A stretch of 64,000 bases of DNA from Longimicrobiales bacterium (lineage in GTDB: Bacteria > Gemmatimonadota > Gemmatimonadetes > Longimicrobiales > Gaopeijiaceae): assembly GCA_965219445.1 (NCBI GenBank), contig CBDCNQ010000005.1:928001-992000 (forward strand). The letters run 5' to 3'. Under the pieces are notes generated by a model, which was not told where the DNA came from, ran no database searches, and saw nothing but the letters and a program-made list of their open reading frames with translations. Of this stretch, positions 1 to 64,000 are shown piece after piece (the first letter of the stretch is position 1; every line of letters begins with the position of its first letter). A program made the position numbers and the translations under genes.

Positions 1-61
1 CGAACACCAAGGTGGCGGCACAAGCGACCAGCATGGACATGAGAACTCGTGACGATGACAT
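1..61 (-). CDS. 5' end of a probable secreted protein (runs off window)
   Basis: ATG at 61 after a G-rich RBS; translates MSSSRVLMSMLVACAATLVF, signal-peptide-like. Confidence 0.35.
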   Translation of the reverse strand, partial: MSSSRVLMSMLVACAATLVF

Positions 62-300
62 GGTATTCCCCCCTCGAGAAACCCTTCGGGCGACTCGGCC
101 GCCCAATGAAGATCCGCGCCGCGTGCGGCTAACTTACTCGCCACCGTCGGCTGCGGGTCTGGCCGTTCCGCCGGGCAAGTAGGTCTCCCTGATCATGTCG
201 CGGTCCACTTTATGCCCCTGAAGATACCAGTAGAGTCCGGTGGCGGAAACATGGCTCGCCAGGCCTGATGCGGTCGAGTGGGCAGAAGCCGACAGGTTCA

Positions 301-371
301 CATCTGCTTGGGGTAATTGAACTTACGGGCATACCCAACCGGGTTCCCGCTGATTGATTCCCGCTGATTGG
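301..371 (-). other. Integrase-proximal attachment end (core-like motif plus tandem arm-like repeats)
   Basis: Minus strand CAATCAGCGGGAAT-CAATCAGCGGGAAC then CGTAAGTTCAAT-N5-CAA-N3-GATG; same architecture follows the paralogous integrase at 53120-53191. Confidence 0.65.
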
Positions 372-373
372 TC

Positions 374-1537
374 TCAGGCGCGAACTCTGCGACGGCTCTC
401 CAGAGCCTTCCTGAGCTGTGCCTCATCGGCCCGCTGGTAGCACTGCAGCACCGTCTTGGCCTCCTTCCAACCGCCGAGTTCGCAGAGCACCTTGAGCGGC
501 TGGTCCATGAGGTCGGAAGCAAACTTCCGCCTGAGCGAGTGCCAGCCGCGGCCACGCTTGGATGCCAGCCCTGCGAGCGCTACGGCCTTCTCCCACCAGC
601 GCTGCGTCCACGAACAGCTCACGCACCTCGAGCGATCCCAAGGCGAGGGCAGCACGGGCGCGTCCCCGATCCCGGGATTCTTCTTTCGCGCCTCCTCCAA
701 GGCGGCGAGCGCCTCGGCGGTGACCGGCGTCCGGTGCTCGTAGCCCGACTTGTCGTGCTCTGCGCGCCAGCGCACCACTCCGCCTTCAAGGTCGATGTCC
801 GAGCATCGAAGCTGACGGATGGCGCCGATGCGGTGTCCTGTCTCGTGTGCGAGGACCAGAGCAACGTGAAAGCGCCAGTCCACCTCCACGGACACCCGAA
901 GCATGGCCTCGTATTCCGCCTCAGTGAGCAGCACCCGGGTAGGATTCTTCTCTTTCGGCGTCTTGAGGCCCCTGAGGGGGTTGGACTCGAGCAAGAGCCT
1001 TCCCCTCTCGTCCCTCGACCTCGCGGCCCAGTTGAGGACCGCGAGCAGGAACTTGAGGTCCCGTTCGATCATCCGGTCGGCCACCGGCTTGCCGCTGCGG
1101 CCGGCTCTGCCCGCCCGCCGCTCCCGGATGAACCGGTCCCAGTCGCGCTGGGAGAGCGTGGCGGGGTCGCGGTTCCGTCCGAAGCAACCGAGGAACATCC
1201 CCATTGTGGCTCTGTCGTACCTCTGGGACGGCTTCGTCTTGGTGGGCGTCACCTCTTCACCGTAGATGTCAAAAAGCGTCTCCAGGGTGAGCGGCTCGGG
1301 CTCGGCTTCGGCCTTGCGGTGCATCTCCGGCCCGAGGTAGCCAGCGGCGAACTCGTCCGCCTGCGTCTTCGCGCGAGCCCAGTCTCGATGCTTGAGCGAC
1401 CTTGTGAGCCTGCGCCCGTTCTCGCGCCACTCGATCTGGAACAGGCCGGTCTTGGGATCGGGAAAGACCCGTACCCGGTTCCGGCCCCATTCGCCGGCGC
1501 CGTAGGAGCGCCGGATAGGTTTCGTGCGTGCCATCAT
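374..1537 (-). CDS. Tyrosine recombinase/integrase
   Basis: TGHRIG (catalytic R), WHSLRR (HxxR), LGGW, C-terminal Y; highly similar to 51955..53118. Confidence 0.92.
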   Translation of the reverse strand: MMARTKPIRRSYGAGEWGRNRVRVFPDPKTGLFQIEWRENGRRLTRSLKHRDWARAKTQADEFAAGYLGPEMHRKAEAEPEPLTLETLFDIYGEEVTPTKTKPSQRYDRATMGMFLGCFGRNRDPATLSQRDWDRFIRERRAGRAGRSGKPVADRMIERDLKFLLAVLNWAARSRDERGRLLLESNPLRGLKTPKEKNPTRVLLTEAEYEAMLRVSVEVDWRFHVALVLAHETGHRIGAIRQLRCSDIDLEGGVVRWRAEHDKSGYEHRTPVTAEALAALEEARKKNPGIGDAPVLPSPWDRSRCVSCSWTQRWWEKAVALAGLASKRGRGWHSLRRKFASDLMDQPLKVLCELGGWKEAKTVLQCYQRADEAQLRKALESRRRVRA

Positions 1538-1980
1538 TCGATTCCTCCCTCGATGATGGACTGCACGATCTGCACGTTGGAAACTTCGCCTTGGCGGTGC
1601 TTTTCCACCAGTAGCGGTGTGGCTGGCGCCTGGGTCTTCCGTGGCAGGTGGCTGCGGGCGATCCTGGGCGCGCCGGGCCTTCCGGCGTTGGGGATCCTGC
1701 CGTCGCGCACGAGGCGGCCGAGATGGTCAGCGGAGTAGCCGCTCTCCCTGGCTGCCTCCGTCAGCGAGAGGGTGGTCTCGTCCCTCTCCCTGAGCGTGGC
1801 CTCGAGCTCGGCCGCGCAGCTTTCGAGCGCGACGGCCGGCGTCTCGCCCCCGTACCGGCGGAGCGCCTTGGCCTGCGTCCGCCAGGTGACTGGCAGGGTC
1901 TCGACGGACGCGCCGCGAGGTGTGCGCGCACGTTTGGGTCGATCTCGTCGGCCCGCCGCGCGCCCGGTCTCCGCGTTCAT
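1534..1980 (-). CDS. HTH DNA-binding protein, excisionase-like
   Basis: LSLTEAARESGYSADHLGRLVRDGRIP (HTH_17/MerR-like); overlaps integrase start. Confidence 0.7.
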   Translation of the reverse strand: MNAETGRAAGRRDRPKRARTPRGASVETLPVTWRTQAKALRRYGGETPAVALESCAAELEATLRERDETTLSLTEAARESGYSADHLGRLVRDGRIPNAGRPGAPRIARSHLPRKTQAPATPLLVEKHRQGEVSNVQIVQSIIEGGIE

Positions 1981-2291
1981 TCCCAGTCGCCCTCGGCGTC
2001 TCTGCGGAGCGCGTCGGTGAGGGCCGGGTCGCCCTCGCCGCGCCGAACGGAGCGCTCGGCGAGATCGACGCGCCGGCCGAGGTCGGCGAGCCCGGCGGCG
2101 CGTGCGACGGCGTAGATGGCGGCCGCAACGGCTGCGAGTGCCAGCCCGGCGTGCACTGCGATCAAGACGCCGTGTTCGGCGAGGAGGAGCGGCCAATACG
2201 GCGCGAGGTATTCGAGGCGCGGCCCGGCGAGCAGCACGGCAGACCCCGCGATGGCGGCGGTGAGGCCGGCGCTGATTTTCCAGGGTTGCAT
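1977..2291 (-). CDS. Small membrane protein
   Basis: Two hydrophobic segments; ATGA overlap with downstream gene. Confidence 0.55.
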   Translation of the reverse strand: MQPWKISAGLTAAIAGSAVLLAGPRLEYLAPYWPLLLAEHGVLIAVHAGLALAAVAAAIYAVARAAGLADLGRRVDLAERSVRRGEGDPALTDALRRDAEGDWE

Positions 2292-2309
2292 GGCGGGCCT
2301 CTCCCGTAG

Positions 2310-3197
2310 TCAGAGTTCGACTGCGGCCGGATCGCGGTCGGCGGGTCCCCGGAGCGAGGAGCGGTCGCCGCCGCCGCCCAGGCCGAGCGTGCGCAGCAGC
2401 CGCGCCGCGGCCGGTCCGTTGGCGTGGAGCGCGAACCCGGCCGCCGCTTTCGCCTTGATGGCCCCTTCGCGGTAGTTGCCGGACGCGACCTCGATGTTGA
2501 CGCGTCCAGCTCGCCCGTCGGCATCGGCGTACTCGATCTGGGCGTCCGGGTAGAGCACGTGCCCTTCGTCGTCGAGGGGGAGTCCGAGTTCGCCGGCGGT
2601 GCGGTGCCGTTCGGCATCGGCGGCCCGCTTGCCGTCCTTCAGCCGCGCCGCCTCGCTGCCGCGCGCGACGGCGCTCTTGAGTTCGGTGTCGAGCCGGATG
2701 CGCCGCACTGCTGCGCCCCGGTCGAGCAGCCGCTGTTTCTCCTTCATGCAGGCGCGGTAGACGGCGGTGTCGTGCGCGGCCTCGGCAGGCCGGGTGCGTG
2801 CGAACCGGATTTCCTGGCTGGGATCCATTCCCCGTTCGGCGGCCCGCTTCCGAGCTTCGGCCACGCCGCTGCGGGTGAGCGTCAGGACCTTGAACGGGTT
2901 GCCCTTGGGTCCGGTGGCCGTGGTCTCGGTGACGAGCCCTTCGCGGACCCAGGCGTTCACGGCCCGCCGGGTGGTGTAGGGGTGTCCGCCGAAGTGGGCC
3001 TCGGCCAGGTCGCGGTACGAGACGGCGCCGTAGACGCCGATATCGGCGAGCCCGCGCGCACACCGTTCGGGGAAGGAGGTGGACCCGCGGTCCCGGCTCG
3101 CGGCGTATTCTCGGCGATGGCCGTCCCGCATGCGGTAGCGATTGCGGCTGGGTGGCGCGGCGGTCCGCGGGTCCGGTTCGACCGTGCGGTCGAACAT
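2310..3197 (-). CDS. wHTH + PD-(D/E)XK protein, replication-relaxation (Replic_Relax/MOB_C-like) candidate
   Basis: wHTH-like block, AAHD, YPDAQIEY...VNIEVASGNY; AGGAG RBS before ATG 3197. Confidence 0.55.
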   Translation of the reverse strand: MFDRTVEPDPRTAAPPSRNRYRMRDGHRREYAASRDRGSTSFPERCARGLADIGVYGAVSYRDLAEAHFGGHPYTTRRAVNAWVREGLVTETTATGPKGNPFKVLTLTRSGVAEARKRAAERGMDPSQEIRFARTRPAEAAHDTAVYRACMKEKQRLLDRGAAVRRIRLDTELKSAVARGSEAARLKDGKRAADAERHRTAGELGLPLDDEGHVLYPDAQIEYADADGRAGRVNIEVASGNYREGAIKAKAAAGFALHANGPAAARLLRTLGLGGGGDRSSLRGPADRDPAAVEL

Positions 3198-3218
3198 CTC
3201 CTGGCTCCTCACCGACCG

Positions 3219-4247
3219 TCAGCGGCGCGGCCCGAAGGTCCGCTGCGGCACGGGGAGCGGCGGCACGGGATGGACGATTCGCCCCGGCGCGGGCGCGCGG
3301 GTCGCGGCCACGGCCGCGGGTTCGCGCGCGGCCTCGCGCTCGCGGTGCCGCGAGAGCACGAAGTCGGAGATCTTCTGCGAGTCGGCGGCGGCGCGGCGGA
3401 TCTCGCGGGGGTCCTCCTCGAGTGCGGCGATCCAGCCCTCGACGTACGCGGCGCCCCGGCTCGGGTCATGGCCGACGCCCACGCGCTCGCCCGTCATCAT
3501 GGCACTGATCTCCGCGCGGAGCTCCTCCTTCGCGTAGGCCGGCGAGGCGAACCCTTCAGAGATCCCTTGGGTGAGCGTCTCGCGGTTCATGCGCTCCGGG
3601 TGGCCGGTGCTGTGGCCCAGCTCGTGTAGCGCCGTCTGGTAGTAGTGGTTCGCGGAGGGGAACTGTCCCCTCTCCGGGAGCACGATCTCGTCGCGGTTCA
3701 GGTTGTAGAACGCGCGGTCGCCCGCCACGTGACGGACGGGCACCCCTCCGTCCTCGAGGACCTGCTCGGCCTGCTGGTGCACCTTCCAGAGCGGCTCGGC
3801 CGTTGGCGCGGGCCGGGCCGGGAGCCCGTCGGCCTGCTCGGCGTTGAACACGGTGTACTGGCGGACGACGGGCGCCTTGAGGCGCTCGTGGCGGTAAACG
3901 CGCTTGCCTTCGTTGTCCCTCTTGGGCCGTCCGCGCTCGTCGTTGACGGCGATCTTCCGGTGGTCCTGGAACGAGAGGATGCGAGTGCCCTGCTCGCCCT
4001 TGCGCACCTGTCCGTCCCGGGCCTGGATCTGGCGGTAGGTGCCCCAGCGCACGTCGCCGTAGCCGCGCTCCTGGGCCACGGCGGCGAGATGCAGGCTGTT
4101 GCCGCCCCTGTAGGAGCGGCCCGTATCGACGTTGGAGGGGAGCACGCGCTCGCCCGGCCCCCAGGGCTTCTGCCACGGCGCGGTGCCCTGGCGGATCTGC
4201 TCGATGATGGCGTCGGCGAACTGGCGGTGGTATTCGTCGTGTTTCAT
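3219..4247 (-). CDS. ardC: ArdC-family antirestriction ssDNA-binding/zincin protein
   Basis: PWQKPW, YRGGN, WGTYRQIQ, VRKGE, VFNAEQ, HELGHSTGH, YAKEELRAE. Confidence 0.92.
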   Translation of the reverse strand: MKHDEYHRQFADAIIEQIRQGTAPWQKPWGPGERVLPSNVDTGRSYRGGNSLHLAAVAQERGYGDVRWGTYRQIQARDGQVRKGEQGTRILSFQDHRKIAVNDERGRPKRDNEGKRVYRHERLKAPVVRQYTVFNAEQADGLPARPAPTAEPLWKVHQQAEQVLEDGGVPVRHVAGDRAFYNLNRDEIVLPERGQFPSANHYYQTALHELGHSTGHPERMNRETLTQGISEGFASPAYAKEELRAEISAMMTGERVGVGHDPSRGAAYVEGWIAALEEDPREIRRAAADSQKISDFVLSRHREREAAREPAAVAATRAPAPGRIVHPVPPLPVPQRTFGPRR

Positions 4248-4444
4248 AGCTCTTCCTCCTCGGGGCCGTGCGGATCCTCTCCGGCGTCGCGGATCTCGTC
4301 CTCGCTGCCCACGTCCTCGGGGAAGAGGCCGTACTCTTCGGCCAGCGAGGCCGGCACCTCGAGCGCCTCGCCTCCGTCGCGCGCGAGTTCGCGGTCGAAG
4401 CCGTCGAGCGTCTCGACGCGAACGATGTTCTCGTCGCCTTTCAT
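4244..4444 (-). CDS. Small highly acidic protein (66 aa)
   Basis: GAGGAGG RBS; ATGA overlaps with both neighbours; 23 D/E versus 5 K/R. Confidence 0.65.
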   Translation of the reverse strand: MKGDENIVRVETLDGFDRELARDGGEALEVPASLAEEYGLFPEDVGSEDEIRDAGEDPHGPEEEEL

Positions 4445-5028
4445 GGGTTCACCTCCTCGGTGTGTGGGTGCTGTTCTTGCGGGGCTTCGTCGGCCCCGCT
4501 CCAGATCGGTTCGGCGATCCAGCGGCCCTTGGCCGCGTCGTAGCCGCGCACTTCGAGCGCCTCCTCGACGAAGCGCCTGCCCCGTTGCCGGGTCGTGTGC
4601 AGCACGAGCGAGATCCCGTCCACGACGCCCCGGCAGGTGACCTCCCAGGGGAGCGCGCCTTCGGCCTGCATGGCGCAGCTCGCCAGGCGCGATAGCGCGG
4701 AGCGGGCGTTGTTCGCGTGGATGGTGGTCAGCGAGCCGCCGTGGCCGGTGTTGAGCGCCTGCAGCAGATCGGCGGCCTCGCCGCCCCTGACCTCGCCGAC
4801 GACGATGTGGTCGGGCCGGTGGCGCAGCGCGTGCCGCACCAGGTCGCGGACCCGTACGGAGGTCTCGGTGCCGACAGCCCCGGCCTCGAAGCGGAGGCAG
4901 TTGGCGCGCTCGATCCTGAGCTCGAGCGTGTCCTCGATGGCGACGATCCGCTCGTCTTCGGGCAGCAACTCGATCAGCGCGCCCCAAATTTCCGCGTACT
5001 CGCGGCCGGCATCGTGTTCTCGGTTCAT
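4441..5028 (-). pseudogene. virB11: In-frame virB8' :: 'virB11 deletion fusion
   Basis: First 16 codons match virB8 at 22065; remainder is the VirB11/CpaF C-terminal half (IEDTLEL, RPDHIVVGEVRG, NTGHGGSLTTIHAN) lacking Walker A. Confidence 0.85.
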
Positions 5029-5039
5029 GGATGTCTCCT

Positions 5040-6050
5040 TCAGCCTCCGGGGACTGGGGGGCGGGCCGGGTTCGCGGCAGCGCTGAGGCGTCCGCCGCCG
5101 CGCACCACGAGCGCCATGAACCCCGATCCGACGGATCCGGAGCCTGAGACGAGCATCGCGGCGAGCTCGCCCACCTTCATGCCGGCCATCAGGCCGGAGA
5201 CGACGAGCGGTAGCAGGACGACGACCCACAGCCCGAGCTCCGCGGGGTCGGAGGAGCCGGTGCCCATCAAGGCGCCGGTGTAGGTCGTGACGTAGCCCAT
5301 GCCCACGCCCATGAACACACGGAGAATGGCTCCCGCCACGACGCCGTAGAGTGTGTAGACGATGAGCGTGCGGAACCATCCCCAGAACAGGAACGCGAGC
5401 GGCTCGAACAGCAGCCAGGGGATGAACACGGGGCCGAGCAGGATCACGATCGCGAGCGCCACCTGCGCCCAGATCACCTGCGCGTAGGTCAGGCAGAAGA
5501 GCGCGACGAGGCCGAGCACGAGCGGCACGCCCATCATCAGCGCGACGAGGGACGAGAAGAACACGCTCACGCCCTCGGTCATGAGGGTCATCAGGCTCCC
5601 GCCCGACCATGCCGCGCCGAGCCGTGCGGCGAACGCCTGCACCAGCGCGGTCATCTCCGTGTAGCCGACGGACACGACGTCGGAGATGAACAGGTTCTGG
5701 AGCCAGATCCCTCCGGCCGCCACCATGGCCGGAAACGTGAAGCCCACGCCCGGGATCGGGACGCTGTAGTAATGGAGCAGCGTCCGGGGGATCGCGATCC
5801 CGAGCACGACACGCACGAGGGCCCAGGGCTCGAAGGTTCCGCTGAACGCGATCTTGAGGCCGCTCCATGCGACGACGATCGCCGCGAGACCGCCCCACAG
5901 CTGGTGGCCGAGCGTCAGCACGTCGGGCGCGGCGCCGCCGACCACGGTATCTAGCACGACGTCGAGGAACCCCTTGAAGTCCTGGAGCTGATCCGCCGGG
6001 ATCTGGGCCGGGACGTTCGGATCGATCGACTGCGGGGGAGGAAGTTGCAT
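5040..6050 (-). CDS. virB6: VirB6/TrbL-like T4SS inner-membrane protein
   Basis: Multi-TM, ILLGPVFIPWLLF motif, operon position. Confidence 0.85.
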   Translation of the reverse strand: MQLPPPQSIDPNVPAQIPADQLQDFKGFLDVVLDTVVGGAAPDVLTLGHQLWGGLAAIVVAWSGLKIAFSGTFEPWALVRVVLGIAIPRTLLHYYSVPIPGVGFTFPAMVAAGGIWLQNLFISDVVSVGYTEMTALVQAFAARLGAAWSGGSLMTLMTEGVSVFFSSLVALMMGVPLVLGLVALFCLTYAQVIWAQVALAIVILLGPVFIPWLLFEPLAFLFWGWFRTLIVYTLYGVVAGAILRVFMGVGMGYVTTYTGALMGTGSSDPAELGLWVVVLLPLVVSGLMAGMKVGELAAMLVSGSGSVGSGFMALVVRGGGRLSAAANPARPPVPGG

Positions 6051-6068
6051 GACGGTCGCTCCCGGGGC

Positions 6069-6998
6069 CTAAACTTGGCCGCCCATATAGAACGACGGGA
6101 CCTTGAAGAGGAGCCCCTCCCGGAGCCGGTCGCGGTTCTGCAGCGCGGCCGTGCGCATCGCATCGGCCATCGCGTTCGTACGGAGCCGCGCGTCCCTCCA
6201 CTCGGCGAGCCGCTCGAGCCGGTCGATCTCGGCCTGCTGCATCCGGTTCGCCTGCTCGACCGCCTGATAGGCGAGCACCTGCGCCACGGCGGCGTTGATC
6301 CGGCCCTGGGTCAGCGCGGCCGCGACCTGCGCCTGCTGGAGTGCCGTGTTGGACAGGTTCCCATTCGCGGTCAGGTCGTCGAACGAGCTCTGCGCGCTCT
6401 CGACGGTCGATGCGAGCGAGGCCGCGGCGTCCATCATCGCGTAGTCGAGCACCCTCTGCCGGTCGGCGGTCTCCTTGGCCTGGCGGTAGTCCTCCACCGC
6501 GCGCGACGACGCCTCGGCCGGGCGGTTACGGAACAGCTCGAGGATGTCCGCCTCGCTCACCTGGTCGGCCACCCCTTGGGCGCTCCGCCAGACGTCGGTG
6601 AACGAGCTTCCGCTCCCCATGTCACGCACCGCGTCGACCAGCTCGCCGGCCGCGCCGCTGAACTCGGAGCCCCAGTCGAGGTCGTTGCCGACGAGGCCGA
6701 TGGATCCGGCCGCGAGCTCCGCGAACGGTTCGACCAAAGCGTCCACCTCGCCGCGCGCGACGTCCTTCATGTGGTCGAGCTGCTCCTCGAGCTCGGTGAG
6801 CTGGCGGGTCATCGTCCGCATCTGGCTGAGCTGGTTCGCAAGCTGGGTCACTTGGTTCGCGATCATCTGGGCACGCTGAATCGCGCCGCCGATGTCGAAG
6901 AGGGCGTTGGCCGGCCCAGCGCTCGCGAGCATCAGGACCGAGACCAAGAGGACGGTGGTAAGGCTGCGGTGACGCATGATGAGCTCCTTGTTTGTCAT
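6069..6998 (-). CDS. VirB5/TrbJ-like exported protein
   Basis: Signal peptide (ANA), Q-rich coiled coil IANQVTQLANQL, upstream of virB6. Confidence 0.65.
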   Translation of the reverse strand: MTNKELIMRHRSLTTVLLVSVLMLASAGPANALFDIGGAIQRAQMIANQVTQLANQLSQMRTMTRQLTELEEQLDHMKDVARGEVDALVEPFAELAAGSIGLVGNDLDWGSEFSGAAGELVDAVRDMGSGSSFTDVWRSAQGVADQVSEADILELFRNRPAEASSRAVEDYRQAKETADRQRVLDYAMMDAAASLASTVESAQSSFDDLTANGNLSNTALQQAQVAAALTQGRINAAVAQVLAYQAVEQANRMQQAEIDRLERLAEWRDARLRTNAMADAMRTAALQNRDRLREGLLFKVPSFYMGGQV

Positions 6999-8263
6999 TG
7001 CCGTGTCCCGGACCTGGGGACCAGGACGTCGGACGTGAACCAGATGCGCAGGCGATGGCCGGCGCGGATCGTGATCGTGGGTAGCCGGTTCAGGAACCGG
7101 TCGAGAACCGAGGTCGCGCTCTGGCCGAGGCCTTGGCCGACGCCCGTCCTCAGGCCGAACGGCGAACCGCCGGCCAGGGCGAGTCCGCTTACGACGCCGA
7201 TGGCTCCGGCGGCCGCGAACGTGCTGAAGTAGTGGCGATCGACCTGGTCCCGAAGGGCGCCCTCGCCCGCCTGGTTCAGGCCGGTGAACTCGAGGTCGAT
7301 CCAGCTGCCGTCGGGGAGCAGCAGCCGGTGGAACGCGACGGCGAGCCGGCTCTGGTCCGGGTCCTGAACGGCCCGGGCCGTGCCGACGACGCGCGTGCCG
7401 CGCGGGATCAGGACCCGCTGGCGGTCGGCCGAATAGAACGGGACCGAGACCATGGCGAGCACCGGTCCCGGGAAATCGCCCGAGAGCTGCGTGAGGAGCA
7501 CCCCTTCGAGGAACGAGCCCTCGTGGATCCGCTCCCAGCCCGGCGGGTCGGCGGGTTGCACGCTCCGGCCGGGCTCAGCCGTGCCGGGGGTGCGAGGAGA
7601 GCTTGGCGGTGCGGCAGGTCCCGGGGAGCCGGAGAGGAGCTGCCCGGCCGCCAACTCCGCTTCCAATTCGTTCTCGAGCGCCCCGACCGACTGCTCGAAA
7701 GAGGCGAGCGCCGCTTGGACCGTGTTCTCGAGGAGCGCCACATCCGCGTCGGCCGCATCGCCGGTGCCGGCTTCGGACGACTCCGCGGTCGCGTTGGGAT
7801 CCCGGTACGACTGAGCCACGGGAAGGGCACGGAGCGAGCGGGTTCTTCGCTCCAGCTCCTCCAGGCGAAGCGCCTCCCTAAGCTCCGACTCGGCCGCGCT
7901 CACGCCTGGGATCAAGGCTGCGGTGTTCGGCGTCTCCGACTCGGTCTGGAGCCGAGCCATCTCTTCGGCGGCCGCAGCCTGCCGGCGCTCGAGCTCGGCG
8001 CGCGCCCGGGCGGCGGCCTCCAGAGTCTGCCGCTCGGCCTCGGCGCGAATACGGCCTTCGAGCGATCGGCCCATCCCGTCGTCGACCGCCTGCGCCTCGG
8101 GCAGGGCTACGAGAGTGGGCGCATCTTCCTCGGGACCCGTCATCGCCCACGAGAACAGGAGTCCACCGACGAGCACGGCGATCAACACCACGCCGGCCTT
8201 CGTCACGATGCCGCCCGGCAGCGCGCCTTCCGGGGGCCGGACCCACTGCTTCCAGCGGCTCAT
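6995..8263 (-). CDS. virB10: VirB10/TrbI
   Basis: N-terminal TM, coiled coil, LIPRGTRVVG, GALRDQVDRHY, PTITIRAG. Confidence 0.9.
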   Translation of the reverse strand: MSRWKQWVRPPEGALPGGIVTKAGVVLIAVLVGGLLFSWAMTGPEEDAPTLVALPEAQAVDDGMGRSLEGRIRAEAERQTLEAAARARAELERRQAAAAEEMARLQTESETPNTAALIPGVSAAESELREALRLEELERRTRSLRALPVAQSYRDPNATAESSEAGTGDAADADVALLENTVQAALASFEQSVGALENELEAELAAGQLLSGSPGPAAPPSSPRTPGTAEPGRSVQPADPPGWERIHEGSFLEGVLLTQLSGDFPGPVLAMVSVPFYSADRQRVLIPRGTRVVGTARAVQDPDQSRLAVAFHRLLLPDGSWIDLEFTGLNQAGEGALRDQVDRHYFSTFAAAGAIGVVSGLALAGGSPFGLRTGVGQGLGQSATSVLDRFLNRLPTITIRAGHRLRIWFTSDVLVPRSGTRQ

Positions 8264-9123
8264 CGGAGCGCTTCCCGCGGCGTGAACCGCCAGGCAGCCC
8301 GCTTGTCGCCGATCTGGAGCCATCCGTCGCCCAACACGTGTCGAGCGATGTAGAGGCCGTCCTCACTGAGGTCGTAGGCGACGAGCGCCGGTTCGCCGTC
8401 CCGGAGCTCATAGAGGGCCGGCGACTCCTGGGCATGCGAGCGCAGGTAGGTGAACTGCCCGTCGTGCCACATCGCCTCGACCAGGAACGGCCGGTCGGCC
8501 GCGTCCTCGTCGAGCCGGTACTCGAACGCGAGACGCTCCGGATAGCCGGCACGGAACGCCTCGATCGCCGACTCAGCCTGCGACCGGGCCTCCAGGATGC
8601 CGGCCTCGGCCGCCTCCCGGGCGCTGCGAGCCGCCTCGGCCGCCTCGGCGGCCATCTGCTGATAGGCCGCGACCTCGCTACGCGCGACGAACGCGGGACG
8701 GCCGCTGCCTCCGGAGAGCCGCGCCGCCTCTGCTCCAGACTCTACGCGAACGACCAGATGGGGCGGCCCGTCGCTCTGCTCAGCCACCAGGAACGAGTAG
8801 ATGCGCCCGGACTCGCAGACGAGCGCGATATTCGTCGCCGCGTCCGCCGAGAGGGGCTTCAGGAACGCGACGTTCGCGGCGCCCGTCAGATGCCAGTACT
8901 CCGAGTCGCCGACCACGAAATCCAGGATGTTCTCACCGGCGGGGAGCACGATCACCGTCGTGTGACGGACTTGGGTGCGGAGCCGGTGGATCCGATCCTC
9001 CCCCTCCTCCGGGACCGGCACCCGGAGGAACGCTTGGTCGTCCTCCTGCTGGGCGGTAGCCCCGGCCGGGAGCGCAGCCAAGAGAAGCGCGGTTAGAACG
9101 ATGGGTGTAGTCGGTGGTCGCAT
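8260..9123 (-). CDS. virB9: VirB9/TrbG
   Basis: Signal peptide, VGDSEYW, FLKP, TNIALV, DGQFTYL, PALY. Confidence 0.88.
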   Translation of the reverse strand: MRPPTTPIVLTALLLAALPAGATAQQEDDQAFLRVPVPEEGEDRIHRLRTQVRHTTVIVLPAGENILDFVVGDSEYWHLTGAANVAFLKPLSADAATNIALVCESGRIYSFLVAEQSDGPPHLVVRVESGAEAARLSGGSGRPAFVARSEVAAYQQMAAEAAEAARSAREAAEAGILEARSQAESAIEAFRAGYPERLAFEYRLDEDAADRPFLVEAMWHDGQFTYLRSHAQESPALYELRDGEPALVAYDLSEDGLYIARHVLGDGWLQIGDKRAAWRFTPREALR

Positions 9124-9129
9124 GGCGTA

Positions 9130-11574
9130 TCAGCTCCTTGCGTTGGGGGTGGGGGTGGGATCGTCTCGGCTCGCGAGAACCTCGATGGCCCGGGCGAGCC
9201 CGTGGCGCTCGACGGCACGGGCCCTCTCCTCGGCGTCCAATGCGGACGAGGTGTAGAGCCAGTAGCTCTCCGGATCGACCTCGAGCCGGAGCACCGCCGC
9301 CCCGTCCGGGCGGCGGAGGTAGAGCTCGCGTTTGGGGATCAGGCCCCGGACCTGCGCCAGCTCCGAGTCGTTCAGCCGGAACAGCGCCCCGACCTCGTCG
9401 GGGAGCTCCGGGTTCGCGAGGAACAGCTTGGTCGGGATCGACTCGAGGAGCGCCGCAGCGCCGGGCGTTGCCGTCACGTCGACGGCGGACTGCGTGGCGA
9501 GGATCAGCGCGGCGTTCTTCTTCCGCCACGTCTTCGCCGCCTCGGCCAGGTAGCTCAGCACCGCCGGGTCCTGCAGGTAGCGCCAGGCCTCGTCCACGAC
9601 CATCAACTTCAGGCGCGCCGCCTCGGACGGGTCCTCGACCTCGAGGCGCATGCGCTCGAGCAGGTAGGAGAGCGCCGCGTCGCAGAGATCCGGATGCTCG
9701 ACCGCCCCGGCGAGATCGATCACCTGCCAGTCGGCGAACTCGAGATCCGGCGCTCCGACGGCCGGGTTGTCGAAGTAGCCGCCCCACGCGCCGCCTTGGG
9801 TCCAGCGGCTCCAGGCCGGCCACGTCGCGGACGGAAGCGAGCTTGCCAGGACGCTCAGCGTCCGCCGCTCCGGCTCGAACGCATACAGATCCTCAATGCG
9901 CGCCCGGATCTCGCTCGTATCCGCTCCGCTCGCTTCCCAACCGCCGAGCTTCAGCAGCCGTAGCACCCAGCCCGTCAGGAACTGGAACGTCCGCGTGCCC
10001 GCCGGGAGCGCGAACGGCTGAAGCCGGAGCGTCGGCTCCGCCTCGCCTGGCGAGAGCTCCAGGTAGCGGCCCCCGAGAAACCGGGTCAGCCAGCGGTACG
10101 AGCCGCCCAAGTCCAGAATCAGGACGCGCGGGTCGTACCTGAGAGCTTCGACCAGGAGGAAGTTCAGTGTGAAGCTCTTGCCCGAGCCCGTCGCGCCGAG
10201 CATCAACGTGTGGCCCACATCACCGGCGAACAGGTCGTAGTGGTACGCCGTGCGCCACGGGGTCTCCAAGACCGCGAGCGACTCACGGCCAAGGTGTTTG
10301 CTCTTAGCCCGGCCCTTGGGCGGCCCGAAGAGCGGCGCCAGGCACGCGGCCACTCCGGCCGATACGAACACCTTCCGCACCTGCCGCCCACGCGGCTGGG
10401 CCGGCAGCCGGGAGAACCAGGCCGGCAGCTGGCCGTAGCCCTCCCGGATCACCTTCGCGTCGTGCGCGGCGAACAGCCGACGCAGGTCGCCGTCCAGCCG
10501 CTCGATGCTTCCCAGCTCGCCGTGGAGCGCCACGGTCAGCGTCGCCTCGCCGTAGCTCACCCCGTCCGCTTCCAGCTCGACCAGCGCCTCGCCCAGACGG
10601 TCCGACTCCGTGGCCGCGGCCGAGTCGACCATCGCGGCGGCCGTGCCCTCCGTCTCCTGCACGTGCGCCATCATCGAGTAACGGCGCGCGAAGTAGTGCC
10701 GCTGCGTGCCACGGATCCGGCGCCGGGCCGCCTCCATCGCCCAGGGCCGCCACTCGAGCGAGACCGTCATCACCGCGTCCAGGCAGTAGAGCTCCCGGAG
10801 CAGGTTGGCGTAGGCTTGGCCGGGCGGGGACAGGAGCGAGTACAGGATCACCGGCTCGCCGTCGAGGCGCAGGTGCGAACGCTCCGCCTCGAGCTCCGAG
10901 AGGGCGAGCCGCCAGTTCATACCGCTCCCCGTCGCGCCGTCCCACACCGTGCCCGGACGGTTGATCAGCTCGGAGAGAAACCGCGAGGCTTCGGCGGGCT
11001 CGAGCATCTCGATCGGCGTGTGCTCCTCCACGAGTGCACGGCCCGCGTCCACCGTCGCGCGAAAGCGGGCGGCGGCGGCCTCGATCTCGGAACCGAGGTA
11101 GGTGGGCGCGCTCGCCCGGTGGCGCTGCCACCACTGCCTGAGACGGGAGGCTCTTCCCGATGTTGGCCCGTCGGCGACCGCCCGGAGCCGGGGATCGTGC
11201 GACCAGACCAGGTAGGCCCCGAGCCGCTGCACGCGGCGCGAGAGAAACGCGCCGCGCTTACGCTGCGACACCGCTACGATGCCGGAACCCTCGTCGTCAG
11301 CAGCCTCGGGCGAGGCCGGGCGGCGGAGTAGATAGAAGTAGAGGCGTGTGTCGGAGTCCAAACCCGAGAGCAACCGCTGCCAGCGGCCCAGCACGCGGTC
11401 GATCTGCTCGGGCGAACGCCCGTCGACCACCGCAGGCGCTAGCCGTCCGGCCGCGATCAGCTCGCCCGAGCGGGTCAGGCACGTGCGGCCGTCCTCGAGC
11501 CAGCCCCAGTAGGGCAGCTCCTCGGCCAGTGAGCCGGCCGCCTCGTGGTCCCGGAGCTCCGCGGAGATCCTCAT
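9130..11574 (-). CDS. virB4: VirB4/TrbE ATPase
   Basis: GHTLMLGATGSGKS Walker A, VVDEAW Walker B, RKKN, LATQS. Confidence 0.95.
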   Translation of the reverse strand: MRISAELRDHEAAGSLAEELPYWGWLEDGRTCLTRSGELIAAGRLAPAVVDGRSPEQIDRVLGRWQRLLSGLDSDTRLYFYLLRRPASPEAADDEGSGIVAVSQRKRGAFLSRRVQRLGAYLVWSHDPRLRAVADGPTSGRASRLRQWWQRHRASAPTYLGSEIEAAAARFRATVDAGRALVEEHTPIEMLEPAEASRFLSELINRPGTVWDGATGSGMNWRLALSELEAERSHLRLDGEPVILYSLLSPPGQAYANLLRELYCLDAVMTVSLEWRPWAMEAARRRIRGTQRHYFARRYSMMAHVQETEGTAAAMVDSAAATESDRLGEALVELEADGVSYGEATLTVALHGELGSIERLDGDLRRLFAAHDAKVIREGYGQLPAWFSRLPAQPRGRQVRKVFVSAGVAACLAPLFGPPKGRAKSKHLGRESLAVLETPWRTAYHYDLFAGDVGHTLMLGATGSGKSFTLNFLLVEALRYDPRVLILDLGGSYRWLTRFLGGRYLELSPGEAEPTLRLQPFALPAGTRTFQFLTGWVLRLLKLGGWEASGADTSEIRARIEDLYAFEPERRTLSVLASSLPSATWPAWSRWTQGGAWGGYFDNPAVGAPDLEFADWQVIDLAGAVEHPDLCDAALSYLLERMRLEVEDPSEAARLKLMVVDEAWRYLQDPAVLSYLAEAAKTWRKKNAALILATQSAVDVTATPGAAALLESIPTKLFLANPELPDEVGALFRLNDSELAQVRGLIPKRELYLRRPDGAAVLRLEVDPESYWLYTSSALDAEERARAVERHGLARAIEVLASRDDPTPTPNARS

Positions 11575-11873
11575 CGCCCGCTCCGGATCACGAGATGCCA
11601 CGGCTCTTCGGCCCACTTGCCCGGGTCGAAACGGGCCGGATAACGCGTCCCGGCGCGGAGCACGCCAAGCATGTCCGGGTCTTTGCGGCCGGCCAGCCAT
11701 CCGGCCCCAAAGCCGACCGCGAACACCACGCCGCCCGTCACCAGCGAAGCCGTCGCGTTCCACATCGCGAGCCCGAGCGTCGCGACGAGGAGGAACCCCC
11801 TACGCTCGACCCCCAGAATCGTCAGCGGACGGTTCAACGCCGCATAGCCGGCCCAGCGCCTCAGGCCCCTCAT
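11571..11873 (-). CDS. virB3: VirB3/TrbD
   Basis: ALNRPLTILGVER, two TMs, KDP. Confidence 0.85.
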   Translation of the reverse strand: MRGLRRWAGYAALNRPLTILGVERRGFLLVATLGLAMWNATASLVTGGVVFAVGFGAGWLAGRKDPDMLGVLRAGTRYPARFDPGKWAEEPWHLVIRSGR

Positions 11874-12160
11874 CAGAAGAGCCACGCCAGGAAGTTCGCC
11901 GCGCCCATCGCCATCCCGAGACCGAAGATGATCCCGGCCAGCGTCCGCTTGCTACCGCCCTCACCGAACGCGAACATCAGCCCGCCCACCACGATCGCGA
12001 TCAGCGACAGCCCCCTCGCGATCGGACCCGTGAACTGCGCCTGGAGCTCATTGACCGCCTCCACCCACGGGCTCGTCCCCTGCGCCCAGAGCTGACCGGG
12101 CATGAGCATCCACAGCGCGGCCCACGCAGCCGCTCGCACCGTCCTCGAGAACGTCTTCAT
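11873..12160 (-). CDS. virB2: VirB2/TrbC pilin
   Basis: Signal peptide, SPW, TGPIARGLSLIAIVVGGLMFAFGEGG. Confidence 0.9.
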   Translation of the reverse strand: MKTFSRTVRAAAWAALWMLMPGQLWAQGTSPWVEAVNELQAQFTGPIARGLSLIAIVVGGLMFAFGEGGSKRTLAGIIFGLGMAMGAANFLAWLF

Positions 12161-12699
12161 GTATCTTCCTTTGTCCTTGGGTCAGTGGGCGGCACCTCCG
12201 CGTCGCCCCGGCTTTCCGCGATCCGCTCGCGGATCCACGCGTCCACCTCCTCCTCGATCCAGCCCACGGCGCGCGAGCCCAGCAATACCGGCCGGGGGAA
12301 GCACCCCTCGCGCATCCGCACCTTGATCGTGCTCCGCCCGAGCCCCGTGCGGGCCGTCACCTCCGGCCGCCGCAGGAAGCGGGTCGGCGGATTTGTTCTC
12401 TGTTCGATCGGTTGTTCACTCATCGCTCTGCTGCTCCTCGTTCTCCTCGCCCGTGACGAAGGCTTCCGGCGCCGGTGGCCTCGGGACGGAGTCCGAGCGC
12501 CGCCCGAGTCCAGGTCGTAGTCCGCCACGAACGCCAGAACCCGGTCCGCCGTTCTCAGCGACAGCGAGCGCCCGCCGTCGAGCTGGCGCATCAGGTTCGG
12601 GTCGCCCAGCGCCTTCAAGCCGAACGTCGTCGGACTCAGGCCCGTCCGCCCGAGGAACACCCTCACACGCGAGTCGAACTGCTGCTCCAGCGTCTCCAT
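12157..12699 (-). CDS. Two-domain regulator: Cro-like HTH fused to AlpA domain
   Basis: N-terminal TTFGLKALGDPNL; C-terminal FLRRPEVTARTGLGRSTI...FPRPVLLGSRAVGW. Confidence 0.8.
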   Translation of the reverse strand: METLEQQFDSRVRVFLGRTGLSPTTFGLKALGDPNLMRQLDGGRSLSLRTADRVLAFVADYDLDSGGARTPSRGHRRRKPSSRARRTRSSRAMSEQPIEQRTNPPTRFLRRPEVTARTGLGRSTIKVRMREGCFPRPVLLGSRAVGWIEEEVDAWIRERIAESRGDAEVPPTDPRTKEDT

Positions 12700-12765
12700 G
12701 CCCGTACTGCTCCCGCGTCTTCATGGCCACAACGGTGAAGACCCGCATGCAAGGAAGTCAACTCA

Positions 12766-12779
12766 TAGGAAATCTCCTA
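12766..12779. promoter_or_regulatory. Palindromic operator candidate TAGGA-N4-TCCTA
   Basis: Perfect 5-bp inverted repeat ~70 bp upstream of the first gene of the T4SS operon. Confidence 0.45.
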
Positions 12780-13101
12780 AGTGCCTGTAACGGCTAGAGA
12801 TGGCCAGTACGGTACACGAGCTGTTGGACACCGCCGCCAGTGGCATGGCAGACACACCCTCCGCAGCGCTCGCCAGAGGTTCCCGTCAAGGGTCTTAGGG
12901 CTCGACCGGGACGTCGGCCCGGGCACGGCCGACTTGGCGTCGCTCACACGGAAGTGACAGGTTTCACATGCCGGGGCGCGGGGCGGTCGCCGAGCGGCGT
13001 GCCGTGCCTGCCGCGGCAACGGTTCAAGGGCTTCGAGAGTCGCTCCGAACAGGACGACTCTTATATTTGTGGTTCGATTTGTGACGCGGAGAGAGAAAGC
13101 C

Positions 13102-13565
13102 ATGAAGAGCCTGCCCGAGCGCATCATGGAGCACGCCGAGGCCACGCCGGAGGCCACGCCGATCTGCCCGGCCGCCCTGCTTCACCTCGGCCAAAGGGCC
13201 GCGGTGGGTCAGGCGCTCTCCCGCCTGGCCCGTTCAGGCCGGCTCATGCGGATCCGCCAAGGGGTCTACATACGCCCGATCGAGTCCCGCTTCGGGCGGT
13301 GTGCGCCGGGCATCAAAAAGTCACCCCAAGCGCTTTCGGAGCTCTGGGGCGAGACGATCGTCCCGAACGGAGGAGGCGCGGCCAACTGGCTTGGTTTGAC
13401 GACGCAGAATCCCGTCCGCTCGGTCTATCTCACCTCCGGCCGCAGTGGGCGATTGCGCTTCGGCAAGCATCCCGTCGAGCTGCGCCACGCTCCCCGGTGG
13501 CAGTTGGCGGCCCCGCACAGGATGGCGGGAGTGGTGATCCGCGCCCTGGCATGGCTCGGCCCCGT
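13102..13565 (+). pseudogene. AbiEi-like (DUF6088-type) antitoxin, 3' truncated
   Basis: ALSRLARSGRLMRIRQGVY, AANWLGLTTQNP, YLTSG. Confidence 0.75.
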
Positions 13566-13570
13566 TCGGC

Positions 13571-13765
13571 CATCAGTTGGTGTTCAAGGGCGGCACCTCC
13601 TTGTCCAAGGTGTGGCGCGCGATCCGGCGGTTCTCGGACGTCATCGACATCACCTACGACATCCGCGGCTTCGCACCGGATCTGGTTGCCGGTGCCGGCG
13701 ACGAGGCGCTGCCGCTCACGCGCAGTCAGGAGAGGCGCTGGATAAAGGCGGGCGGCCGCGACTAG
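13571..13765 (+). pseudogene. AbiEii nucleotidyltransferase toxin fragment
   Basis: LVFKGGTSLSK...RRFSDVID; both ends missing. Confidence 0.75.
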
Positions 13766-13938
13766 AAGCTGACACCACAGAGGAGCCATGAGATGTGTCG
13801 ACCGCAGGATCGAACCGGATCCGCGGCCGGCCGCGGCACGAAGCCGCCCTGCCTACCGTGTGCGGGACGGCCATCGCCCGGAGTACGACGCTCGCAAGGA
13901 CACCCGGCGCGCCGGGGACACTACTCGTCCGCCGGCGC

Positions 13939-15663
13939 CTACCAGCCCACTGTGAGTCGGCCCACCAGGCTGTGGTCGGCGTCTCCCCGGCCCAAGCTTT
14001 CGCGGCGCTGGGCGTCGAGGCCGAACTGGAAGCTCATGGCGCCACCCTGCACGACAGCCAGGCCGTAGCCCAGCCGGTAGCCGCGCCCGTACTCGGAAGT
14101 CGTGACGCCGAACCTCGGGGTCCCCACCAGCCGACTCCCGACCGGCAGCACATAGCCGAGTTCGGCGTCGATGCGGTCGCCCGATCCCGGGCCTGCCGCC
14201 CCGAGCCCCTCCATCGTATCGCGGCCCCAGAGCGCGTCGGCACCGCTCATCGCCTGTCCGCCCCAGGACGGCGCCACCCGCGCCGTGAAGCCCAGCGGCG
14301 TCTGTGGCGTCGGGTCGTAGCTGAACGACACCGACACGCCCCGTTCCCTGAACCCTTCGTCCTGATGCACGAGCAGCGTCCGCACCCGCACGTCGACCGA
14401 CAGCCCCGTGAGAGGATCCGATACGATCAGGCTCCCGGCGACGTCCGCGCCCGCGCCCGTCTCGGCGTCCCCGCCGTCGCGCCTGAGCCCGACCTCGAAG
14501 CTCGGCCGGAGCGCGATCCCATGGCCGAACACATAGCCTCTCGAGGCCTCGAGCGCCGTCCGCACACGCGTCACCACCGCTTCGGTCCCAGCCAGTCGGC
14601 CTGCCGGACCGTCCACGGCCTCGCTGCCCGTCCCGACCCACAGCGCGTCCGCCTTGAACGCCAGCCCGAACCCGCCGACACCGGCATCGACCAGATCGCC
14701 CCTCACGCCCCCGGCGAGCATCGACATCGAGAGCCCGCCCTTGAGAGCGACGGGAGCCGCGAGAGACGTTGGGAGAGACAGTGCCTCGCCCGGCGTCAAG
14801 CTCAGCGAGCCCCTCCCGTATCCGGTCACGCCCCAGAGCGTGACCCGCTCCGTCAGCTTGTAGCCCACCCACGGGTGGAGCCCCGTGACCGACGAGGCCA
14901 CCTGGCCGACATCGGCTCCCTGGTAGCCGCCCAGGCCGCGCCGGTGCGAGAGCATCAGCCCCGCCATCAGCGGCCCCTTAGCGTAGTCGGCGCCGAACAT
15001 CGTCGTGCGGACCCCGCCGTCGAGCGACAGCTCGCCGTCCCGGCCGCTGAAGCGCGACTCCATCCCGCGGCTCCAGAGCGACACGCTCGCGCCCCCGCCC
15101 GTCTCGCGGTTCAGCACGAACCCCGAGCCCATCAGCACGTCGCCGCCCCCGAGACCCGTCCGCAAGAGTTCCGCACCGCTCAGATCGGACTGGACACCCC
15201 TCGTATCCCGGGCGCCCGCAACTGCGGTGGACTGAAGCCGGCTCAGGAAGTTCCGGCCCATATCGCGCTCCATCCCACGCCTGAGCTCACGGCCCGCGAA
15301 CCGGCCCCGGAAGCCCGAGGCTCTGGACGCCTCCAACCGCTCCTCCACCTGCTCCATCACGTGGAGCGCCGTCGCCCGCCCGAACCGCGCCAGGAGAGCG
15401 CGCGGCAGCGGATCGGTGTTCTCGATCGTCCCCGTCGCTTCCGCGTCAGCCAGCCGGCCCTCCGACGGATTCAAGAGCCGGAGCGTCATCGTCTCCTCGC
15501 CCTCGTCGTGCGCGTCGTCGAGCACCGCGACCTCGACCGTCTGCGACGACTCGCCCGCCTCGAACGTCAGCGTCCCGTCCGCCGCCGTGTAGTCCGTCCC
15601 CGCCGACGCCGTACCGTTCACCGTCTGGTAGTCCACCGTCACCTGCTGGAACTCTGGGGACAT
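13939..15663 (-). CDS. Calx-beta domain + autotransporter-like beta-barrel, probably 5' truncated
   Basis: VTVDYQTVNGTASAGTDY...LDDAHDEGEETMTL (Calx-beta); amphipathic strands ending in W; no signal peptide. Confidence 0.8.
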   Translation of the reverse strand: MSPEFQQVTVDYQTVNGTASAGTDYTAADGTLTFEAGESSQTVEVAVLDDAHDEGEETMTLRLLNPSEGRLADAEATGTIENTDPLPRALLARFGRATALHVMEQVEERLEASRASGFRGRFAGRELRRGMERDMGRNFLSRLQSTAVAGARDTRGVQSDLSGAELLRTGLGGGDVLMGSGFVLNRETGGGASVSLWSRGMESRFSGRDGELSLDGGVRTTMFGADYAKGPLMAGLMLSHRRGLGGYQGADVGQVASSVTGLHPWVGYKLTERVTLWGVTGYGRGSLSLTPGEALSLPTSLAAPVALKGGLSMSMLAGGVRGDLVDAGVGGFGLAFKADALWVGTGSEAVDGPAGRLAGTEAVVTRVRTALEASRGYVFGHGIALRPSFEVGLRRDGGDAETGAGADVAGSLIVSDPLTGLSVDVRVRTLLVHQDEGFRERGVSVSFSYDPTPQTPLGFTARVAPSWGGQAMSGADALWGRDTMEGLGAAGPGSGDRIDAELGYVLPVGSRLVGTPRFGVTTSEYGRGYRLGYGLAVVQGGAMSFQFGLDAQRRESLGRGDADHSLVGRLTVGW

Positions 15664-15671
15664 CGCTGACC

Positions 15672-15797
15672 GGCTACGACCAGCTCTGGATGCTCAAGGC
15701 CCAACTCGACCACCTAGAACCAGTTGCCGAAATGAAGATGGCAGGCTAACCAAGGAGTGCCCCGGAGCCACCACCTCCAACTGTGGCTGGGACAGCT
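15672..15797 (+). mobile_element. 3' remnant of an IS256-like element
   Basis: GYDQLWMLKAQLD...stop then CAACT...TGGGA, resembling the C-terminus and right IR of the IS256 at 16902. Confidence 0.45.
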
Positions 15798-15858
15798 TCG
15801 CTTGTGCGGAATTTGACCTCACCGGCGGCGGGGAAACCCTCGTCTTCACGGACAGGAG

Positions 15859-16551
15859 TCAATCGACGCCGGTCAAAAACGAGAGCACTTCGACCATCAA
15901 GTTGTTGATCACCCGGTACTGATCAGGAGTGGCTGAGAGAATGGTCGTTTCAGACTGTACATATCGCGATGGCGACAATTCTGCGCGACAGTGTGATACG
16001 ATCTCTTGCGCTGATTCTGCTGTGGTTTCTAGATGAAACTGTAGTCCGATGGCCAACTGGCCTAGCTGAAACGCTTGGTTTACACAGCCTTCGCTGCTCG
16101 CAAGGCGGATTGCCCCGGACGGTAAATCAAAAGTCTCGCCGTGCCAGTGGAAGACCTCCACGGATGGTGGAAAACGAAACGTCGACCTGCCAATCGACGA
16201 AACACCGTATATCGGAAACCAGCCAATCTCCTTCACTGGATTCGGATATACCGGAGCGCCCATCGCACTCGCGATGAGCTGCGCACCTAGGCAGACACCC
16301 AAGACCGGTTTTCCAGCTTCCATGGCGCTATGAATGAACTGCTTCTCCTGGACAAGCCACGGGAACTCGCCCTCATCGTTGACGCTCATGGGGCCGCCCA
16401 TCACGATGAGCAGATCTATACTCTCGAGATCTGGCAACTCGGTCATTCGAAAAAACGGAGTGTTCGTTACCTCGTATCCAGCCCCTCCAAGCCACGGCTC
16501 TATCATGCCAGGGCCTTCAAATGGAACGTGACGCAGGTAGTGGGCGCGCAT
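15859..16551 (-). CDS. Class I glutamine amidotransferase
   Basis: HVPFEGPG, MGGPMSV, GVCLGAQL, HWHGETF, QFHLE. Confidence 0.9.
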   Translation of the reverse strand: MRAHYLRHVPFEGPGMIEPWLGGAGYEVTNTPFFRMTELPDLESIDLLIVMGGPMSVNDEGEFPWLVQEKQFIHSAMEAGKPVLGVCLGAQLIASAMGAPVYPNPVKEIGWFPIYGVSSIGRSTFRFPPSVEVFHWHGETFDLPSGAIRLASSEGCVNQAFQLGQLAIGLQFHLETTAESAQEIVSHCRAELSPSRYVQSETTILSATPDQYRVINNLMVEVLSFLTGVD

Positions 16552-16901
16552 TCTGTATCCGTTGCAGGCGGGATTATGCACTTGACAAAGGCCAGGCCAA
16601 GCGGGCTTGACAGCCTGCGACTGGCGCGAGACGTCCAGGGACTGGTCCTCCGCGGTCCGCAGATCCACCTTCCGCCCACCGCTCAGAACCGACAGCTCAC
16701 TCTCCATTCCGGCCATGCTCAGCAGGCCGGGAGCATGACCTGCTGCAAACTCGACCAACACGTCGACATCGCTGTCGGGACCGAAATCCGTCCGTAATGT
16801 GGAGTGAACCCCCGAGGGTGGACAGTGGGGGTTGGCTGGATTGACCGGTTGAGGGTTTCAGGCTGCATACACACTCTCGAATTCCTCAGGCGGCCTGTAG
16901 C

Positions 16902-18335
16902 GAGGGTGTCCTAAGTTTAGTTGGAATTTGAAGTGACCTCCGACCTCGGGTAAGGTGGGTGTGAGGAACACAACACCGAACCATGAGAGGAAGGAGGCCA
17001 CCAATGGAGAGAGTGCCACAGCTTGTACGTCGAGGCAAGAAGGACCGAAGGATGGGTGCGCCGAGTGAGCTGGACTGGGAAGCGATCGAGGCGCTGAGGA
17101 CCGAGATGCGGGTGGAATTGATCCAGGAATTGATACCGCTTGGGCTGGCGGAGGTGGGGCGGGTGCTGGACGAAGAGGTCGAGCGGTTGGCGGGTCCGAG
17201 GCACGCCCGCAAGGGAGAAGGAGAAGTGATCTACCGGCATGGGAGCAACCCGGGCTCGGTACGCCTGGGCGGGCAGCGTCATCCGGTCCGGGTCCCTCGG
17301 GTGCGAGGTCTGGAGGGAGAGGCGCGTCTGGAGTCGTACGAGCGCTTGCACTGGGCGGCGGGCGAGGTGGACGAGGGGTTGTTCCGCAAGGTCCTGCTTG
17401 GGATCTCGTGTCGTGACTATGAGGCCGCGGTGGAGGCAGTGCCGGGGGCGATCGGGCTGTCTAAGTCGACGGTGTCGCGGGAGTTCAAGAAGGCGACCGC
17501 CAGGCAGCTGAAGGCGTTTCAGGAACGTGAGCTTACGGAGCTCGACGTCGTGGCGCTCTTCCTGGATGGCAAGACGTTTGCCAATGACGAAATCGTCGTC
17601 GCGTTAGCCGTGACGATGGGGGGAGACAAGGTGTTTGCGGGATTCGTGCAGACGGAAACGGAGAACGCCCGGGTGATCACGAGCTTTCTGCGCTCCCTGA
17701 AGGATCGGGGACTCGATCTGTCGGCCGGAGCGCTGGTCGTGATCGACGGCGCCAAGGGGCTGAAGTCGGCAGTGACGACGGTGTTCCGGGGCCAGGTGCT
17801 TATCCAGCGCTGCCAATGGCACAAGCGAGAGAATGTGGTCTCGTACCTGCCACGCACCGAGCAGAAGGCCTGGTGTGGACGTCTGCAGCGAGCCTACGAG
17901 CGGCCCACCTACGAGGAGGCGAAGCGGGACCTGAAAGCGATGCGGGCTGAGCTGGACGAGCTCAACCAGTCGGCGGTTGCAAGCCTGGACGAAGGGTTCG
18001 AGGAGACGTTGACCCTGCATCGACTCGGCGTGTTCCCGCTGGTTGGCCGTTCGCTGAAGACGACCAACGTTCTCGAATCCGTGAACGCTCAAGCCGAACA
18101 GCGCTGTGGGAGAGTCGACCGATGGAGAAACTCGAACCATAAGCAGCGCTGGCTCGCCGCCGCGCTCATCGACATCGAGCCTCGGCTCAGGAGGCTACTC
18201 GGCTATCGCCACCTCCCGTCGCTCCGTGCCGCGATTCAGAAGGAACTCGGGATCATCCATCCCGATAGCCAGACTCATGCCGCAGCCTGAGCGTCCCGAG
18301 GTCACTCGAGTTTCAACTAGCTTTGGGATTGACTC
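16902..18335 (+). mobile_element. IS256-family element
   Basis: Imperfect ~38-bp IRs; 8-bp TSD CCTGTAGC at 16894-16901 and 18336-18343. Confidence 0.92.
16983..18290 (+). CDS. IS256 transposase
   Basis: FLDG, VIDGAKGL, QRCQWHK, TTNVLESVN. Confidence 0.93.
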   Translation: MRGRRPPMERVPQLVRRGKKDRRMGAPSELDWEAIEALRTEMRVELIQELIPLGLAEVGRVLDEEVERLAGPRHARKGEGEVIYRHGSNPGSVRLGGQRHPVRVPRVRGLEGEARLESYERLHWAAGEVDEGLFRKVLLGISCRDYEAAVEAVPGAIGLSKSTVSREFKKATARQLKAFQERELTELDVVALFLDGKTFANDEIVVALAVTMGGDKVFAGFVQTETENARVITSFLRSLKDRGLDLSAGALVVIDGAKGLKSAVTTVFRGQVLIQRCQWHKRENVVSYLPRTEQKAWCGRLQRAYERPTYEEAKRDLKAMRAELDELNQSAVASLDEGFEETLTLHRLGVFPLVGRSLKTTNVLESVNAQAEQRCGRVDRWRNSNHKQRWLAAALIDIEPRLRRLLGYRHLPSLRAAIQKELGIIHPDSQTHAAA

Positions 18336-19094
18336 CCTGTAGCCGAGGGAGGAGTGCAAGCGTCTTCGATTGTATACCTCCTCAAGGAAGTGGGGGAGTC
18401 GGTTGGCTAGGTCATCAATCGTGCTGTAGTCGTTTGCGAAGATCTCCTCGTGCTTCAGAGTTTTGAAGAAGCTCTCGACGTGCGCGTTGTCATAGGGATT
18501 TCCCCGCCGGGACATCGATCCTCGGATACCGTGGACGGCGAGGCGTGAGCCGTAGGCTCGAGACGCATACTGGACCCCGCGATCGGAGTGGTGAACCAGG
18601 CCAGCCCGCGGCTGCCGAAGATCGAGTGCGGCGTCGAGTGCGGCTAGGCAAAGACGCGTGTCCAGGAGATGGCTGATGGCATAGCCGATGACTCTGCGCG
18701 ACCACGCGTCGAGCACGACGGCGAGGAAGACGAATCCGGTGGTGAGCCGGATGTAGGTGAGATCTGCCACCCAGAGCTCGTCGGGCCCCTCAGGAGTGAT
18801 CGACGATCTCAGGTTCGGGTAGATGGGCTGCTTGTGATCGCTGTTCGTCGTAGCGAGCCATGCGCGTACCCGGTGGGGCGTGAGCGCATGCTCACGCATG
18901 ACACGCGCGACTCGCTTGTGATTAATCACCAGGCCACGTCTCCGGAGCTCGTGCGTGACCCGTCGGTATCCGTAGGCGGGGAACTCGGCCAGGATGTCTT
19001 CGATCCGAACGCGCAGATCCGTATCGGCCTTCTCCCGGGCTGCCCGGTGGCCCGCATGCGGTCTCTTGTAGAAGGTGCTCCTCGCCATGTTCAT
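18336..19094 (-). pseudogene. IS3 OrfB DDE transposase; last codons displaced to 16858-16901
   Basis: WVADLTY, HHSDRGVQY, DNAHVESFF, HSSLGYR; continues PPEEFESVYAA* beyond IS256. Confidence 0.88.
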
Positions 19095-19453
19095 GAGGCT
19101 ACATCCCCGTCGGATGGGGACGCCCCTGGACCGGAGATGATCGACGGCCGCGCGCCTTGCTGCGAGGGTCGTATCAACGCCCTTTTTTTCATGACGTCGA
19201 GCTCCATCGTCAGCTGACCGATCTTGCGCTCAAGCGCCGCAATCTTTGCCCCGTACTCGACAACCTCCTCCTGGAGGTGGATCTCCCTTGTGAGATCCCC
19301 TGCTTCGTACTTCTTGATCCAGACCATCAGCAGGGAGTGGGGGACCTCGTGTCGTGTCGCAATCGACCTCGCGCTGCCTTCTCCGTCCAGATAGGCTTGG
19401 ACGAGCTGGATCTTGAACTCTGTGCTGTACCTCCTGTGGCGTCGAACCGTCAT
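19091..19453 (-). CDS. IS3 OrfA (HTH)
   Basis: RRYSTEFKIQLV, LERKIGQLTME. Confidence 0.88.
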   Translation of the reverse strand: MTVRRHRRYSTEFKIQLVQAYLDGEGSARSIATRHEVPHSLLMVWIKKYEAGDLTREIHLQEEVVEYGAKIAALERKIGQLTMELDVMKKRALIRPSQQGARPSIISGPGASPSDGDVAS

Positions 19454-19639
19454 TGATCCTCCCGGGTGATTACGGAAGGTCAATCCATCGCCCTCTCTGT
19501 GTCTACTTTTAGGGGTTCACTCCAATGCCGAGCCAAAGATCGCTAGCTTCTGAACACCGTGCGGCCGTCAGAACGCGGCTAGTTCCGTCTTTGGGATTGA
19601 GAGTAGCGGATTCATGACCGAAACATCCGGCTTGTATCG

Positions 19640-20098
19640 ATGGTCTCGGTCCCGTTCTATTCGGCCGACCGCCAGCGGGTCCTGATCCCGCGCGGCACGC
19701 GCGTCGTCGGCACGGCCCGGGCCGTTCAGGACCCGGACCAGAGCCGGCTCGCCGTCGCGTTCCACCGGCTGCTGCTCCCCGACGGCAGCTGGATCGACCT
19801 CGAGTTCACCGGCCTGAACCAGGCGGGCGAGGGCGCGCTTCGGGACCAAGTCGATCGCCACTACTCCAGCACGTTCGCGGCGGCCGGAGCCGTCGGCGTC
19901 GTAAGCGGACTCGCCCTGGCCGGCGGTTCGCCGTTCGGCCTGAGGACGGGCGTCGGCCAAGGCCTCGGCCAGAGCGCGACCTCGGTTCTCGACCGGTTCC
20001 TGAACCGGCTACCCACGATCACGATCCGCGCCGGCCATCGCCTGCGCATCTGGTTCACCTCCGATGTCCTGGTCCCCAGGTCCGGGACACGGCAATGA
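19640..20098 (+). pseudogene. virB10: virB10 3' fragment
   Basis: Almost identical to the last 152 aa of 6995..8263. Confidence 0.9.
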
Positions 20099-21024
20099 CA
20101 AACAAGGAGCTCATCATGCGTCACCGCAGCCTTACCACCGTCCTCTTGGTCTCGGTCCTGATGCTCGCGAGCGCTGGGCCGGCCAACGCCCTCTTCGACA
20201 TCGGCGGCGTGATTCAGCGTGCCCAGATGATCGCGAACCAAGTGACCCAGCTTGCGAACCAGCTCAGCCAGATGCGGACGATGACCCGCCAGCTCACCGA
20301 GCTCGAGGAGCAGCTCGACCACATGAAGGACGTCGCGCGCGGCGAGGTGGACGCTTTGGTCGAACCGTTCGCGGAGCTCGCGGCCGGATCCATCGGCCTC
20401 GTCGGCAACGACCTCGACTGGGGCTCCGAGTTCAGCGGAGCGGCCGGCGAGCTGGTCGACGCGGTGCGTGACATGGGGAGCGGAAGCTCGTTCACCGACG
20501 TCTGGCGGAGCGCCCAAGGGGTGGCCGACCAGGTGAGCGAGGCGGACATCCTCGAGCTGTTCCGTAACCGCCCGGCCGAGGCGTCGTCGCGCGCGGTGGA
20601 GGACTACCGCCAGGCCAAGGAGACCGCCGACCGGCAGAGGGTGCTCGACTACGCGATGATGGACGCCGCGGCCTCGCTCGCATCGACCGTCGAGAGCGCG
20701 CAGGACTCGTTCGACGACCTGACCGCGAACGGCAACCTGTCAGCCACGGCACTCCAGCAGGCGCAGGTCGCGGCCGCGCTGACCCAGGGCCGGATCAACG
20801 CCGCCGTGGCGCAGGTGCTCGCCTATCAGGCCGTCGAGCAGGCGAACCGGATGCAGCAGGCCGAGATCGGCCGGCTCGAGCGGCTCGCCGAGTGGAGGGA
20901 CGCGCGCCTCCGTACGAACGCGATGGCCGATGCGATGCGCACGGCCGCGTTCCAGAACCGCGACCGGCTCCGGGAAGGGCTCCTGTTCAAGGTCCCGTCG
21001 TTCTACATGGGCGGCCAAGTTTAG
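20095..21024 (+). CDS. VirB5/TrbJ-like protein, copy 2
   Basis: Only a few substitutions versus 6069..6998. Confidence 0.7.
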   Translation: MTNKELIMRHRSLTTVLLVSVLMLASAGPANALFDIGGVIQRAQMIANQVTQLANQLSQMRTMTRQLTELEEQLDHMKDVARGEVDALVEPFAELAAGSIGLVGNDLDWGSEFSGAAGELVDAVRDMGSGSSFTDVWRSAQGVADQVSEADILELFRNRPAEASSRAVEDYRQAKETADRQRVLDYAMMDAAASLASTVESAQDSFDDLTANGNLSATALQQAQVAAALTQGRINAAVAQVLAYQAVEQANRMQQAEIGRLERLAEWRDARLRTNAMADAMRTAAFQNRDRLREGLLFKVPSFYMGGQV

Positions 21025-21042
21025 GCGCGGGGAGCGACTGTC

Positions 21043-22053
21043 ATGCAACTCCTGCCACCGCAGTCGATCGATCCGAACGTCCCGGCCCAGATCCCCGCCG
21101 ATCAGCTCCAGGACTTCAAGGGGTTCCTGGATGTCGTGCTCGATACGGTGGTCGGCGGCGCCGCGCCCGACGTGCTGACGCTCGGCCACCAGCTCTGGGG
21201 CGGTCTCGCGGCGATCGTCGTCGCGTGGAGTGGGCTCAAGATCGCGTACAGCGGCACGCTAGAACCGTGGGCGCTCGTGCGTGTCGTGCTCGGGATCGCG
21301 ATCCCCCGGACGCTGCTCCATTACTACAGCGTCCCGATCCCGGGCGTGGGCTTCACGTTTCCGGCCATGGTCGCGGCCGGAGGGATCTGGCTCCAGAACC
21401 TGTTCATCTCCGATGTCGTGTCCGTCGGCTACACGGAGATGACCGCGCTGGTGCAGGCGTTCGCCGCACGGCTCGGCGCGGCATGGTCCGGCGGGAGCCT
21501 GATGACCCTCATGACCGAGGGCGTGAGCGTGTTCTTCTCGTCCCTCGTCGCGCTGATGATGGGCGTGCCGCTCGTGCTCGGCCTCGTCGCGCTCTTCTGC
21601 CTGACCTACGCGCAGGTGATCTGGGCGCAGGTGGCGCTCGCGATCGTGATCCTGCTCGGCCCCGTGTTCATCCCCTGGCTGCTGTTCGAGCCGCTCGCGT
21701 TCCTGTTCTGGGGATGGTTCCGCACGCTCATGGTCTACACGCTCTACGGCGTCGTGGCAGGAGCCATCCTGAGGGTCTTCATGGGCGTGGGCATGGGCTA
21801 CGTCACGACCTATACCGGCGCCTTGATGGGCACTGGCTCCTCCGACCCGGCCGAGCTAGGGCTGTGGGTAGTCGTCCTCCTCCCGCTCGTCGTCTCCGGC
21901 CTGATGGCCGGCATGAAGGTGGGCGAACTCGCCGCGATGCTCGTCTCCGGGTCCGGATCCGTCGGGTCGGGATTCATGGCGCTCGTGGTGCGCGGAGGCG
22001 GGCGCCTCAGCGCTGCCGCGAATCCGGCCCGCCCCCCAATCCCCGGAGGCTGA
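21043..22053 (+). CDS. virB6: VirB6/TrbL, copy 2
   Basis: Near identical to 5040..6050. Confidence 0.85.
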   Translation: MQLLPPQSIDPNVPAQIPADQLQDFKGFLDVVLDTVVGGAAPDVLTLGHQLWGGLAAIVVAWSGLKIAYSGTLEPWALVRVVLGIAIPRTLLHYYSVPIPGVGFTFPAMVAAGGIWLQNLFISDVVSVGYTEMTALVQAFAARLGAAWSGGSLMTLMTEGVSVFFSSLVALMMGVPLVLGLVALFCLTYAQVIWAQVALAIVILLGPVFIPWLLFEPLAFLFWGWFRTLMVYTLYGVVAGAILRVFMGVGMGYVTTYTGALMGTGSSDPAELGLWVVVLLPLVVSGLMAGMKVGELAAMLVSGSGSVGSGFMALVVRGGGRLSAAANPARPPIPGG

Positions 22054-22064
22054 AGGAGACGTCC

Positions 22065-22733
22065 ATGAACCGAGAACACGATGCCGGCCGCGAGTACGCG
22101 GAGATCTGGGGCGAGACCGTCGAGGCGAACCGGAAGCTCCGGACGCTGGCGATGATCCTTGCCGCCACATGCCTCACGCTCGGCGTGCTCCTGCTCCGCA
22201 TCGCGACCGTCGAGCCGCCCCGCCCGATCGTCGTACGGGTCGACGAGGTCGGCCGCGCCGAGGCCGTGGCCTACGAGGCCGCAACGGCGCAGGCGGATCC
22301 GCTCGATCCCACGACCAAGTACTTCCTCAACCGGTTCATCTCCGACTTCTACTCCAGGCGCCAGGCGACGGTCGAGGAGCACTGGACGCGGAGCCTCCGG
22401 TTCCTCTCGACCGAGCTGGCGAACGCCGCGTTCACGCGCGACGGCGCCGAGGTCGCCGCCATGGCGGCCGGCACCTCCGACACCGAGCACCAGGTCGAGC
22501 AGGTCGTGCTCCGCATCCACCCCGCACCGGAGGCGCCGCACGGCGCGACCGCCGATTTCGATCTGGTCCACCTCAGGCAGGGGCAGGAGACCCGGCGCGA
22601 GCGCTGGTCGCTCACGCTCCGGTTCACCTTCCTCACCGTCATCCCCTCCGAGCTCGTCGTCTACAACCCGATGGGCATCCTGATCACCTACCTCCAGGCC
22701 GACCGTGCCCTGGTCACGGAAGCCCCGCGATGA
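22065..22733 (+). CDS. virB8: VirB8/TrbF
   Basis: Single TM, PIVVRVDEVG, C-terminal NPMGILIT. Confidence 0.85.
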   Translation: MNREHDAGREYAEIWGETVEANRKLRTLAMILAATCLTLGVLLLRIATVEPPRPIVVRVDEVGRAEAVAYEAATAQADPLDPTTKYFLNRFISDFYSRRQATVEEHWTRSLRFLSTELANAAFTRDGAEVAAMAAGTSDTEHQVEQVVLRIHPAPEAPHGATADFDLVHLRQGQETRRERWSLTLRFTFLTVIPSELVVYNPMGILITYLQADRALVTEAPR

Positions 22734-23212
22734 TCGCGCATCTCGCCGGGCGAGAGAGGGCGCTCGAGCCGTTCGGCTGGACGGGACGCCAGGCCGAATG
22801 GATCGCGCTCGTCTGTCTCCACAGCGGCGTGTTCACCCGAGACCAGATCTCCGACTGGCTCGGGATCCACCGCCGCACCGCGCGCCGGTTCATCCGGGAC
22901 ATTTTGGACCAGAGGCTGGCGGCCATGGACAGGCTTGCGGGCCGGAGGGTCTGCCGGATCTCCGCGCGCGCAGTCTATCGGGCGCTCGGAGCCGAGGATA
23001 TCCGCCACCGCCGGATCGCGTCGGCCGAGGTGCTCGTTCGCCGCCTGCTCTCGCTCGACTACGTGATCGGGCACACCGGCCTGCCGTGGCTGCCCACCGA
23101 ACCGGAGAAGGTCGGCGCGTTCGAGGCGCTCGGCATCGAGCGCAGCATCCTGCCCGTCCGGGTGTACCGGGGCGCCGCAGGCGAGACGCGGCGCTACTTC
23201 CCGCTCAAGTAG
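22730..23212 (+). pseudogene. N-terminal half of T4SS-linked wHTH protein, split by an integrative element
   Basis: ATGA-coupled to virB8; ends RRYFPLK*; frame resumes FPLKLPVALD at 35710. Confidence 0.85.
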
Positions 23213-23397
23213 CGTAGTATGATCGTCCATTTCATCCCATGCTGTCCCATAGTGTGCCATAACTCATGTTATATCAATGTTATAGATCACGTACGGGCCG
23301 TGTTCACAGACTCCCTCTTGTGCTGATTTGTACCATAGTGTACCGTTGTATATCTGTCGAAAAGTGATACATATGAGAACACACCACGGGATGGTAC

Positions 23398-24582
23398 ATG
23401 CGTAAACGACCGCTTACGGCTGCCTTCGTGGCAAGGGTGAAGACGCCGGGACGCTACGGCGACGGGGGGCACGGCGGGCTCGGGCTGTACCTCCGCGTCC
23501 ACCGAATGAAGTCCGGGCGCGTCTCCAGGTCCTGGGGTCAGCGGATTCGAGTGGGAGGGAAGCCCACCAATCTCGGACTGGGCCCGTACCCGGTCGTGAC
23601 GCTCAAGGAGGCGAGAGAGAAGGCGCTGGAGAACAGGCGGTCGATCCATTGGGGCCACGACCCGAGAGCCGCGAGGGTTCCCACCTTCGAGGCGGCCGTC
23701 GAGAAGGTGATGGCGATCCACTCGCCGACCTGGAAAAACCCCTCCTGCATCGCCGGGCAGTGGCGGCAGACGCTGCGGGATTACGCATATCCGCGCATCG
23801 GCCGGAAGCGCGTGAACGAGGTCGCGACGGGCGACGTGCTCGACATCCTCAAGCCCATCTGGTCGAGCAAGCCCGCAGCGGCGAGGGTCGTACGTCAGCG
23901 GATCGGCGTGGTGATGAAGTGGGCCGTCGCGAAGGGCTACCGGTCGGACAACCCGGCGGGTGACGCCATCGCCGCCGCGCTACCGCGCAACGGCAATGCC
24001 ACCAGACATCACCAGGCGCTCCCGCACGGCGAGGTGTCGGCAGCTCTGGTCAAGGTCCGCAACTCGGGGTCCCATGCCGGTGTCCGGCTGGCGCTCGAGT
24101 TCATGGTCCTGACCGCGACACGCTCGAACGAGGTCCGGGGCGCGGCGTGGGACGAGGTCGAGCACGATGTCTGGACCATTCCCGCCAGCCGCATGAAGGC
24201 GAAGCGCGCTCACCGGGTTCCCCTGTCGAGGCGGGCCCTGGAGATCCTTGAGGAAGCCCGGAAGCGCCACGACGACGGCGGGATCGTCTTCCGGGGCGCG
24301 AAGGGAGGAGGCATCAACGCCTCGATGTTCAGCGGCTTGCTCCGGCATCTCGGCATCGAGGGAACGCCTCACGGGATGAGGTCCTCGTTCCGCGACTGGT
24401 GTTCCGAGACGGGTGTGGCTCGCGAGGTAGCCGAAGCGGCGCTGGCCCACGTCGTGAAGAACAGGGTCGAGGCCGCGTACGCCCGCTCGGACCTGCTGGA
24501 CCGGAGGCGCGAGGTCGTGGAGGCCTGGGCCGACTATCTCGCCAGCGAACGTCGAGACCCGGAGGCCGAACCGATCCGTTGA
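23398..24582 (+). CDS. P4-like tyrosine integrase with arm-binding domain
   Basis: PGRYGDG, GLYLRV, GLGPYPVVTLKEARE, TATRSNE, RMK, HGMRSSFRDW, ALAH, AYARSD. Confidence 0.95.
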   Translation: MRKRPLTAAFVARVKTPGRYGDGGHGGLGLYLRVHRMKSGRVSRSWGQRIRVGGKPTNLGLGPYPVVTLKEAREKALENRRSIHWGHDPRAARVPTFEAAVEKVMAIHSPTWKNPSCIAGQWRQTLRDYAYPRIGRKRVNEVATGDVLDILKPIWSSKPAAARVVRQRIGVVMKWAVAKGYRSDNPAGDAIAAALPRNGNATRHHQALPHGEVSAALVKVRNSGSHAGVRLALEFMVLTATRSNEVRGAAWDEVEHDVWTIPASRMKAKRAHRVPLSRRALEILEEARKRHDDGGIVFRGAKGGGINASMFSGLLRHLGIEGTPHGMRSSFRDWCSETGVAREVAEAALAHVVKNRVEAAYARSDLLDRRREVVEAWADYLASERRDPEAEPIR

Positions 24583-24589
24583 GGCGCTG

Positions 24590-24690
24590 GCTCATGACCC
24601 GTTACCTGTCATGAGCTGAGCTACGCAATGTGCAATATTGGGGCTGGCGAGGGGTGACTCCGCCCCCTTCGACCCCCCGGAGGCCCACGC
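24590..24690. other. Hairpin and degenerate oriT-like region
   Basis: GCTCATGAC/GTCATGAGC IR (24590-24616); ACGCAATGT..ATTG..GGCGAGGGG..CCCCTTCGA matches reverse complement of 38695-38755. Confidence 0.5.
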
Positions 24691-24747
24691 TGCGGCGGCG
24701 TTCGCGGGCGGGGGCTCGGCCCCCTTTCCCCTTGCCGGCGCGTCCTG

Positions 24748-24980
24748 ATGGTTGATCGCCGCACCGTCACCGCCGCCGCCCGCGTATCACCGGCATAACT
24801 CGCCGCCTGGCGGGCCAAGGCCGCTGCCGCTGGCGTGTCGCTCTCGGCGCTGCTACGGGACGGGCAGGCCATGGCGCGCACGCGGACGTGGACCGCACCG
24901 GCAGCCGCGGCGGAGCGAGAGCGCACCCGGCAGATCGCGCGCATCGGCAACAACCTCAACCAGACCGCCCGCTGGGCCAT
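24748..24980 (+). pseudogene. mobC: mobC remnant
   Basis: IARIGNNLNQ motif; internal TAA; truncated. Confidence 0.75.
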
Positions 24981-25155
24981 CGGACGCTTGGTGGCGCGAA
25001 TCAAGGCAAGGAATCTTCTAAAGTCAACCAGGACTGCACGATCTGCGTTTCTTGCCGTTGGGCCGTGACGGGTTCCACCGTGCGCGAATTGCGGGACAAT
25101 CGCCATCAAGTGGCGGGAATTCGACTCGCTCCCGTTCCGGTAAGGGCCACCTACA

Positions 25156-26493
25156 TTAGCCTTGCTCGTACTGGATCTCGAATTTACCAAGGGTGTCGTC
25201 AGCGAAGGCCATTCCCCCGGCGTTGCACAGGTCGTGTTCAAGCATAGACAACAGTGCTCCGGCGTCCGAAACGTCATCTAACGCGTATCTTGGCATCGCA
25301 GTCACGCCGTGCGAGAGCTCTCCCGCCAAGTGGCCTCGCCTAACGGCACTCGCGCCCCAGCCGTTATTCGATCTCGGCAACACAAAGACCTTCTCGCCTG
25401 TGACGTGCATGGCTACCTGCACGGCATACTCTGCTCTCCCAGCATCAGCGTAACGCCGGAGCGTGTCAGCCCAGCAGATCACGTTTGCAAGCTCTCGAAC
25501 GGCGTAATCCGAATACAGCAGCTCATTGTTCACGCCCTCCATCACAGACAACCAGCCGAACTCCACTAGTCCATCGCAATGGAGCTCGAGGTAGCCTTGG
25601 TACGTGAAGTCTGGCAGGTCGTCGTGTTGTGGGCGACTTCTTGCTGCGCGAAGCTGAGGGTTCCACCCAGTGTCGCCAACGTGATGGAAGTCTCGTAGAC
25701 CGGCAACGATGGCGGGTTCGCTATCCGGCAACTGTCGTGTGACGGTGACGCTTGGCGTATTGAGCCCTTCAACGAGTTTGAAGTACGGACGACATATCGT
25801 CGCGAGACGGATGTCGTCGCCGACAGGTACAGCCGTGATGCGTATTCCGTAAGCATTGTCCGGTGACGTGAGCCGCTCGAACTCGTGGTCAAACTTTGCT
25901 GCTCGCTCTCGCAGCTTCTTGTCTAGCCGCTCAAGGCCCCGTGTTACGTTCAGCGTCATGTCTTGAACTTCACGCATCGACAGTTCCTCGCTTCGGTCCC
26001 ACCGACGGACGGGACATATCCACGTGCCCTTGATACGATGCGGCGCGAGCCGTGAGCCGCCAGGGACCCTAAACACTACGACTCCGGCATCCGTTCCGCT
26101 GGTGACCACTGGGAGGATTTCACACGACGGTAGTTGCGGCTCCACGCGGTCGCGGAAGATGAGCCGGAAGCGTTCAGCCAACTCCTGACATTTCGGAATC
26201 GCGCAGATTCCCTTGGCCACGGGAGGCGTCGCGTTCTTATCCTCCTCAATGCCCAAGACGAGCACACCACCGTATGCGTTGGCGAAAGAGACTACCTCCT
26301 TGAGGATCTGGTCTTTGGCGTGACCGCCGATCTTCATCTGACCAATCATCCACGGATCTCGGTTGCTCGTCCCTTTCGCAGGCAGCTCCCTCTTGAACTC
26401 TATTTGGTCACCCTCGGGAACGCGCGAAGTCACCAGTGATCTGATATCAGCGGCGGTGATCTGGTCGATGGGCTTGGATAGTATGGCGGTCAT
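25156..26493 (-). CDS. Schlafen/AlbA_2-domain protein
   Basis: EGDQIEFKRE, VVSFANAYGGVLVLGIEE; lower GC than flanks. Confidence 0.85.
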   Translation of the reverse strand: MTAILSKPIDQITAADIRSLVTSRVPEGDQIEFKRELPAKGTSNRDPWMIGQMKIGGHAKDQILKEVVSFANAYGGVLVLGIEEDKNATPPVAKGICAIPKCQELAERFRLIFRDRVEPQLPSCEILPVVTSGTDAGVVVFRVPGGSRLAPHRIKGTWICPVRRWDRSEELSMREVQDMTLNVTRGLERLDKKLRERAAKFDHEFERLTSPDNAYGIRITAVPVGDDIRLATICRPYFKLVEGLNTPSVTVTRQLPDSEPAIVAGLRDFHHVGDTGWNPQLRAARSRPQHDDLPDFTYQGYLELHCDGLVEFGWLSVMEGVNNELLYSDYAVRELANVICWADTLRRYADAGRAEYAVQVAMHVTGEKVFVLPRSNNGWGASAVRRGHLAGELSHGVTAMPRYALDDVSDAGALLSMLEHDLCNAGGMAFADDTLGKFEIQYEQG

Positions 26494-26563
26494 TTCTCGA
26501 TAACCTGCTCTGTTGAAGAGTGTGTCGGCGGCGTCCCAAGTATCCGTGGCAACCGGTCCCGTG

Positions 26564-26750
26564 TCATACCGCCCAGCCAGCCGACAGAACCTCTGCCTGT
26601 TCGAGCACCGTCCGCGTCGCCTTCTCCTGTTTGTCGGGCGGGTAGCCGTCCTGGCGAAGGATACCTTTGACCAGCCGACGCAGGTTGGCGCGGACGTTCT
26701 CGCGTAGCGTCCGCCCGATCCTGACGTTGTTCCGCACGGTCTCGACCAAC
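26564..26750 (-). pseudogene. Type I HsdR C-terminal remnant
   Basis: [38 protein letters not shown] (DUF3387-like). Confidence 0.75.
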
Positions 26751-26781
26751 GTTGAATCCCGTTGCACGCCACCTGAACCTC

Positions 26782-29700
26782 CTAATGCGCAGCGGAGCAA
26801 GGCCTCAGGAGCAGGGCGGCGATCCGCCGCGCGGTGTCGGCGAAGTGCTGAACTTCCTCGGCCCGAAGGTTCCGGCCGAGAACTTTACGCTCGCGGTAGG
26901 ACAGCCACTTCTTGAGGATCTGGTAGCCACCGAGCCTGTAGTCCCAGACCGCGGCGGGGATGTTGCGCCAGAATGCCTCCCCGTTGAGGTAGACATCGAA
27001 GGTCTTGTCGCCGAGAACCGGCAACGCGTCCAACATGGCCGTAGTTTCCTCCGGTGTGTAGGCTCGTTCCTCAGCGCGGCCTCGGCCGGGCATCACAGCG
27101 TCGCCCGACCCGTAGTGCCCCCAGCCGACGGTGACGACGAAATCGGCGCCCGCCATGTTGCGTCCCCCGACGGTACACGGAACAGCGATAGCGGCGGCGG
27201 CGGGACGCAGCGGGGTTCGAGTGACGCCGGGCACCGGCATTTCTGGATCGAGTAGAGCGGCTAGCTCGCGCCCATGTGTCGCCGACCGGGCGAGCGCCTC
27301 AGCTGCTCCTTCAGCCTCGCCGTCTGGCCAGCCGGGCAGCGGGATGCGCGGCCATCCCATGCGCAGCGCCCCAGCGTTGGTTGCACGGTAGCTGGGATCG
27401 TGCACGACGGAGATGACATGGTAGAACAGGTCTTCGACGCCAAGCTCCAGACGGTCGAGATAGCGCTGCGCCTTCCCGGAGAGATTGGCATGGCGCCCGG
27501 CGCCGGTACCGTCCCCATGGCCTTCGTCACGAAGCCAGGCCGGAAACATCAGCGCGCCACGCTCGATTAGGTGCCGAGTACCGATGTGTCGCGTGAACCA
27601 CGTTTGCGGTTGCTCCGCCCCTTTCCGCAGATGTTGGGCGGCGGACAGCCACATGTTCCCGTCGAACACATGCGGCCTGTAGTCGGCGCGTGGACGATCA
27701 AGCAGAAGGCCATCCTCCTCCCAATAGAGCCAGCGGTTGTCGAATGGTCGGTACGCGAAGCGGATGAATCCAGATTCATCTGGTCCGCCGCGTCTCAGCA
27801 GCGCGTCACGCACTGCGGGGGCATCGAAGCGCGCCGTGGACTTCATGACCCTCGGATAACGCCGTGCGATTTCCTCATGGCTCAACGCGGCGTCGAAGTA
27901 GTCGCCTACACGCGCTTGGAGCCGGTCAAGATCAGTGTCCACGAGGAATTGATCGCGACAAGTCTGAACGCCGGGAAACGAGACCGGGAACAGATCGGGC
28001 AACGAGGGCCAGTCGAACCAGTCGGCGCTCACCGCCGTTGGCTTGAACGGCAAGCCCAAGGGAAGATTGGGCTCCAATGTTGAGTAGCCCGCATCAATGG
28101 CGCCTGCGTCGATACTCTGCAACAGTGCTCGCCGTCTCTCGTCAGCTCTTGCCTGATGGAAGTCACGATACCGAACATGCCGACGCGGCGGGGTATCGGT
28201 GCCGGTTCCCGACCTGGAAAGCAGCGCGATGCTAGTTCCGATCTTGATACCTGACGATTGGCCTCGAAGCGCGAAGACCGTTTCACTGGTTCGTCCGTCC
28301 GGAGCATATTCTGATATGATGCGGTCGCCGTGAAGGTTGTCGATCCGGATCGCATCGAACGCTTCGAGAAAACGCTCGCGCATTCCTGTGAAAGACAGCC
28401 CATCGAGCCACGAATAGTTGGAGATGAAGCAAACAACACCCCGGCCGGTCTCCTCGACAATACGCCGCTCCGCCATGCGGAAGAAGCGAACGTAGAGATC
28501 GTTCAGGCCCTGGCCTTCGGGCCGGCGCACGCGCCTCGTCGTGCGATAGGCTTCCGAGAGCTCACGCTCCTCGTCCACTGCCATGCCGGCGAAGCCGTTG
28601 TAGGGTGGGTTACCGAGGATCACCAGAATCGGGGTTTCCTGCTTCACCCGATCCGCCCGGTCACGTTCCTCTTCAAGCTCCGGGAAGGGCAGCGGCTTGG
28701 TAACCCGTGGCTCCCAGCCGGTGAGCGCATTGGTGAGGAACACGCCGGCACGCTCGGTTCCATCATCCGCCAGCGGCGCGTCGAGGTTCTGCATGGTCAG
28801 GCCGACCTGCAAATGCGCGACGACGAACGGAGCGGGCATGATTTCGAACCCGAACACGCGCTCCGTTGCTGCTTTCCTCACCGCCTCGCCCGCGAGCGCG
28901 CCGAGCCCCTGTTCCTCGAGGTTGGCGGTGATGCGGCGGAGCACTTCCGCCAGATAGGCCCCGGTGCCGCAGCACGGGTCCAGCACATAGACGTTTTCTG
29001 CTGCAAGCCCGTCCGGAATGTCGAGATCGTCCTTCAGCGCCCTGTCCACGCGGGCCACCATGTAGCGGACCACTTCCGTTGGCGTGTACCAGACGCCCAG
29101 TTCCTTGCGCAGTGCGGGGTCGAAAGCTTCGAGGAACGGCTCGTAGAAGTACTGCACCGCCTCGCCCTCGTCGAACCGCGAGAAGAACGTGGCCCGGTCC
29201 ACACGGTCAAGGGCCGCCGATGTCCAGTCCAAGACCTCGACGAGGCGAAGCGGCTTCAGTTGGCCGGGATTGGACAGTTGCAAGAACAGGGCGCGAAGCA
29301 CCGGTGCCCGCAGGTGCCACACCGCGTCGCGCCATCTGAACCGTTGCGTACTGTAGCCGCCCTCGAACAGCGGGCCGTCGGTCTTCTGCTCGTGGCGCGA
29401 CCACAGCACCCATGCGGAGAAGACGCCGTAGAACAGCGTCTGGATCAGGGTCGAACGGAAGAAGCGCTCTCCCCGCTCCCCCTCGAACTGAATCCCGAGC
29501 GCTTCCTCCAGCGCTGACCGGACGGTTACGAGCGACGGCGCGTTTCCCGCCACCTCGACACGGGCCAAGCCGTCGCGGGCATAAGAAGCGAGAAGCCACG
29601 CCAAATCCTTCGGCTCGGCCAAGGCGGCCCGGTGCGAGAGTGCACGAGAAAGGTACTCGCCGAGGCCAGCGCCGACTTCGCGGGCGAAGGCGCGGGGCTT

Positions 29701-30180
29701 CTCCACCTTGTTCCAGAAGTCGTCCGCATCCTCCGCCAGCCGAAGGGTTTCGAGCTTGGCCGGACTGCCCGTCCCGTCCGTGCCCACCAGAACGAAGTCT
29801 CGCAGGTTCGTTACAAGCACCAGCCGGTAGCGGCCCCAGTAGCGGCTCACCTGCTTCGACTTCGTGGTGAGCCACGCATCGTCCACCACGCCCTTCACCT
29901 CGACGACCCCACGCTCCGGGACCTGTCCCTCCCGTGGCCGGCCCTTCTGGACCTGACTCGCCGTGTAGAGGGCAAAATCGGGATGACCGGCACCCTGATC
30001 CGCTCCCTCAAGAACGCAGAAGACCTTGGGCTTGAGCCCGCGCCCGACCGCTGTGAGGAGGTTCGCCAGCGCCGGATAGTAGGAGCGCTCCCCGGTCCCG
30101 CCGCCCGATGCGCGCACCCGGCGAAGATCGGCGAAATACGCTTCCGCCGCCGCGATCAGCTTCCTACTTGGTCCGGTCAT
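26782..30180 (-). CDS. Single-polypeptide R-M enzyme (nuclease + N6-adenine MTase + Type ISP-like TRD), copy 1
   Basis: HPDF...[41 protein letters not shown]; no helicase motifs. Confidence 0.9.
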
Positions 30181-30289
30181 CGTGCCTTCCTGGGTCTCGG
30201 ACACGCCACCCTCTCAAGGTCGCGATCTCCGGCGACTTCGGAAGATACCACGACGGACGGGTTCGCGGCGGTCGACCGGCATCGTCGAA

Positions 30290-30355
30290 ACTGAGCGCGC
30301 GGTAAGCCGGCTCGGTTGGATCGCAGGAGGGCTTCGATGTCGGCCGCAGGTTCGC
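30290..30355 (-). pseudogene. DUF5615 PIN 3' remnant
   Basis: DIEALLRS matches the C-terminus of 50177..50509; same position relative to the R-M gene. Confidence 0.45.
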
Positions 30356-30809
30356 AGATTCTCGGAGGGACCCGCGCCTCGTCCGGATGCCGATTCCCTC
30401 GGACCATTCCCTTGGCGGGGTCTCCGGGCCGGCCCCCGGCTGGATTGAAACCCGTTGCGGATCAAATCCGTAGGATGCCGCCCTTCGGGTAACCGAAGCG
30501 TGGAAGGGTAGCACGACCAAACGATGCGAAACGCCGGAGGAGACGCGTAGTTCAGGTTGATCCACCCCACGGCGGAACTGATGCCCGTTTCCCCCGACAG
30601 GGGCGCTGGCGGGGATCAGTCGCCGCACCGGCTTCGTGGGTACATGGACGGCCCGGCATCGCGGGCCTCCATCCCGCCGCCGGCCGCGCTTCGCGAGGCC
30701 CGTTGAACGGGTTTCCCGGAGCGCTCGCGGGGGTGCTCCGCCACCGAATTGGCGGCGGCCGACGACGGCTCTCGGAGACGTCGGCGACGGGCTTGTCGGA
30801 CGCCGCTAA

Positions 30810-31026
30810 GGCGGGAGAGCCAGCCTACCCTTTGGGGCCACGCTTCGCGGGTCCCCGGCAGGGGCTGGCGGGGGGCTGTGCCCCCTCTGACCCTCCCAAC
30901 GGCAACGGCATATCATGGGCGCTGGACGCGACGTGTGGGTGAAGATCCGCGCCAGCGAGGCGGAGCGTGCCGAGTGGCACGCCAAGGCCCGCTCCGCAGG
31001 GTTAACGCTGTCGGATCTGGTGCGCC
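30810..31026 (+). pseudogene. mobC: oriT region and 5' fragment of mobC
   Basis: Near-identical reverse complement of ~54715-54927. Confidence 0.85.
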
Positions 31027-31145
31027 TTCGAGGCGCTGATCAGCCGAGCGACACCAGTTATGTACTGCATCTTATCCTGGGTTGTCTGGTACCCCACCTC
31101 GAGGGCAATCACCGCCCCGGTGTCAGCATGCAGATGTCCTTGGGT

Positions 31146-32042
31146 TCACCCCTCACAGTTCTCGTAGTCCGAGTCCATGCACGCACGGGCCAGTTCTGTT
31201 GCACGCACGATCTGGGTGGCGGTCATGTCGTCTTCGATTGTGTCCCTCAATTCCCTCGCGATTTCGGACCCATTGGCACCCGCAATGTTGGACCACACGT
31301 GCGCTAGCGTAGCGTCCTTGAGGACGCCTCTGCCGGTGGCGTACATGACCCCAAGGTTGAACTGCGCGCTGGCATTGCCCTGCTCGGCGGCCATCCGGTA
31401 CCAGCGCACCGCCTCGGCATGATCCTCCGGGACGCCCTCGCCGTTGTAGTACATGTACCCAAGGTTGAGCTGCGCGCTGGCATTGCCCTGCTCGGCGGCC
31501 ATCCGGTACCAGCGCACCGCCTCGGCATCATCCTCCGGGACGCCCTCGCCGTTGTAGTACATGTTCCCAAGGTAGAACTGCGCGTCAGCGCTGCCCTGCG
31601 CGGCAGCCATGCGGAGCCAGCGCACTGCCTCGGCATCATCCTGCGGGACGTTCTCGCCGTTGCCGTTGGCGTACATGACCCCAAGGATGACCTGCGCGCT
31701 GGCATTGCCCTGCGCGGCAGCCATGCGGTACCAGCGCACTGCCTCGGCATCATCCTCCGAGACGCCTTCACCGGCGGCGTACATGATCCCAAGGTAGTAC
31801 TGCGCATTCGCGTTGCCCTGCGCGGCAGCCATGCGGTACCAGCGCACTGCCTCGGCATCATCCTCTGAGACGCCTTCACCGGTGTAGTACACCATCCCAA
31901 GGTAGAACTGCGCGTCAGCGTCGCCCTGCTCGGCGGCTTGTCGGACACCGTCGAGGTTAGGAGCGTCCTGCGCCGGAAGCGGCGCGGTGTCGAGTGCGAC
32001 CGCCACGACCGCGGCGACGGGTATCAGGATCAGTCTGTTCAT
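31146..32042 (-). CDS. Secreted Sel1-like repeat protein (6 repeats)
   Basis: Signal peptide; AQxxLGxMYxxGEGVxxDDAEAVRWYRMAAxQG repeats; ~108-bp DNA period. Confidence 0.93.
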   Translation of the reverse strand: MNRLILIPVAAVVAVALDTAPLPAQDAPNLDGVRQAAEQGDADAQFYLGMVYYTGEGVSEDDAEAVRWYRMAAAQGNANAQYYLGIMYAAGEGVSEDDAEAVRWYRMAAAQGNASAQVILGVMYANGNGENVPQDDAEAVRWLRMAAAQGSADAQFYLGNMYYNGEGVPEDDAEAVRWYRMAAEQGNASAQLNLGYMYYNGEGVPEDHAEAVRWYRMAAEQGNASAQFNLGVMYATGRGVLKDATLAHVWSNIAGANGSEIARELRDTIEDDMTATQIVRATELARACMDSDYENCEG

Positions 32043-32315
32043 ATCGACTGCCTGTACTCAAAGCTTACGGTAGAGGTGCACTCGGTCGCGCTCCCGCCAC
32101 GGCCGCAAGCTCCGGATCGGCGTCGCCGCTCTGGCGGCCGTGGTGCAACCGCAAGGCCGCCAGCGACATGCGGAATCGGCGGCGCCCGAGCCATCGGGGG
32201 TACCCCGGCCTTGCTCGGTGATGCCCGGCTGCCAGACGGCCGGCTGGTCGGCGAACGGGTGACCCGCCGCCTCGAAGCGGCGCTCAAACCGCCTTCCCGC
32301 GAGGGATATTTCGAC

Positions 32316-32620
32316 GGGAGCGACCCCTGGAGGGCGGGGGCCAGCGTGTGAAAACACACCTGGCCCCGCGCCCGTACCAGGCCCTCGGCCTGGGGGGTCG
32401 CTCCCTTCCCGGTCGGTGCCGCCCGTGCGGCGCTGACCGCCCTGCTCGCGGAAGCGTAAGACACTGCCGCCTCTGCGGATATGCGGTGGGTCCGGTGTGA
32501 ATCGCCGGAGGGGAAAAGTGTGAATCGACCCTCCACGTCGTTTTCACACCCAGTCGTGGCATGACAGGCAGGCCGACCGTGGGAAGTGCGCCCCGGAGAG
32601 GCGCACTGGCTGGGGTTCCT
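32316..32620 (-). repeat. Conserved iteron/hairpin module, type A
   Basis: GGGAGCGACCCC 32316-32327 and GGGGTCGCTCCC 32394-32405; GTGTGAATCG at 32495 and 32518. Confidence 0.85.
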
Positions 32621-32906
32621 TCTTCGTCAGCTCGACGATGCGTTCGAGGTCGGCCTGAATACTCCCATACCCTTCGAGCACTCGGTCGTTCCTCTGAAGA
32701 CGTCGGCGTAGAGGTTGCCGACGGCGAGCCGACCGTCCTTGCCGCGCGGGACCGCCACGTAGGAGATCGGCTTGCCGAGCCGGGAGGGATCTCCATGCCT
32801 TTCTGAATCGCCACCGGGGCTATTTGTGCATCGACCTCCCAGGGTCCCTTGCACACTCCAGTCCTGGTGTGGCGCGTCAGCTTCTCAGCGAATTAGAACG
32901 GCAGGG

Positions 32907-34181
32907 TGACCTGACCCTCTGAAACGAGACCAGGTGCAATGTTAGGATCGACCTGGTCTGAAGCTTTTCAGCGAGGAGGTCAGGATGGGAAGGAAGCGAC
33001 ACACTCCGGAGCAGATCATCACTGCACTGCGGGAGGCAGAGGTCGGTCTGGCCCGCGGCAAATCCGTGAAGCTGATCAGCCGGGAGCTCGGCATCACCGA
33101 GCAGACGTACTACCGGTGGAGGCGGGAGTACGGCGGGATGAAGGTGAGCCAGGGGCACGGTGCCTGAAGGAGCTCGAGCGCGAGAACGGGCGCCTGAAGC
33201 GAGCAGTGGCGGACTTGACACTGGACAAGCTGATCCTGGAGGAAGCGGCCGAGGGAAACTTCTGAGCCCCGAGCGCCGACGACGTTGTGTGGTGCGTGTA
33301 CGTCAGCAGCTCGGGGCGTCGGAGAGGAGAGCGTGCCGGGTGCTCGGGCAGCCACGCACCACCTAGCGCCGGGCGAGGAAAGTGGCGAGTGACGAGGGGG
33401 CGCTCCGAGGTGATATCGTGCGACTCGCGAGTCGATTCGGCCGCTACGGCTACCGACGCGCGTCACGGACATGCTCCGCATCGAGGGCTGGGGGGTGAAC
33501 CACAAGCGGGTGGAGCGGATCTGGAGGCAGGAGGGGCTGAAGGTCCCGCAGCGGCAGCCGAAGCGAGGTCGGCTGTGGCTCAACGACGGATCGTGCATCC
33601 GGCTGAGGCCGCTGTATCGGGGCCACGTCTGGTCGTACGACTTCGTGGCCTCGAGGACGCACGACGGGCGTGCGCTGAAGCTGCTGACAGTGCTGGACGA
33701 GCACACGAGGGAGTGCCTGGCGATCGCGGTGGCTCGCAAGATCCGCTCGCACGACGTGCTCGAGGTGCTGGCCGATTTGTTCGTCCGACACGGGCCTCCC
33801 GAGTATCTGAGGTCGGACAACGGACCGGAGTTCACCGCGAAGCTCGTGCGGCGGTGGTTGGGGCGCGTGGGCGTCGAGATGCTCTTTATCGAGCCGGGCA
33901 GCCCGTGGGAGAACGGCTACAACGAGAGCTTCAACGGCAAGCTCAGGGACGAGCTGTTGAACGGGGAGATCTTCTACTCGTTGGAGGAGGCGAAAGTGCT
34001 CATCGAACAGTGGCGGCGGGAGTACAACACCATCCGACCCCACAGCGCCTGCGGCGGCTTTCCCCCGGCCCCTGAGGCGATTAAGCCGTCGCCCTGGTTC
34101 CTGAGGATGCCCGTCCTTCACGGCCCTCCACAGGTGCTGGGACTAACATATGGATGTGGTACCGCTCTTGGGGGCAGGTCA
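32907..34181 (+). mobile_element. IS3-family element, degenerate
   Basis: IRs TGACCTG.CC/GGGCAGGTCA; OrfA MGRKRHTPEQII; GGGAAAC shift site; Orf[26 protein letters not shown]; frameshifts and stop; no clean TSD. Confidence 0.88.
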
Positions 34182-34464
34182 CGGGGGTGTACGCGACAGC
34201 GTAAGATTATCCTTGGACGGTGGCCCACTGAGGCCGATGCGCTATGTGGTGCGAACCGACCCCTTCATGGAAAAAGCCTACAGGCAGCTTGCTGATACTC
34301 GTGACGCCTTTCCAGCGCCAACAACCTCAGCACACATCTGGGAATTTGACTTGCCGGAAAACCTCGAACCTGGAATCCATAGTGTGGTGGCTGAAAGCGA
34401 GGATGAATTTGAGCAGCAACAAAGCGGTGTTCTTTCGTTTGAGGTCACTGAAGTGGCACGGTGA
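34182..34464 (+). pseudogene. 3' fragment resembling a metallophosphoesterase C-terminal domain
   Basis: SAHIWEFDLPENLEPGIHSVVAESEDEF; truncated by IS3. Confidence 0.45.
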
Positions 34465-34552
34465 CTGAGGGTAGATTTCCGTTGCGCTTTCCGCCTAGGA
34501 AGCGATCTTATCCTATGGAAACATATGCTTTCACGGGACTTAGATAGGAGAA

Positions 34553-35065
34553 ATGTCGATGCGCCGTCTGCTTCTGACCCTTTCGGTGGTGGTCACCTGT
34601 GTCGCGCTCGCGCAGCCGGTCGACGCCCAGTTCAAATTCGGGATCCAGGGCGCCGCCATCACCAGCCTGGATGACACGTTCCTGGAGGGGTCGATTGGCG
34701 CCGGAGCCCGGCTCATGCTCGATCCGCCGCTCTTCCCGCTCGCGCTGGTGGGCTCGGGGGTCTACTACTTCCCGGACTGCGGCGCTACTGACTGTAGCGA
34801 CTGGACCGCGTCCATCGCCGCCCAGATCCGTCTGCCGACGCCGGTCATCAGCCCGTACGTGCTGGGCGGATGGCAGATCCGGCGGTCTAAGACAGTCGGC
34901 ATTAGCAGCGATGAGAGCGGGGTCCTAGTCGGCATCGGTGTCCAGGTGAACTTCGCCCTATCTCTGTTCCTCGAGGGCACGATGGAGTTCCGCGACGAAA
35001 TCACGGGTGCGCCGGATTTCGACACCGACCCGATCGTGATCAAGGGCGGGATTCTGATCGGCTGA
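34553..35065 (+). CDS. Small outer-membrane beta-barrel protein
   Basis: AGGAG RBS, signal peptide (VDA-Q), alternating beta strands, SPYVLGG. Confidence 0.75.
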   Translation: MSMRRLLLTLSVVVTCVALAQPVDAQFKFGIQGAAITSLDDTFLEGSIGAGARLMLDPPLFPLALVGSGVYYFPDCGATDCSDWTASIAAQIRLPTPVISPYVLGGWQIRRSKTVGISSDESGVLVGIGVQVNFALSLFLEGTMEFRDEITGAPDFDTDPIVIKGGILIG

Positions 35066-35596
35066 TCTCGATGTAGCACGACGTTGGCCCACCGCCGGGT
35101 GGGCGACGCGGAGGGCGGCAAGTACCTCGACGATGAGCACCCCCTTGCTCACTGACCATTATCCCCCAAGCTACGATTGATTGGAGCCCGAAATTCCTTG
35201 CTTCTCCCGTCGACCCATATGAACGTTCATCGTGCACGTGTTCGAAGGTATGAGCGCGCACGCCGGGCTTGTTTGAAACGGATTTGACCTGAGACGAAAA
35301 CCATCTGAACAGTTCATAATGAGACAGGGCAGGGGCCATCGACAACCGCCCTCCGGCAAGCTTCGCTCCTTCGCCGTTTGCCGCAGCTTCCCAATCTTCT
35401 TCATCTTCTCGGCACGAGCCGCCGTGTCCGTGCCGGTCAGTGCGCGATGGCGGCCCGGTAGGCGGCGGGGTCATCGCACCGGTCACGCCGTCGAGAGTGA
35501 GCCGGATACTCTACGGAGCAATGGACCCTTCGGCCCCTCGCTTTGGGACTTAGGCTGATCGCTCGAACTTGTCCGCGGTCGCCTGCGGCCCCGCAG

Positions 35597-35718
35597 AAAC
35601 CCAACGGGTAACACGACTTACGACCTTCGGACACACCATGTGATACACGTCTCTCACAAGGTGTTGCCAAGTCTTTGTCCCATAGAGACTTGCGAAGACT
35701 GATCCCGGCTTCCCGCTC
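35597..35718 (+). repeat. attR-like end, homologous to 63341..63462
   Basis: Ungapped 122-bp alignment sharing CGACTTACGAC, TTCGGACACACCATGTGATACACG, GCCAAGTC, ACTGATCCC and GCTTCCCGCTC. Confidence 0.9.
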
Positions 35719-36177
35719 AAGCTGCCGGTCGCACTGGACTCGGGCCGTGCAGTGTTCGTCTACGTCGATCCCGGACACGATACCACGACCGCGCTACGCT
35801 CCTGGGCCGTGGCACATCGCGGCCTCTGGGAAGCGCTGCGGGAGCGCGGCCGATCCATCGAGGTCGTGGCCGTCGTCCGCACCGTGAGGGAGCTGCAGCG
35901 GGCCCTGACGATCCTCGAGAGCTGGACCAACACATCTACAGCATCCTGCGCCTCCGCTGTTCCGGAACCCGACAGTGCGGCCCGCCGCGAGATCGTCCGA
36001 ATCGAGCAGGCCATCCGCGCCAAGGATGAGCGGGTGCTCAAAGAGTATGGCGACCTGCAGGCCTGCCTCAAGCGGATCGTCGAGCTGAACGACCTCCACC
36101 GATCCTCGAGTCCAGGAACGTTGATCCACGGCTTCGCGACATGGCGCTCGAGACGGCTCCCTGGAGGCGGATTTTGA
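35710..36177 (+). pseudogene. C-terminal half of split wHTH protein
   Basis: FPLKLPVALDSGRAVFVYVDPG..., in frame with 22730..23209 once the element is removed. Confidence 0.85.
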
Positions 36178-36211
36178 ACGCGGATCGGCGAGGGCCGGTG
36201 CTGATCGGCGG

Positions 36212-36447
36212 GTGCACATCAGACAACGGGGTGCATGTGCACCGAAACGCCATTTTCATGTGCGCGCCAGCGCTCCCTTATGTGCCTGGCTGTCTTACAG
36301 TTGCGGCACGGCCGCCGGAGCTGCGACGCCGCTCCGGAGCTTTCGGCCGAAGAAGGGAGCGACCCCCCCTTTCGGGATGCCTCGATCGGCATCGGGGAGG
36401 GCTGGCATGTGCACACCCATGCCACCCTCCCACGGGGGGTCGCTCCC
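36212..36447 (+). repeat. Conserved iteron/hairpin module, type B
   Basis: GTGCACAT 36212, CATGTGCAC 36234, CATGTGCGC 36257; hairpin 36355-36447 with CATGTGCAC at 36406. Confidence 0.85.
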
Positions 36448-36511
36448 ATCCATGGATCCCTACGGGAAGGTTGTCAGCGCGATGATGAGGCTGGCGACGC
36501 TCGTCCTCGTG

Positions 36512-36645
36512 GATCATCCCCGCGAGGTCATAGAGGCGGCACTCGCACAGGTGGTCCGGAACGGTCGAGGCGGCCTACAGGTGAACGGACCTGTTCGAGC
36601 GTCGGCGCCGGCTCATGAACGACTGGACCGCCTACGTGAGTAGGG
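36512..36645 (+). pseudogene. P4-like integrase C-terminal remnant
   Basis: HPREVIEAALAQVVRN...EAAY...DLFERRRRLMNDWTAY across a frameshift. Confidence 0.7.
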
Positions 36646-36944
36646 AGCCTACGGCAGATCACTGATCGTTCCGATCCGACAATGCAGCCGAAGCGTCTCT
36701 CTGAACCGCCCCGCATCGGCTAACCCGAATCAGGTTGGAAGAGAGTCCAAGTTCAGCGGCAGGCGTAATCCAGGCCATGGCTTCGCGCATGAGTGGGACG
36801 GCCTGCACGTGGATGGACTGTACCACCGTAGCAGCTATGATCTCGTCGAGAGCTTACTGAGGGATCTCATTCGTAAAGCACGCGAGTGGGCAGACCGTCA
36901 TTTAGCGTTAACCGCCAAATGGCGAAGGGTCTGGCGCGGTTGCT

Positions 36945-37180
36945 CCTGGCCGCCTGCGGCCGCTCGGCCTCCTCGCGATGCCGGACTTGGACCGCCGTTG
37001 CCCTCGACCGAGTGGAACGGCCTGCCTTCTTCCCGCGATTCAGCGACAGCCGAGGCAGAGCGGGGGGCGTTACACGAAGGGAATGGATCCCATCCTGCCG
37101 CTCGCCCTGCGGTTCGCGCAAACGGCCGCGAGCTACGAATGGTTCGACTGGCCGTCTCTGCCCGATCTGTTCCCGAGCGA
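36945..37180 (+). pseudogene. Internally deleted remnant of a third ISP-like R-M gene
   Basis: PGRLRPLGL, WTAVALDRVERPAFFPRF and PILPLALRF...[12 protein letters not shown] match two distant parts of the intact copies. Confidence 0.75.
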
Positions 37181-37255
37181 CCACTATCTCGATAGACTCA
37201 TTTCCGGCTCTAGCTGTGGGGAGTACTCTAGGAACGTCGGGCACTTGGCAAAGGA

Positions 37256-38083
37256 GTGATCGTGCCAGAACCATTAACAATGATTTCCTTGGGAGCCGCC
37301 ATTGGTGGAGGGGCTGGCAAGTTCGTTGAAAAGGCCTGGGATTCTGGAGAGAAATGGGTAGTGTCTCATTTTGCAAATCACCAAGAAACAGCCAAAGCTA
37401 AGGCCATAGAAAACTCGACAGATTTCCTAAGAATGCTTGGCAAGCGTGTAACTGACTTGGAAACAAATAATCAGGTATCTGAAGAGTTCTTGTCCACCGC
37501 TCAAGAACATCCCGATTTCTCTGTTGTTTTGCAAAAGGCGATACTAAGTGCCGCTCAAACCGAAAGTCAGAGTAAGCACGACCTATTGTCGCGTCTAGTG
37601 GCAGAACGTATTCAGGCTACACCTGAATCGTTAGTATCGATGGCGAGTAAGATGGCTTGTGACGTTATTGCTTACACCACACCAAATCAACTATTAATAC
37701 TAGGATTGCTTGCAAATGTCTTATATGTTGTGCCAAGCGAATCAATGGATGAAAGCCGAAAGATTCAATGGATCCAAACCAGACTATCTAGTTTCATTGA
37801 CGTAAATCTCAGCAACATAGATTATACACATTTGGAGTCCCTATCTTGTATGAAGGTCACATCAATTATATCTCGAGATCTATCCACGATTCTTAAGAGC
37901 AAATTTGGGGGTGCGTTTGATTTTGATAATCTTAAATCAACACCACTAGGGGAAAAACTTACACGTATATGGCAGGAGGATCGCCTTAAAACGTGTGAAC
38001 TCACAACGGTAGGGCAGATGCTCGGCGTAATGGTCAGTGATCAACAGTTGGATGGAAAAACGAGTTTCTCAGAATGGGGTTAG
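37256..38083 (+). CDS. Low-GC hypothetical protein (LPO_1073/Vpar_1526- or Abi-alpha-like)
   Basis: AAGGAG RBS; AT-rich 275-aa ORF; HPDFSVVLQKAILSAAQT...LLSRLVAERI. Confidence 0.65.
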   Translation: MIVPEPLTMISLGAAIGGGAGKFVEKAWDSGEKWVVSHFANHQETAKAKAIENSTDFLRMLGKRVTDLETNNQVSEEFLSTAQEHPDFSVVLQKAILSAAQTESQSKHDLLSRLVAERIQATPESLVSMASKMACDVIAYTTPNQLLILGLLANVLYVVPSESMDESRKIQWIQTRLSSFIDVNLSNIDYTHLESLSCMKVTSIISRDLSTILKSKFGGAFDFDNLKSTPLGEKLTRIWQEDRLKTCELTTVGQMLGVMVSDQQLDGKTSFSEWG

Positions 38084-38209
38084 TGATTTGGCCTCGGTTA
38101 CTCGGACCAGATAAAGGGGTTTCAAGATAGGTCAATGGACCCTTCGGATCTGACTACGCATGCGCATCCGCTTCCTTACCAATCTACTGTCCAGGAAAAT
38201 CAGGGGCGC

Positions 38210-38695
38210 TAAAGCGTAACGGTCAGGCGCGAGCCCCGCCCAGGCCGTCTGTTCAAAGGCATCCAGAACCGCGCCGATCTGCGCGTCGGTCGGAGTGTCG
38301 TCCGGTGCCCAGGCAATCACGCCCGACGTGTACTTGTGCTCGAACTCCAGCGAGTCGGCGACGGCGGCCACCCGATGGGGATCCCCCCGGAGAACCGCCA
38401 CGCCCGCGCGCGGCTGCCCCGTCGTGTCGCGCGCCCCGAGGAGGTAGTCGACCACCGCCCGGGCCGAGCCCCTGCCGCGCGGCAAGCACTCAATGTGCAT
38501 CGCCCCGTCTCCGTCGAAGCGGGCGACGGCGAGTAGCGACCGCTCGAACGACACGAGATTGGCGATCACTGCGACGGCCTCGGCCTCCGTCTTGTGGGTG
38601 TTCGCCCAGCGCGCGAGCTGGTTCAGGTTGTTGCCGATGCGCGCGATCTCGCGGATACGCTCGCGCTCGATGGCCAGTGCCGGCGCGGCAAGCCG
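38210..38695 (-). pseudogene. mobC 3' + relaxase 5' remnant
   Basis: IARIGNNLNQLARWAN, then MHIECLPRGRGSA...HKYTSGVIAW, homologous to 54210-54660. Confidence 0.8.
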
Positions 38696-38765
38696 GGGGT
38701 TCGAAGGGGAGCGCAGCATCCCCTCGCCAGAGCGCAATGTTCAACATTGCGTGGGCTGGCTTACG
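38695..38765. other. ColE1-like oriT candidate
   Basis: CGCAATGT/ACATTGCG IR followed by CTGGCTTA (38756-38763) on the strand opposite the mob genes. Confidence 0.6.
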
Positions 38766-38799
38766 CTCATTAAGTGCGCCAGACAGCCCCCGGCGCGGC

Positions 38800-39130
38800 C
38801 CGCGCAGCGAGACGCCCATCTGGAACGACCAGAACCGGACGCTGCCCGTCCGGGTGTCGGATCCGACCTGATAGGTGACGGACCCGCTCGCATGATGAGA
38901 GATCGCTGCGTCGAGCCCGAGGCGCGGCGTCACGTCCATGGACATTCCGGTGCCCAAGCCCGGCGAAGAATGCCCAGCTGTCGAACCGCGCCACGCGTGC
39001 GAACCCCGTAAGGCAGGGCTGGACAGGTCCGGTCAGAGGCATAGGGAGCGGCCTCAAGGCCCAGATCGGCATCGACGCTTCGGAGACCGCTGCGCAACCA
39101 CAAGGCGGCCAGTGACATACGCCAACGACG
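38800..39130 (-). pseudogene. Outer-membrane beta-barrel gene remnant
   Basis: WAFFAGLG / GTGMSMDVTPRLGLDAAISHH...FWSFQMGVSLR in shifted frames. Confidence 0.35.
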
Positions 39131-39622
39131 GTGTACACATCAGAAGGCCAGTCTTAGTGCACATCGACCCCGACGTCACATGTGCATCTCTGGATCGGCA
39201 TCGGCCGCGTCGAAAACCTCGCGGGTCCGCAAAGCGCGTGTTGGCTCAGACATCTAGACCTCCCCGGCCACTTTGCGGGTGGCCTCTTCGAGGATGTCAG
39301 TCAGCGCTCGCAACCCACCGTCGATCAATTGGCGGTCGGTGACACGGGGTTCCGATGACTCCCCGCGGAGGGCGTCGTAGCGGGCGCCGACGAGGCAGGC
39401 GAGGAGAAATGCGATACCTTAGCGCCCGTGGACCGCGAACACCTTCTTGTCCATGCGGATGCTGCCGTCGAGGTCGATCAGGTAAGTTTAGCTTGCGGGT
39501 CGCCATCAGGGCCTCGATGGCCGCTCGGGCGTTTTCGAGCGACCTCGTGGAAACTCGAATCATCTTGCTCGCGTCGGGCATTGGCCTTGCTCCGGGTCCA
39601 GGGTTGTGCGCGCTGATCTCTT

Positions 39623-39967
39623 GTGCGCCTCGGTCTATCCGATATCCTCGTCGTGGCGCCGTACAAAGCTCAGGTAAGCGCGCTGGCCGAGGCGTTACCC
39701 GAAGGCACCCGTGTCGGCACGGTCGACAAGTTCCAGGGGCAGCAGGCGCCGGTGGTGATCTATTCGATGACGAGTTCCAGTGCGGAGGACGCGCCTCGCG
39801 GGATGGACTCTCTCTACAGTGCGAACCGGCTAAATGTGGCGACCTCGAGGGCGATGTGCCTGGTGGTGGTGGTGGGTAGCGCGGACTTGTTCGCGCCAGA
39901 GTGTAAGTCGGCGAAGCAGATGCGGTTGGCGAACGCGTTTTGTCGGTTGAAGGAGATGGTGCTTTAA
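39623..39967 (+). pseudogene. SF1 (DNA2/NAM7-like) helicase C-terminal fragment
   Basis: VAPYKAQV, GTVDKFQGQ, NRLNVATSRA. Confidence 0.8.
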
Positions 39968-40036
39968 GTGGGCGTATTCGTCCCTATTGCGGATTCCTGA
40001 ACTTCACTAAATCGATCTCCCAAGATTGGAGTTTCC

Positions 40037-42295
40037 ATGGCCAGACTCGCTGAAGCCGCCCCAATTCTAGAGGCCGCCGAGCAGTGGAAGAACGATTGCC
40101 TCCTAGGGGGCGGCTCGGTGTTTTCAGATAAATCCCTCTGGACCCGCCCCAATTTCGAAGCCCTGAATCGCTTCTATGTAAACAACCTCGATGAGGGTGA
40201 AGGCGATTTTTTCGGCAAGCTGAAGAAGCAGCTGGAACCGGCACCCGCTGGGGCGAAGCAACTCGCGGCAGAGTTGTTTTGGGTGATGTACCTGATAGTC
40301 CATGAGTCTGGGGCGCGTTCTGAGACGAAGCGCTTCCAGATCAAGAAGGTCTGGGAGTGGTCCGGAGAGCCCCTGCCTCAGGATCACCCCGCCCTCGGAG
40401 ACCTCCTCGCGGCGGGAGTCTCCCGTCCCGGGACCGCATACAATACGCACCGGTGGCGAGAGCTCGTTTTCTTTGTCACGACGATGTGCGATTGGGTGGC
40501 GCTCGACCCCTCCCAACAGGCGGAGTTACTGGCCGATCCTTGGAAATATGCGGACTGGCTCGAGACGCGGGATTTCGCCCCCGGCCGTCAACTTCGCCAT
40601 GTTTTGCTCTTCCTCCTCTTCCCGGATCAGTTCGATCGAATCCTGACGACGTCACAAAAGCAGCAGGTCGTCCGGAAATTCACCGCAACATGGGGCGAGG
40701 CGCCGGACTTCGACTATTCCGACCGGGTGGCTCTAGACCGCGCAGTCCTGGCTGTGCGGGAGCGACTCGAAGCCTCAAGTGAAGGCGAGGAGGTGGACTT
40801 CTATCGAGCCCCTGTGGTCGAGGTCTGGCAGGAGCCGAAGGAACCTCGTCAGGAAGAGCCCGAGGATCCAGGCCCTCCTTTACTGCCACAGGACCAAGCC
40901 GAGGCCTGGTTCCAGGAGCGCTTTGGGAACATTCGCGTCTGGGCCTTGAGCCCTGGTGAGGGGGGGCGCATGTGGCCGGATTGCCTCCAATCGAGCATTG
41001 CGGCGATCGGCTGGGATGACTTGGGAGATTTGAGCGAGTACGACTCCAAGGATGCGATCCTCAGCGCGCTTGCAGGCGAGGATGGAGATTCGAGGCCGAT
41101 CATGGGTGCCCTCGCAAATTGGCAGTTCAGCCACGAAATATCCCGCGGCGACCTCGTCATCGCCAAACAGGGTCGGTCGAAGATCTTGGGGTGGGGCCTT
41201 GTGACCGGAGAATACCTCTATGAGCCCGACCGAGCCGAGTATCAACACACTCGCCGCGTCGACTGGGAGCTGACAGGGGCCTGGAACATTCCTAGAAAGC
41301 GAGGCATCACGACCAAGACCTTAACCGAGTTTACGGAATACAAGCCCTGGATCCGGTGGGCCTTTGATCGTATGGAAGGAAAGGACGGCGGAACGGTTGA
41401 CCCCCCAGTTGGATCCGACCCGCCGTATACGCTTGAGACTGCTCTGAAGGGCCTCTTCCTTCCACCAGGACAGTTCTCCCAGATCCTCGATACCTTCAGT
41501 CGTCGGAAGAACTTGATCCTCCAGGGCCCTCCCGGTGTGGGCAAGACGTACATTGCCAAGCGTGTTGCGTGGAGCCTAATCGGCCGCAAGGATCGGACTG
41601 CGGTTCAAATGGTCCAGTTTCATCAGTCCTACGCATACGAGGATTTCATCCAAGGCTGGCGTCCGACGGACACAGGTGGATTCACCCTCCGTGAAGGGGT
41701 GTTCTACAAGTTTTGCAAGCGTGCGGAGGAGCATCCCGATCGGTCTTTCGTCTTCATCATTGACGAGATTAACCGAGGGAATCTGTCTCGGATTTTCGGC
41801 GAACTGCTCATGCTCATAGAACCGGACAAGCGCGGGGAGGAACACGCGATTCCTCTGACCTACTCCGAACCTGGAGAGAACTTCTCGGTCCCGGACAACG
41901 TTCACATTCTCGGAATGATGAACACTGCGGACCGCTCCCTGGCCATGGTCGATTATGCGCTCCGCCGTCGGTTCGGGTTCGTCACGTTGGATCCGGGCTT
42001 CGGCGGTGAGCTATTCCCACCGTTCCTCCTCGCGGAAGAAGTCCCTGAGGCGGTGGTCGAGCTGATCGACAAACGAATGCTCGCTCTTAATGAAGAGATC
42101 AGGAAGGACATCAAGAACCTGGGCCCGGGGTTTCAGATCGGGCACGGCTATTTCGTCCCGAGTGGGGATGAAGAGGCGCTCGACGAGGAGTGGTATAGAA
42201 GTGTGGTTCGGACTCAGATAGTGCCTCTGCTGAAAGAATACTGGTTCGATCAGCCTGCACGGGTCGATGAGTTCCGCGACATGCTACTGGCGTGA
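40037..42295 (+). CDS. mcrB: McrB-family GTPase with extended N-terminus
   Basis: GPPGVGKT, QFHQSYAYEDFI, IIDEINRG, MNTADRS, DYALRRRF. Confidence 0.93.
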   Translation: MARLAEAAPILEAAEQWKNDCLLGGGSVFSDKSLWTRPNFEALNRFYVNNLDEGEGDFFGKLKKQLEPAPAGAKQLAAELFWVMYLIVHESGARSETKRFQIKKVWEWSGEPLPQDHPALGDLLAAGVSRPGTAYNTHRWRELVFFVTTMCDWVALDPSQQAELLADPWKYADWLETRDFAPGRQLRHVLLFLLFPDQFDRILTTSQKQQVVRKFTATWGEAPDFDYSDRVALDRAVLAVRERLEASSEGEEVDFYRAPVVEVWQEPKEPRQEEPEDPGPPLLPQDQAEAWFQERFGNIRVWALSPGEGGRMWPDCLQSSIAAIGWDDLGDLSEYDSKDAILSALAGEDGDSRPIMGALANWQFSHEISRGDLVIAKQGRSKILGWGLVTGEYLYEPDRAEYQHTRRVDWELTGAWNIPRKRGITTKTLTEFTEYKPWIRWAFDRMEGKDGGTVDPPVGSDPPYTLETALKGLFLPPGQFSQILDTFSRRKNLILQGPPGVGKTYIAKRVAWSLIGRKDRTAVQMVQFHQSYAYEDFIQGWRPTDTGGFTLREGVFYKFCKRAEEHPDRSFVFIIDEINRGNLSRIFGELLMLIEPDKRGEEHAIPLTYSEPGENFSVPDNVHILGMMNTADRSLAMVDYALRRRFGFVTLDPGFGGELFPPFLLAEEVPEAVVELIDKRMLALNEEIRKDIKNLGPGFQIGHGYFVPSGDEEALDEEWYRSVVRTQIVPLLKEYWFDQPARVDEFRDMLLA

Positions 42296-43329
42296 AAATC
42301 CCGATCAAGAACGTTTATTATTTGCTCTGCTACGCATGGAGCCACGTAGAGGAGAGCGACCTTGTCGATGTCGCGGCGCTGGATGAATTCGAGCGCGTTC
42401 AGGATTTGCTGGGGACGATCCTAGCGGACGGCACTTTCCGACTTCTTCGAGTGGGCATTGATCGGGGCTATCGGGAGACCCGCGAAGATTTAGCAGGGAT
42501 TCGGGGGAAGCTTTCGGTGAGTGAGATGGCGAAGCGTGCTCTACGTGCCCGAGGTAGGGCGGCATGCATCTTTGAAGAACTCTCACACGACATTCCGCAC
42601 AATAGGATCCTTCGTTCAACACTCGCGGCCCTCCTGCGCGTCGACTCCCTCGATGTGAAAGTTCGTGCCCAGGTGGGCCTCGCGTACCGCAAGCTCGAGG
42701 GCATCAGCGTGATCCGTGTGGATGGGCAGGCGTTCCGACAGGTGCAACTCGACCGGAATCGGCAAATCTACCGGTTTCTGCTCTCGGTTTGTGAGCTGCT
42801 ACACCGGTGCCTTCTCGTGTCGGAGGACTCCGGCGACGTCCAGTTCCGTGATTTCAGAGAAGACTCGACACGTATGTGGGAGTTGTTTGAGAATTTCGTC
42901 ACAGAGTTCTACCGGCGGGAGGAGTCATCCTACAGAGTCAAAGGACAAGGGAAGATCCGCTGGTATGACCTGTGGGCGGCCTCGGATGTTGACCTAATGC
43001 GCGTGCCGGACATGAGGCCCGACGTGATGTTGGACGGTGCGGAACGCAGAATCGTGCTTGACACCAAGTTCTACGGAGAGGCCTTTGGCGGCCAATTTGG
43101 AGGCAAGCTCAGGTCTGGCCACCTTTACCAGATTATGAGTTACATGCGCAACCGGCAGGCGGTCGAACCTGCAGGTCCACACCACGAAGGCGTTCTGCTG
43201 TATCCCGTCGTAGACGAGCCGTTCGCGGTCGATGTCAGGCTTGAGGGCTTCCGTATTCAGGCCCGGGGGATCGATCTTGGACAACCCTGGAAGCAGATCC
43301 ACGAGGATATGCTGGAGGTGATCGCCTAA
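42292..43329 (+). CDS. mcrC: McrC-family nuclease
   Basis: IPIKNVYYLLCYAW, LFENFV, RPD...LDTKFY, LYQIMSY, LLYP. Confidence 0.92.
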   Translation: MKIPIKNVYYLLCYAWSHVEESDLVDVAALDEFERVQDLLGTILADGTFRLLRVGIDRGYRETREDLAGIRGKLSVSEMAKRALRARGRAACIFEELSHDIPHNRILRSTLAALLRVDSLDVKVRAQVGLAYRKLEGISVIRVDGQAFRQVQLDRNRQIYRFLLSVCELLHRCLLVSEDSGDVQFRDFREDSTRMWELFENFVTEFYRREESSYRVKGQGKIRWYDLWAASDVDLMRVPDMRPDVMLDGAERRIVLDTKFYGEAFGGQFGGKLRSGHLYQIMSYMRNRQAVEPAGPHHEGVLLYPVVDEPFAVDVRLEGFRIQARGIDLGQPWKQIHEDMLEVIA

Positions 43330-43955
43330 TGTCGTCTGAGTTGCCAGCAATGCATCCAGTGCGACGTAAGGGTTCGGAGCGATTCAGGTCGGGAGATGAG
43401 TCGCTGGACTTCAGTGTGTCCGATTTCTGGAGCTGGAGCGCATCGGATCTGGTCAGTAATACGGCACGGGGAGCGTTGGCCGAATTTATCGTCGCAAAGG
43501 CGATCGGCGCGATCTCCGAGGGCGGGGTGCGGGGAGATTGGGACCCTTGGGATCTGACCACTGAAGCGGGAATCAAGGTGGAAGTAAAGTCCTCAGCCTA
43601 TATCCAAACGTGGTATCAAGAGGAATACTCTAGACCTGTTTTCTCCATTCGGAAAAGCCTTGGTTGGAATGCGGAGACCAACGAGTTCTCAGATGTGCCT
43701 GAACGACCCGCCGACGTCTACGTCTTCGCCCTTCTAGCACACCGAGATCAGACGACTTTAGATCCCCTCGATCTCGCTCAATGGGAGTTCTTTGTTGTTC
43801 CGCGGCTTGTTCTGGACGATAGGAGCCGGAGCCAGCATTCCATTACGCTTCCGTCGTTGCGCAAGCTGTGTGATGGGCCGGTGGGGTTTGAGGGGTTGGG
43901 TGCTGTTGTTGAGCGGGCCGTCGCCCAGCCTCGGCCGGGACGGGTGACCCCCTGA
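43329..43955 (+). CDS. PD-(D/E)XK nuclease-like protein coupled to mcrC
   Basis: TAATG overlap; RGALAEFIVA, WDL...KVEVKSS, ADVYVF. Confidence 0.75.
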   Translation: MSSELPAMHPVRRKGSERFRSGDESLDFSVSDFWSWSASDLVSNTARGALAEFIVAKAIGAISEGGVRGDWDPWDLTTEAGIKVEVKSSAYIQTWYQEEYSRPVFSIRKSLGWNAETNEFSDVPERPADVYVFALLAHRDQTTLDPLDLAQWEFFVVPRLVLDDRSRSQHSITLPSLRKLCDGPVGFEGLGAVVERAVAQPRPGRVTP

Positions 43956-43980
43956 ACCCCATTCATTATTAGGGTCTTTT

Positions 43981-44110
43981 GCTGAGTTGGGCTGAGTTCG
44001 GTTCAGTGCCGTAAGTGTGTTATCCGTTGGCACTTATGTGAGGTTGGTCTTTCGCTCCGTATTTCTCTGTTCTGCCCCGTTTGGCTGAGTTGGCACACTG
44101 GTGGCACACA
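43981..44110. other. Orphan att-like site
   Basis: CGTAAGTG-N13-CACTTATG core-like IR, GCTGAGTT x3, tandem TGGCACAC x2. Confidence 0.55.
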
Positions 44111-44197
44111 AAATCGTCCGTGATTTGGGCCTTCTCGGAGGGCCATTGACTGACAGGCACACTCTTGCACCAGTACTTGAGCTGCTAACCCACCACC

Positions 44198-44755
44198 TTC
44201 GGCTATACCTACCCCAACTACGACGTCACAGCCCTCGCCGAGCAAGTTTGCACGGGATGTGGATGGGAGTTGACCCAGGTACGGTTCTACACCGGGATTC
44301 CTGATGTCGGCGATGACCCTAGGTGGCACCACTTCTGGACTCATAAGCTCGCAGCAATGGGCCGACAGGGCGTCGTCGTGTTCAGCAGGCCACTCCGGTA
44401 CGGGAACCGCACGGTTGCGCTACCAGACGGCACGCAACACTCTTTTCTGACCCGAGAAGAGAAGGGGATCGACGTGCGGATCACACTCGACGTGATTGCG
44501 CTTGCTCACCGCCGCGAATACGACGTGGCACTTGTCATGAGCCAAGATCAGGATCTCTCGGAAGTCGCCGAGGAGATCCGGACGATCGCGCGAGAGCAGC
44601 GACGGTGGATCAAAATTGCCAGCGCCTTTCCGCAGAGCCCGACCAGTCCGAACCGCAGGGGGATCAACAAGACCGACTGGATCAGGATCGACCGAGAGCT
44701 CTATGACCAGTACCTTGACCGGCGAGATTACCGCTGGCAACCCGAGGGAGCGTAG
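44198..44755 (+). pseudogene. NYN (LabA/DUF88) PIN-like nuclease, 5' truncated
   Basis: FGYTYPNYD, VRFYTG, EKGIDV, SQDQDL; N-terminal DGxN strand absent. Confidence 0.75.
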
Positions 44756-44941
44756 GGCCTTCACCTGGGAGAACTCTTCCGAGGGTGCGTGCAAGAGCGG
44801 TACAATCAGAAAAGCACCTGGCACTTTGGATGTTGGCGGACACCGGTTCATGCATGGCGGATTGGGACGCTGGTCAGGTCGATGAGTGGATCATGGCGGG
44901 GGCGCGTCTTCAGGGCGCGTCCTCGATCCTCGGGGGGACAA

Positions 44942-45259
44942 ATGGTCAAGAGAGACGAGACGCCAGAACTCATCGAGGCAAGGCAAGAAGCGGCGAAGAG
45001 TCGAGTGCGGGTCTACGTCACGCATCTCGCCGCAGCCTTCGTGTTCGGGGGCGGTGCGGTGCTGGTCGTCGTATTGGGCGCTGGATGGGTGAACGCCGGT
45101 GACGCCAACGTCATCGCCATGAAGGACGTCTTCATGACCGTCCTACCGATCGCGACCGGAGTGATCACCTACTGGTTTGCGGATCGAGCGGCGAGTAAGC
45201 GGCGCCCGGAGGAGGGTTCGCGGGACCGGGATGGCGTGCAGGATCAGGGGGACACATAG
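44942..45259 (+). CDS. Small two-TM membrane protein
   Basis: G-rich RBS, two hydrophobic helices, GVITYWF. Confidence 0.6.
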   Translation: MVKRDETPELIEARQEAAKSRVRVYVTHLAAAFVFGGGAVLVVVLGAGWVNAGDANVIAMKDVFMTVLPIATGVITYWFADRAASKRRPEEGSRDRDGVQDQGDT

Positions 45260-45348
45260 AGGAAGTGGCTGGCGCGCGTCCTCCGATAACTTGCCGCCCT
45301 AGTTTCCCCATCGGCTGGACAGCCTTCCCCGCCAGGGATCATTGGAAC

Positions 45349-45760
45349 GGGAGCGACCCCCCCAGGGGCGGTGCGAGGTTTGTGAAACCCGCACCGCCCC
45401 ACGCCATTACTAGGGCGTCAGCAGGGGGGGTCGCTCCCGTACCGGTCAGTGCCTCCCGTGCGGCGCTGACCGACCTGGCCGCGGATGCGTAAGATGCGAC
45501 CGCGCCAGCGGATAGGCAGGAAGTCCCGTGTGAATCGCCGGAGGGCCAAAGTGTGAATCGCCTCCCCACGTCGTTTTCACATCCCAGTGGTGGCATGAGA
45601 CGCAGATCGGTCATCGGAAGTGCGCCCCGGAGAGGCTGACCGTTTGCCAGGTGTTTCCGCTGTGGATCGGCCCTTGGCCAGTCTGCTGGCATGCCTGCTT
45701 CTTCAGCGCGACGCTGCGTTTCACGGCGGCCTACAAACCGCCATTCTCTCCGAGCAGCAG
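45349..45760 (-). repeat. 3' remnant of wHTH gene plus type A iteron/hairpin module
   Basis: GGL*AAVKRSVALKK...TWQTVSLSGAHFR* (stop 45611) homologous to 63760-63906; GTGTGAATCG at 45528 and 45551; hairpin 45349-45438. Confidence 0.85.
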
Positions 45761-45763
45761 AAA

Positions 45764-46468
45764 TCATTTCTGACTGCCGCTTATGCGCCTATTGAATACC
45801 GCAATCCAACTCTCGTGTTCGTCCCTTAATCCTGCCACCAATTCTTCAACTAGAGAGTCATCAATAGCTTCAGGGTGACCGTGTGCAAATCTGTTTCGGC
45901 ATTCCTGCACACGTTTGAGGATCTGAGAAACATTTGAGTAACCAAGATCGTCAAGGTCGGTCCAGTATGTCGTCGAAAATAGAACTCTATAGAGCCTATC
46001 CAAGCGAGCGCCGATCGAAGAGTAACGTTGAAGAAGGTCCTTAGTGACCGTTTTGGGTAGGGACATCGTAGTTTCACGAATAAGTCTTTTAATACGCGCC
46101 TCGAAATATGCCCAAAACACAAGAACGACAATCGCCCGAGGAGAAGGGCGGGATCCCTCGGCGATCGAATGAAAGTGGTCTGCGTCAGTAATGGGTCTGA
46201 GCCATTCTCGTTCAAGCATTTGGAGGTAGACCCAATCTTCATACCGACCTTCGCCCCCCACGAGTGCGGGTGGCACTTTGTATTCTGTGCCGTCGGGCAT
46301 TTGCACAGACGTCCACTCCAAAATTGGCATAGGCTCACCACAGGCAGGGCATTCCCCTTCTACAGTGCGGATGCCACCGCATCCGCAACGAATGTAACCG
46401 CTCCATAATGAAGCCCATGACCGCCCGTTTTCGAGTGAATCAAACCACATGGAATTGCTAGGCTGCAT
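45764..46468 (-). CDS. Zn-ribbon + HEPN-like protein
   Basis: CGC...CPAC; WAYFE helix; RNRFAH (Rx4H); low GC. Confidence 0.7.
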   Translation of the reverse strand: MQPSNSMWFDSLENGRSWASLWSGYIRCGCGGIRTVEGECPACGEPMPILEWTSVQMPDGTEYKVPPALVGGEGRYEDWVYLQMLEREWLRPITDADHFHSIAEGSRPSPRAIVVLVFWAYFEARIKRLIRETTMSLPKTVTKDLLQRYSSIGARLDRLYRVLFSTTYWTDLDDLGYSNVSQILKRVQECRNRFAHGHPEAIDDSLVEELVAGLRDEHESWIAVFNRRISGSQK

Positions 46469-46634
46469 GTGCCTTATGGGAAATGGCGGACAAACTGTAT
46501 AGCGGTATACCTGGTGCAGTGAGCACTACGGAGGAGTTTAATGCGCTGTTGTGCATTTCCCGCCCTTCTGCGTTCTTGATATCGACATTGTCGTGACGCG
46601 GGAGCCTTTGCGGCCTCGCTTATCGTCTGATCCT

Positions 46635-49600
46635 CTAGGCGTTCTCCTCCTTCTGCATCACCTCTCTTGGATCGGAGATGCGCGTAAGCCGCAGGATCGT
46701 ACCGATTCGTCGTGCCGTGTCCGTAAAATGTTGGATTTCTTCGGCTTGGAGTCCCCGCTCGAGGACCTCGAGTTCCCTGTAGGAGAGCCACTTCTTGAGC
46801 ACCTGGTAGCCGCCGAGCTTGTAGCTCCAGACAGCGGCGGGGATGTTGCGCCAGAATGCCTCCCCGTTGAGATAAACGTCGAACGTCGTGTCACCCAGGG
46901 CGGGAAGGACCTCTGACATTGCTTCCCGTTCATCAGGCGTATAGGCACGTTCCAAGGTACGACCCTGGCCAGGCATGACGGCGCTGCCCGACCCGTAGTG
47001 CCCCCATCCGGCGGTAACAGCGAAATCCTCGCCAATCATGTTGCGTTCCCCAACGGTACACGGAACAGAGATCGCGGCAATCTCGGAACGCAGGGGCGTT
47101 CGGGTGACACCAGGGATGGAGGTTTCGGGATCGAGTAAGGCGGCAAGCTGGCGCCCCCGTGCTGCTGATTCTGCAAGCGTTGCCCCTGAGCTTTCGGCCT
47201 CCCCGTCCGGCCAGCCGGGAAGCCAGATACGGGGCCATTCCATGCGCAGCGCCCCAGCGTTGGTTGCGCGGTAGCTGGGATCGTGCAGGACGGCGAGAAC
47301 ATGGTAGAACAGGTCTTCGACATCCGCGCCAAGGCGGTCGAGATAGCGTTGCGCCGTTGCCGAAAGGTTGGCGCGGCCCACATCGCGTCCTTCGGTACCT
47401 AACCCATCATCCCGCAACCAAGTTGGGAAATAACTGGAAAGCCCGTTACCGAGATTGTCGGCCATGTAGCGAAGCAAGCTTCCGCGAGAGAAATCTTCCT
47501 TGGCTTCACGCTCGCGCGCTTCGATCCAAAGATTACCTTCGAACACATGGGGCCGGTAGTCGGCCCTCTTCTCGTCAAGCAGCTTCGTGTCGCTTTCCCA
47601 ATAGAGCCAGCGGTTGTCGAATGGTCGGTACGCGAAGCGGATGAATCCAGATTCATCTGGTCCGCCGCGTCTCAGCAGCGCGTCACGCACTGCGGGGGCA
47701 TCGAAGCGCGCCGTGGACTTCATGACCCTCGGATAGCGCCGTGCGATGTCCTCATGGCTCAGCGCCGGGTCGAAGTAGCCGCCTACACGCGCGCGGAGCC
47801 GGTCAAGATCGGTGTCCACCAGAAACCCGTCGCGGCTGGTCTTGACGCCGGGAAACGAGACCGGGAACAGATCGGGGAGTGCAGGCCAATCGAACCAGTC
47901 AGCACTCACCGCTGTTTCCACAAAGGGAAGGCCCAGCGGCAACACCGGTTCGATCGTCGAGTAGAGAGCATCCGGTTCCGCCTCGGCCGTGGCAACCAAC
48001 TCCCCTGGCTTGGCCTGTCCCCAGAGATTCCGGAACGCAACCGTCTTGGCGGGCTCGTGGTCCACTTTACGCACCAGCGTCGCGATGGCGGTGCCAACCT
48101 GAATTCCAACCGGATCTCCGTCAGTGGAAAAGATGCTCGGGTCGGGCGAACCGTCCGGTGCGACCTTGCCTGTCTTGTACTTGTCGCCGTTCAGGCAGTC
48201 GATCCGGATTGCGTCAAATGCATCGAGGTAGCGCTCCCGCATACCGGTGAAGGACAAACCGTCGAGCCACGAATAGTTGGAGATGAAGCAAACCACTCCC
48301 TGTCCGGTCTTCTCCGCGATGCGCCGCTCCGCCATGCGGAAGAAGCGAACGTAGAGATCGTTCAGGCCCTGTCCTTCGGGCCGGCGCACCTGCTTGGTCG
48401 TCCGATAGGCTTCCGAAAGCTCTCGTTCCTCGTCCACCGCCACGCCGGCGAACCCGTTGTAGGGCGGGTTACCAAGGATCACCAATATCGGGGTGTCCTG
48501 CTTCACCTGCTCCGCCCGGTCGCGTTCCTCTTCAAGCTCCGGGAAGGGCAGCGGCTTGTTCACGTGCGGCTCCCATCCGGTCAGCGCATTGGTGAGGAAC
48601 ACGCCGGCACGTTCGGTTCCATCATCCGCCAGCGGCGCGTCGAGGTTCTGCATGGTCAAGCCGACCTGCAAGTGTGCGACGACGAACGGCGCGGGCATGA
48701 TCTCGAATCCGAATACCCGCTCGGTTGCTGCCTTCCTCACCGCTACGCCGGCGAGCGCACCGAGGCCCTGTTCCTCGAGGTTGGCGGCGATGCGGCGGAG
48801 CACTTCCGCTAGATAGGCCCCGGTGCCGCAGCACGGGTCCAGCACATAGACGTTTTCTGCTGCAAGCCCGTCCGGAATGCCGAGATCGTCTTTCAGCGCC
48901 CTGTCCACACGGGCCACCATGTAGCGGACCACTTCCGGCGGCGTGTACCAGACGCCCAACTGCTTGCGGAGGGCCGGGTCGAAGGCTTCGAGGAACGGCT
49001 CGTAGAAATACGGCACCGCCTCGCCCTCGTTGAACCGCGAGAAGAACTCGGCCCGGTCCACGCGGTCAAGCGCCGCCGCCGTCCAGTCCAGCACCTCGAC
49101 CAAGCCGAGCGGCTTCAACCGGCCGGGGTCGGACAGCTGCCCAAACAAGGCACGCAGCACCGGTGCCCGCAGGTGCCAAACCGACTCGCGCCACCTGAAC
49201 CGCGCCGGGTTGTAGCCGCCCGCTAACAATGGGCCGTCGCTGTTCCTCTCCTGGCGTGACCACAGCACCCACGCGGAGAAGATTCCGTAAAACAACGTTT
49301 GGATCAGCGTCGAACGGAAGAAGCGTTCCCCGCGCTCGCCCTCGAAGCGCATGCCGAGCGCTTCTTCCAGTGCTGACCGCACCGTCACGAGCGGTGGCGC
49401 GTCCCCTGCCGCCTCGACACGCGCTAGGCCGTCGCGCGCGTATGAGGCGAGCAGCCAAGCCAAGTCCTTCGGCTCGACCAGGGCGGCCCGGTGCGAGAGA
49501 GCCCGGCAAAGATACTCTCCGAGGCCCGCGCCGACGTCGCGGGCGAAGGCGCGAGGCTTCTCCAGCCTGCGCCAGAAGTCGTCCGCATTCTCCGCCAACC

Positions 49601-50039
49601 GGAAGGTTTCGAGCTTGGCCGGATCGCCCGACGCGTCCGCGCCCACCAGTACGAAGTCGCGCAGGTTCGTAACCAGCACGAGGCGGTAGCGGCCCCAGTA
49701 GCGGCTCACTTGATCCGAATTCGCGGTTAGCCAGGCATCGTCCCCAACTCCCTTCACCTCTACCACGCCACGCTCCGGGACCTGTCCGTCCCTCGGCCGG
49801 CCCTTCTGGACCTGCTTCGCCGTGTAGAGGGCATAGTCCGGATGACCGGCACCCTGATCCGCTCCCTCAAGAACGCAGAACACCTTGGGCTTGAGCCCGT
49901 GCCCGACGGCACCGAGCAGGTTTGCCAGTGCCGGGTAATAGGACCGCTCGCCGGTCCCGCCGCCAGAGGCGTGCACCCTACCCATGTCGGTGAAGTACGC
50001 CTCGACCGCAGAGATCAGCTTCTTGTTCGGACCTGTCAT
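46635..50039 (-). CDS. Single-polypeptide R-M enzyme with Type ISP-like TRD, copy 2
   Basis: Paralogue of 26782..30180 with the same catalytic motifs. Confidence 0.9.
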   Translation of the reverse strand: MTGPNKKLISAVEAYFTDMGRVHASGGGTGERSYYPALANLLGAVGHGLKPKVFCVLEGADQGAGHPDYALYTAKQVQKGRPRDGQVPERGVVEVKGVGDDAWLTANSDQVSRYWGRYRLVLVTNLRDFVLVGADASGDPAKLETFRLAENADDFWRRLEKPRAFARDVGAGLGEYLCRALSHRAALVEPKDLAWLLASYARDGLARVEAAGDAPPLVTVRSALEEALGMRFEGERGERFFRSTLIQTLFYGIFSAWVLWSRQERNSDGPLLAGGYNPARFRWRESVWHLRAPVLRALFGQLSDPGRLKPLGLVEVLDWTAAALDRVDRAEFFSRFNEGEAVPYFYEPFLEAFDPALRKQLGVWYTPPEVVRYMVARVDRALKDDLGIPDGLAAENVYVLDPCCGTGAYLAEVLRRIAANLEEQGLGALAGVAVRKAATERVFGFEIMPAPFVVAHLQVGLTMQNLDAPLADDGTERAGVFLTNALTGWEPHVNKPLPFPELEEERDRAEQVKQDTPILVILGNPPYNGFAGVAVDEERELSEAYRTTKQVRRPEGQGLNDLYVRFFRMAERRIAEKTGQGVVCFISNYSWLDGLSFTGMRERYLDAFDAIRIDCLNGDKYKTGKVAPDGSPDPSIFSTDGDPVGIQVGTAIATLVRKVDHEPAKTVAFRNLWGQAKPGELVATAEAEPDALYSTIEPVLPLGLPFVETAVSADWFDWPALPDLFPVSFPGVKTSRDGFLVDTDLDRLRARVGGYFDPALSHEDIARRYPRVMKSTARFDAPAVRDALLRRGGPDESGFIRFAYRPFDNRWLYWESDTKLLDEKRADYRPHVFEGNLWIEAREREAKEDFSRGSLLRYMADNLGNGLSSYFPTWLRDDGLGTEGRDVGRANLSATAQRYLDRLGADVEDLFYHVLAVLHDPSYRATNAGALRMEWPRIWLPGWPDGEAESSGATLAESAARGRQLAALLDPETSIPGVTRTPLRSEIAAISVPCTVGERNMIGEDFAVTAGWGHYGSGSAVMPGQGRTLERAYTPDEREAMSEVLPALGDTTFDVYLNGEAFWRNIPAAVWSYKLGGYQVLKKWLSYRELEVLERGLQAEEIQHFTDTARRIGTILRLTRISDPREVMQKEENA

Positions 50040-50176
50040 CGTGCCTTCCTGAAAGTCGGACGCGCCGCCGCCTCAGGGCGAGATCCTGTAGCTTCAGAAC
50101 ATATCACGAGGGGCGGTATTGTCTGCTCGCGTTGTCGAGCTGAAGGTACGGGGATCGGATCGCAATCGGCCGTCGC

Positions 50177-50509
50177 CTACGAAAGCGCCAAGAACGCTGC
50201 CTCCGCCTCCGCCTCGAACGCGAGAATCTCGGTTCGGCTGGATCGCAGCAAAGCCTCGATGTCGGTCGTGGTGCAGTTGCCCCGGCGGATCCAGATGACC
50301 TTCGGAGGCGGACCTCGGAGGAAGCTCACCTGATGGAAGTCCGAGTCCTTCGAGACAATGGTGAGACCGTGGTCCCGGGCGTAACGCCAGATCGCGGCGT
50401 CGGTCGCTCGGGCCAGTTCGACATCTCGAACGTGGACGGACCCCGGAAACACATCCGATATGCCAGCGACGAGACGCGGAGCAACGTTCTCGTCGAAGAG
50501 GAGCTTCAC
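50177..50509 (-). CDS. DUF5615 PIN toxin (VapC45-like)
   Basis: KLLFDENV, TDAAIW, SKDSDF, PPKVIWIRRGN. Confidence 0.88.
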   Translation of the reverse strand: MKLLFDENVAPRLVAGISDVFPGSVHVRDVELARATDAAIWRYARDHGLTIVSKDSDFHQVSFLRGPPPKVIWIRRGNCTTTDIEALLRSSRTEILAFEAEAEAAFLALS

Positions 50510-50733
50510 TCGGGCGGGATCGAAACGATCCTGCGCTCCCGCTCCGCTGCGAAAGCCAGCGCTGCCCGGATGTCTTCGAGTTCCAGGTCCGGGAAATCCG
50601 CCAGTATTTCCGCTTCTGTCATCCCGGACGCCAAGTACTCGAGGATATCGTACACCGTGATCCGGAGCCCGCGAATGCACGGCTTCCCGCCCCTCTTCTC
50701 CGGCTCCAGGGTGATGCGATCAGAATAGTTCAT
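50506..50733 (-). CDS. DUF433 antitoxin
   Basis: GGKPCIRGLRITVYDIL, ILADFPDLELEDIRAAL. Confidence 0.9.
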   Translation of the reverse strand: MNYSDRITLEPEKRGGKPCIRGLRITVYDILEYLASGMTEAEILADFPDLELEDIRAALAFAAERERRIVSIPPE

Positions 50734-50819
50734 GCCCTAGAATACCCGTACGCCAGATCGGGGGTCAAATTTCCCCTCCGCTGGCATGGCTCCCTAGGAC
50801 CGCCGTCGAGCCTAGGGGC

Positions 50820-51085
50820 TCTTCCTCGGCTCTGAGCCGGTCCAAGTAGTCGGCCCAAGCTTGCATTGGGATCCCTGACCACGTGGGCCAACCGGTGCTC
50901 GATGAAGTCGGGCCGAGAGCCCAACATCTCGTCCAGAACGGTGCGTGCCACAGCACGGAAGCCATGCAGGGTCATTCGTTCCGGGGGGATGTACAGAGCC
51001 CGGCAGTCCCCTCGCAAGGTGGAGTCGTTCATCGGCCGCACACGGTGCGGATAGCGTACATTCGGGAAGACGTAGCGGATGCCCA
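50820..51085 (-). pseudogene. P4-like integrase C-terminal remnant
   Basis: YVFP, MTLHGFRAVARTVLDE, IEHRLAH, QAWADYLD. Confidence 0.8.
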
Positions 51086-51269
51086 GGCAGCAAGCGAGCA
51101 AACGGCCGCCAGCGTGGCAGGAGTTGACGCTCGACAACCGCCACCTGTCTAGGGGCGTCCTCGGCCGCCCCATAGATTCCCGTTCAGGAAGAGGGATTTA
51201 ATGAGGGAATGCGGTGGGACTGGTCAGTAATAAAGCCTTATATGACAATAAGTTACAATTGATTTAGCG

Positions 51270-51550
51270 CGTCTTGCGCCTTCGCGGCCGGGTCGGTCAG
51301 CGCCGCACGGGCAGCACTGACCGGGACGGGAGCGACCCCCCAGTCCGAGGGCCTGGTACGGGTTCGGACGCAGGTGTGTTTTCACACCCCTGCCCCCGTC
51401 CCTTGGGGTCGCTCCCGATCCATCAATCCCTACGCGGGAAGGCGGTTTGAGCGCCGCTTCGAGGCGGCGGATCACCCGTTCGCCGACCGGCCGGCCGTCT
51501 GGCAGCCGGGCATCACCGAGCAAGGCCGGGGTACCCCCGATGGCTCGGGC
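51270..51550 (+). repeat. Type A hairpin module and flank
   Basis: Hairpin 51328-51416; reverse complement of ~32185-32460. Confidence 0.85.
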
Positions 51551-51589
51551 CACAGCCCAAGCCGCCAAGTCCGGGACGCGCCCGTCCCA

Positions 51590-51770
51590 GGCGACCGTGG
51601 TGCAACCGCAAAGCAGCCAGCGACATACGGAACCGCTGGCGCGCACATCGCAACGGCGGTTCCGTGCACATGCACCTCGATGTCGATGTGCACGCGCGGT
51701 ACACCACCGACCCCCGGCGATCGGCGGTCAAGTTCCGCCCCCCGAGCCGCTCTCGACACGTCTGCAAAAC
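51590..51770 (-). repeat. Type B iteron module with wHTH gene 3' end
   Basis: GCGCACATC 51641, GTGCACATG 51664, ATGTGCAC 51686; aligns with 36130-36320. Confidence 0.75.
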
Positions 51771-51845
51771 AACCTGCCCATGATAGCGCCGGACTCGTGA
51801 ATCGGGAAGCGCCAGCGCGGTGGGTCATCGGCTCGGAGCGGGCTG

Positions 51846-51958
51846 AACGCCGGAAGGCCCGGCGCACGCGGAATCGCCCATCTGGCGAAGATGCCTTTTC
51901 AGCGCGAAGTTTCAGGCGTGCAGATCGTGCAGTCCATCATCGAGGAGGAATCGAATGA
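51846..51958 (+). pseudogene. Remnant of HTH/Xis-like gene
   Basis: NAGRPGA...EVSGVQIVQSIIE matches C-terminus of 1534..1980. Confidence 0.7.
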
Positions 51959-53118
51959 TGGCACGCACGAAACGAAGTCGGCACAGTTACGGTGCCGGCG
52001 AATGGAGCCGGAACCGGGTACGGGTGTTTCCCGATCCCAAGACCGGCCTGTTCCAGATCGAGTGGCGCGAGGACGGGCGTAGGCTCAGCCGGTCGCTCAA
52101 GCATCGGGACTGGGTGCGGGCGAAGAGGCAGGCGGACGAGTTCGCCGCGGGCTTCGCCGGGCCGGAGCTGAACGGCAAAGCGGAAGCCGAGCCCGAGCCG
52201 CTCACGCTGGAGAAGCTTTTTGACATCTACGGTGAAGAGGTGACGCCCACCAAGGGCAGGCATTCGCGGCAGCACGACAGGGCCGCGATGCGGATGTTCC
52301 TCGGGTTTCTCGGACGGAACCGCGACCCGGCGACGCTGTCGCAGCGCGACTGGGATCGGTTCATCCGGGCGCGGCGAGAGGGAAGCGTCGGACTCAGTGG
52401 GAGGCCGGTGTCCGACCGGACCGTCGAATACGACCTGAGGTTCCTGATCGCGATCTTCAACTGGGCGGCGAAGTCGAAGGACGAGCAGGGCCGCCCGCTC
52501 CTCGGCTCGAACCCGCTGAGGGGCCTCAAGACGCCCACTGAGAAGAACCCGACACGGGTCGTCCTTTCCGAGGAGGAGTACCAGGCGCTTCTCCGGGTGT
52601 CCCGCCAGGTCAACTGGCGGTTTCATCTGGCCCTCGTGCTCGCGCACGAGACGGGACACCGGATCGGTGCCGTCCGCCAGCTTCGGTGGTCCGACATTGA
52701 CCTTGAAGGTGGAATCATCCGGTGGCGCGCGGAGCATGAGAAGTCGGGCTACGAACACCGGACGCCCGTGACCCCCGAGGCAATCGAGGTTCTGAACGCA
52801 GCGCGAAGGAGGAATCCCGGGACCGCGAACGCGCCCGTGCTGCCCGCGACCAGGAATCCCTCGACGTGCGTGAGCTTCCCGCAGGTCCGCTTCTGGTGGA
52901 AGCGAGCCGAGAAGCTTGCCGGTCTGGAGCCCAAGCACGGCAGGGGCTGGCACTCGCTGAGGCGGAAGTTCGCCTCCGACCTCATGGACCAGCCGCTCAA
53001 GGTGCTTTGCCAGCTTGGCGGCTGGAAAACGGCCAAGACGGTGCTCCGGTGCTACCAGCACGCCGACGAGGACCAGCTCAGGAACGCGCTCGACAACCGC
53101 CGCAGAGTTCGGGCCTGA
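51955..53118 (+). CDS. Tyrosine recombinase/integrase, paralogue of 374..1537
   Basis: Same length (387 aa) and catalytic motifs. Confidence 0.92.
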   Translation: MMARTKRSRHSYGAGEWSRNRVRVFPDPKTGLFQIEWREDGRRLSRSLKHRDWVRAKRQADEFAAGFAGPELNGKAEAEPEPLTLEKLFDIYGEEVTPTKGRHSRQHDRAAMRMFLGFLGRNRDPATLSQRDWDRFIRARREGSVGLSGRPVSDRTVEYDLRFLIAIFNWAAKSKDEQGRPLLGSNPLRGLKTPTEKNPTRVVLSEEEYQALLRVSRQVNWRFHLALVLAHETGHRIGAVRQLRWSDIDLEGGIIRWRAEHEKSGYEHRTPVTPEAIEVLNAARRRNPGTANAPVLPATRNPSTCVSFPQVRFWWKRAEKLAGLEPKHGRGWHSLRRKFASDLMDQPLKVLCQLGGWKTAKTVLRCYQHADEDQLRNALDNRRRVRA

Positions 53119-53157
53119 ACCCAATTAGCGGGAATCAATTGGCGGGAATCCGGCACG

Positions 53158-54493
53158 TCACGCTCGTAAGTTCAATGCGAGCAAAAGGATGCACATCTGC
53201 CACCGCATGCCCGCAAGGCCTTCGTCAACTGCTGTTCTAACGCGGTCATAGAGCTCCTTCACTCGTTCGATAGCTTCACGGCCGGCCGAGTGTCCACGGT
53301 CCAAGGCGGATAGGCGAGCGCGCCGGCCGGCAGCACCACGAACCGCTCCCCCTCGATCTCCCGAAGCGCGATTCCCCAGGTGGTCGCCTCGAGCCGCGCC
53401 AGGGTCTGGCGTGCCTCCCCGATATCCAGGTCGAGGGCGGCGGCCGTCTCGATCCGGGCCTGGATGCGCGTCGACAGCCAGTGCAGCGTCGCCCAGCTCC
53501 CGCCGCAGATGCCGAGCCAGAGGCTCAGGCCGACTACCAGGGGCCGGAGCCAGGCCTTGAGCAGGAGCGCGCGCATCCGCCCGGTCGCCACCGCCGTATC
53601 GCGTTCGATGGTACGTAGCGCGTTGCTCGCAACGCGCCTGGAGTTCGCGCCGAGCCGCTCGAGCTCGCTCGCGGTCAATTCCTCGATCGCCTGGCGTTCG
53701 CTCTCCAGCCGTCTGCGCAATCGCTCGGTCAAGTCGTTCGCGTTTGAAGTCATGTGCGTACACCTCTCCTTTCAGACGCCACCGGTCCCCCGTCGTGGGA
53801 TCCAGGGCCGTCAGGTAGTCCTGGCCCTGGCGCGGCACCTCCAGGCCCGCCTCCCGCAGGGCGGCGACGATATCGGCCCTATTCCGTACCGTGCCGTGCT
53901 CGACACGCTGGAGCAGGTAGTCGCGGATCAGGTCGCGGGGGGCGGGCTCGAGCGCGAGGCCGGCTCGCAGGTGCGCCGCCTCGACGTAGGCGCGGTGCCC
54001 GGGTTGCTGCACGCGCGCCCGCGCCGGGTCATCCGGCCGGCTCCAGCCCTCCTCGGCGTTGAAGGCGTCGCGGAGCGGGTCGAATGTCTTCTGCCAGCCC
54101 GGCGGCGCGATGTTGAGGCTCCGGCCGGTCTCCAGGTCGCATCGCGCGGCGAGGACATGCACGTGAACGCCTCCGTCGCGCTCCCGATGCACCACGGCCG
54201 CCCAGGCGTAGCGGTCGGGCTCGAGCCCCGCCCAGGCCGTCTGTTCGAAGGCATCGATGACCGCGCCGATCTGCACGTCAGTGGGAGTGTCGTCCGGTGC
54301 CCAGGCGATCACGCCCGAGGTGTACTTGTGCTCGAACGCCAGCGCGTCGGCCACCGCGGCCACCCGATGGGGATCCCCCTGGAGGACCTCCACGCCCGCG
54401 CGCAGTTGCCCCGTCCGCGTCCCGCACCCCGAGGAGGTAATCGGCCGCCTCCCGGGCCGAGCCCGTTCCGCGGGCCAAGAACTTAATGTGCAT
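53158..54493 (-). pseudogene. ColE1/MbeA-like (MOB_P) relaxase, +1 frameshift near 54415, altered 3' end
   Basis: MHIKFLARGTGSA...DYLL, KYTSGVIAW, VHRERDGGVHVH; extra base versus the 38.4-kb homologue. Confidence 0.8.
53259..53753 (-). CDS. MbeB-like mobilization protein nested in the relaxase gene
   Basis: GGAGAGG RBS, coiled coil + TM; followed by truncated MbeD-like start MTALEQQLTKAL at 53249. Confidence 0.65.
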   Translation of the reverse strand: MTSNANDLTERLRRRLESERQAIEELTASELERLGANSRRVASNALRTIERDTAVATGRMRALLLKAWLRPLVVGLSLWLGICGGSWATLHWLSTRIQARIETAAALDLDIGEARQTLARLEATTWGIALREIEGERFVVLPAGALAYPPWTVDTRPAVKLSNE

Positions 54494-54824
54494 CGGCGTC
54501 GGGGCGGACGACGGGGGCCAGTGTCCTAAGCGGCCGCTCGATGGCGACCAGGTGGGCGACGATCTCGACGGCCTCGGCGTTCGCTTTGAAGGTATTGGCC
54601 CAGCGGGCGATCTGGTTCAGGTTCGCCCCGATCCGCGCCAGCTCGCGGGTGCGCTCTCGCTCCACCTCGGCATGCGCCACGGTCCAGGGGCGCACCCGGC
54701 CCACCGACCGGCGCACCAGATCCGACAGCGTCAACCCTGCGGAGCGCGCCTTCGCGTGCCACTCGGCACGCTCCGCCTCGCTGGCGCGGATCTTCACCCA
54801 CACGTCGCGTCCAGCGCCCCTCAT
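54483..54824 (-). CDS. mobC: MobC relaxosome protein
   Basis: RHH-like N-terminus, LARIGANLNQIARWAN. Confidence 0.9.
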   Translation of the reverse strand: MRGAGRDVWVKIRASEAERAEWHAKARSAGLTLSDLVRRSVGRVRPWTVAHAEVERERTRELARIGANLNQIARWANTFKANAEAVEIVAHLVAIERPLRTLAPVVRPDADAH

Positions 54825-54829
54825 GTGCC

Positions 54830-54927
54830 GTTGCCGTTGGGGGGGTCAGAGGGGGCACAGCCCCCCGCCAGCCCCTGCCGGGGACCCGCGAAGCGTGGCC
54901 CCAAAGGGTAGGCTGGCTCTCCCGCCG
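54830..54927. other. oriT candidate
   Basis: Upstream of mobC, conserved at 30810-30910; GGCTGGCT resembles the CTGG/CTTA nic. Confidence 0.55.
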
Positions 54928-55394
54928 TAGCGGCCAAACTCGCCCGCCGACGCTCGGAAGCCTGGGCCGTCAGAATCTCCATACCCGTATATTGAGGAGC
55001 CCGCCTTATGCGGTGTCAACAACGGGCAAAAAGGCGATGTCCCAGGTGTTCCAGCGACGTACTAGAGGCGGACCGGGCTCCGCCAACGGACGCGTGAAGT
55101 ACACCGAGGGAGCCGCGCAAAGCTGTGGCGACTCCTAGCAGCCCGCGGAGGAAAGGGTCGCCAAGCTGCCGTTGCTGGGAGTGACCCGAACGGCTACCGC
55201 TGCATACGGGCTCGGGCGCCCCGGCGCCGCGTACCCGCTGGGGAGCGGGATAGGGAACGACGTTCTGAACGCATCGTGGCGGATCAGCCCCGGTGTTAGC
55301 TGTCCGAATGAGAAGGCCGCCGCACTACCGTGTGAACCGACCGCATCTGGGATCGCCAATTGTCATTTGACAGGCGACGGACTAGAATTCCGCA

Positions 55395-55673
55395 GTGATT
55401 GCATCGTTCCGCCACCGGGGGCTGAAGGCGCTCTATGAGGGAAGGACGGCACAGCGAGTCGCGCCGGAGCATGTAGGCAGGTTGCGGGACATCCTGGCGG
55501 CACTCGATTTCAGCCGGGGGCCGGAGGGCATGAGTCTGCCGGGGTTCCGGTTACACGCACTCAAGGGGCCGCTGAAGGGGCACTACGCGGTTTCGGTATC
55601 CGGCAACTGGCGCGTGACCTTCCGGTTCGAGGACGGCGCGGCGGTCGATGTGAACTACGTGGATTATCACTGA
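55395..55673 (+). CDS. higB: HigB (RelE-family) toxin
   Basis: SFRHRGLK, LHALKG, SVSGNWRVTFRF, VDYH. Confidence 0.93.
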   Translation: MIASFRHRGLKALYEGRTAQRVAPEHVGRLRDILAALDFSRGPEGMSLPGFRLHALKGPLKGHYAVSVSGNWRVTFRFEDGAAVDVNYVDYH

Positions 55674-55686
55674 GGAGGAGCTGATC

Positions 55687-55974
55687 ATGGCGATGCACAA
55701 CCCTCCGCATCCGGGCGGTATCGTGAAGCGGCAATGCCTCGAACCCCTGGGTCTGACCGTGACCCGTGCTGCCGAAGGGTTGGGCGTTACCCGGCAGGCG
55801 CTTTCGGAGTTGGTGAACGAGCGCACGGGGGTTTCGGTAGAGATGGCGATACGGCTGTCTAAGGCCTTCGGCTCGACGCCCGAGACCTGGCTGGGGATGC
55901 AGATGGCCTACGATCTTTGGCAGGCCCGCGGCCGCGCCGAGGAGATCGCGGTGGAGAGTTTTGTGGCGGCGTGA
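55687..55974 (+). CDS. higA: HigA antitoxin
   Basis: MHNPPHPG, HTH, MAIRLSKAFG, WLGMQMAYDL. Confidence 0.93.
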   Translation: MAMHNPPHPGGIVKRQCLEPLGLTVTRAAEGLGVTRQALSELVNERTGVSVEMAIRLSKAFGSTPETWLGMQMAYDLWQARGRAEEIAVESFVAA

Positions 55975-56167
55975 TCCAGCCACTTGCTCGCGAAGCAGCG
56001 TCGTCACCTCAAGGCCGGCCGTCGTCGTGGCCGTCTCGAGATTCGTCAGCTTCTCCTCCAGGGGCCCAACTCCCCGCCCCCTTCGTCCGTCTCACGAACA
56101 GCCCCAGCACCCGACTCTCGAAGAATCCTTGAGCTCCTGAAACAACCCCAAAAGAGAATGCATTCCC

Positions 56168-58964
56168 GTGCCACTGACTCCTGAACAGCTAGCCCGCGAG
56201 GAGATCGACGAGCAGCTCGAAGCCTGCGGATGGGTGGTTCAGGACTTCACGTCCATGAACATCCATGCGGGGCTCGGCGTGGCTGTTCGGGAGTATCCGC
56301 TCAGGTGGAAGGAAGGCGCGAAGACCTGCACTGGGTCCGCCGACTACCTGCTCTACGCCGACGGACGCGCGATCGGGGTCGTCGAGGCGAAGCCGGCAGG
56401 GTATCCGCTGAGAGGCGTCGAACCCCAGTCCAAACGGTACACCGAGGGTCTCCCCGAGGGGATCCCGAACTACCGGTTGCCCCTACCGTTCGCGTATGAG
56501 TCGACGGGCAAGATCACCCACTTCACGAACGGCCTAGACCCCGACCACCGGAGCCGAGAAGTCTTCACGTTCCACAGTCCGGAGGAGCTGAAGCGGTTGG
56601 TAGAGCTCCAGTGCCAACTGCGCAGCAACCTGCGCGAGATGCCGGTGCTGGAGCCTGGGCGGCTATGGCCGGTCCAACGCGAAGCCATCACGAACCTAGA
56701 GCGGTCCCTTGCGGCAAACCGCCCGCGCGCACTCATCCAGATGGCCACCGGGAGCGGCAAGACCTACACGGCGTGCTCGTTTTGCTACCGCCTCATCAAG
56801 TTTGGAAAGGCAAAGCGGATCCTATTCCTGGTGGACCGCAACAACCTGGCCCGACAGACGCTGAACGAGTTCCAGCAGTTCGTCAGCCCCCAGACGAACG
56901 ACTCTTTCACAAACGAATACGTCGTTCAGCACCTAAGAGGCAACGCCATCGACCCCGCTAGCAAGGTGATCATCACGACGATCCAGCGGCTGTACGCAAT
57001 CCTGAGGGGCGACGAAGAGTTCGAGGCGGAGCGCGAGGAGGGCTCGATGTTCGAGTCGGGCAGCCCTGCGACGAAAGACCCTGTGCCCGTGGAGTACAGC
57101 CCGAGCGTGCCCATCGAGACCTTCGACTTCGTTGTAGTGGACGAGTGTCACCGCTCGATCTACAACGTCTGGCGCCAGGTGCTCGACTACTTCGACGCCT
57201 TCACCATCGGCCTTACAGCGACGCCGACGCCCCAGACCATTGGCTTTTTCAAGAACAACGTCGTGCAGGACTATTCGCACGAACGAGCAGTAGCCGATGG
57301 GGTGAACGTTGGATACTCGGTGTACCGCATCGATACGAAAATCACGCAGCAGGGCGGCCGGATCAGTGCTCGCACCTACGTGCCGCATCGAGATAGGCGC
57401 ACGAAGGAGCGGACGCTTAAGGAACTGGAGGATGACCTCACCTATAGCTCGACCCAACTCGACCGCGATGTGGTCGCCGAAGATCAGATTCGACTTGTCG
57501 TACGAACCTTCAGGGACCGGCTTCCGACTGAGATTTTCCCCGGTCGCACTGAAGTCCCCAAAGACACTCGTCTTCGCCAAGACCGACAACCATGCCGAGG
57601 ATATCGTCAATATCATCCGAGAGGAGTTCGGCAAGGGCAACGAGTTCTGCCAGAAGATCACGAGTAAGACAACGGGTGTCGCGCCCGAGGACCTGCTGGC
57701 CCAATTCAGAAACTCGTTCAACCCGCGCATCGCGGTTACGGTGGACATGATCGCGACGGGCACGGATGTGAAGGCATTGGAGTGCCTGCTCTTCATGCGG
57801 AATATCAGGTCGCTCTCGTACTTTGAGCAGATGAAGGGCCGAGGGGTACGCATCATCAATCCCAACGACCTTCAGAGCGTGACGCCCGACGCGAAGCAGA
57901 AGACGCACTTTGTGGTTGTGGATGCGGTTGGCGTCTGTGAGAACGACAAGTCGTTGTCGAAGCCGTTCGATCGGCAGCCGACTGTCGGGCTTGACAAAAT
58001 CCTCCAGCAGGTTGCCCAAGGGATCGTCCACGCTGACATCGTCTCGACCCTAGCGTCTCGGCTGACACGGCTCGACAGGCAGATAGGAGACGAGCAGCGA
58101 TCCGAGATAGCGGAGCAGGCGGACGGCAGCGAACCGGGGACGCTCGCAGCCAATCTCCTCGCCAGTATCGATCCTGACCGAACGCGAGAGCTGACCGTAC
58201 GGAAGTTCGATCTGACCGAGGAACAGGCGCCAACTGAGAAGCAGCTCGCCAAGGTCGAACGCGAGGAGATGACGGAGGCGTTGAAGCCGTTCCATCGGTC
58301 TGAGCTGCGTGACACGATCCTGAACGTCCGACGGATCCTCGAACAGGTCATCGACGAGCTCACCCAGGACGAATTGATACGGGCTGAGTATGATCAGGCC
58401 GCTCTCGACGACGCCCGCTCGAAGCTCGCCAACTTCAGGCAGTTCATCGAGGATAACAAAGACGAGATCGAAGCCCTCCAGATCCTCTACTCTCGGCCGT
58501 ATCGTGCTGGTCTGCGATACCGACACGTCAAGAAACTGGCTGAGGAACTGAAGAAGCCGCCACTGTCCCTGCACGACCCTATCAACCAGCTCTGGTCCAT
58601 GTACACCGCCGTAGAGCCCCAGAGCGTGACAGGGGCAAGAGGGAACGCCCTCGTCGACCTTGTGGCCATCATAAAGCACGCGATCACACCCGAGCAGCCC
58701 CTCGAGCCTGTCGCTGAGACAGTTGAATCGCGGTATCGGGAGTGGAGAGGGGAGAAGGAGGCGACAGGCTTAGTCTTTACGCCCGAGCAGGGACTCTGGT
58801 TAGACGCCATCAAGGACCACATCGCGAATGCTCTGAGCATCGAGCAGGACGACTTCCAAGAGGTGCCCTTCAGTCAGATGGGTGGGCTCGGGAAGGCGCA
58901 CCAGGTCTTCGGTGCCCAGCTCACAGTCGTGCTGGGTGAGTTGAACGAGAGGTTGGCTGCGTGA
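56168..58964 (+). pseudogene. hsdR: Type I restriction subunit HsdR (EcoAI/EcoEI-like), single frameshift near 57560
   Basis: ADY...EAK, MATGSGKT, DECH, GLTATP, TGTD, QMKGRG; CCCCAAAGAC has one extra base relative to PKTLVFAK. Confidence 0.88.
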
Positions 58965-60472
58965 GTCAGACTGCCTCCGTTCCCAGCCGCTGGGTATCCT
59001 TGGCTCTTGAGGAAGCCGTCGATATCCATGACAATCTCCGCGAGCCCGTCAACTCAAAAGAGCGCTCCACGCGCCAGGGGGAGTACCCATACTACGGGGC
59101 AACAGGTCAAGTTGACTGGATTGACGGTTACAAGTGTGACGGGGAGTACGTCCTACTTGGCGAAGACGGTGCTCCCTTCCTCGATCCGTCCCGGCCGACA
59201 GCCTACCTGGTGCGTGGGAGATTCTGGGTCAATAACCACGCACATATCCTCAAGGGCAAGAATGGCCTTTTGGAGAATCGGTTTCTCCTTCACCTGTTGA
59301 ATTCTCTCAACTATCGCCACTACGTCAGTGGTACAACCCGACTAAAGTTGACCCAGGGGTCGATGCGGAAGCTGCCCCTTGTCCTCCCTTCCATCCAAGA
59401 GCAGCACCGCATCGTCGCGAAGCTCGATGAACTGTTCTCCGAACTCAATGCGGGCGTTGCGGCACTGGAGCGCGCCCAGGCAACGCTGAAGCGCTACCGT
59501 GCATCGGTGCTCAAGGCAGCGGTCGAAGGGAAGCTGACGGAGCAGTGGAGACGGAACAATCCGCCCGATGAGACGGGCGAGGAGCTATTAAAGAGGATTC
59601 TGGTTGAGCGGAGAAGGCGTTGGGAGGAAGAGCAGCTTGCCAAATTCAAGGCGAAAGGGCAGAACCCGCCGAAGAACTGGCAGCAGAAGTACAAGGAACC
59701 CGTGGGGCCAAACACAACTGAGCTACCCGAGCTGCCCGAAGGGTGGTGCTGGGCGACGGTGGATCAGGTGGGGAACGTAGCGAGCGGTATTACAAAGGGT
59801 GGCAAGAAGCGTGACGTGACCCGTCGGGCTGTTCCCTATCTTCGCGTAGCCAACGTGCAGAGGGGTCGCCTCGACCTGAGAGTGGTCAAGACTATTTTGG
59901 CTTCGGACGACGAGATTCGCCGGTATTCTTTAGAGTCGGGCGATGTGCTCTTCAATGAAGGTGGAGATCGGGACAAACTCGGACGTGGTTGCGTGTGGTG
60001 TGGAGACCTGTTGGAGTGTCTACATCAGAATCATGTCTTCCGCGTGAGGCCGTTCCTTCGGGACTATTCCTCGGAATTCCTCTCGCACTACGGCAATTCG
60101 ACCGGACGAGAATGGTTCTATCGACGGGCGACACAGTCCGTGAACCTAGCCTCGATCAATCAAACCGTTCTCCGATCGCTTCCTGTTCCACTTCCACCGC
60201 TTCAGGAACAGAAACACGTAGTCAGGCGTCTCGCTGACATTCTGCGGAGTGTGGAATTCGCTGGCACAGGGCTCATCCGCCAACTGAACCACGCTGCTTG
60301 CCTCCGTCACTCCATCCTCAAGCGTGCGTTCGAGGGCCGCCTCGTCCCACAAGACCCTACTGACGAGCCCGCTTCCGTCCTTCTCGAGCGCATTCCGGCC
60401 GACAAGCAAGCCAGTCGGAGCATGCGCCCTCCCACAAAGCCGAATGGGAAGAGGAGGAACCAAGTCCCGTGA
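58961..60472 (+). CDS. hsdS: Type I specificity subunit
   Basis: Two TRDs, LPSIQEQHRIV and LPPLQEQ conserved regions, AFEGRLVPQDP. Confidence 0.93.
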   Translation: MSQTASVPSRWVSLALEEAVDIHDNLREPVNSKERSTRQGEYPYYGATGQVDWIDGYKCDGEYVLLGEDGAPFLDPSRPTAYLVRGRFWVNNHAHILKGKNGLLENRFLLHLLNSLNYRHYVSGTTRLKLTQGSMRKLPLVLPSIQEQHRIVAKLDELFSELNAGVAALERAQATLKRYRASVLKAAVEGKLTEQWRRNNPPDETGEELLKRILVERRRRWEEEQLAKFKAKGQNPPKNWQQKYKEPVGPNTTELPELPEGWCWATVDQVGNVASGITKGGKKRDVTRRAVPYLRVANVQRGRLDLRVVKTILASDDEIRRYSLESGDVLFNEGGDRDKLGRGCVWCGDLLECLHQNHVFRVRPFLRDYSSEFLSHYGNSTGREWFYRRATQSVNLASINQTVLRSLPVPLPPLQEQKHVVRRLADILRSVEFAGTGLIRQLNHAACLRHSILKRAFEGRLVPQDPTDEPASVLLERIPADKQASRSMRPPTKPNGKRRNQVP

Positions 60473-61977
60473 TGCCGAACAACCACACCCAGCAGATCGT
60501 CAACAAGGCCTGGAGCTTCGCTCACGTCCTGAGAGACGACGGGCTCTCCTATATGGCCTACACGGAGCAGATCACTTTCCTGCTCTTCCTGAAGATGGCC
60601 CACGAGCAAACCCAGCCGCCCTGGAACCGGGCCCCAATCGTTCCTGTGGGCATGGACTGGCCGAGCTTACTGACACGCGATGGCTGGGAGTTGGAGTTGC
60701 ACTACCGACACATCCTACGGGAGCTCGGTACACAGTCGGGGATGCTCGGAGAAATCTTCAAGAAAGCACGACAGGAGATTCAGAACCCTGCGACCCTGAA
60801 GCGGCTGATCGTCGATCTTATCGATCCCGAGAGTTGGATGTCGATGCAGGCCGACGTAAAGGGCGACATCTATGAGGGGTTGCTTTCGAAGTCTGCTCAG
60901 GAATCACCGAAGGGGGCCGGTCAGTACTTCACCCCTCGTCAGCTGATTAAGGGCATCGTGGACGTGATGCAGCCACGTCCCGATGATACCGTTTGCGACC
61001 CTGCGTGCGGGACCGGAGGCTTTCTGCTTGCCGTCCACGAATATGTCGTCCGAGAACACGGCACGGAACTGGATCCCGACCAGAAGCGACATCTCCGCGA
61101 AGGCTTTGTGCATGGCTGGGAACTGGTCCCGGCGACCGCTCGCCTTGGGATCATGAACTTGTACCTGCACGGGATCGACGCCGATCCGTGCCCTATCCGT
61201 TCGGGTGTTGACAGCCTCGCGAGCGACCCTGGTGAACGGTTCTCAGTGGTACTCACAAATCCGCCGTTTGGGACGAGGAGCAGTATCCAGATCGTGAACG
61301 AAGCGGGAGGGCTGGAGAGTGAGGCTCACGCCTACGAGCGCCAGGACTTCTGGGCCACCACGAAGAACAAGCAGCTCAACTTCCTTCAGCATGTGAAGAC
61401 GCTGCTCAGCATCCATGGCCGGTGCGCCATCGTCATGCCCGACAACGTCCTGTTCGAGGGTGGTGCGGGTGAGACCGTCCGCAAGAACATGCTTCAGCAG
61501 TTCGATGTGCACACGCTGCTCCGCCTCCCAACAGGCCTGTTCTACGCGCAGGGCGTGAAGGCGAACGTGCTGTTCTTCGACAGGAAGCCTGCACGGGAGC
61601 AGGCATGGACCGAACAGCTGTGGGTCTATGACCTCCGCACGAATAAGCATTTCACGCTGAAGACGAAGCCGTTGCAGCGCTCGGACCTCGACGACTTCGT
61701 GGACTGCTACAGGGCAGGTCGACGACGCGAACGCGAGAATACTTGGAGCGAAGGGAATCCAAAGGGCCGGTGGCGGTCGTTCAGCTATGAGGAACTGCTA
61801 AAGCGGGACAAGCTCAACCTCGACATCTTCTGGCTAAGGGACGAATCACTGGAGGACAGCGAGAACCTGCCTGAGCCTGAGGTGCTGGCTGCCGAGATCG
61901 TGGAAGACTTAAATGCTGCGTTGGAAGCGTTCCAAGCCATTGCCCAAGAGCTTGAGTCGTCAGGAAACACTGTATGA
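60469..61977 (+). CDS. hsdM: Type I methyltransferase subunit
   Basis: GQYFTPR, DPACGTGG, TNPPF. Confidence 0.95.
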   Translation: MMPNNHTQQIVNKAWSFAHVLRDDGLSYMAYTEQITFLLFLKMAHEQTQPPWNRAPIVPVGMDWPSLLTRDGWELELHYRHILRELGTQSGMLGEIFKKARQEIQNPATLKRLIVDLIDPESWMSMQADVKGDIYEGLLSKSAQESPKGAGQYFTPRQLIKGIVDVMQPRPDDTVCDPACGTGGFLLAVHEYVVREHGTELDPDQKRHLREGFVHGWELVPATARLGIMNLYLHGIDADPCPIRSGVDSLASDPGERFSVVLTNPPFGTRSSIQIVNEAGGLESEAHAYERQDFWATTKNKQLNFLQHVKTLLSIHGRCAIVMPDNVLFEGGAGETVRKNMLQQFDVHTLLRLPTGLFYAQGVKANVLFFDRKPAREQAWTEQLWVYDLRTNKHFTLKTKPLQRSDLDDFVDCYRAGRRRERENTWSEGNPKGRWRSFSYEELLKRDKLNLDIFWLRDESLEDSENLPEPEVLAAEIVEDLNAALEAFQAIAQELESSGNTV

Positions 61978-62222
61978 AGGACAAGACCATCTTCGAGGAT
62001 AGGTCTTCCGGGCTCGAGCGAAATGCCGCCGCGTGAACGCACCTTTACCCCCGCTTCTGGGGAAGCCTCGCTCTCCTAGTAGGAGGAGTAGGTCAAGTAT
62101 CCCCTGAAGGCTCAACGCTCACCTGTCCATCAACCTGGGACAGCCCCAGGGGTACCCGTACATGTCCACCATCCTTTTCGGCATCGCCGTCGTCATCCTA
62201 ATCGCGCAGTTGGCGGGAGGCG

Positions 62223-62930
62223 GTGCAGGACATCGCCCGTACGACCGACGAGGTACGGCGGGCCTATGTCGACCCACTGGCCCGCCCGCCTGCGGGGTCC
62301 GACGACATCGACGAGCGGATCTTTAACCCCTGCATCGCTGCTGGGATCGCACGCAATTCCGAGCTGGACGGCGTCACGCCCTGGGAGATCCGCAGCATCT
62401 ATCCGGAGACCTACGATCCGCTCGTGGCCCAGATGCGGGCAAACGTGGCGCCGATGCTGGCGGAGTTCGGCGACGACGCGGGCGCCAGGAACATCCTTCT
62501 CGACAGGTTCCGTGACGACTGTATCCGGGGCGCGCGCGGGGAGACGGAGATCGTGGACTGGTCCGAGGCCGAAGTCCGCGAGTTGTTGTCGCTCTCGCAA
62601 CAGGAGGCCACTCAGTACGAGATTCCACTGCTCAATGTAAATGGCGAACCGTATTTCCCCGGCGAGCGGTGCGACTCCCCTTGGATCGAGCACACACCCA
62701 TCGCACCCATCGCATCCTGGATGGACCCGTCAGACATCGGATGGCTCTGCGAATCCGCCCCGGCGAGTGAGTACGTCTCAACTCCCGGCTCCGCGCGGTT
62801 CTGCTACACGACTGGCTGGGAGCGAGGCTGGGAGCAGGGCTTTTTCGGGTGCGAATCCGCTCCCGACGCTCGACAGCGAGCGCTACGCAACAATGCCGAT
62901 TGGTTGCAGGGGTGGACGAGGAGCCAATGA
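62223..62930 (+). CDS. Hypothetical Cys/Trp-rich protein, possibly exported
   Basis: 235-aa ORF; hydrophobic leader MSTILFGIAVVILIAQ at 62162 is in another frame. Confidence 0.45.
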   Translation: MQDIARTTDEVRRAYVDPLARPPAGSDDIDERIFNPCIAAGIARNSELDGVTPWEIRSIYPETYDPLVAQMRANVAPMLAEFGDDAGARNILLDRFRDDCIRGARGETEIVDWSEAEVRELLSLSQQEATQYEIPLLNVNGEPYFPGERCDSPWIEHTPIAPIASWMDPSDIGWLCESAPASEYVSTPGSARFCYTTGWERGWEQGFFGCESAPDARQRALRNNADWLQGWTRSQ

Positions 62931-63032
62931 CATGAGCCACCCGAGCAGCCGCGCCGCGGTGACCGCTCGCCCGATCGTCCTGGCCGCCGCGCTGTTGTGG
63001 GCCGTCCCGGGCCGCCCAAGGGCTGGGCGGCA

Positions 63033-63215
63033 CCCGGCAGGCGCTCTCGGAGTCGGTGAACGGGCGAACGAGGATCTCGGTCGAGACGGCGATCCGGCTG
63101 TCGAAGGCCTTCGGCTCGGCGCCCGAGACTTGGCTGGGGATGCAGATGGCCTACGATCTTCTGGCAGGCCCGCGACCGCGCCGAGGAGATCGCGGTGGAG
63201 CGCTTTGTGTCGGCG
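63033..63215 (+). pseudogene. higA: Degenerate higA 3' copy
   Basis: Aligns to ~55790-55970 with a 1-bp insertion. Confidence 0.8.
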
Positions 63216-63340
63216 GGGAGCTCGAACCGTCACGAGACGATATGGAATGAGGCATTCCGACGCCTCACGCGACGTCTTCGGCGCGGGAGCGGGCTGCGGC
63301 CGAGCCTCCAGATCTCTCCGTTTCTGCGTGTTGCTCCCGT

Positions 63341-63462
63341 AAACCCAGCGGGTAACGCGACTTACGACGTTCGGACACACCATGTGATACACGCAGCCCG
63401 TAGGGTGTAGCCAAGTCATTGTCCCATCGGGACTTGCGAACACTGATCCCTGCTTCCCGCTC
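63341..63462 (+). repeat. Second attR-like end
   Basis: Homologous to 35597..35718; core CTTCCCGCTC at 63453-63462. Confidence 0.9.
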
Positions 63463-63906
63463 CGGCTGCCGGTCGCGCTGGACGCCCGGCGTGCCGTTTT
63501 CGTCTACCTCGATCCGGGCCACGAGACAGCGACGGCACTCCGCTCCTGGGGCGCGGCGCACCGCGAACTCTGGAAGGCGCTCTGGGATCGCGGCTGCGGG
63601 ATCGAGGTCGTGGCCATCGTCCGGACACCGGAGGAGGACAGCCGGGCGGAGACCGTGCTCGCCAACTGGGCGCGGGATCCCCGCCCCTCCGAATTCGACC
63701 ACGGGATCGGCCGCGAGATCGACCTTATCGACCAGGCCATCATCAAGGGGGATGTCCCGGTCCTGATGGAGTACGGAGGCTTGCAGGCCGCCATGAAGCG
63801 CAGCGTCGCGCTGACGAAGCGGGCGCGCAGGCAGGCAGGGCGGGGGCTGATGCAACGCACCGACACCTGGCGGACGGTTCGGCTCGCGGGGGCACGCTTC
63901 CGATGA
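63454..63906 (+). pseudogene. C-terminal half of a second split wHTH homologue
   Basis: FPLRLPVALDARRAVFVYLDPG..., homologous to 35710..36177. Confidence 0.85.
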
Positions 63907-63933
63907 GAAGCCCACGCCTTGTGCCGTACTGGA

Positions 63934-63988
63934 GCGTGCATGAGACGTTGGGGGTCGATGCACACAATGCACCCCTGAAGATGCGCAC
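63934..63988 (+). repeat. Iteron module, type C (hairpin would lie beyond the window)
   Basis: GCGTGCAT 63934, GATGCACAC 63957, GATGCGCAC 63980. Confidence 0.65.
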
Positions 63989-64000
63989 ACGCCGGATTCA

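Follow-up and report, generated by a model that had tools for sequence, protein, structure and literature searches.

Behind a gene that encodes a wHTH protein next to type IV secretion system (T4SS) genes, here called gene X, lies a non-coding module of short repeats and a branched hairpin, which raises the question of what this module does and which protein reads it. The locus is part of a 64,000-nucleotide stretch (the window; G000:C5:928001-992000) within a 4.56-Mb Longimicrobiales genome. An earlier note on this DNA proposed a new origin system with three specificities, in which a cis origin (oriT or oriV) is bound by the adjacent wHTH protein, and named a structured RNA as the alternative.

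Genomic setting

The window is made up of nested integrative elements stacked upon each other, with virB genes, tyrosine integrases, MobC/MOBP remnants and defence cargo detected by Pfam. The MOBP relaxase/MobC genes at 38135-38737 and 53161-54824 sit on islands separate from the ICE that carries the module. Defence cargo is found at 25156-30204, 40037-43329, 46635-50039 and 55395-61977, including Schlafen/AlbA, two Type ISP restriction-modification genes, McrBC, HigBA and a type I restriction system. Sel1-repeat and Calx-beta proteins, which are typical symbiont cargo, are encoded at 31146-32042 and 13939-15663. The nearest named homologues of X belong to Longimicrobiales/Palauibacter MAGs, and others to MAGs of Acidobacteriota, Gammaproteobacteria and Chloroflexi. 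A link to sponges comes from one run with homologous DNA that carries the label sponge metagenome and from Palauibacter, which we take to be sponge-associated. The genes that frame the module are as follows.

2313..3212, minus strand: Replic_Relax/MOBC-like candidate relaxase of a neighbouring ICE copy (wHTH and invariant residues)
5043..12699, minus strand: AlpA-virB2-B3-B4-B9-B10-(B5 slot)-B6 operon of the adjoining ICE copy (Pfam; the gene in the virB5 slot has no match in Pfam)
19640..22730, plus strand: virB10(3')-(B5 slot)-virB6-virB8, 5' of X (Pfam)
22730..23209, plus strand: 5' half of gene X, encoding the wHTH with D-type recognition helix HRRTARR, directly 3' of virB8 and interrupted by an island
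23197..23209, plus strand: 13-bp att core CTTCCCGCTCAAG, left island end
23398..24582, plus strand: Arm-type tyrosine integrase of the island that splits X (Pfam)
35709..35721, plus strand: 13-bp att core, right island end
35722..36177, plus strand: 3' half of gene X, encoding a predicted endonuclease-like fold and a helical insert, of B-type element origin

Copies of the module in the window

Directly behind the 3' half of X, the module and its remnants or relatives in the window comprise the following features.

36212..36219, minus strand: inverted type B motif (GTGCACAT on the plus strand; from sequence)
36235..36242, plus strand: direct repeat 1, type B (from sequence)
36258..36265, plus strand: direct repeat 2, type B, 23 bp past repeat 1 (from sequence)
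36355..36447, minus strand: branched hairpin with outer stem P1, which holds the invariant AGCGACC/GGTCGCT core (from folding)
36376-36393 and 36395-36431: inner stems P2 and P3 of this hairpin, with a fourth motif copy at 36407 in P3
36457..36467, minus strand: P4 mini-hairpin with a GTA (GNA) triloop on the bottom strand (from folding)
36464..36511, plus strand: GGGAAGG as a probable ribosome-binding site, followed by ~10 N-terminal codons of a truncated gene for the coupling protein (from 36482, a start judged by eye against coupling-protein N-termini of other loci)
32316..32548, minus strand: orphan type A module within the island, behind a decayed X tail
39133..39187, minus strand: decayed type B repeat set, the sixth in the window and absent from the earlier note
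45349..45613, minus strand: orphan type A module after a decayed X tail
51328..51416, plus strand: A-type hairpin, half of a collapsed head-to-head module pair
51641..51693, minus strand: the other half of this pair, type B repeats that have lost their hairpin
63453..64000, plus strand: att core, 3' half of X and type C repeats; the hairpin runs past the window end

A motif search of the window recovered every motif and arm position that had been described before, and the layout of one inverted and two direct motifs holds with a spacing of 23 bp in every listed set. The direct repeats of type B (ATGTGC[AG]C) start at 36235/36258 (36234/36257 with the preceding C counted) and 51641/51664, those of type A at 32495/32518 and 45528/45551, and those of type C at 63957/63980, while the GGGAGCGACCCC/GGGGTCGCTCCC arms lie at 32316-32405, 36355-36447, 45349-45438 and 51328-51416. 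The claim that this architecture follows gene X at five sites is borne out for the motifs at all five, but X is reduced to decayed 3' tails at 32.6, 45.6 and 51.7 kb. Likewise, the arms of the fourth copy at 51328-51416 are present, but they do not form one module with the nearby repeats, as an A-type hairpin on the plus strand faces B-type repeats on the minus strand; what is left at 51.3-51.7 kb is a head-to-head pair after a deletion. The decayed set at 39133-39187 stands upstream of a MobC remnant, and the type C module at 63.9 kb has an A-type hairpin, which lies just past the window edge. On contig C5 the core arm pairs are far more abundant than expected by chance, with 29 pairs against 3 in total across five shuffles, and 40 are found genome-wide. 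A matching motif inside the hairpin, also described earlier, occurs in 44 of 47 loci of other genomes (shuffled control: mean 11.8, maximum 25) but in only five of the 10 intact copies of this genome; one of these copies was assigned the wrong type by the search pattern, yet counts as non-cognate under both assignments.

A chimeric gene X

The island that splits X is 12.5 kb long and bounded by a 13-bp direct repeat, and the same att ends border other half genes elsewhere in the genome. A D-type copy matches the 5' half at 99% identity and a B-type copy the 3' half at 93%; therefore the protein reconstituted from 22730-23209 and 35722-36177, which had been suggested as the starting point for homologue searches, is a non-cognate chimera whose D-type helix is joined to a B-type module and mismatches the repeats at 36.2 kb. 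The intact copy L001:8178-9110 was used instead. Among the joints listed from public contigs compared over 22000-36800, none restores X. Many modules of this genome are non-cognate chimeras.

Islands of this Arm-type integrase family hit one 13-bp site in the middle of X (23197-35721 in the window; C5 454497, 607532, 648111, 1180402, 991466 and 1188948; C4 1187683; C2 220599) and pair halves of different specificity types. In an intact chimera of X at C5 595505, a B helix stands ahead of a D module. A second integrase family, with an end like a tRNA T-arm, is fused to an inverted type B motif (C4 202204; C5 39860, 577833 and 1207104) and looks as if it inserts into the origin. At C1 189365 of the same genome the GGAGCGACCCC arm is tandemly duplicated, possibly a break-and-join scar at the 5' arm.

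Conservation behind X homologues

Homologues of X were collected as 107 near-full-length matches (loci L011-L120, in which one copy from this genome is included and some loci are present twice), 105 of them with enough downstream DNA. The arm pair follows 100 of these 105 close homologues, 172-187 nt past the stop codon among the matches listed, close to the earlier estimate of about 175 bp. Of 301 genomes in the host phylum, 35 have X, as do 42 of 351 in the phylum of a second genome, G301. Behind 21 of 25 more X homologues from the latter phylum, down to ~20% identity, the AGCGACC/GGTCGCT core recurs in the pattern A[GA]CGACC...GGTCG[CT]T together with 6-16 further perfect pairs whose sequence varies freely, a combination matched by 5 of 10,000 shuffled sequences. 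The four loci without the pattern are L130, L143, L140 (truncated) and L150 (a variant core by eye); L130 and L143 are without a hairpin, and in L143 X stands directly ahead of a coupling-protein-like ORF (by eye). Some homologues (P0013, P0024, P0034, P0115 and P0123) are predicted as a single protein that joins a VirB8 Pfam domain to X, and in P0123 the C-terminal helical insert is present twice.

The recognition helix of X tracks the repeat motif

Rather than the three specificities first described, the repeats fall into five classes among close homologues, with further motifs in distant ones. Of 116 loci, 114 have a first direct repeat that belongs to one of the five; the other two, L039 and a truncated copy, fit no class and do not enter the class analysis. 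The classes and the X helices that accompany them are as follows.

Class A: [GA]TTCAC with helix HPEQ
Class B: TGTGC[AG] with helix DRxxA or SRFK
Class C: ATGC[GA]CAC with helix HH[ED]R/K
Class D: GGACAC with helix HRH/HRR/HHR/HNR/RGR
Class E: CGGTGCAC with helix HRGT

In a non-redundant set of 54 X proteins (<90% identity), helix class equals repeat class in 53 loci, with both sets of classes defined post hoc after data inspection, and the sole mismatch is a chimera in this genome. Mutual information with the motif is highest at X columns 49, 50 and 48, which form the start of helix 48-60 in the AlphaFold model of X (pLDDT 89.6), and a smaller signal is seen at wing residue 72. The proposal that motif type follows recognition-helix residues is thereby supported, with the motif tracking residues 48-50. 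On a tree of X residues 96-311 the motif switches 13 times and helix class also 13 times, against seven motif changes on a tree of the wHTH. Nearest-neighbour prediction of the motif succeeds at 0.93-0.94 from the wHTH and at 0.65-0.76 from other parts of X, including parts encoded physically nearer to the module, which predict it worse than the wHTH does. A test of independent pairs yielded 3-4 pairs per class, none opposite in direction and, at such low numbers, none significant. Distant loci retain the 23-bp spacing and the fourth copy, but their motifs are new ones, among them TGGGACA, GGATCTAC and TCTTCCA; at the greatest distance the spacing is 12 bp (GCGGACC, GGGGAAC, GGGACGA). As judged by co-variation, the repeats are matched to the adjacent wHTH protein.

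Protein X and a candidate relaxase

The 311-residue X has a clear wHTH, whose structure matches are MarR/ArsR regulators, and a C-terminal domain resembling SdaI (Z 7.7, rmsd 3.6, 117 aligned) and NucS (Z 7.0, rmsd 3.1, 102 aligned), both under the caution line of Z 8; Foldseek returned weak rows to VC1899 and R.BspD6I. Searches of Pfam, NCBIfam and PDB sequences placed X in no family beyond weak HTH matches, and no Rep family was found among 66 X proteins in Pfam or three in NCBIfam.

In intact elements the gene order is virB2-3-4-9-10-5-6-8, X, the module, a VirD4-like coupling protein, VirB11, a small ORF, ArdC, a 300-aa relaxase-like gene, a second small ORF and an integrase, and the coupling-protein start lies at most 900 nt away in 66 of 76 loci. 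In the distant homologues L153, L154, L156, L158, L159 and L162, where the scan covered 88 of 104 candidate ORFs, X is preceded by the relaxase-like gene and followed by the module, a small ORF, the coupling protein and VirB11, and in L157 and L161 the relaxase-like gene, X and the module stand next to an integrase, with no T4SS among the ORFs scanned. The module therefore sits where an oriT is expected, in an element with a T4SS, a coupling protein and a relaxase-like gene, and it has the architecture of one, with a conserved inverted repeat/hairpin and accessory-protein repeats. An ORF of 75-105 aa between module and coupling protein occurs in 8 of 11 distant loci (L151-L162) and is missing from the close clade. 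By eye it is RHH-like and in a TrwA-like position; its best such match has E=0.3 (ORF E73, ParG), with bacterioferritin scoring higher.

The relaxase-like gene, represented in the window at 2313-3212, had been left out of the earlier note, which was right about a wHTH protein next to the module but missed this second gene, a candidate nicking enzyme by residues and context. Its family has the invariant residues H147, D148, P222, D223, E227, E241 and Y247, with D223, E227, E241 and Y247 invariant in 14 of 14 proteins. A D-E-E metal motif and a downstream Tyr are present, and their equivalence to the TraX residues is inferred. The nearest named family by ESM is Replic_Relax (0.90, 191 features); PF13814 matches one of 14 members (E=1e-4, 22.8 bits, below the curated cut-off of 25.3), and NCBIfam relaxase models gave no match. 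The N-terminal wHTH matches MarR (E=9e-5), with VIA Z up to 11.7 to MarR-type wHTH; the AF2 model has a pLDDT of 81.9, and wHTH proteins take up the list of its structure matches. On these residues the gene probably encodes the nicking enzyme, and it is filed here as MOBC-like and not as a confirmed MOBC member. A profile comparison gave no sign of common descent of X and the relaxase-like family outside the wHTH, which is all that hhalign aligns, at a probability of 3%.

The nearest competitor to such a division of labour is that the module is an oriT but X itself nicks, as a TraX-like wHTH plus endonuclease fold with an unusual active site, or that both proteins catalyse. X could be catalytic because its C-domain is predicted to be endonuclease-like, its architecture with a domain aligning to SdaI and NucS is TraX-like, and many X copies in this genome have no relaxase-like gene nearby. 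In addition, TraX by itself binds direct repeats 70-120 bp from nic and cuts at that distance, according to the accessible part of PMC12857230. Against this, no conserved D-E-E catalytic motif was found in 36 diverse X proteins, while the D/E/E/Y set of the relaxase-like protein is complete. Among the 36, invariance is limited to G33 and R94, and D110 is the sole acidic column at or above 90%; D110 is also the only invariant acidic residue in 53 X sequences, and the PD-position aspartate and D176 are each confined to a subgroup. Since the test for MOBC catalytic motifs failed, X was not filed as a relaxase; it is probably non-catalytic as judged from its residues, and nicking by X is unlikely. 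Across motif classes in 26 elements with both genes, the relaxase-like helix GHP[YFH]TTRRAV is near-invariant while the X helix varies, and between motif types the relaxase-like HTH region is 80% identical against 41% for the X helix (26 loci).

Structure and strand of the hairpin

In 46 close hairpins, P1 has seven invariant pairs and five pairs with compensatory changes and is 97.5% paired. The score of the whole hairpin is 0.232 against at most 0.037 when slid, a difference to be read with the relatedness of these 46 sequences in mind. P4, a 4-bp mini-hairpin past P1, has matches in 46 of the 54 loci, and in every one of them the bottom strand of the loop spells G-N-A. All four bases occur at the middle position, and the closing pair covaries, C:G being the commonest. 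In DNA, d(GNA) loops are very stable, most of all with a C:G closing pair (PMC3201870, in part), and the mini-hairpin points to single-stranded DNA of the bottom strand.

The bottom strand gives the better fold in 51 of 52 hairpins, with a strand gap of -4.9 kcal/mol against -1.15 in shuffled sequences, which lean towards the bottom strand too (72%), and it remains the better one in 45 of 52 with RNA parameters. Of 57 single mismatches, 49 become G-G, G-A or G-T when read on the bottom strand, while P2 carries top-strand pairs of the G-U type. Strand asymmetry is missing from the 13 most distant hairpins (-1.39 against -1.14), and no P4 was seen in them by eye. The hairpin likely folds on the bottom strand. 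Mapping of nic from the breakpoints of chimeric modules was symmetric, 8 against 8.

Replication origin, operator or oriT

If the module were an origin for vegetative or single-strand replication of the excised element, X would be an initiator that binds iterons, and the hairpins of the bottom strand would serve to signal priming. Iteron-like repeats do adjoin a wHTH gene and fall into specificity groups, as iterons do in plasmid incompatibility, and GNA-capped hairpins of single-stranded DNA occur in priming signals too. Proteins of the Replic_Relax family are listed under replication as well as relaxation in the part of PMC3424549 that covers them. However, the module lies within a mobilisation cassette, 5' of the coupling protein, in close and distant homologues alike; it is GC-rich throughout with no AT-rich unwinding tract, and X had no relatives among 72,556 plasmids in two queries. 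The 40 chromosomal cores of this one genome would also be costly if each were an active oriV, and a replication origin is accordingly improbable. The earlier idea of a cis origin for the adjacent wHTH protein with specificity groups thus stands by the helix-motif match, and of its two options the gene context favours oriT over oriV.

Less probable again is that the repeats are an operator through which X controls the coupling-protein operon, with the hairpin as an mRNA leader whose structure masks the ribosome-binding site: the module is directly 5' of the coupling-protein gene, P4 overlaps GGGAAGG, the X wHTH resembles MarR/ArsR regulators and P2 has its top-strand G-U pairs, but a scan found no sigma-70-like promoter or terminator, Rfam gave 0 matches at gathering score in the window, the transcribed strand folds worse and carries no d(GNA) loop in P4, and orphan and head-to-head modules persist without downstream genes. 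The structured RNA that had been offered as an alternative is disfavoured by the same Rfam result and strand preference. A tRNA scan of the window gave no match, and three RNA runs contained scattered low-depth contigs, none over 36402-36524, and are uninformative on transcription.

The explanation that we favour, with a probability of about 0.6, is that the module is an oriT with divided labour, in which the variable repeats are for X to read and the invariant stem is where the MOBC-like protein acts. Taken together, the oriT readings are likely.

Comparison with known oriT systems

An oriT of this kind resembles several described systems. The oriT/TraX of pAD1 from Enterococcus faecalis, CloDF13 MobC and PF13814 are alike in their relaxase type, wHTH plus PD-(D/E)XK, in a direct-repeat binding site far from the cut and in a VirD4-like coupling protein, as far as the available text of PMC12857230 and PMC6736028 goes. 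Unlike in these systems, two wHTH proteins appear to share the work here, with the repeat-tracking helix in X and the catalytic residues in the other, and the host is diderm, with a VirB-type T4SS and many specificity classes. In pAD1, nic lies in a large inverted repeat.

The pWBG749 oriT/SmpO system of Staphylococcus aureus shares an identical core for a common relaxase and diverged repeats that are read by an accessory factor, which sets the oriT subtype about that core. Its specificity switching is likewise partly uncoupled from the rest of the element, with several oriT mimics per mobilisable element (PMC8136818, in part). By description, SmpO is a small ribbon-helix-helix protein on plasmids, whereas X is a wHTH plus endonuclease-like fold on chromosomal elements that have a MOBC-like relaxase. 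TcpK of pCW3 from Clostridium perfringens is also a wHTH accessory protein on oriT tandem repeats, in the accessible text of PMC6137059. TcpK binds mainly via its wing, has nothing like an endonuclease domain and works with TcpM, a tyrosine recombinase, as relaxase; in contrast, the strongest signal of X is in the recognition helix. Finally, IMEs integrated in oriT have been described (PMC7563843), and just as IMEs insert in or mimic an ICE oriT, integrase islands here target X and the inverted motif of the module; the described IMEs are streptococcal, with Rep_trans relaxases.

Because its workings resemble those of the pAD1 and pWBG749 oriT systems, the module is better seen as a variant than as the new kind of origin that had been proposed. 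No literature describing this element or its origin was found in a search that most subscription papers lie outside, and the accessible part of PMC3548315 mentions only a basal Acidobacteria MPF-T clade.

Proposed mechanism and implications

In the divided-labour model, X would bind the variable repeats on double-stranded DNA, set specificity and help to load the relaxase, while cutting, at or close to the invariant stem of the hairpin, would fall to the separate MOBC-like relaxase. The bottom strand would become single-stranded, fold and be the transferred strand; since that strand would be transferred, the coupling-protein and relaxase genes would reach the recipient last, as they do in classical systems. 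Orphan modules on small integrase-bearing islands may be oriT mimics, mobilised in trans by an ICE of the matching type. Only 10 of the 40 hairpin cores of this genome lie behind an intact X and seven have virB6/8 nearby, whereas 24 have an integrase within 5 kb and five form close head-to-head pairs; few X-linked and many integrase-near cores are as expected for oriT mimics.

A more far-reaching version, which we offer tentatively, is a widespread and so far undescribed MOBC relaxosome of two components: a paralogue with a dead endonuclease fold and a hypervariable recognition helix would direct a constant nickase to a branched origin of single-stranded DNA. Part of that version are a helix-to-motif code with the five close classes, about ten further motifs in distant loci and mid-gene islands that reshuffle helix and origin. 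MOBC transfer is itself poorly understood, with no covalent intermediate seen in the systems covered by the accessible parts of PMC12857230 and PMC6736028. If the far-reaching version is true, satellites with several oriT mimics and their helper ICEs would form a programmable, cross-phylum mobilisation network in sponge microbiomes.

The family provides a sharply defined candidate origin, whose invariant 7-bp stem core persists down to protein identities of about 20%, and the core pattern can be used to find further such origins. Natural pairs of helix and motif make oriT specificity testable by swaps of a few residues. An oriT of this kind would explain how dozens of relaxase-less defence islands move in uncultured Gemmatimonadota, Acidobacteriota and other sponge symbionts.
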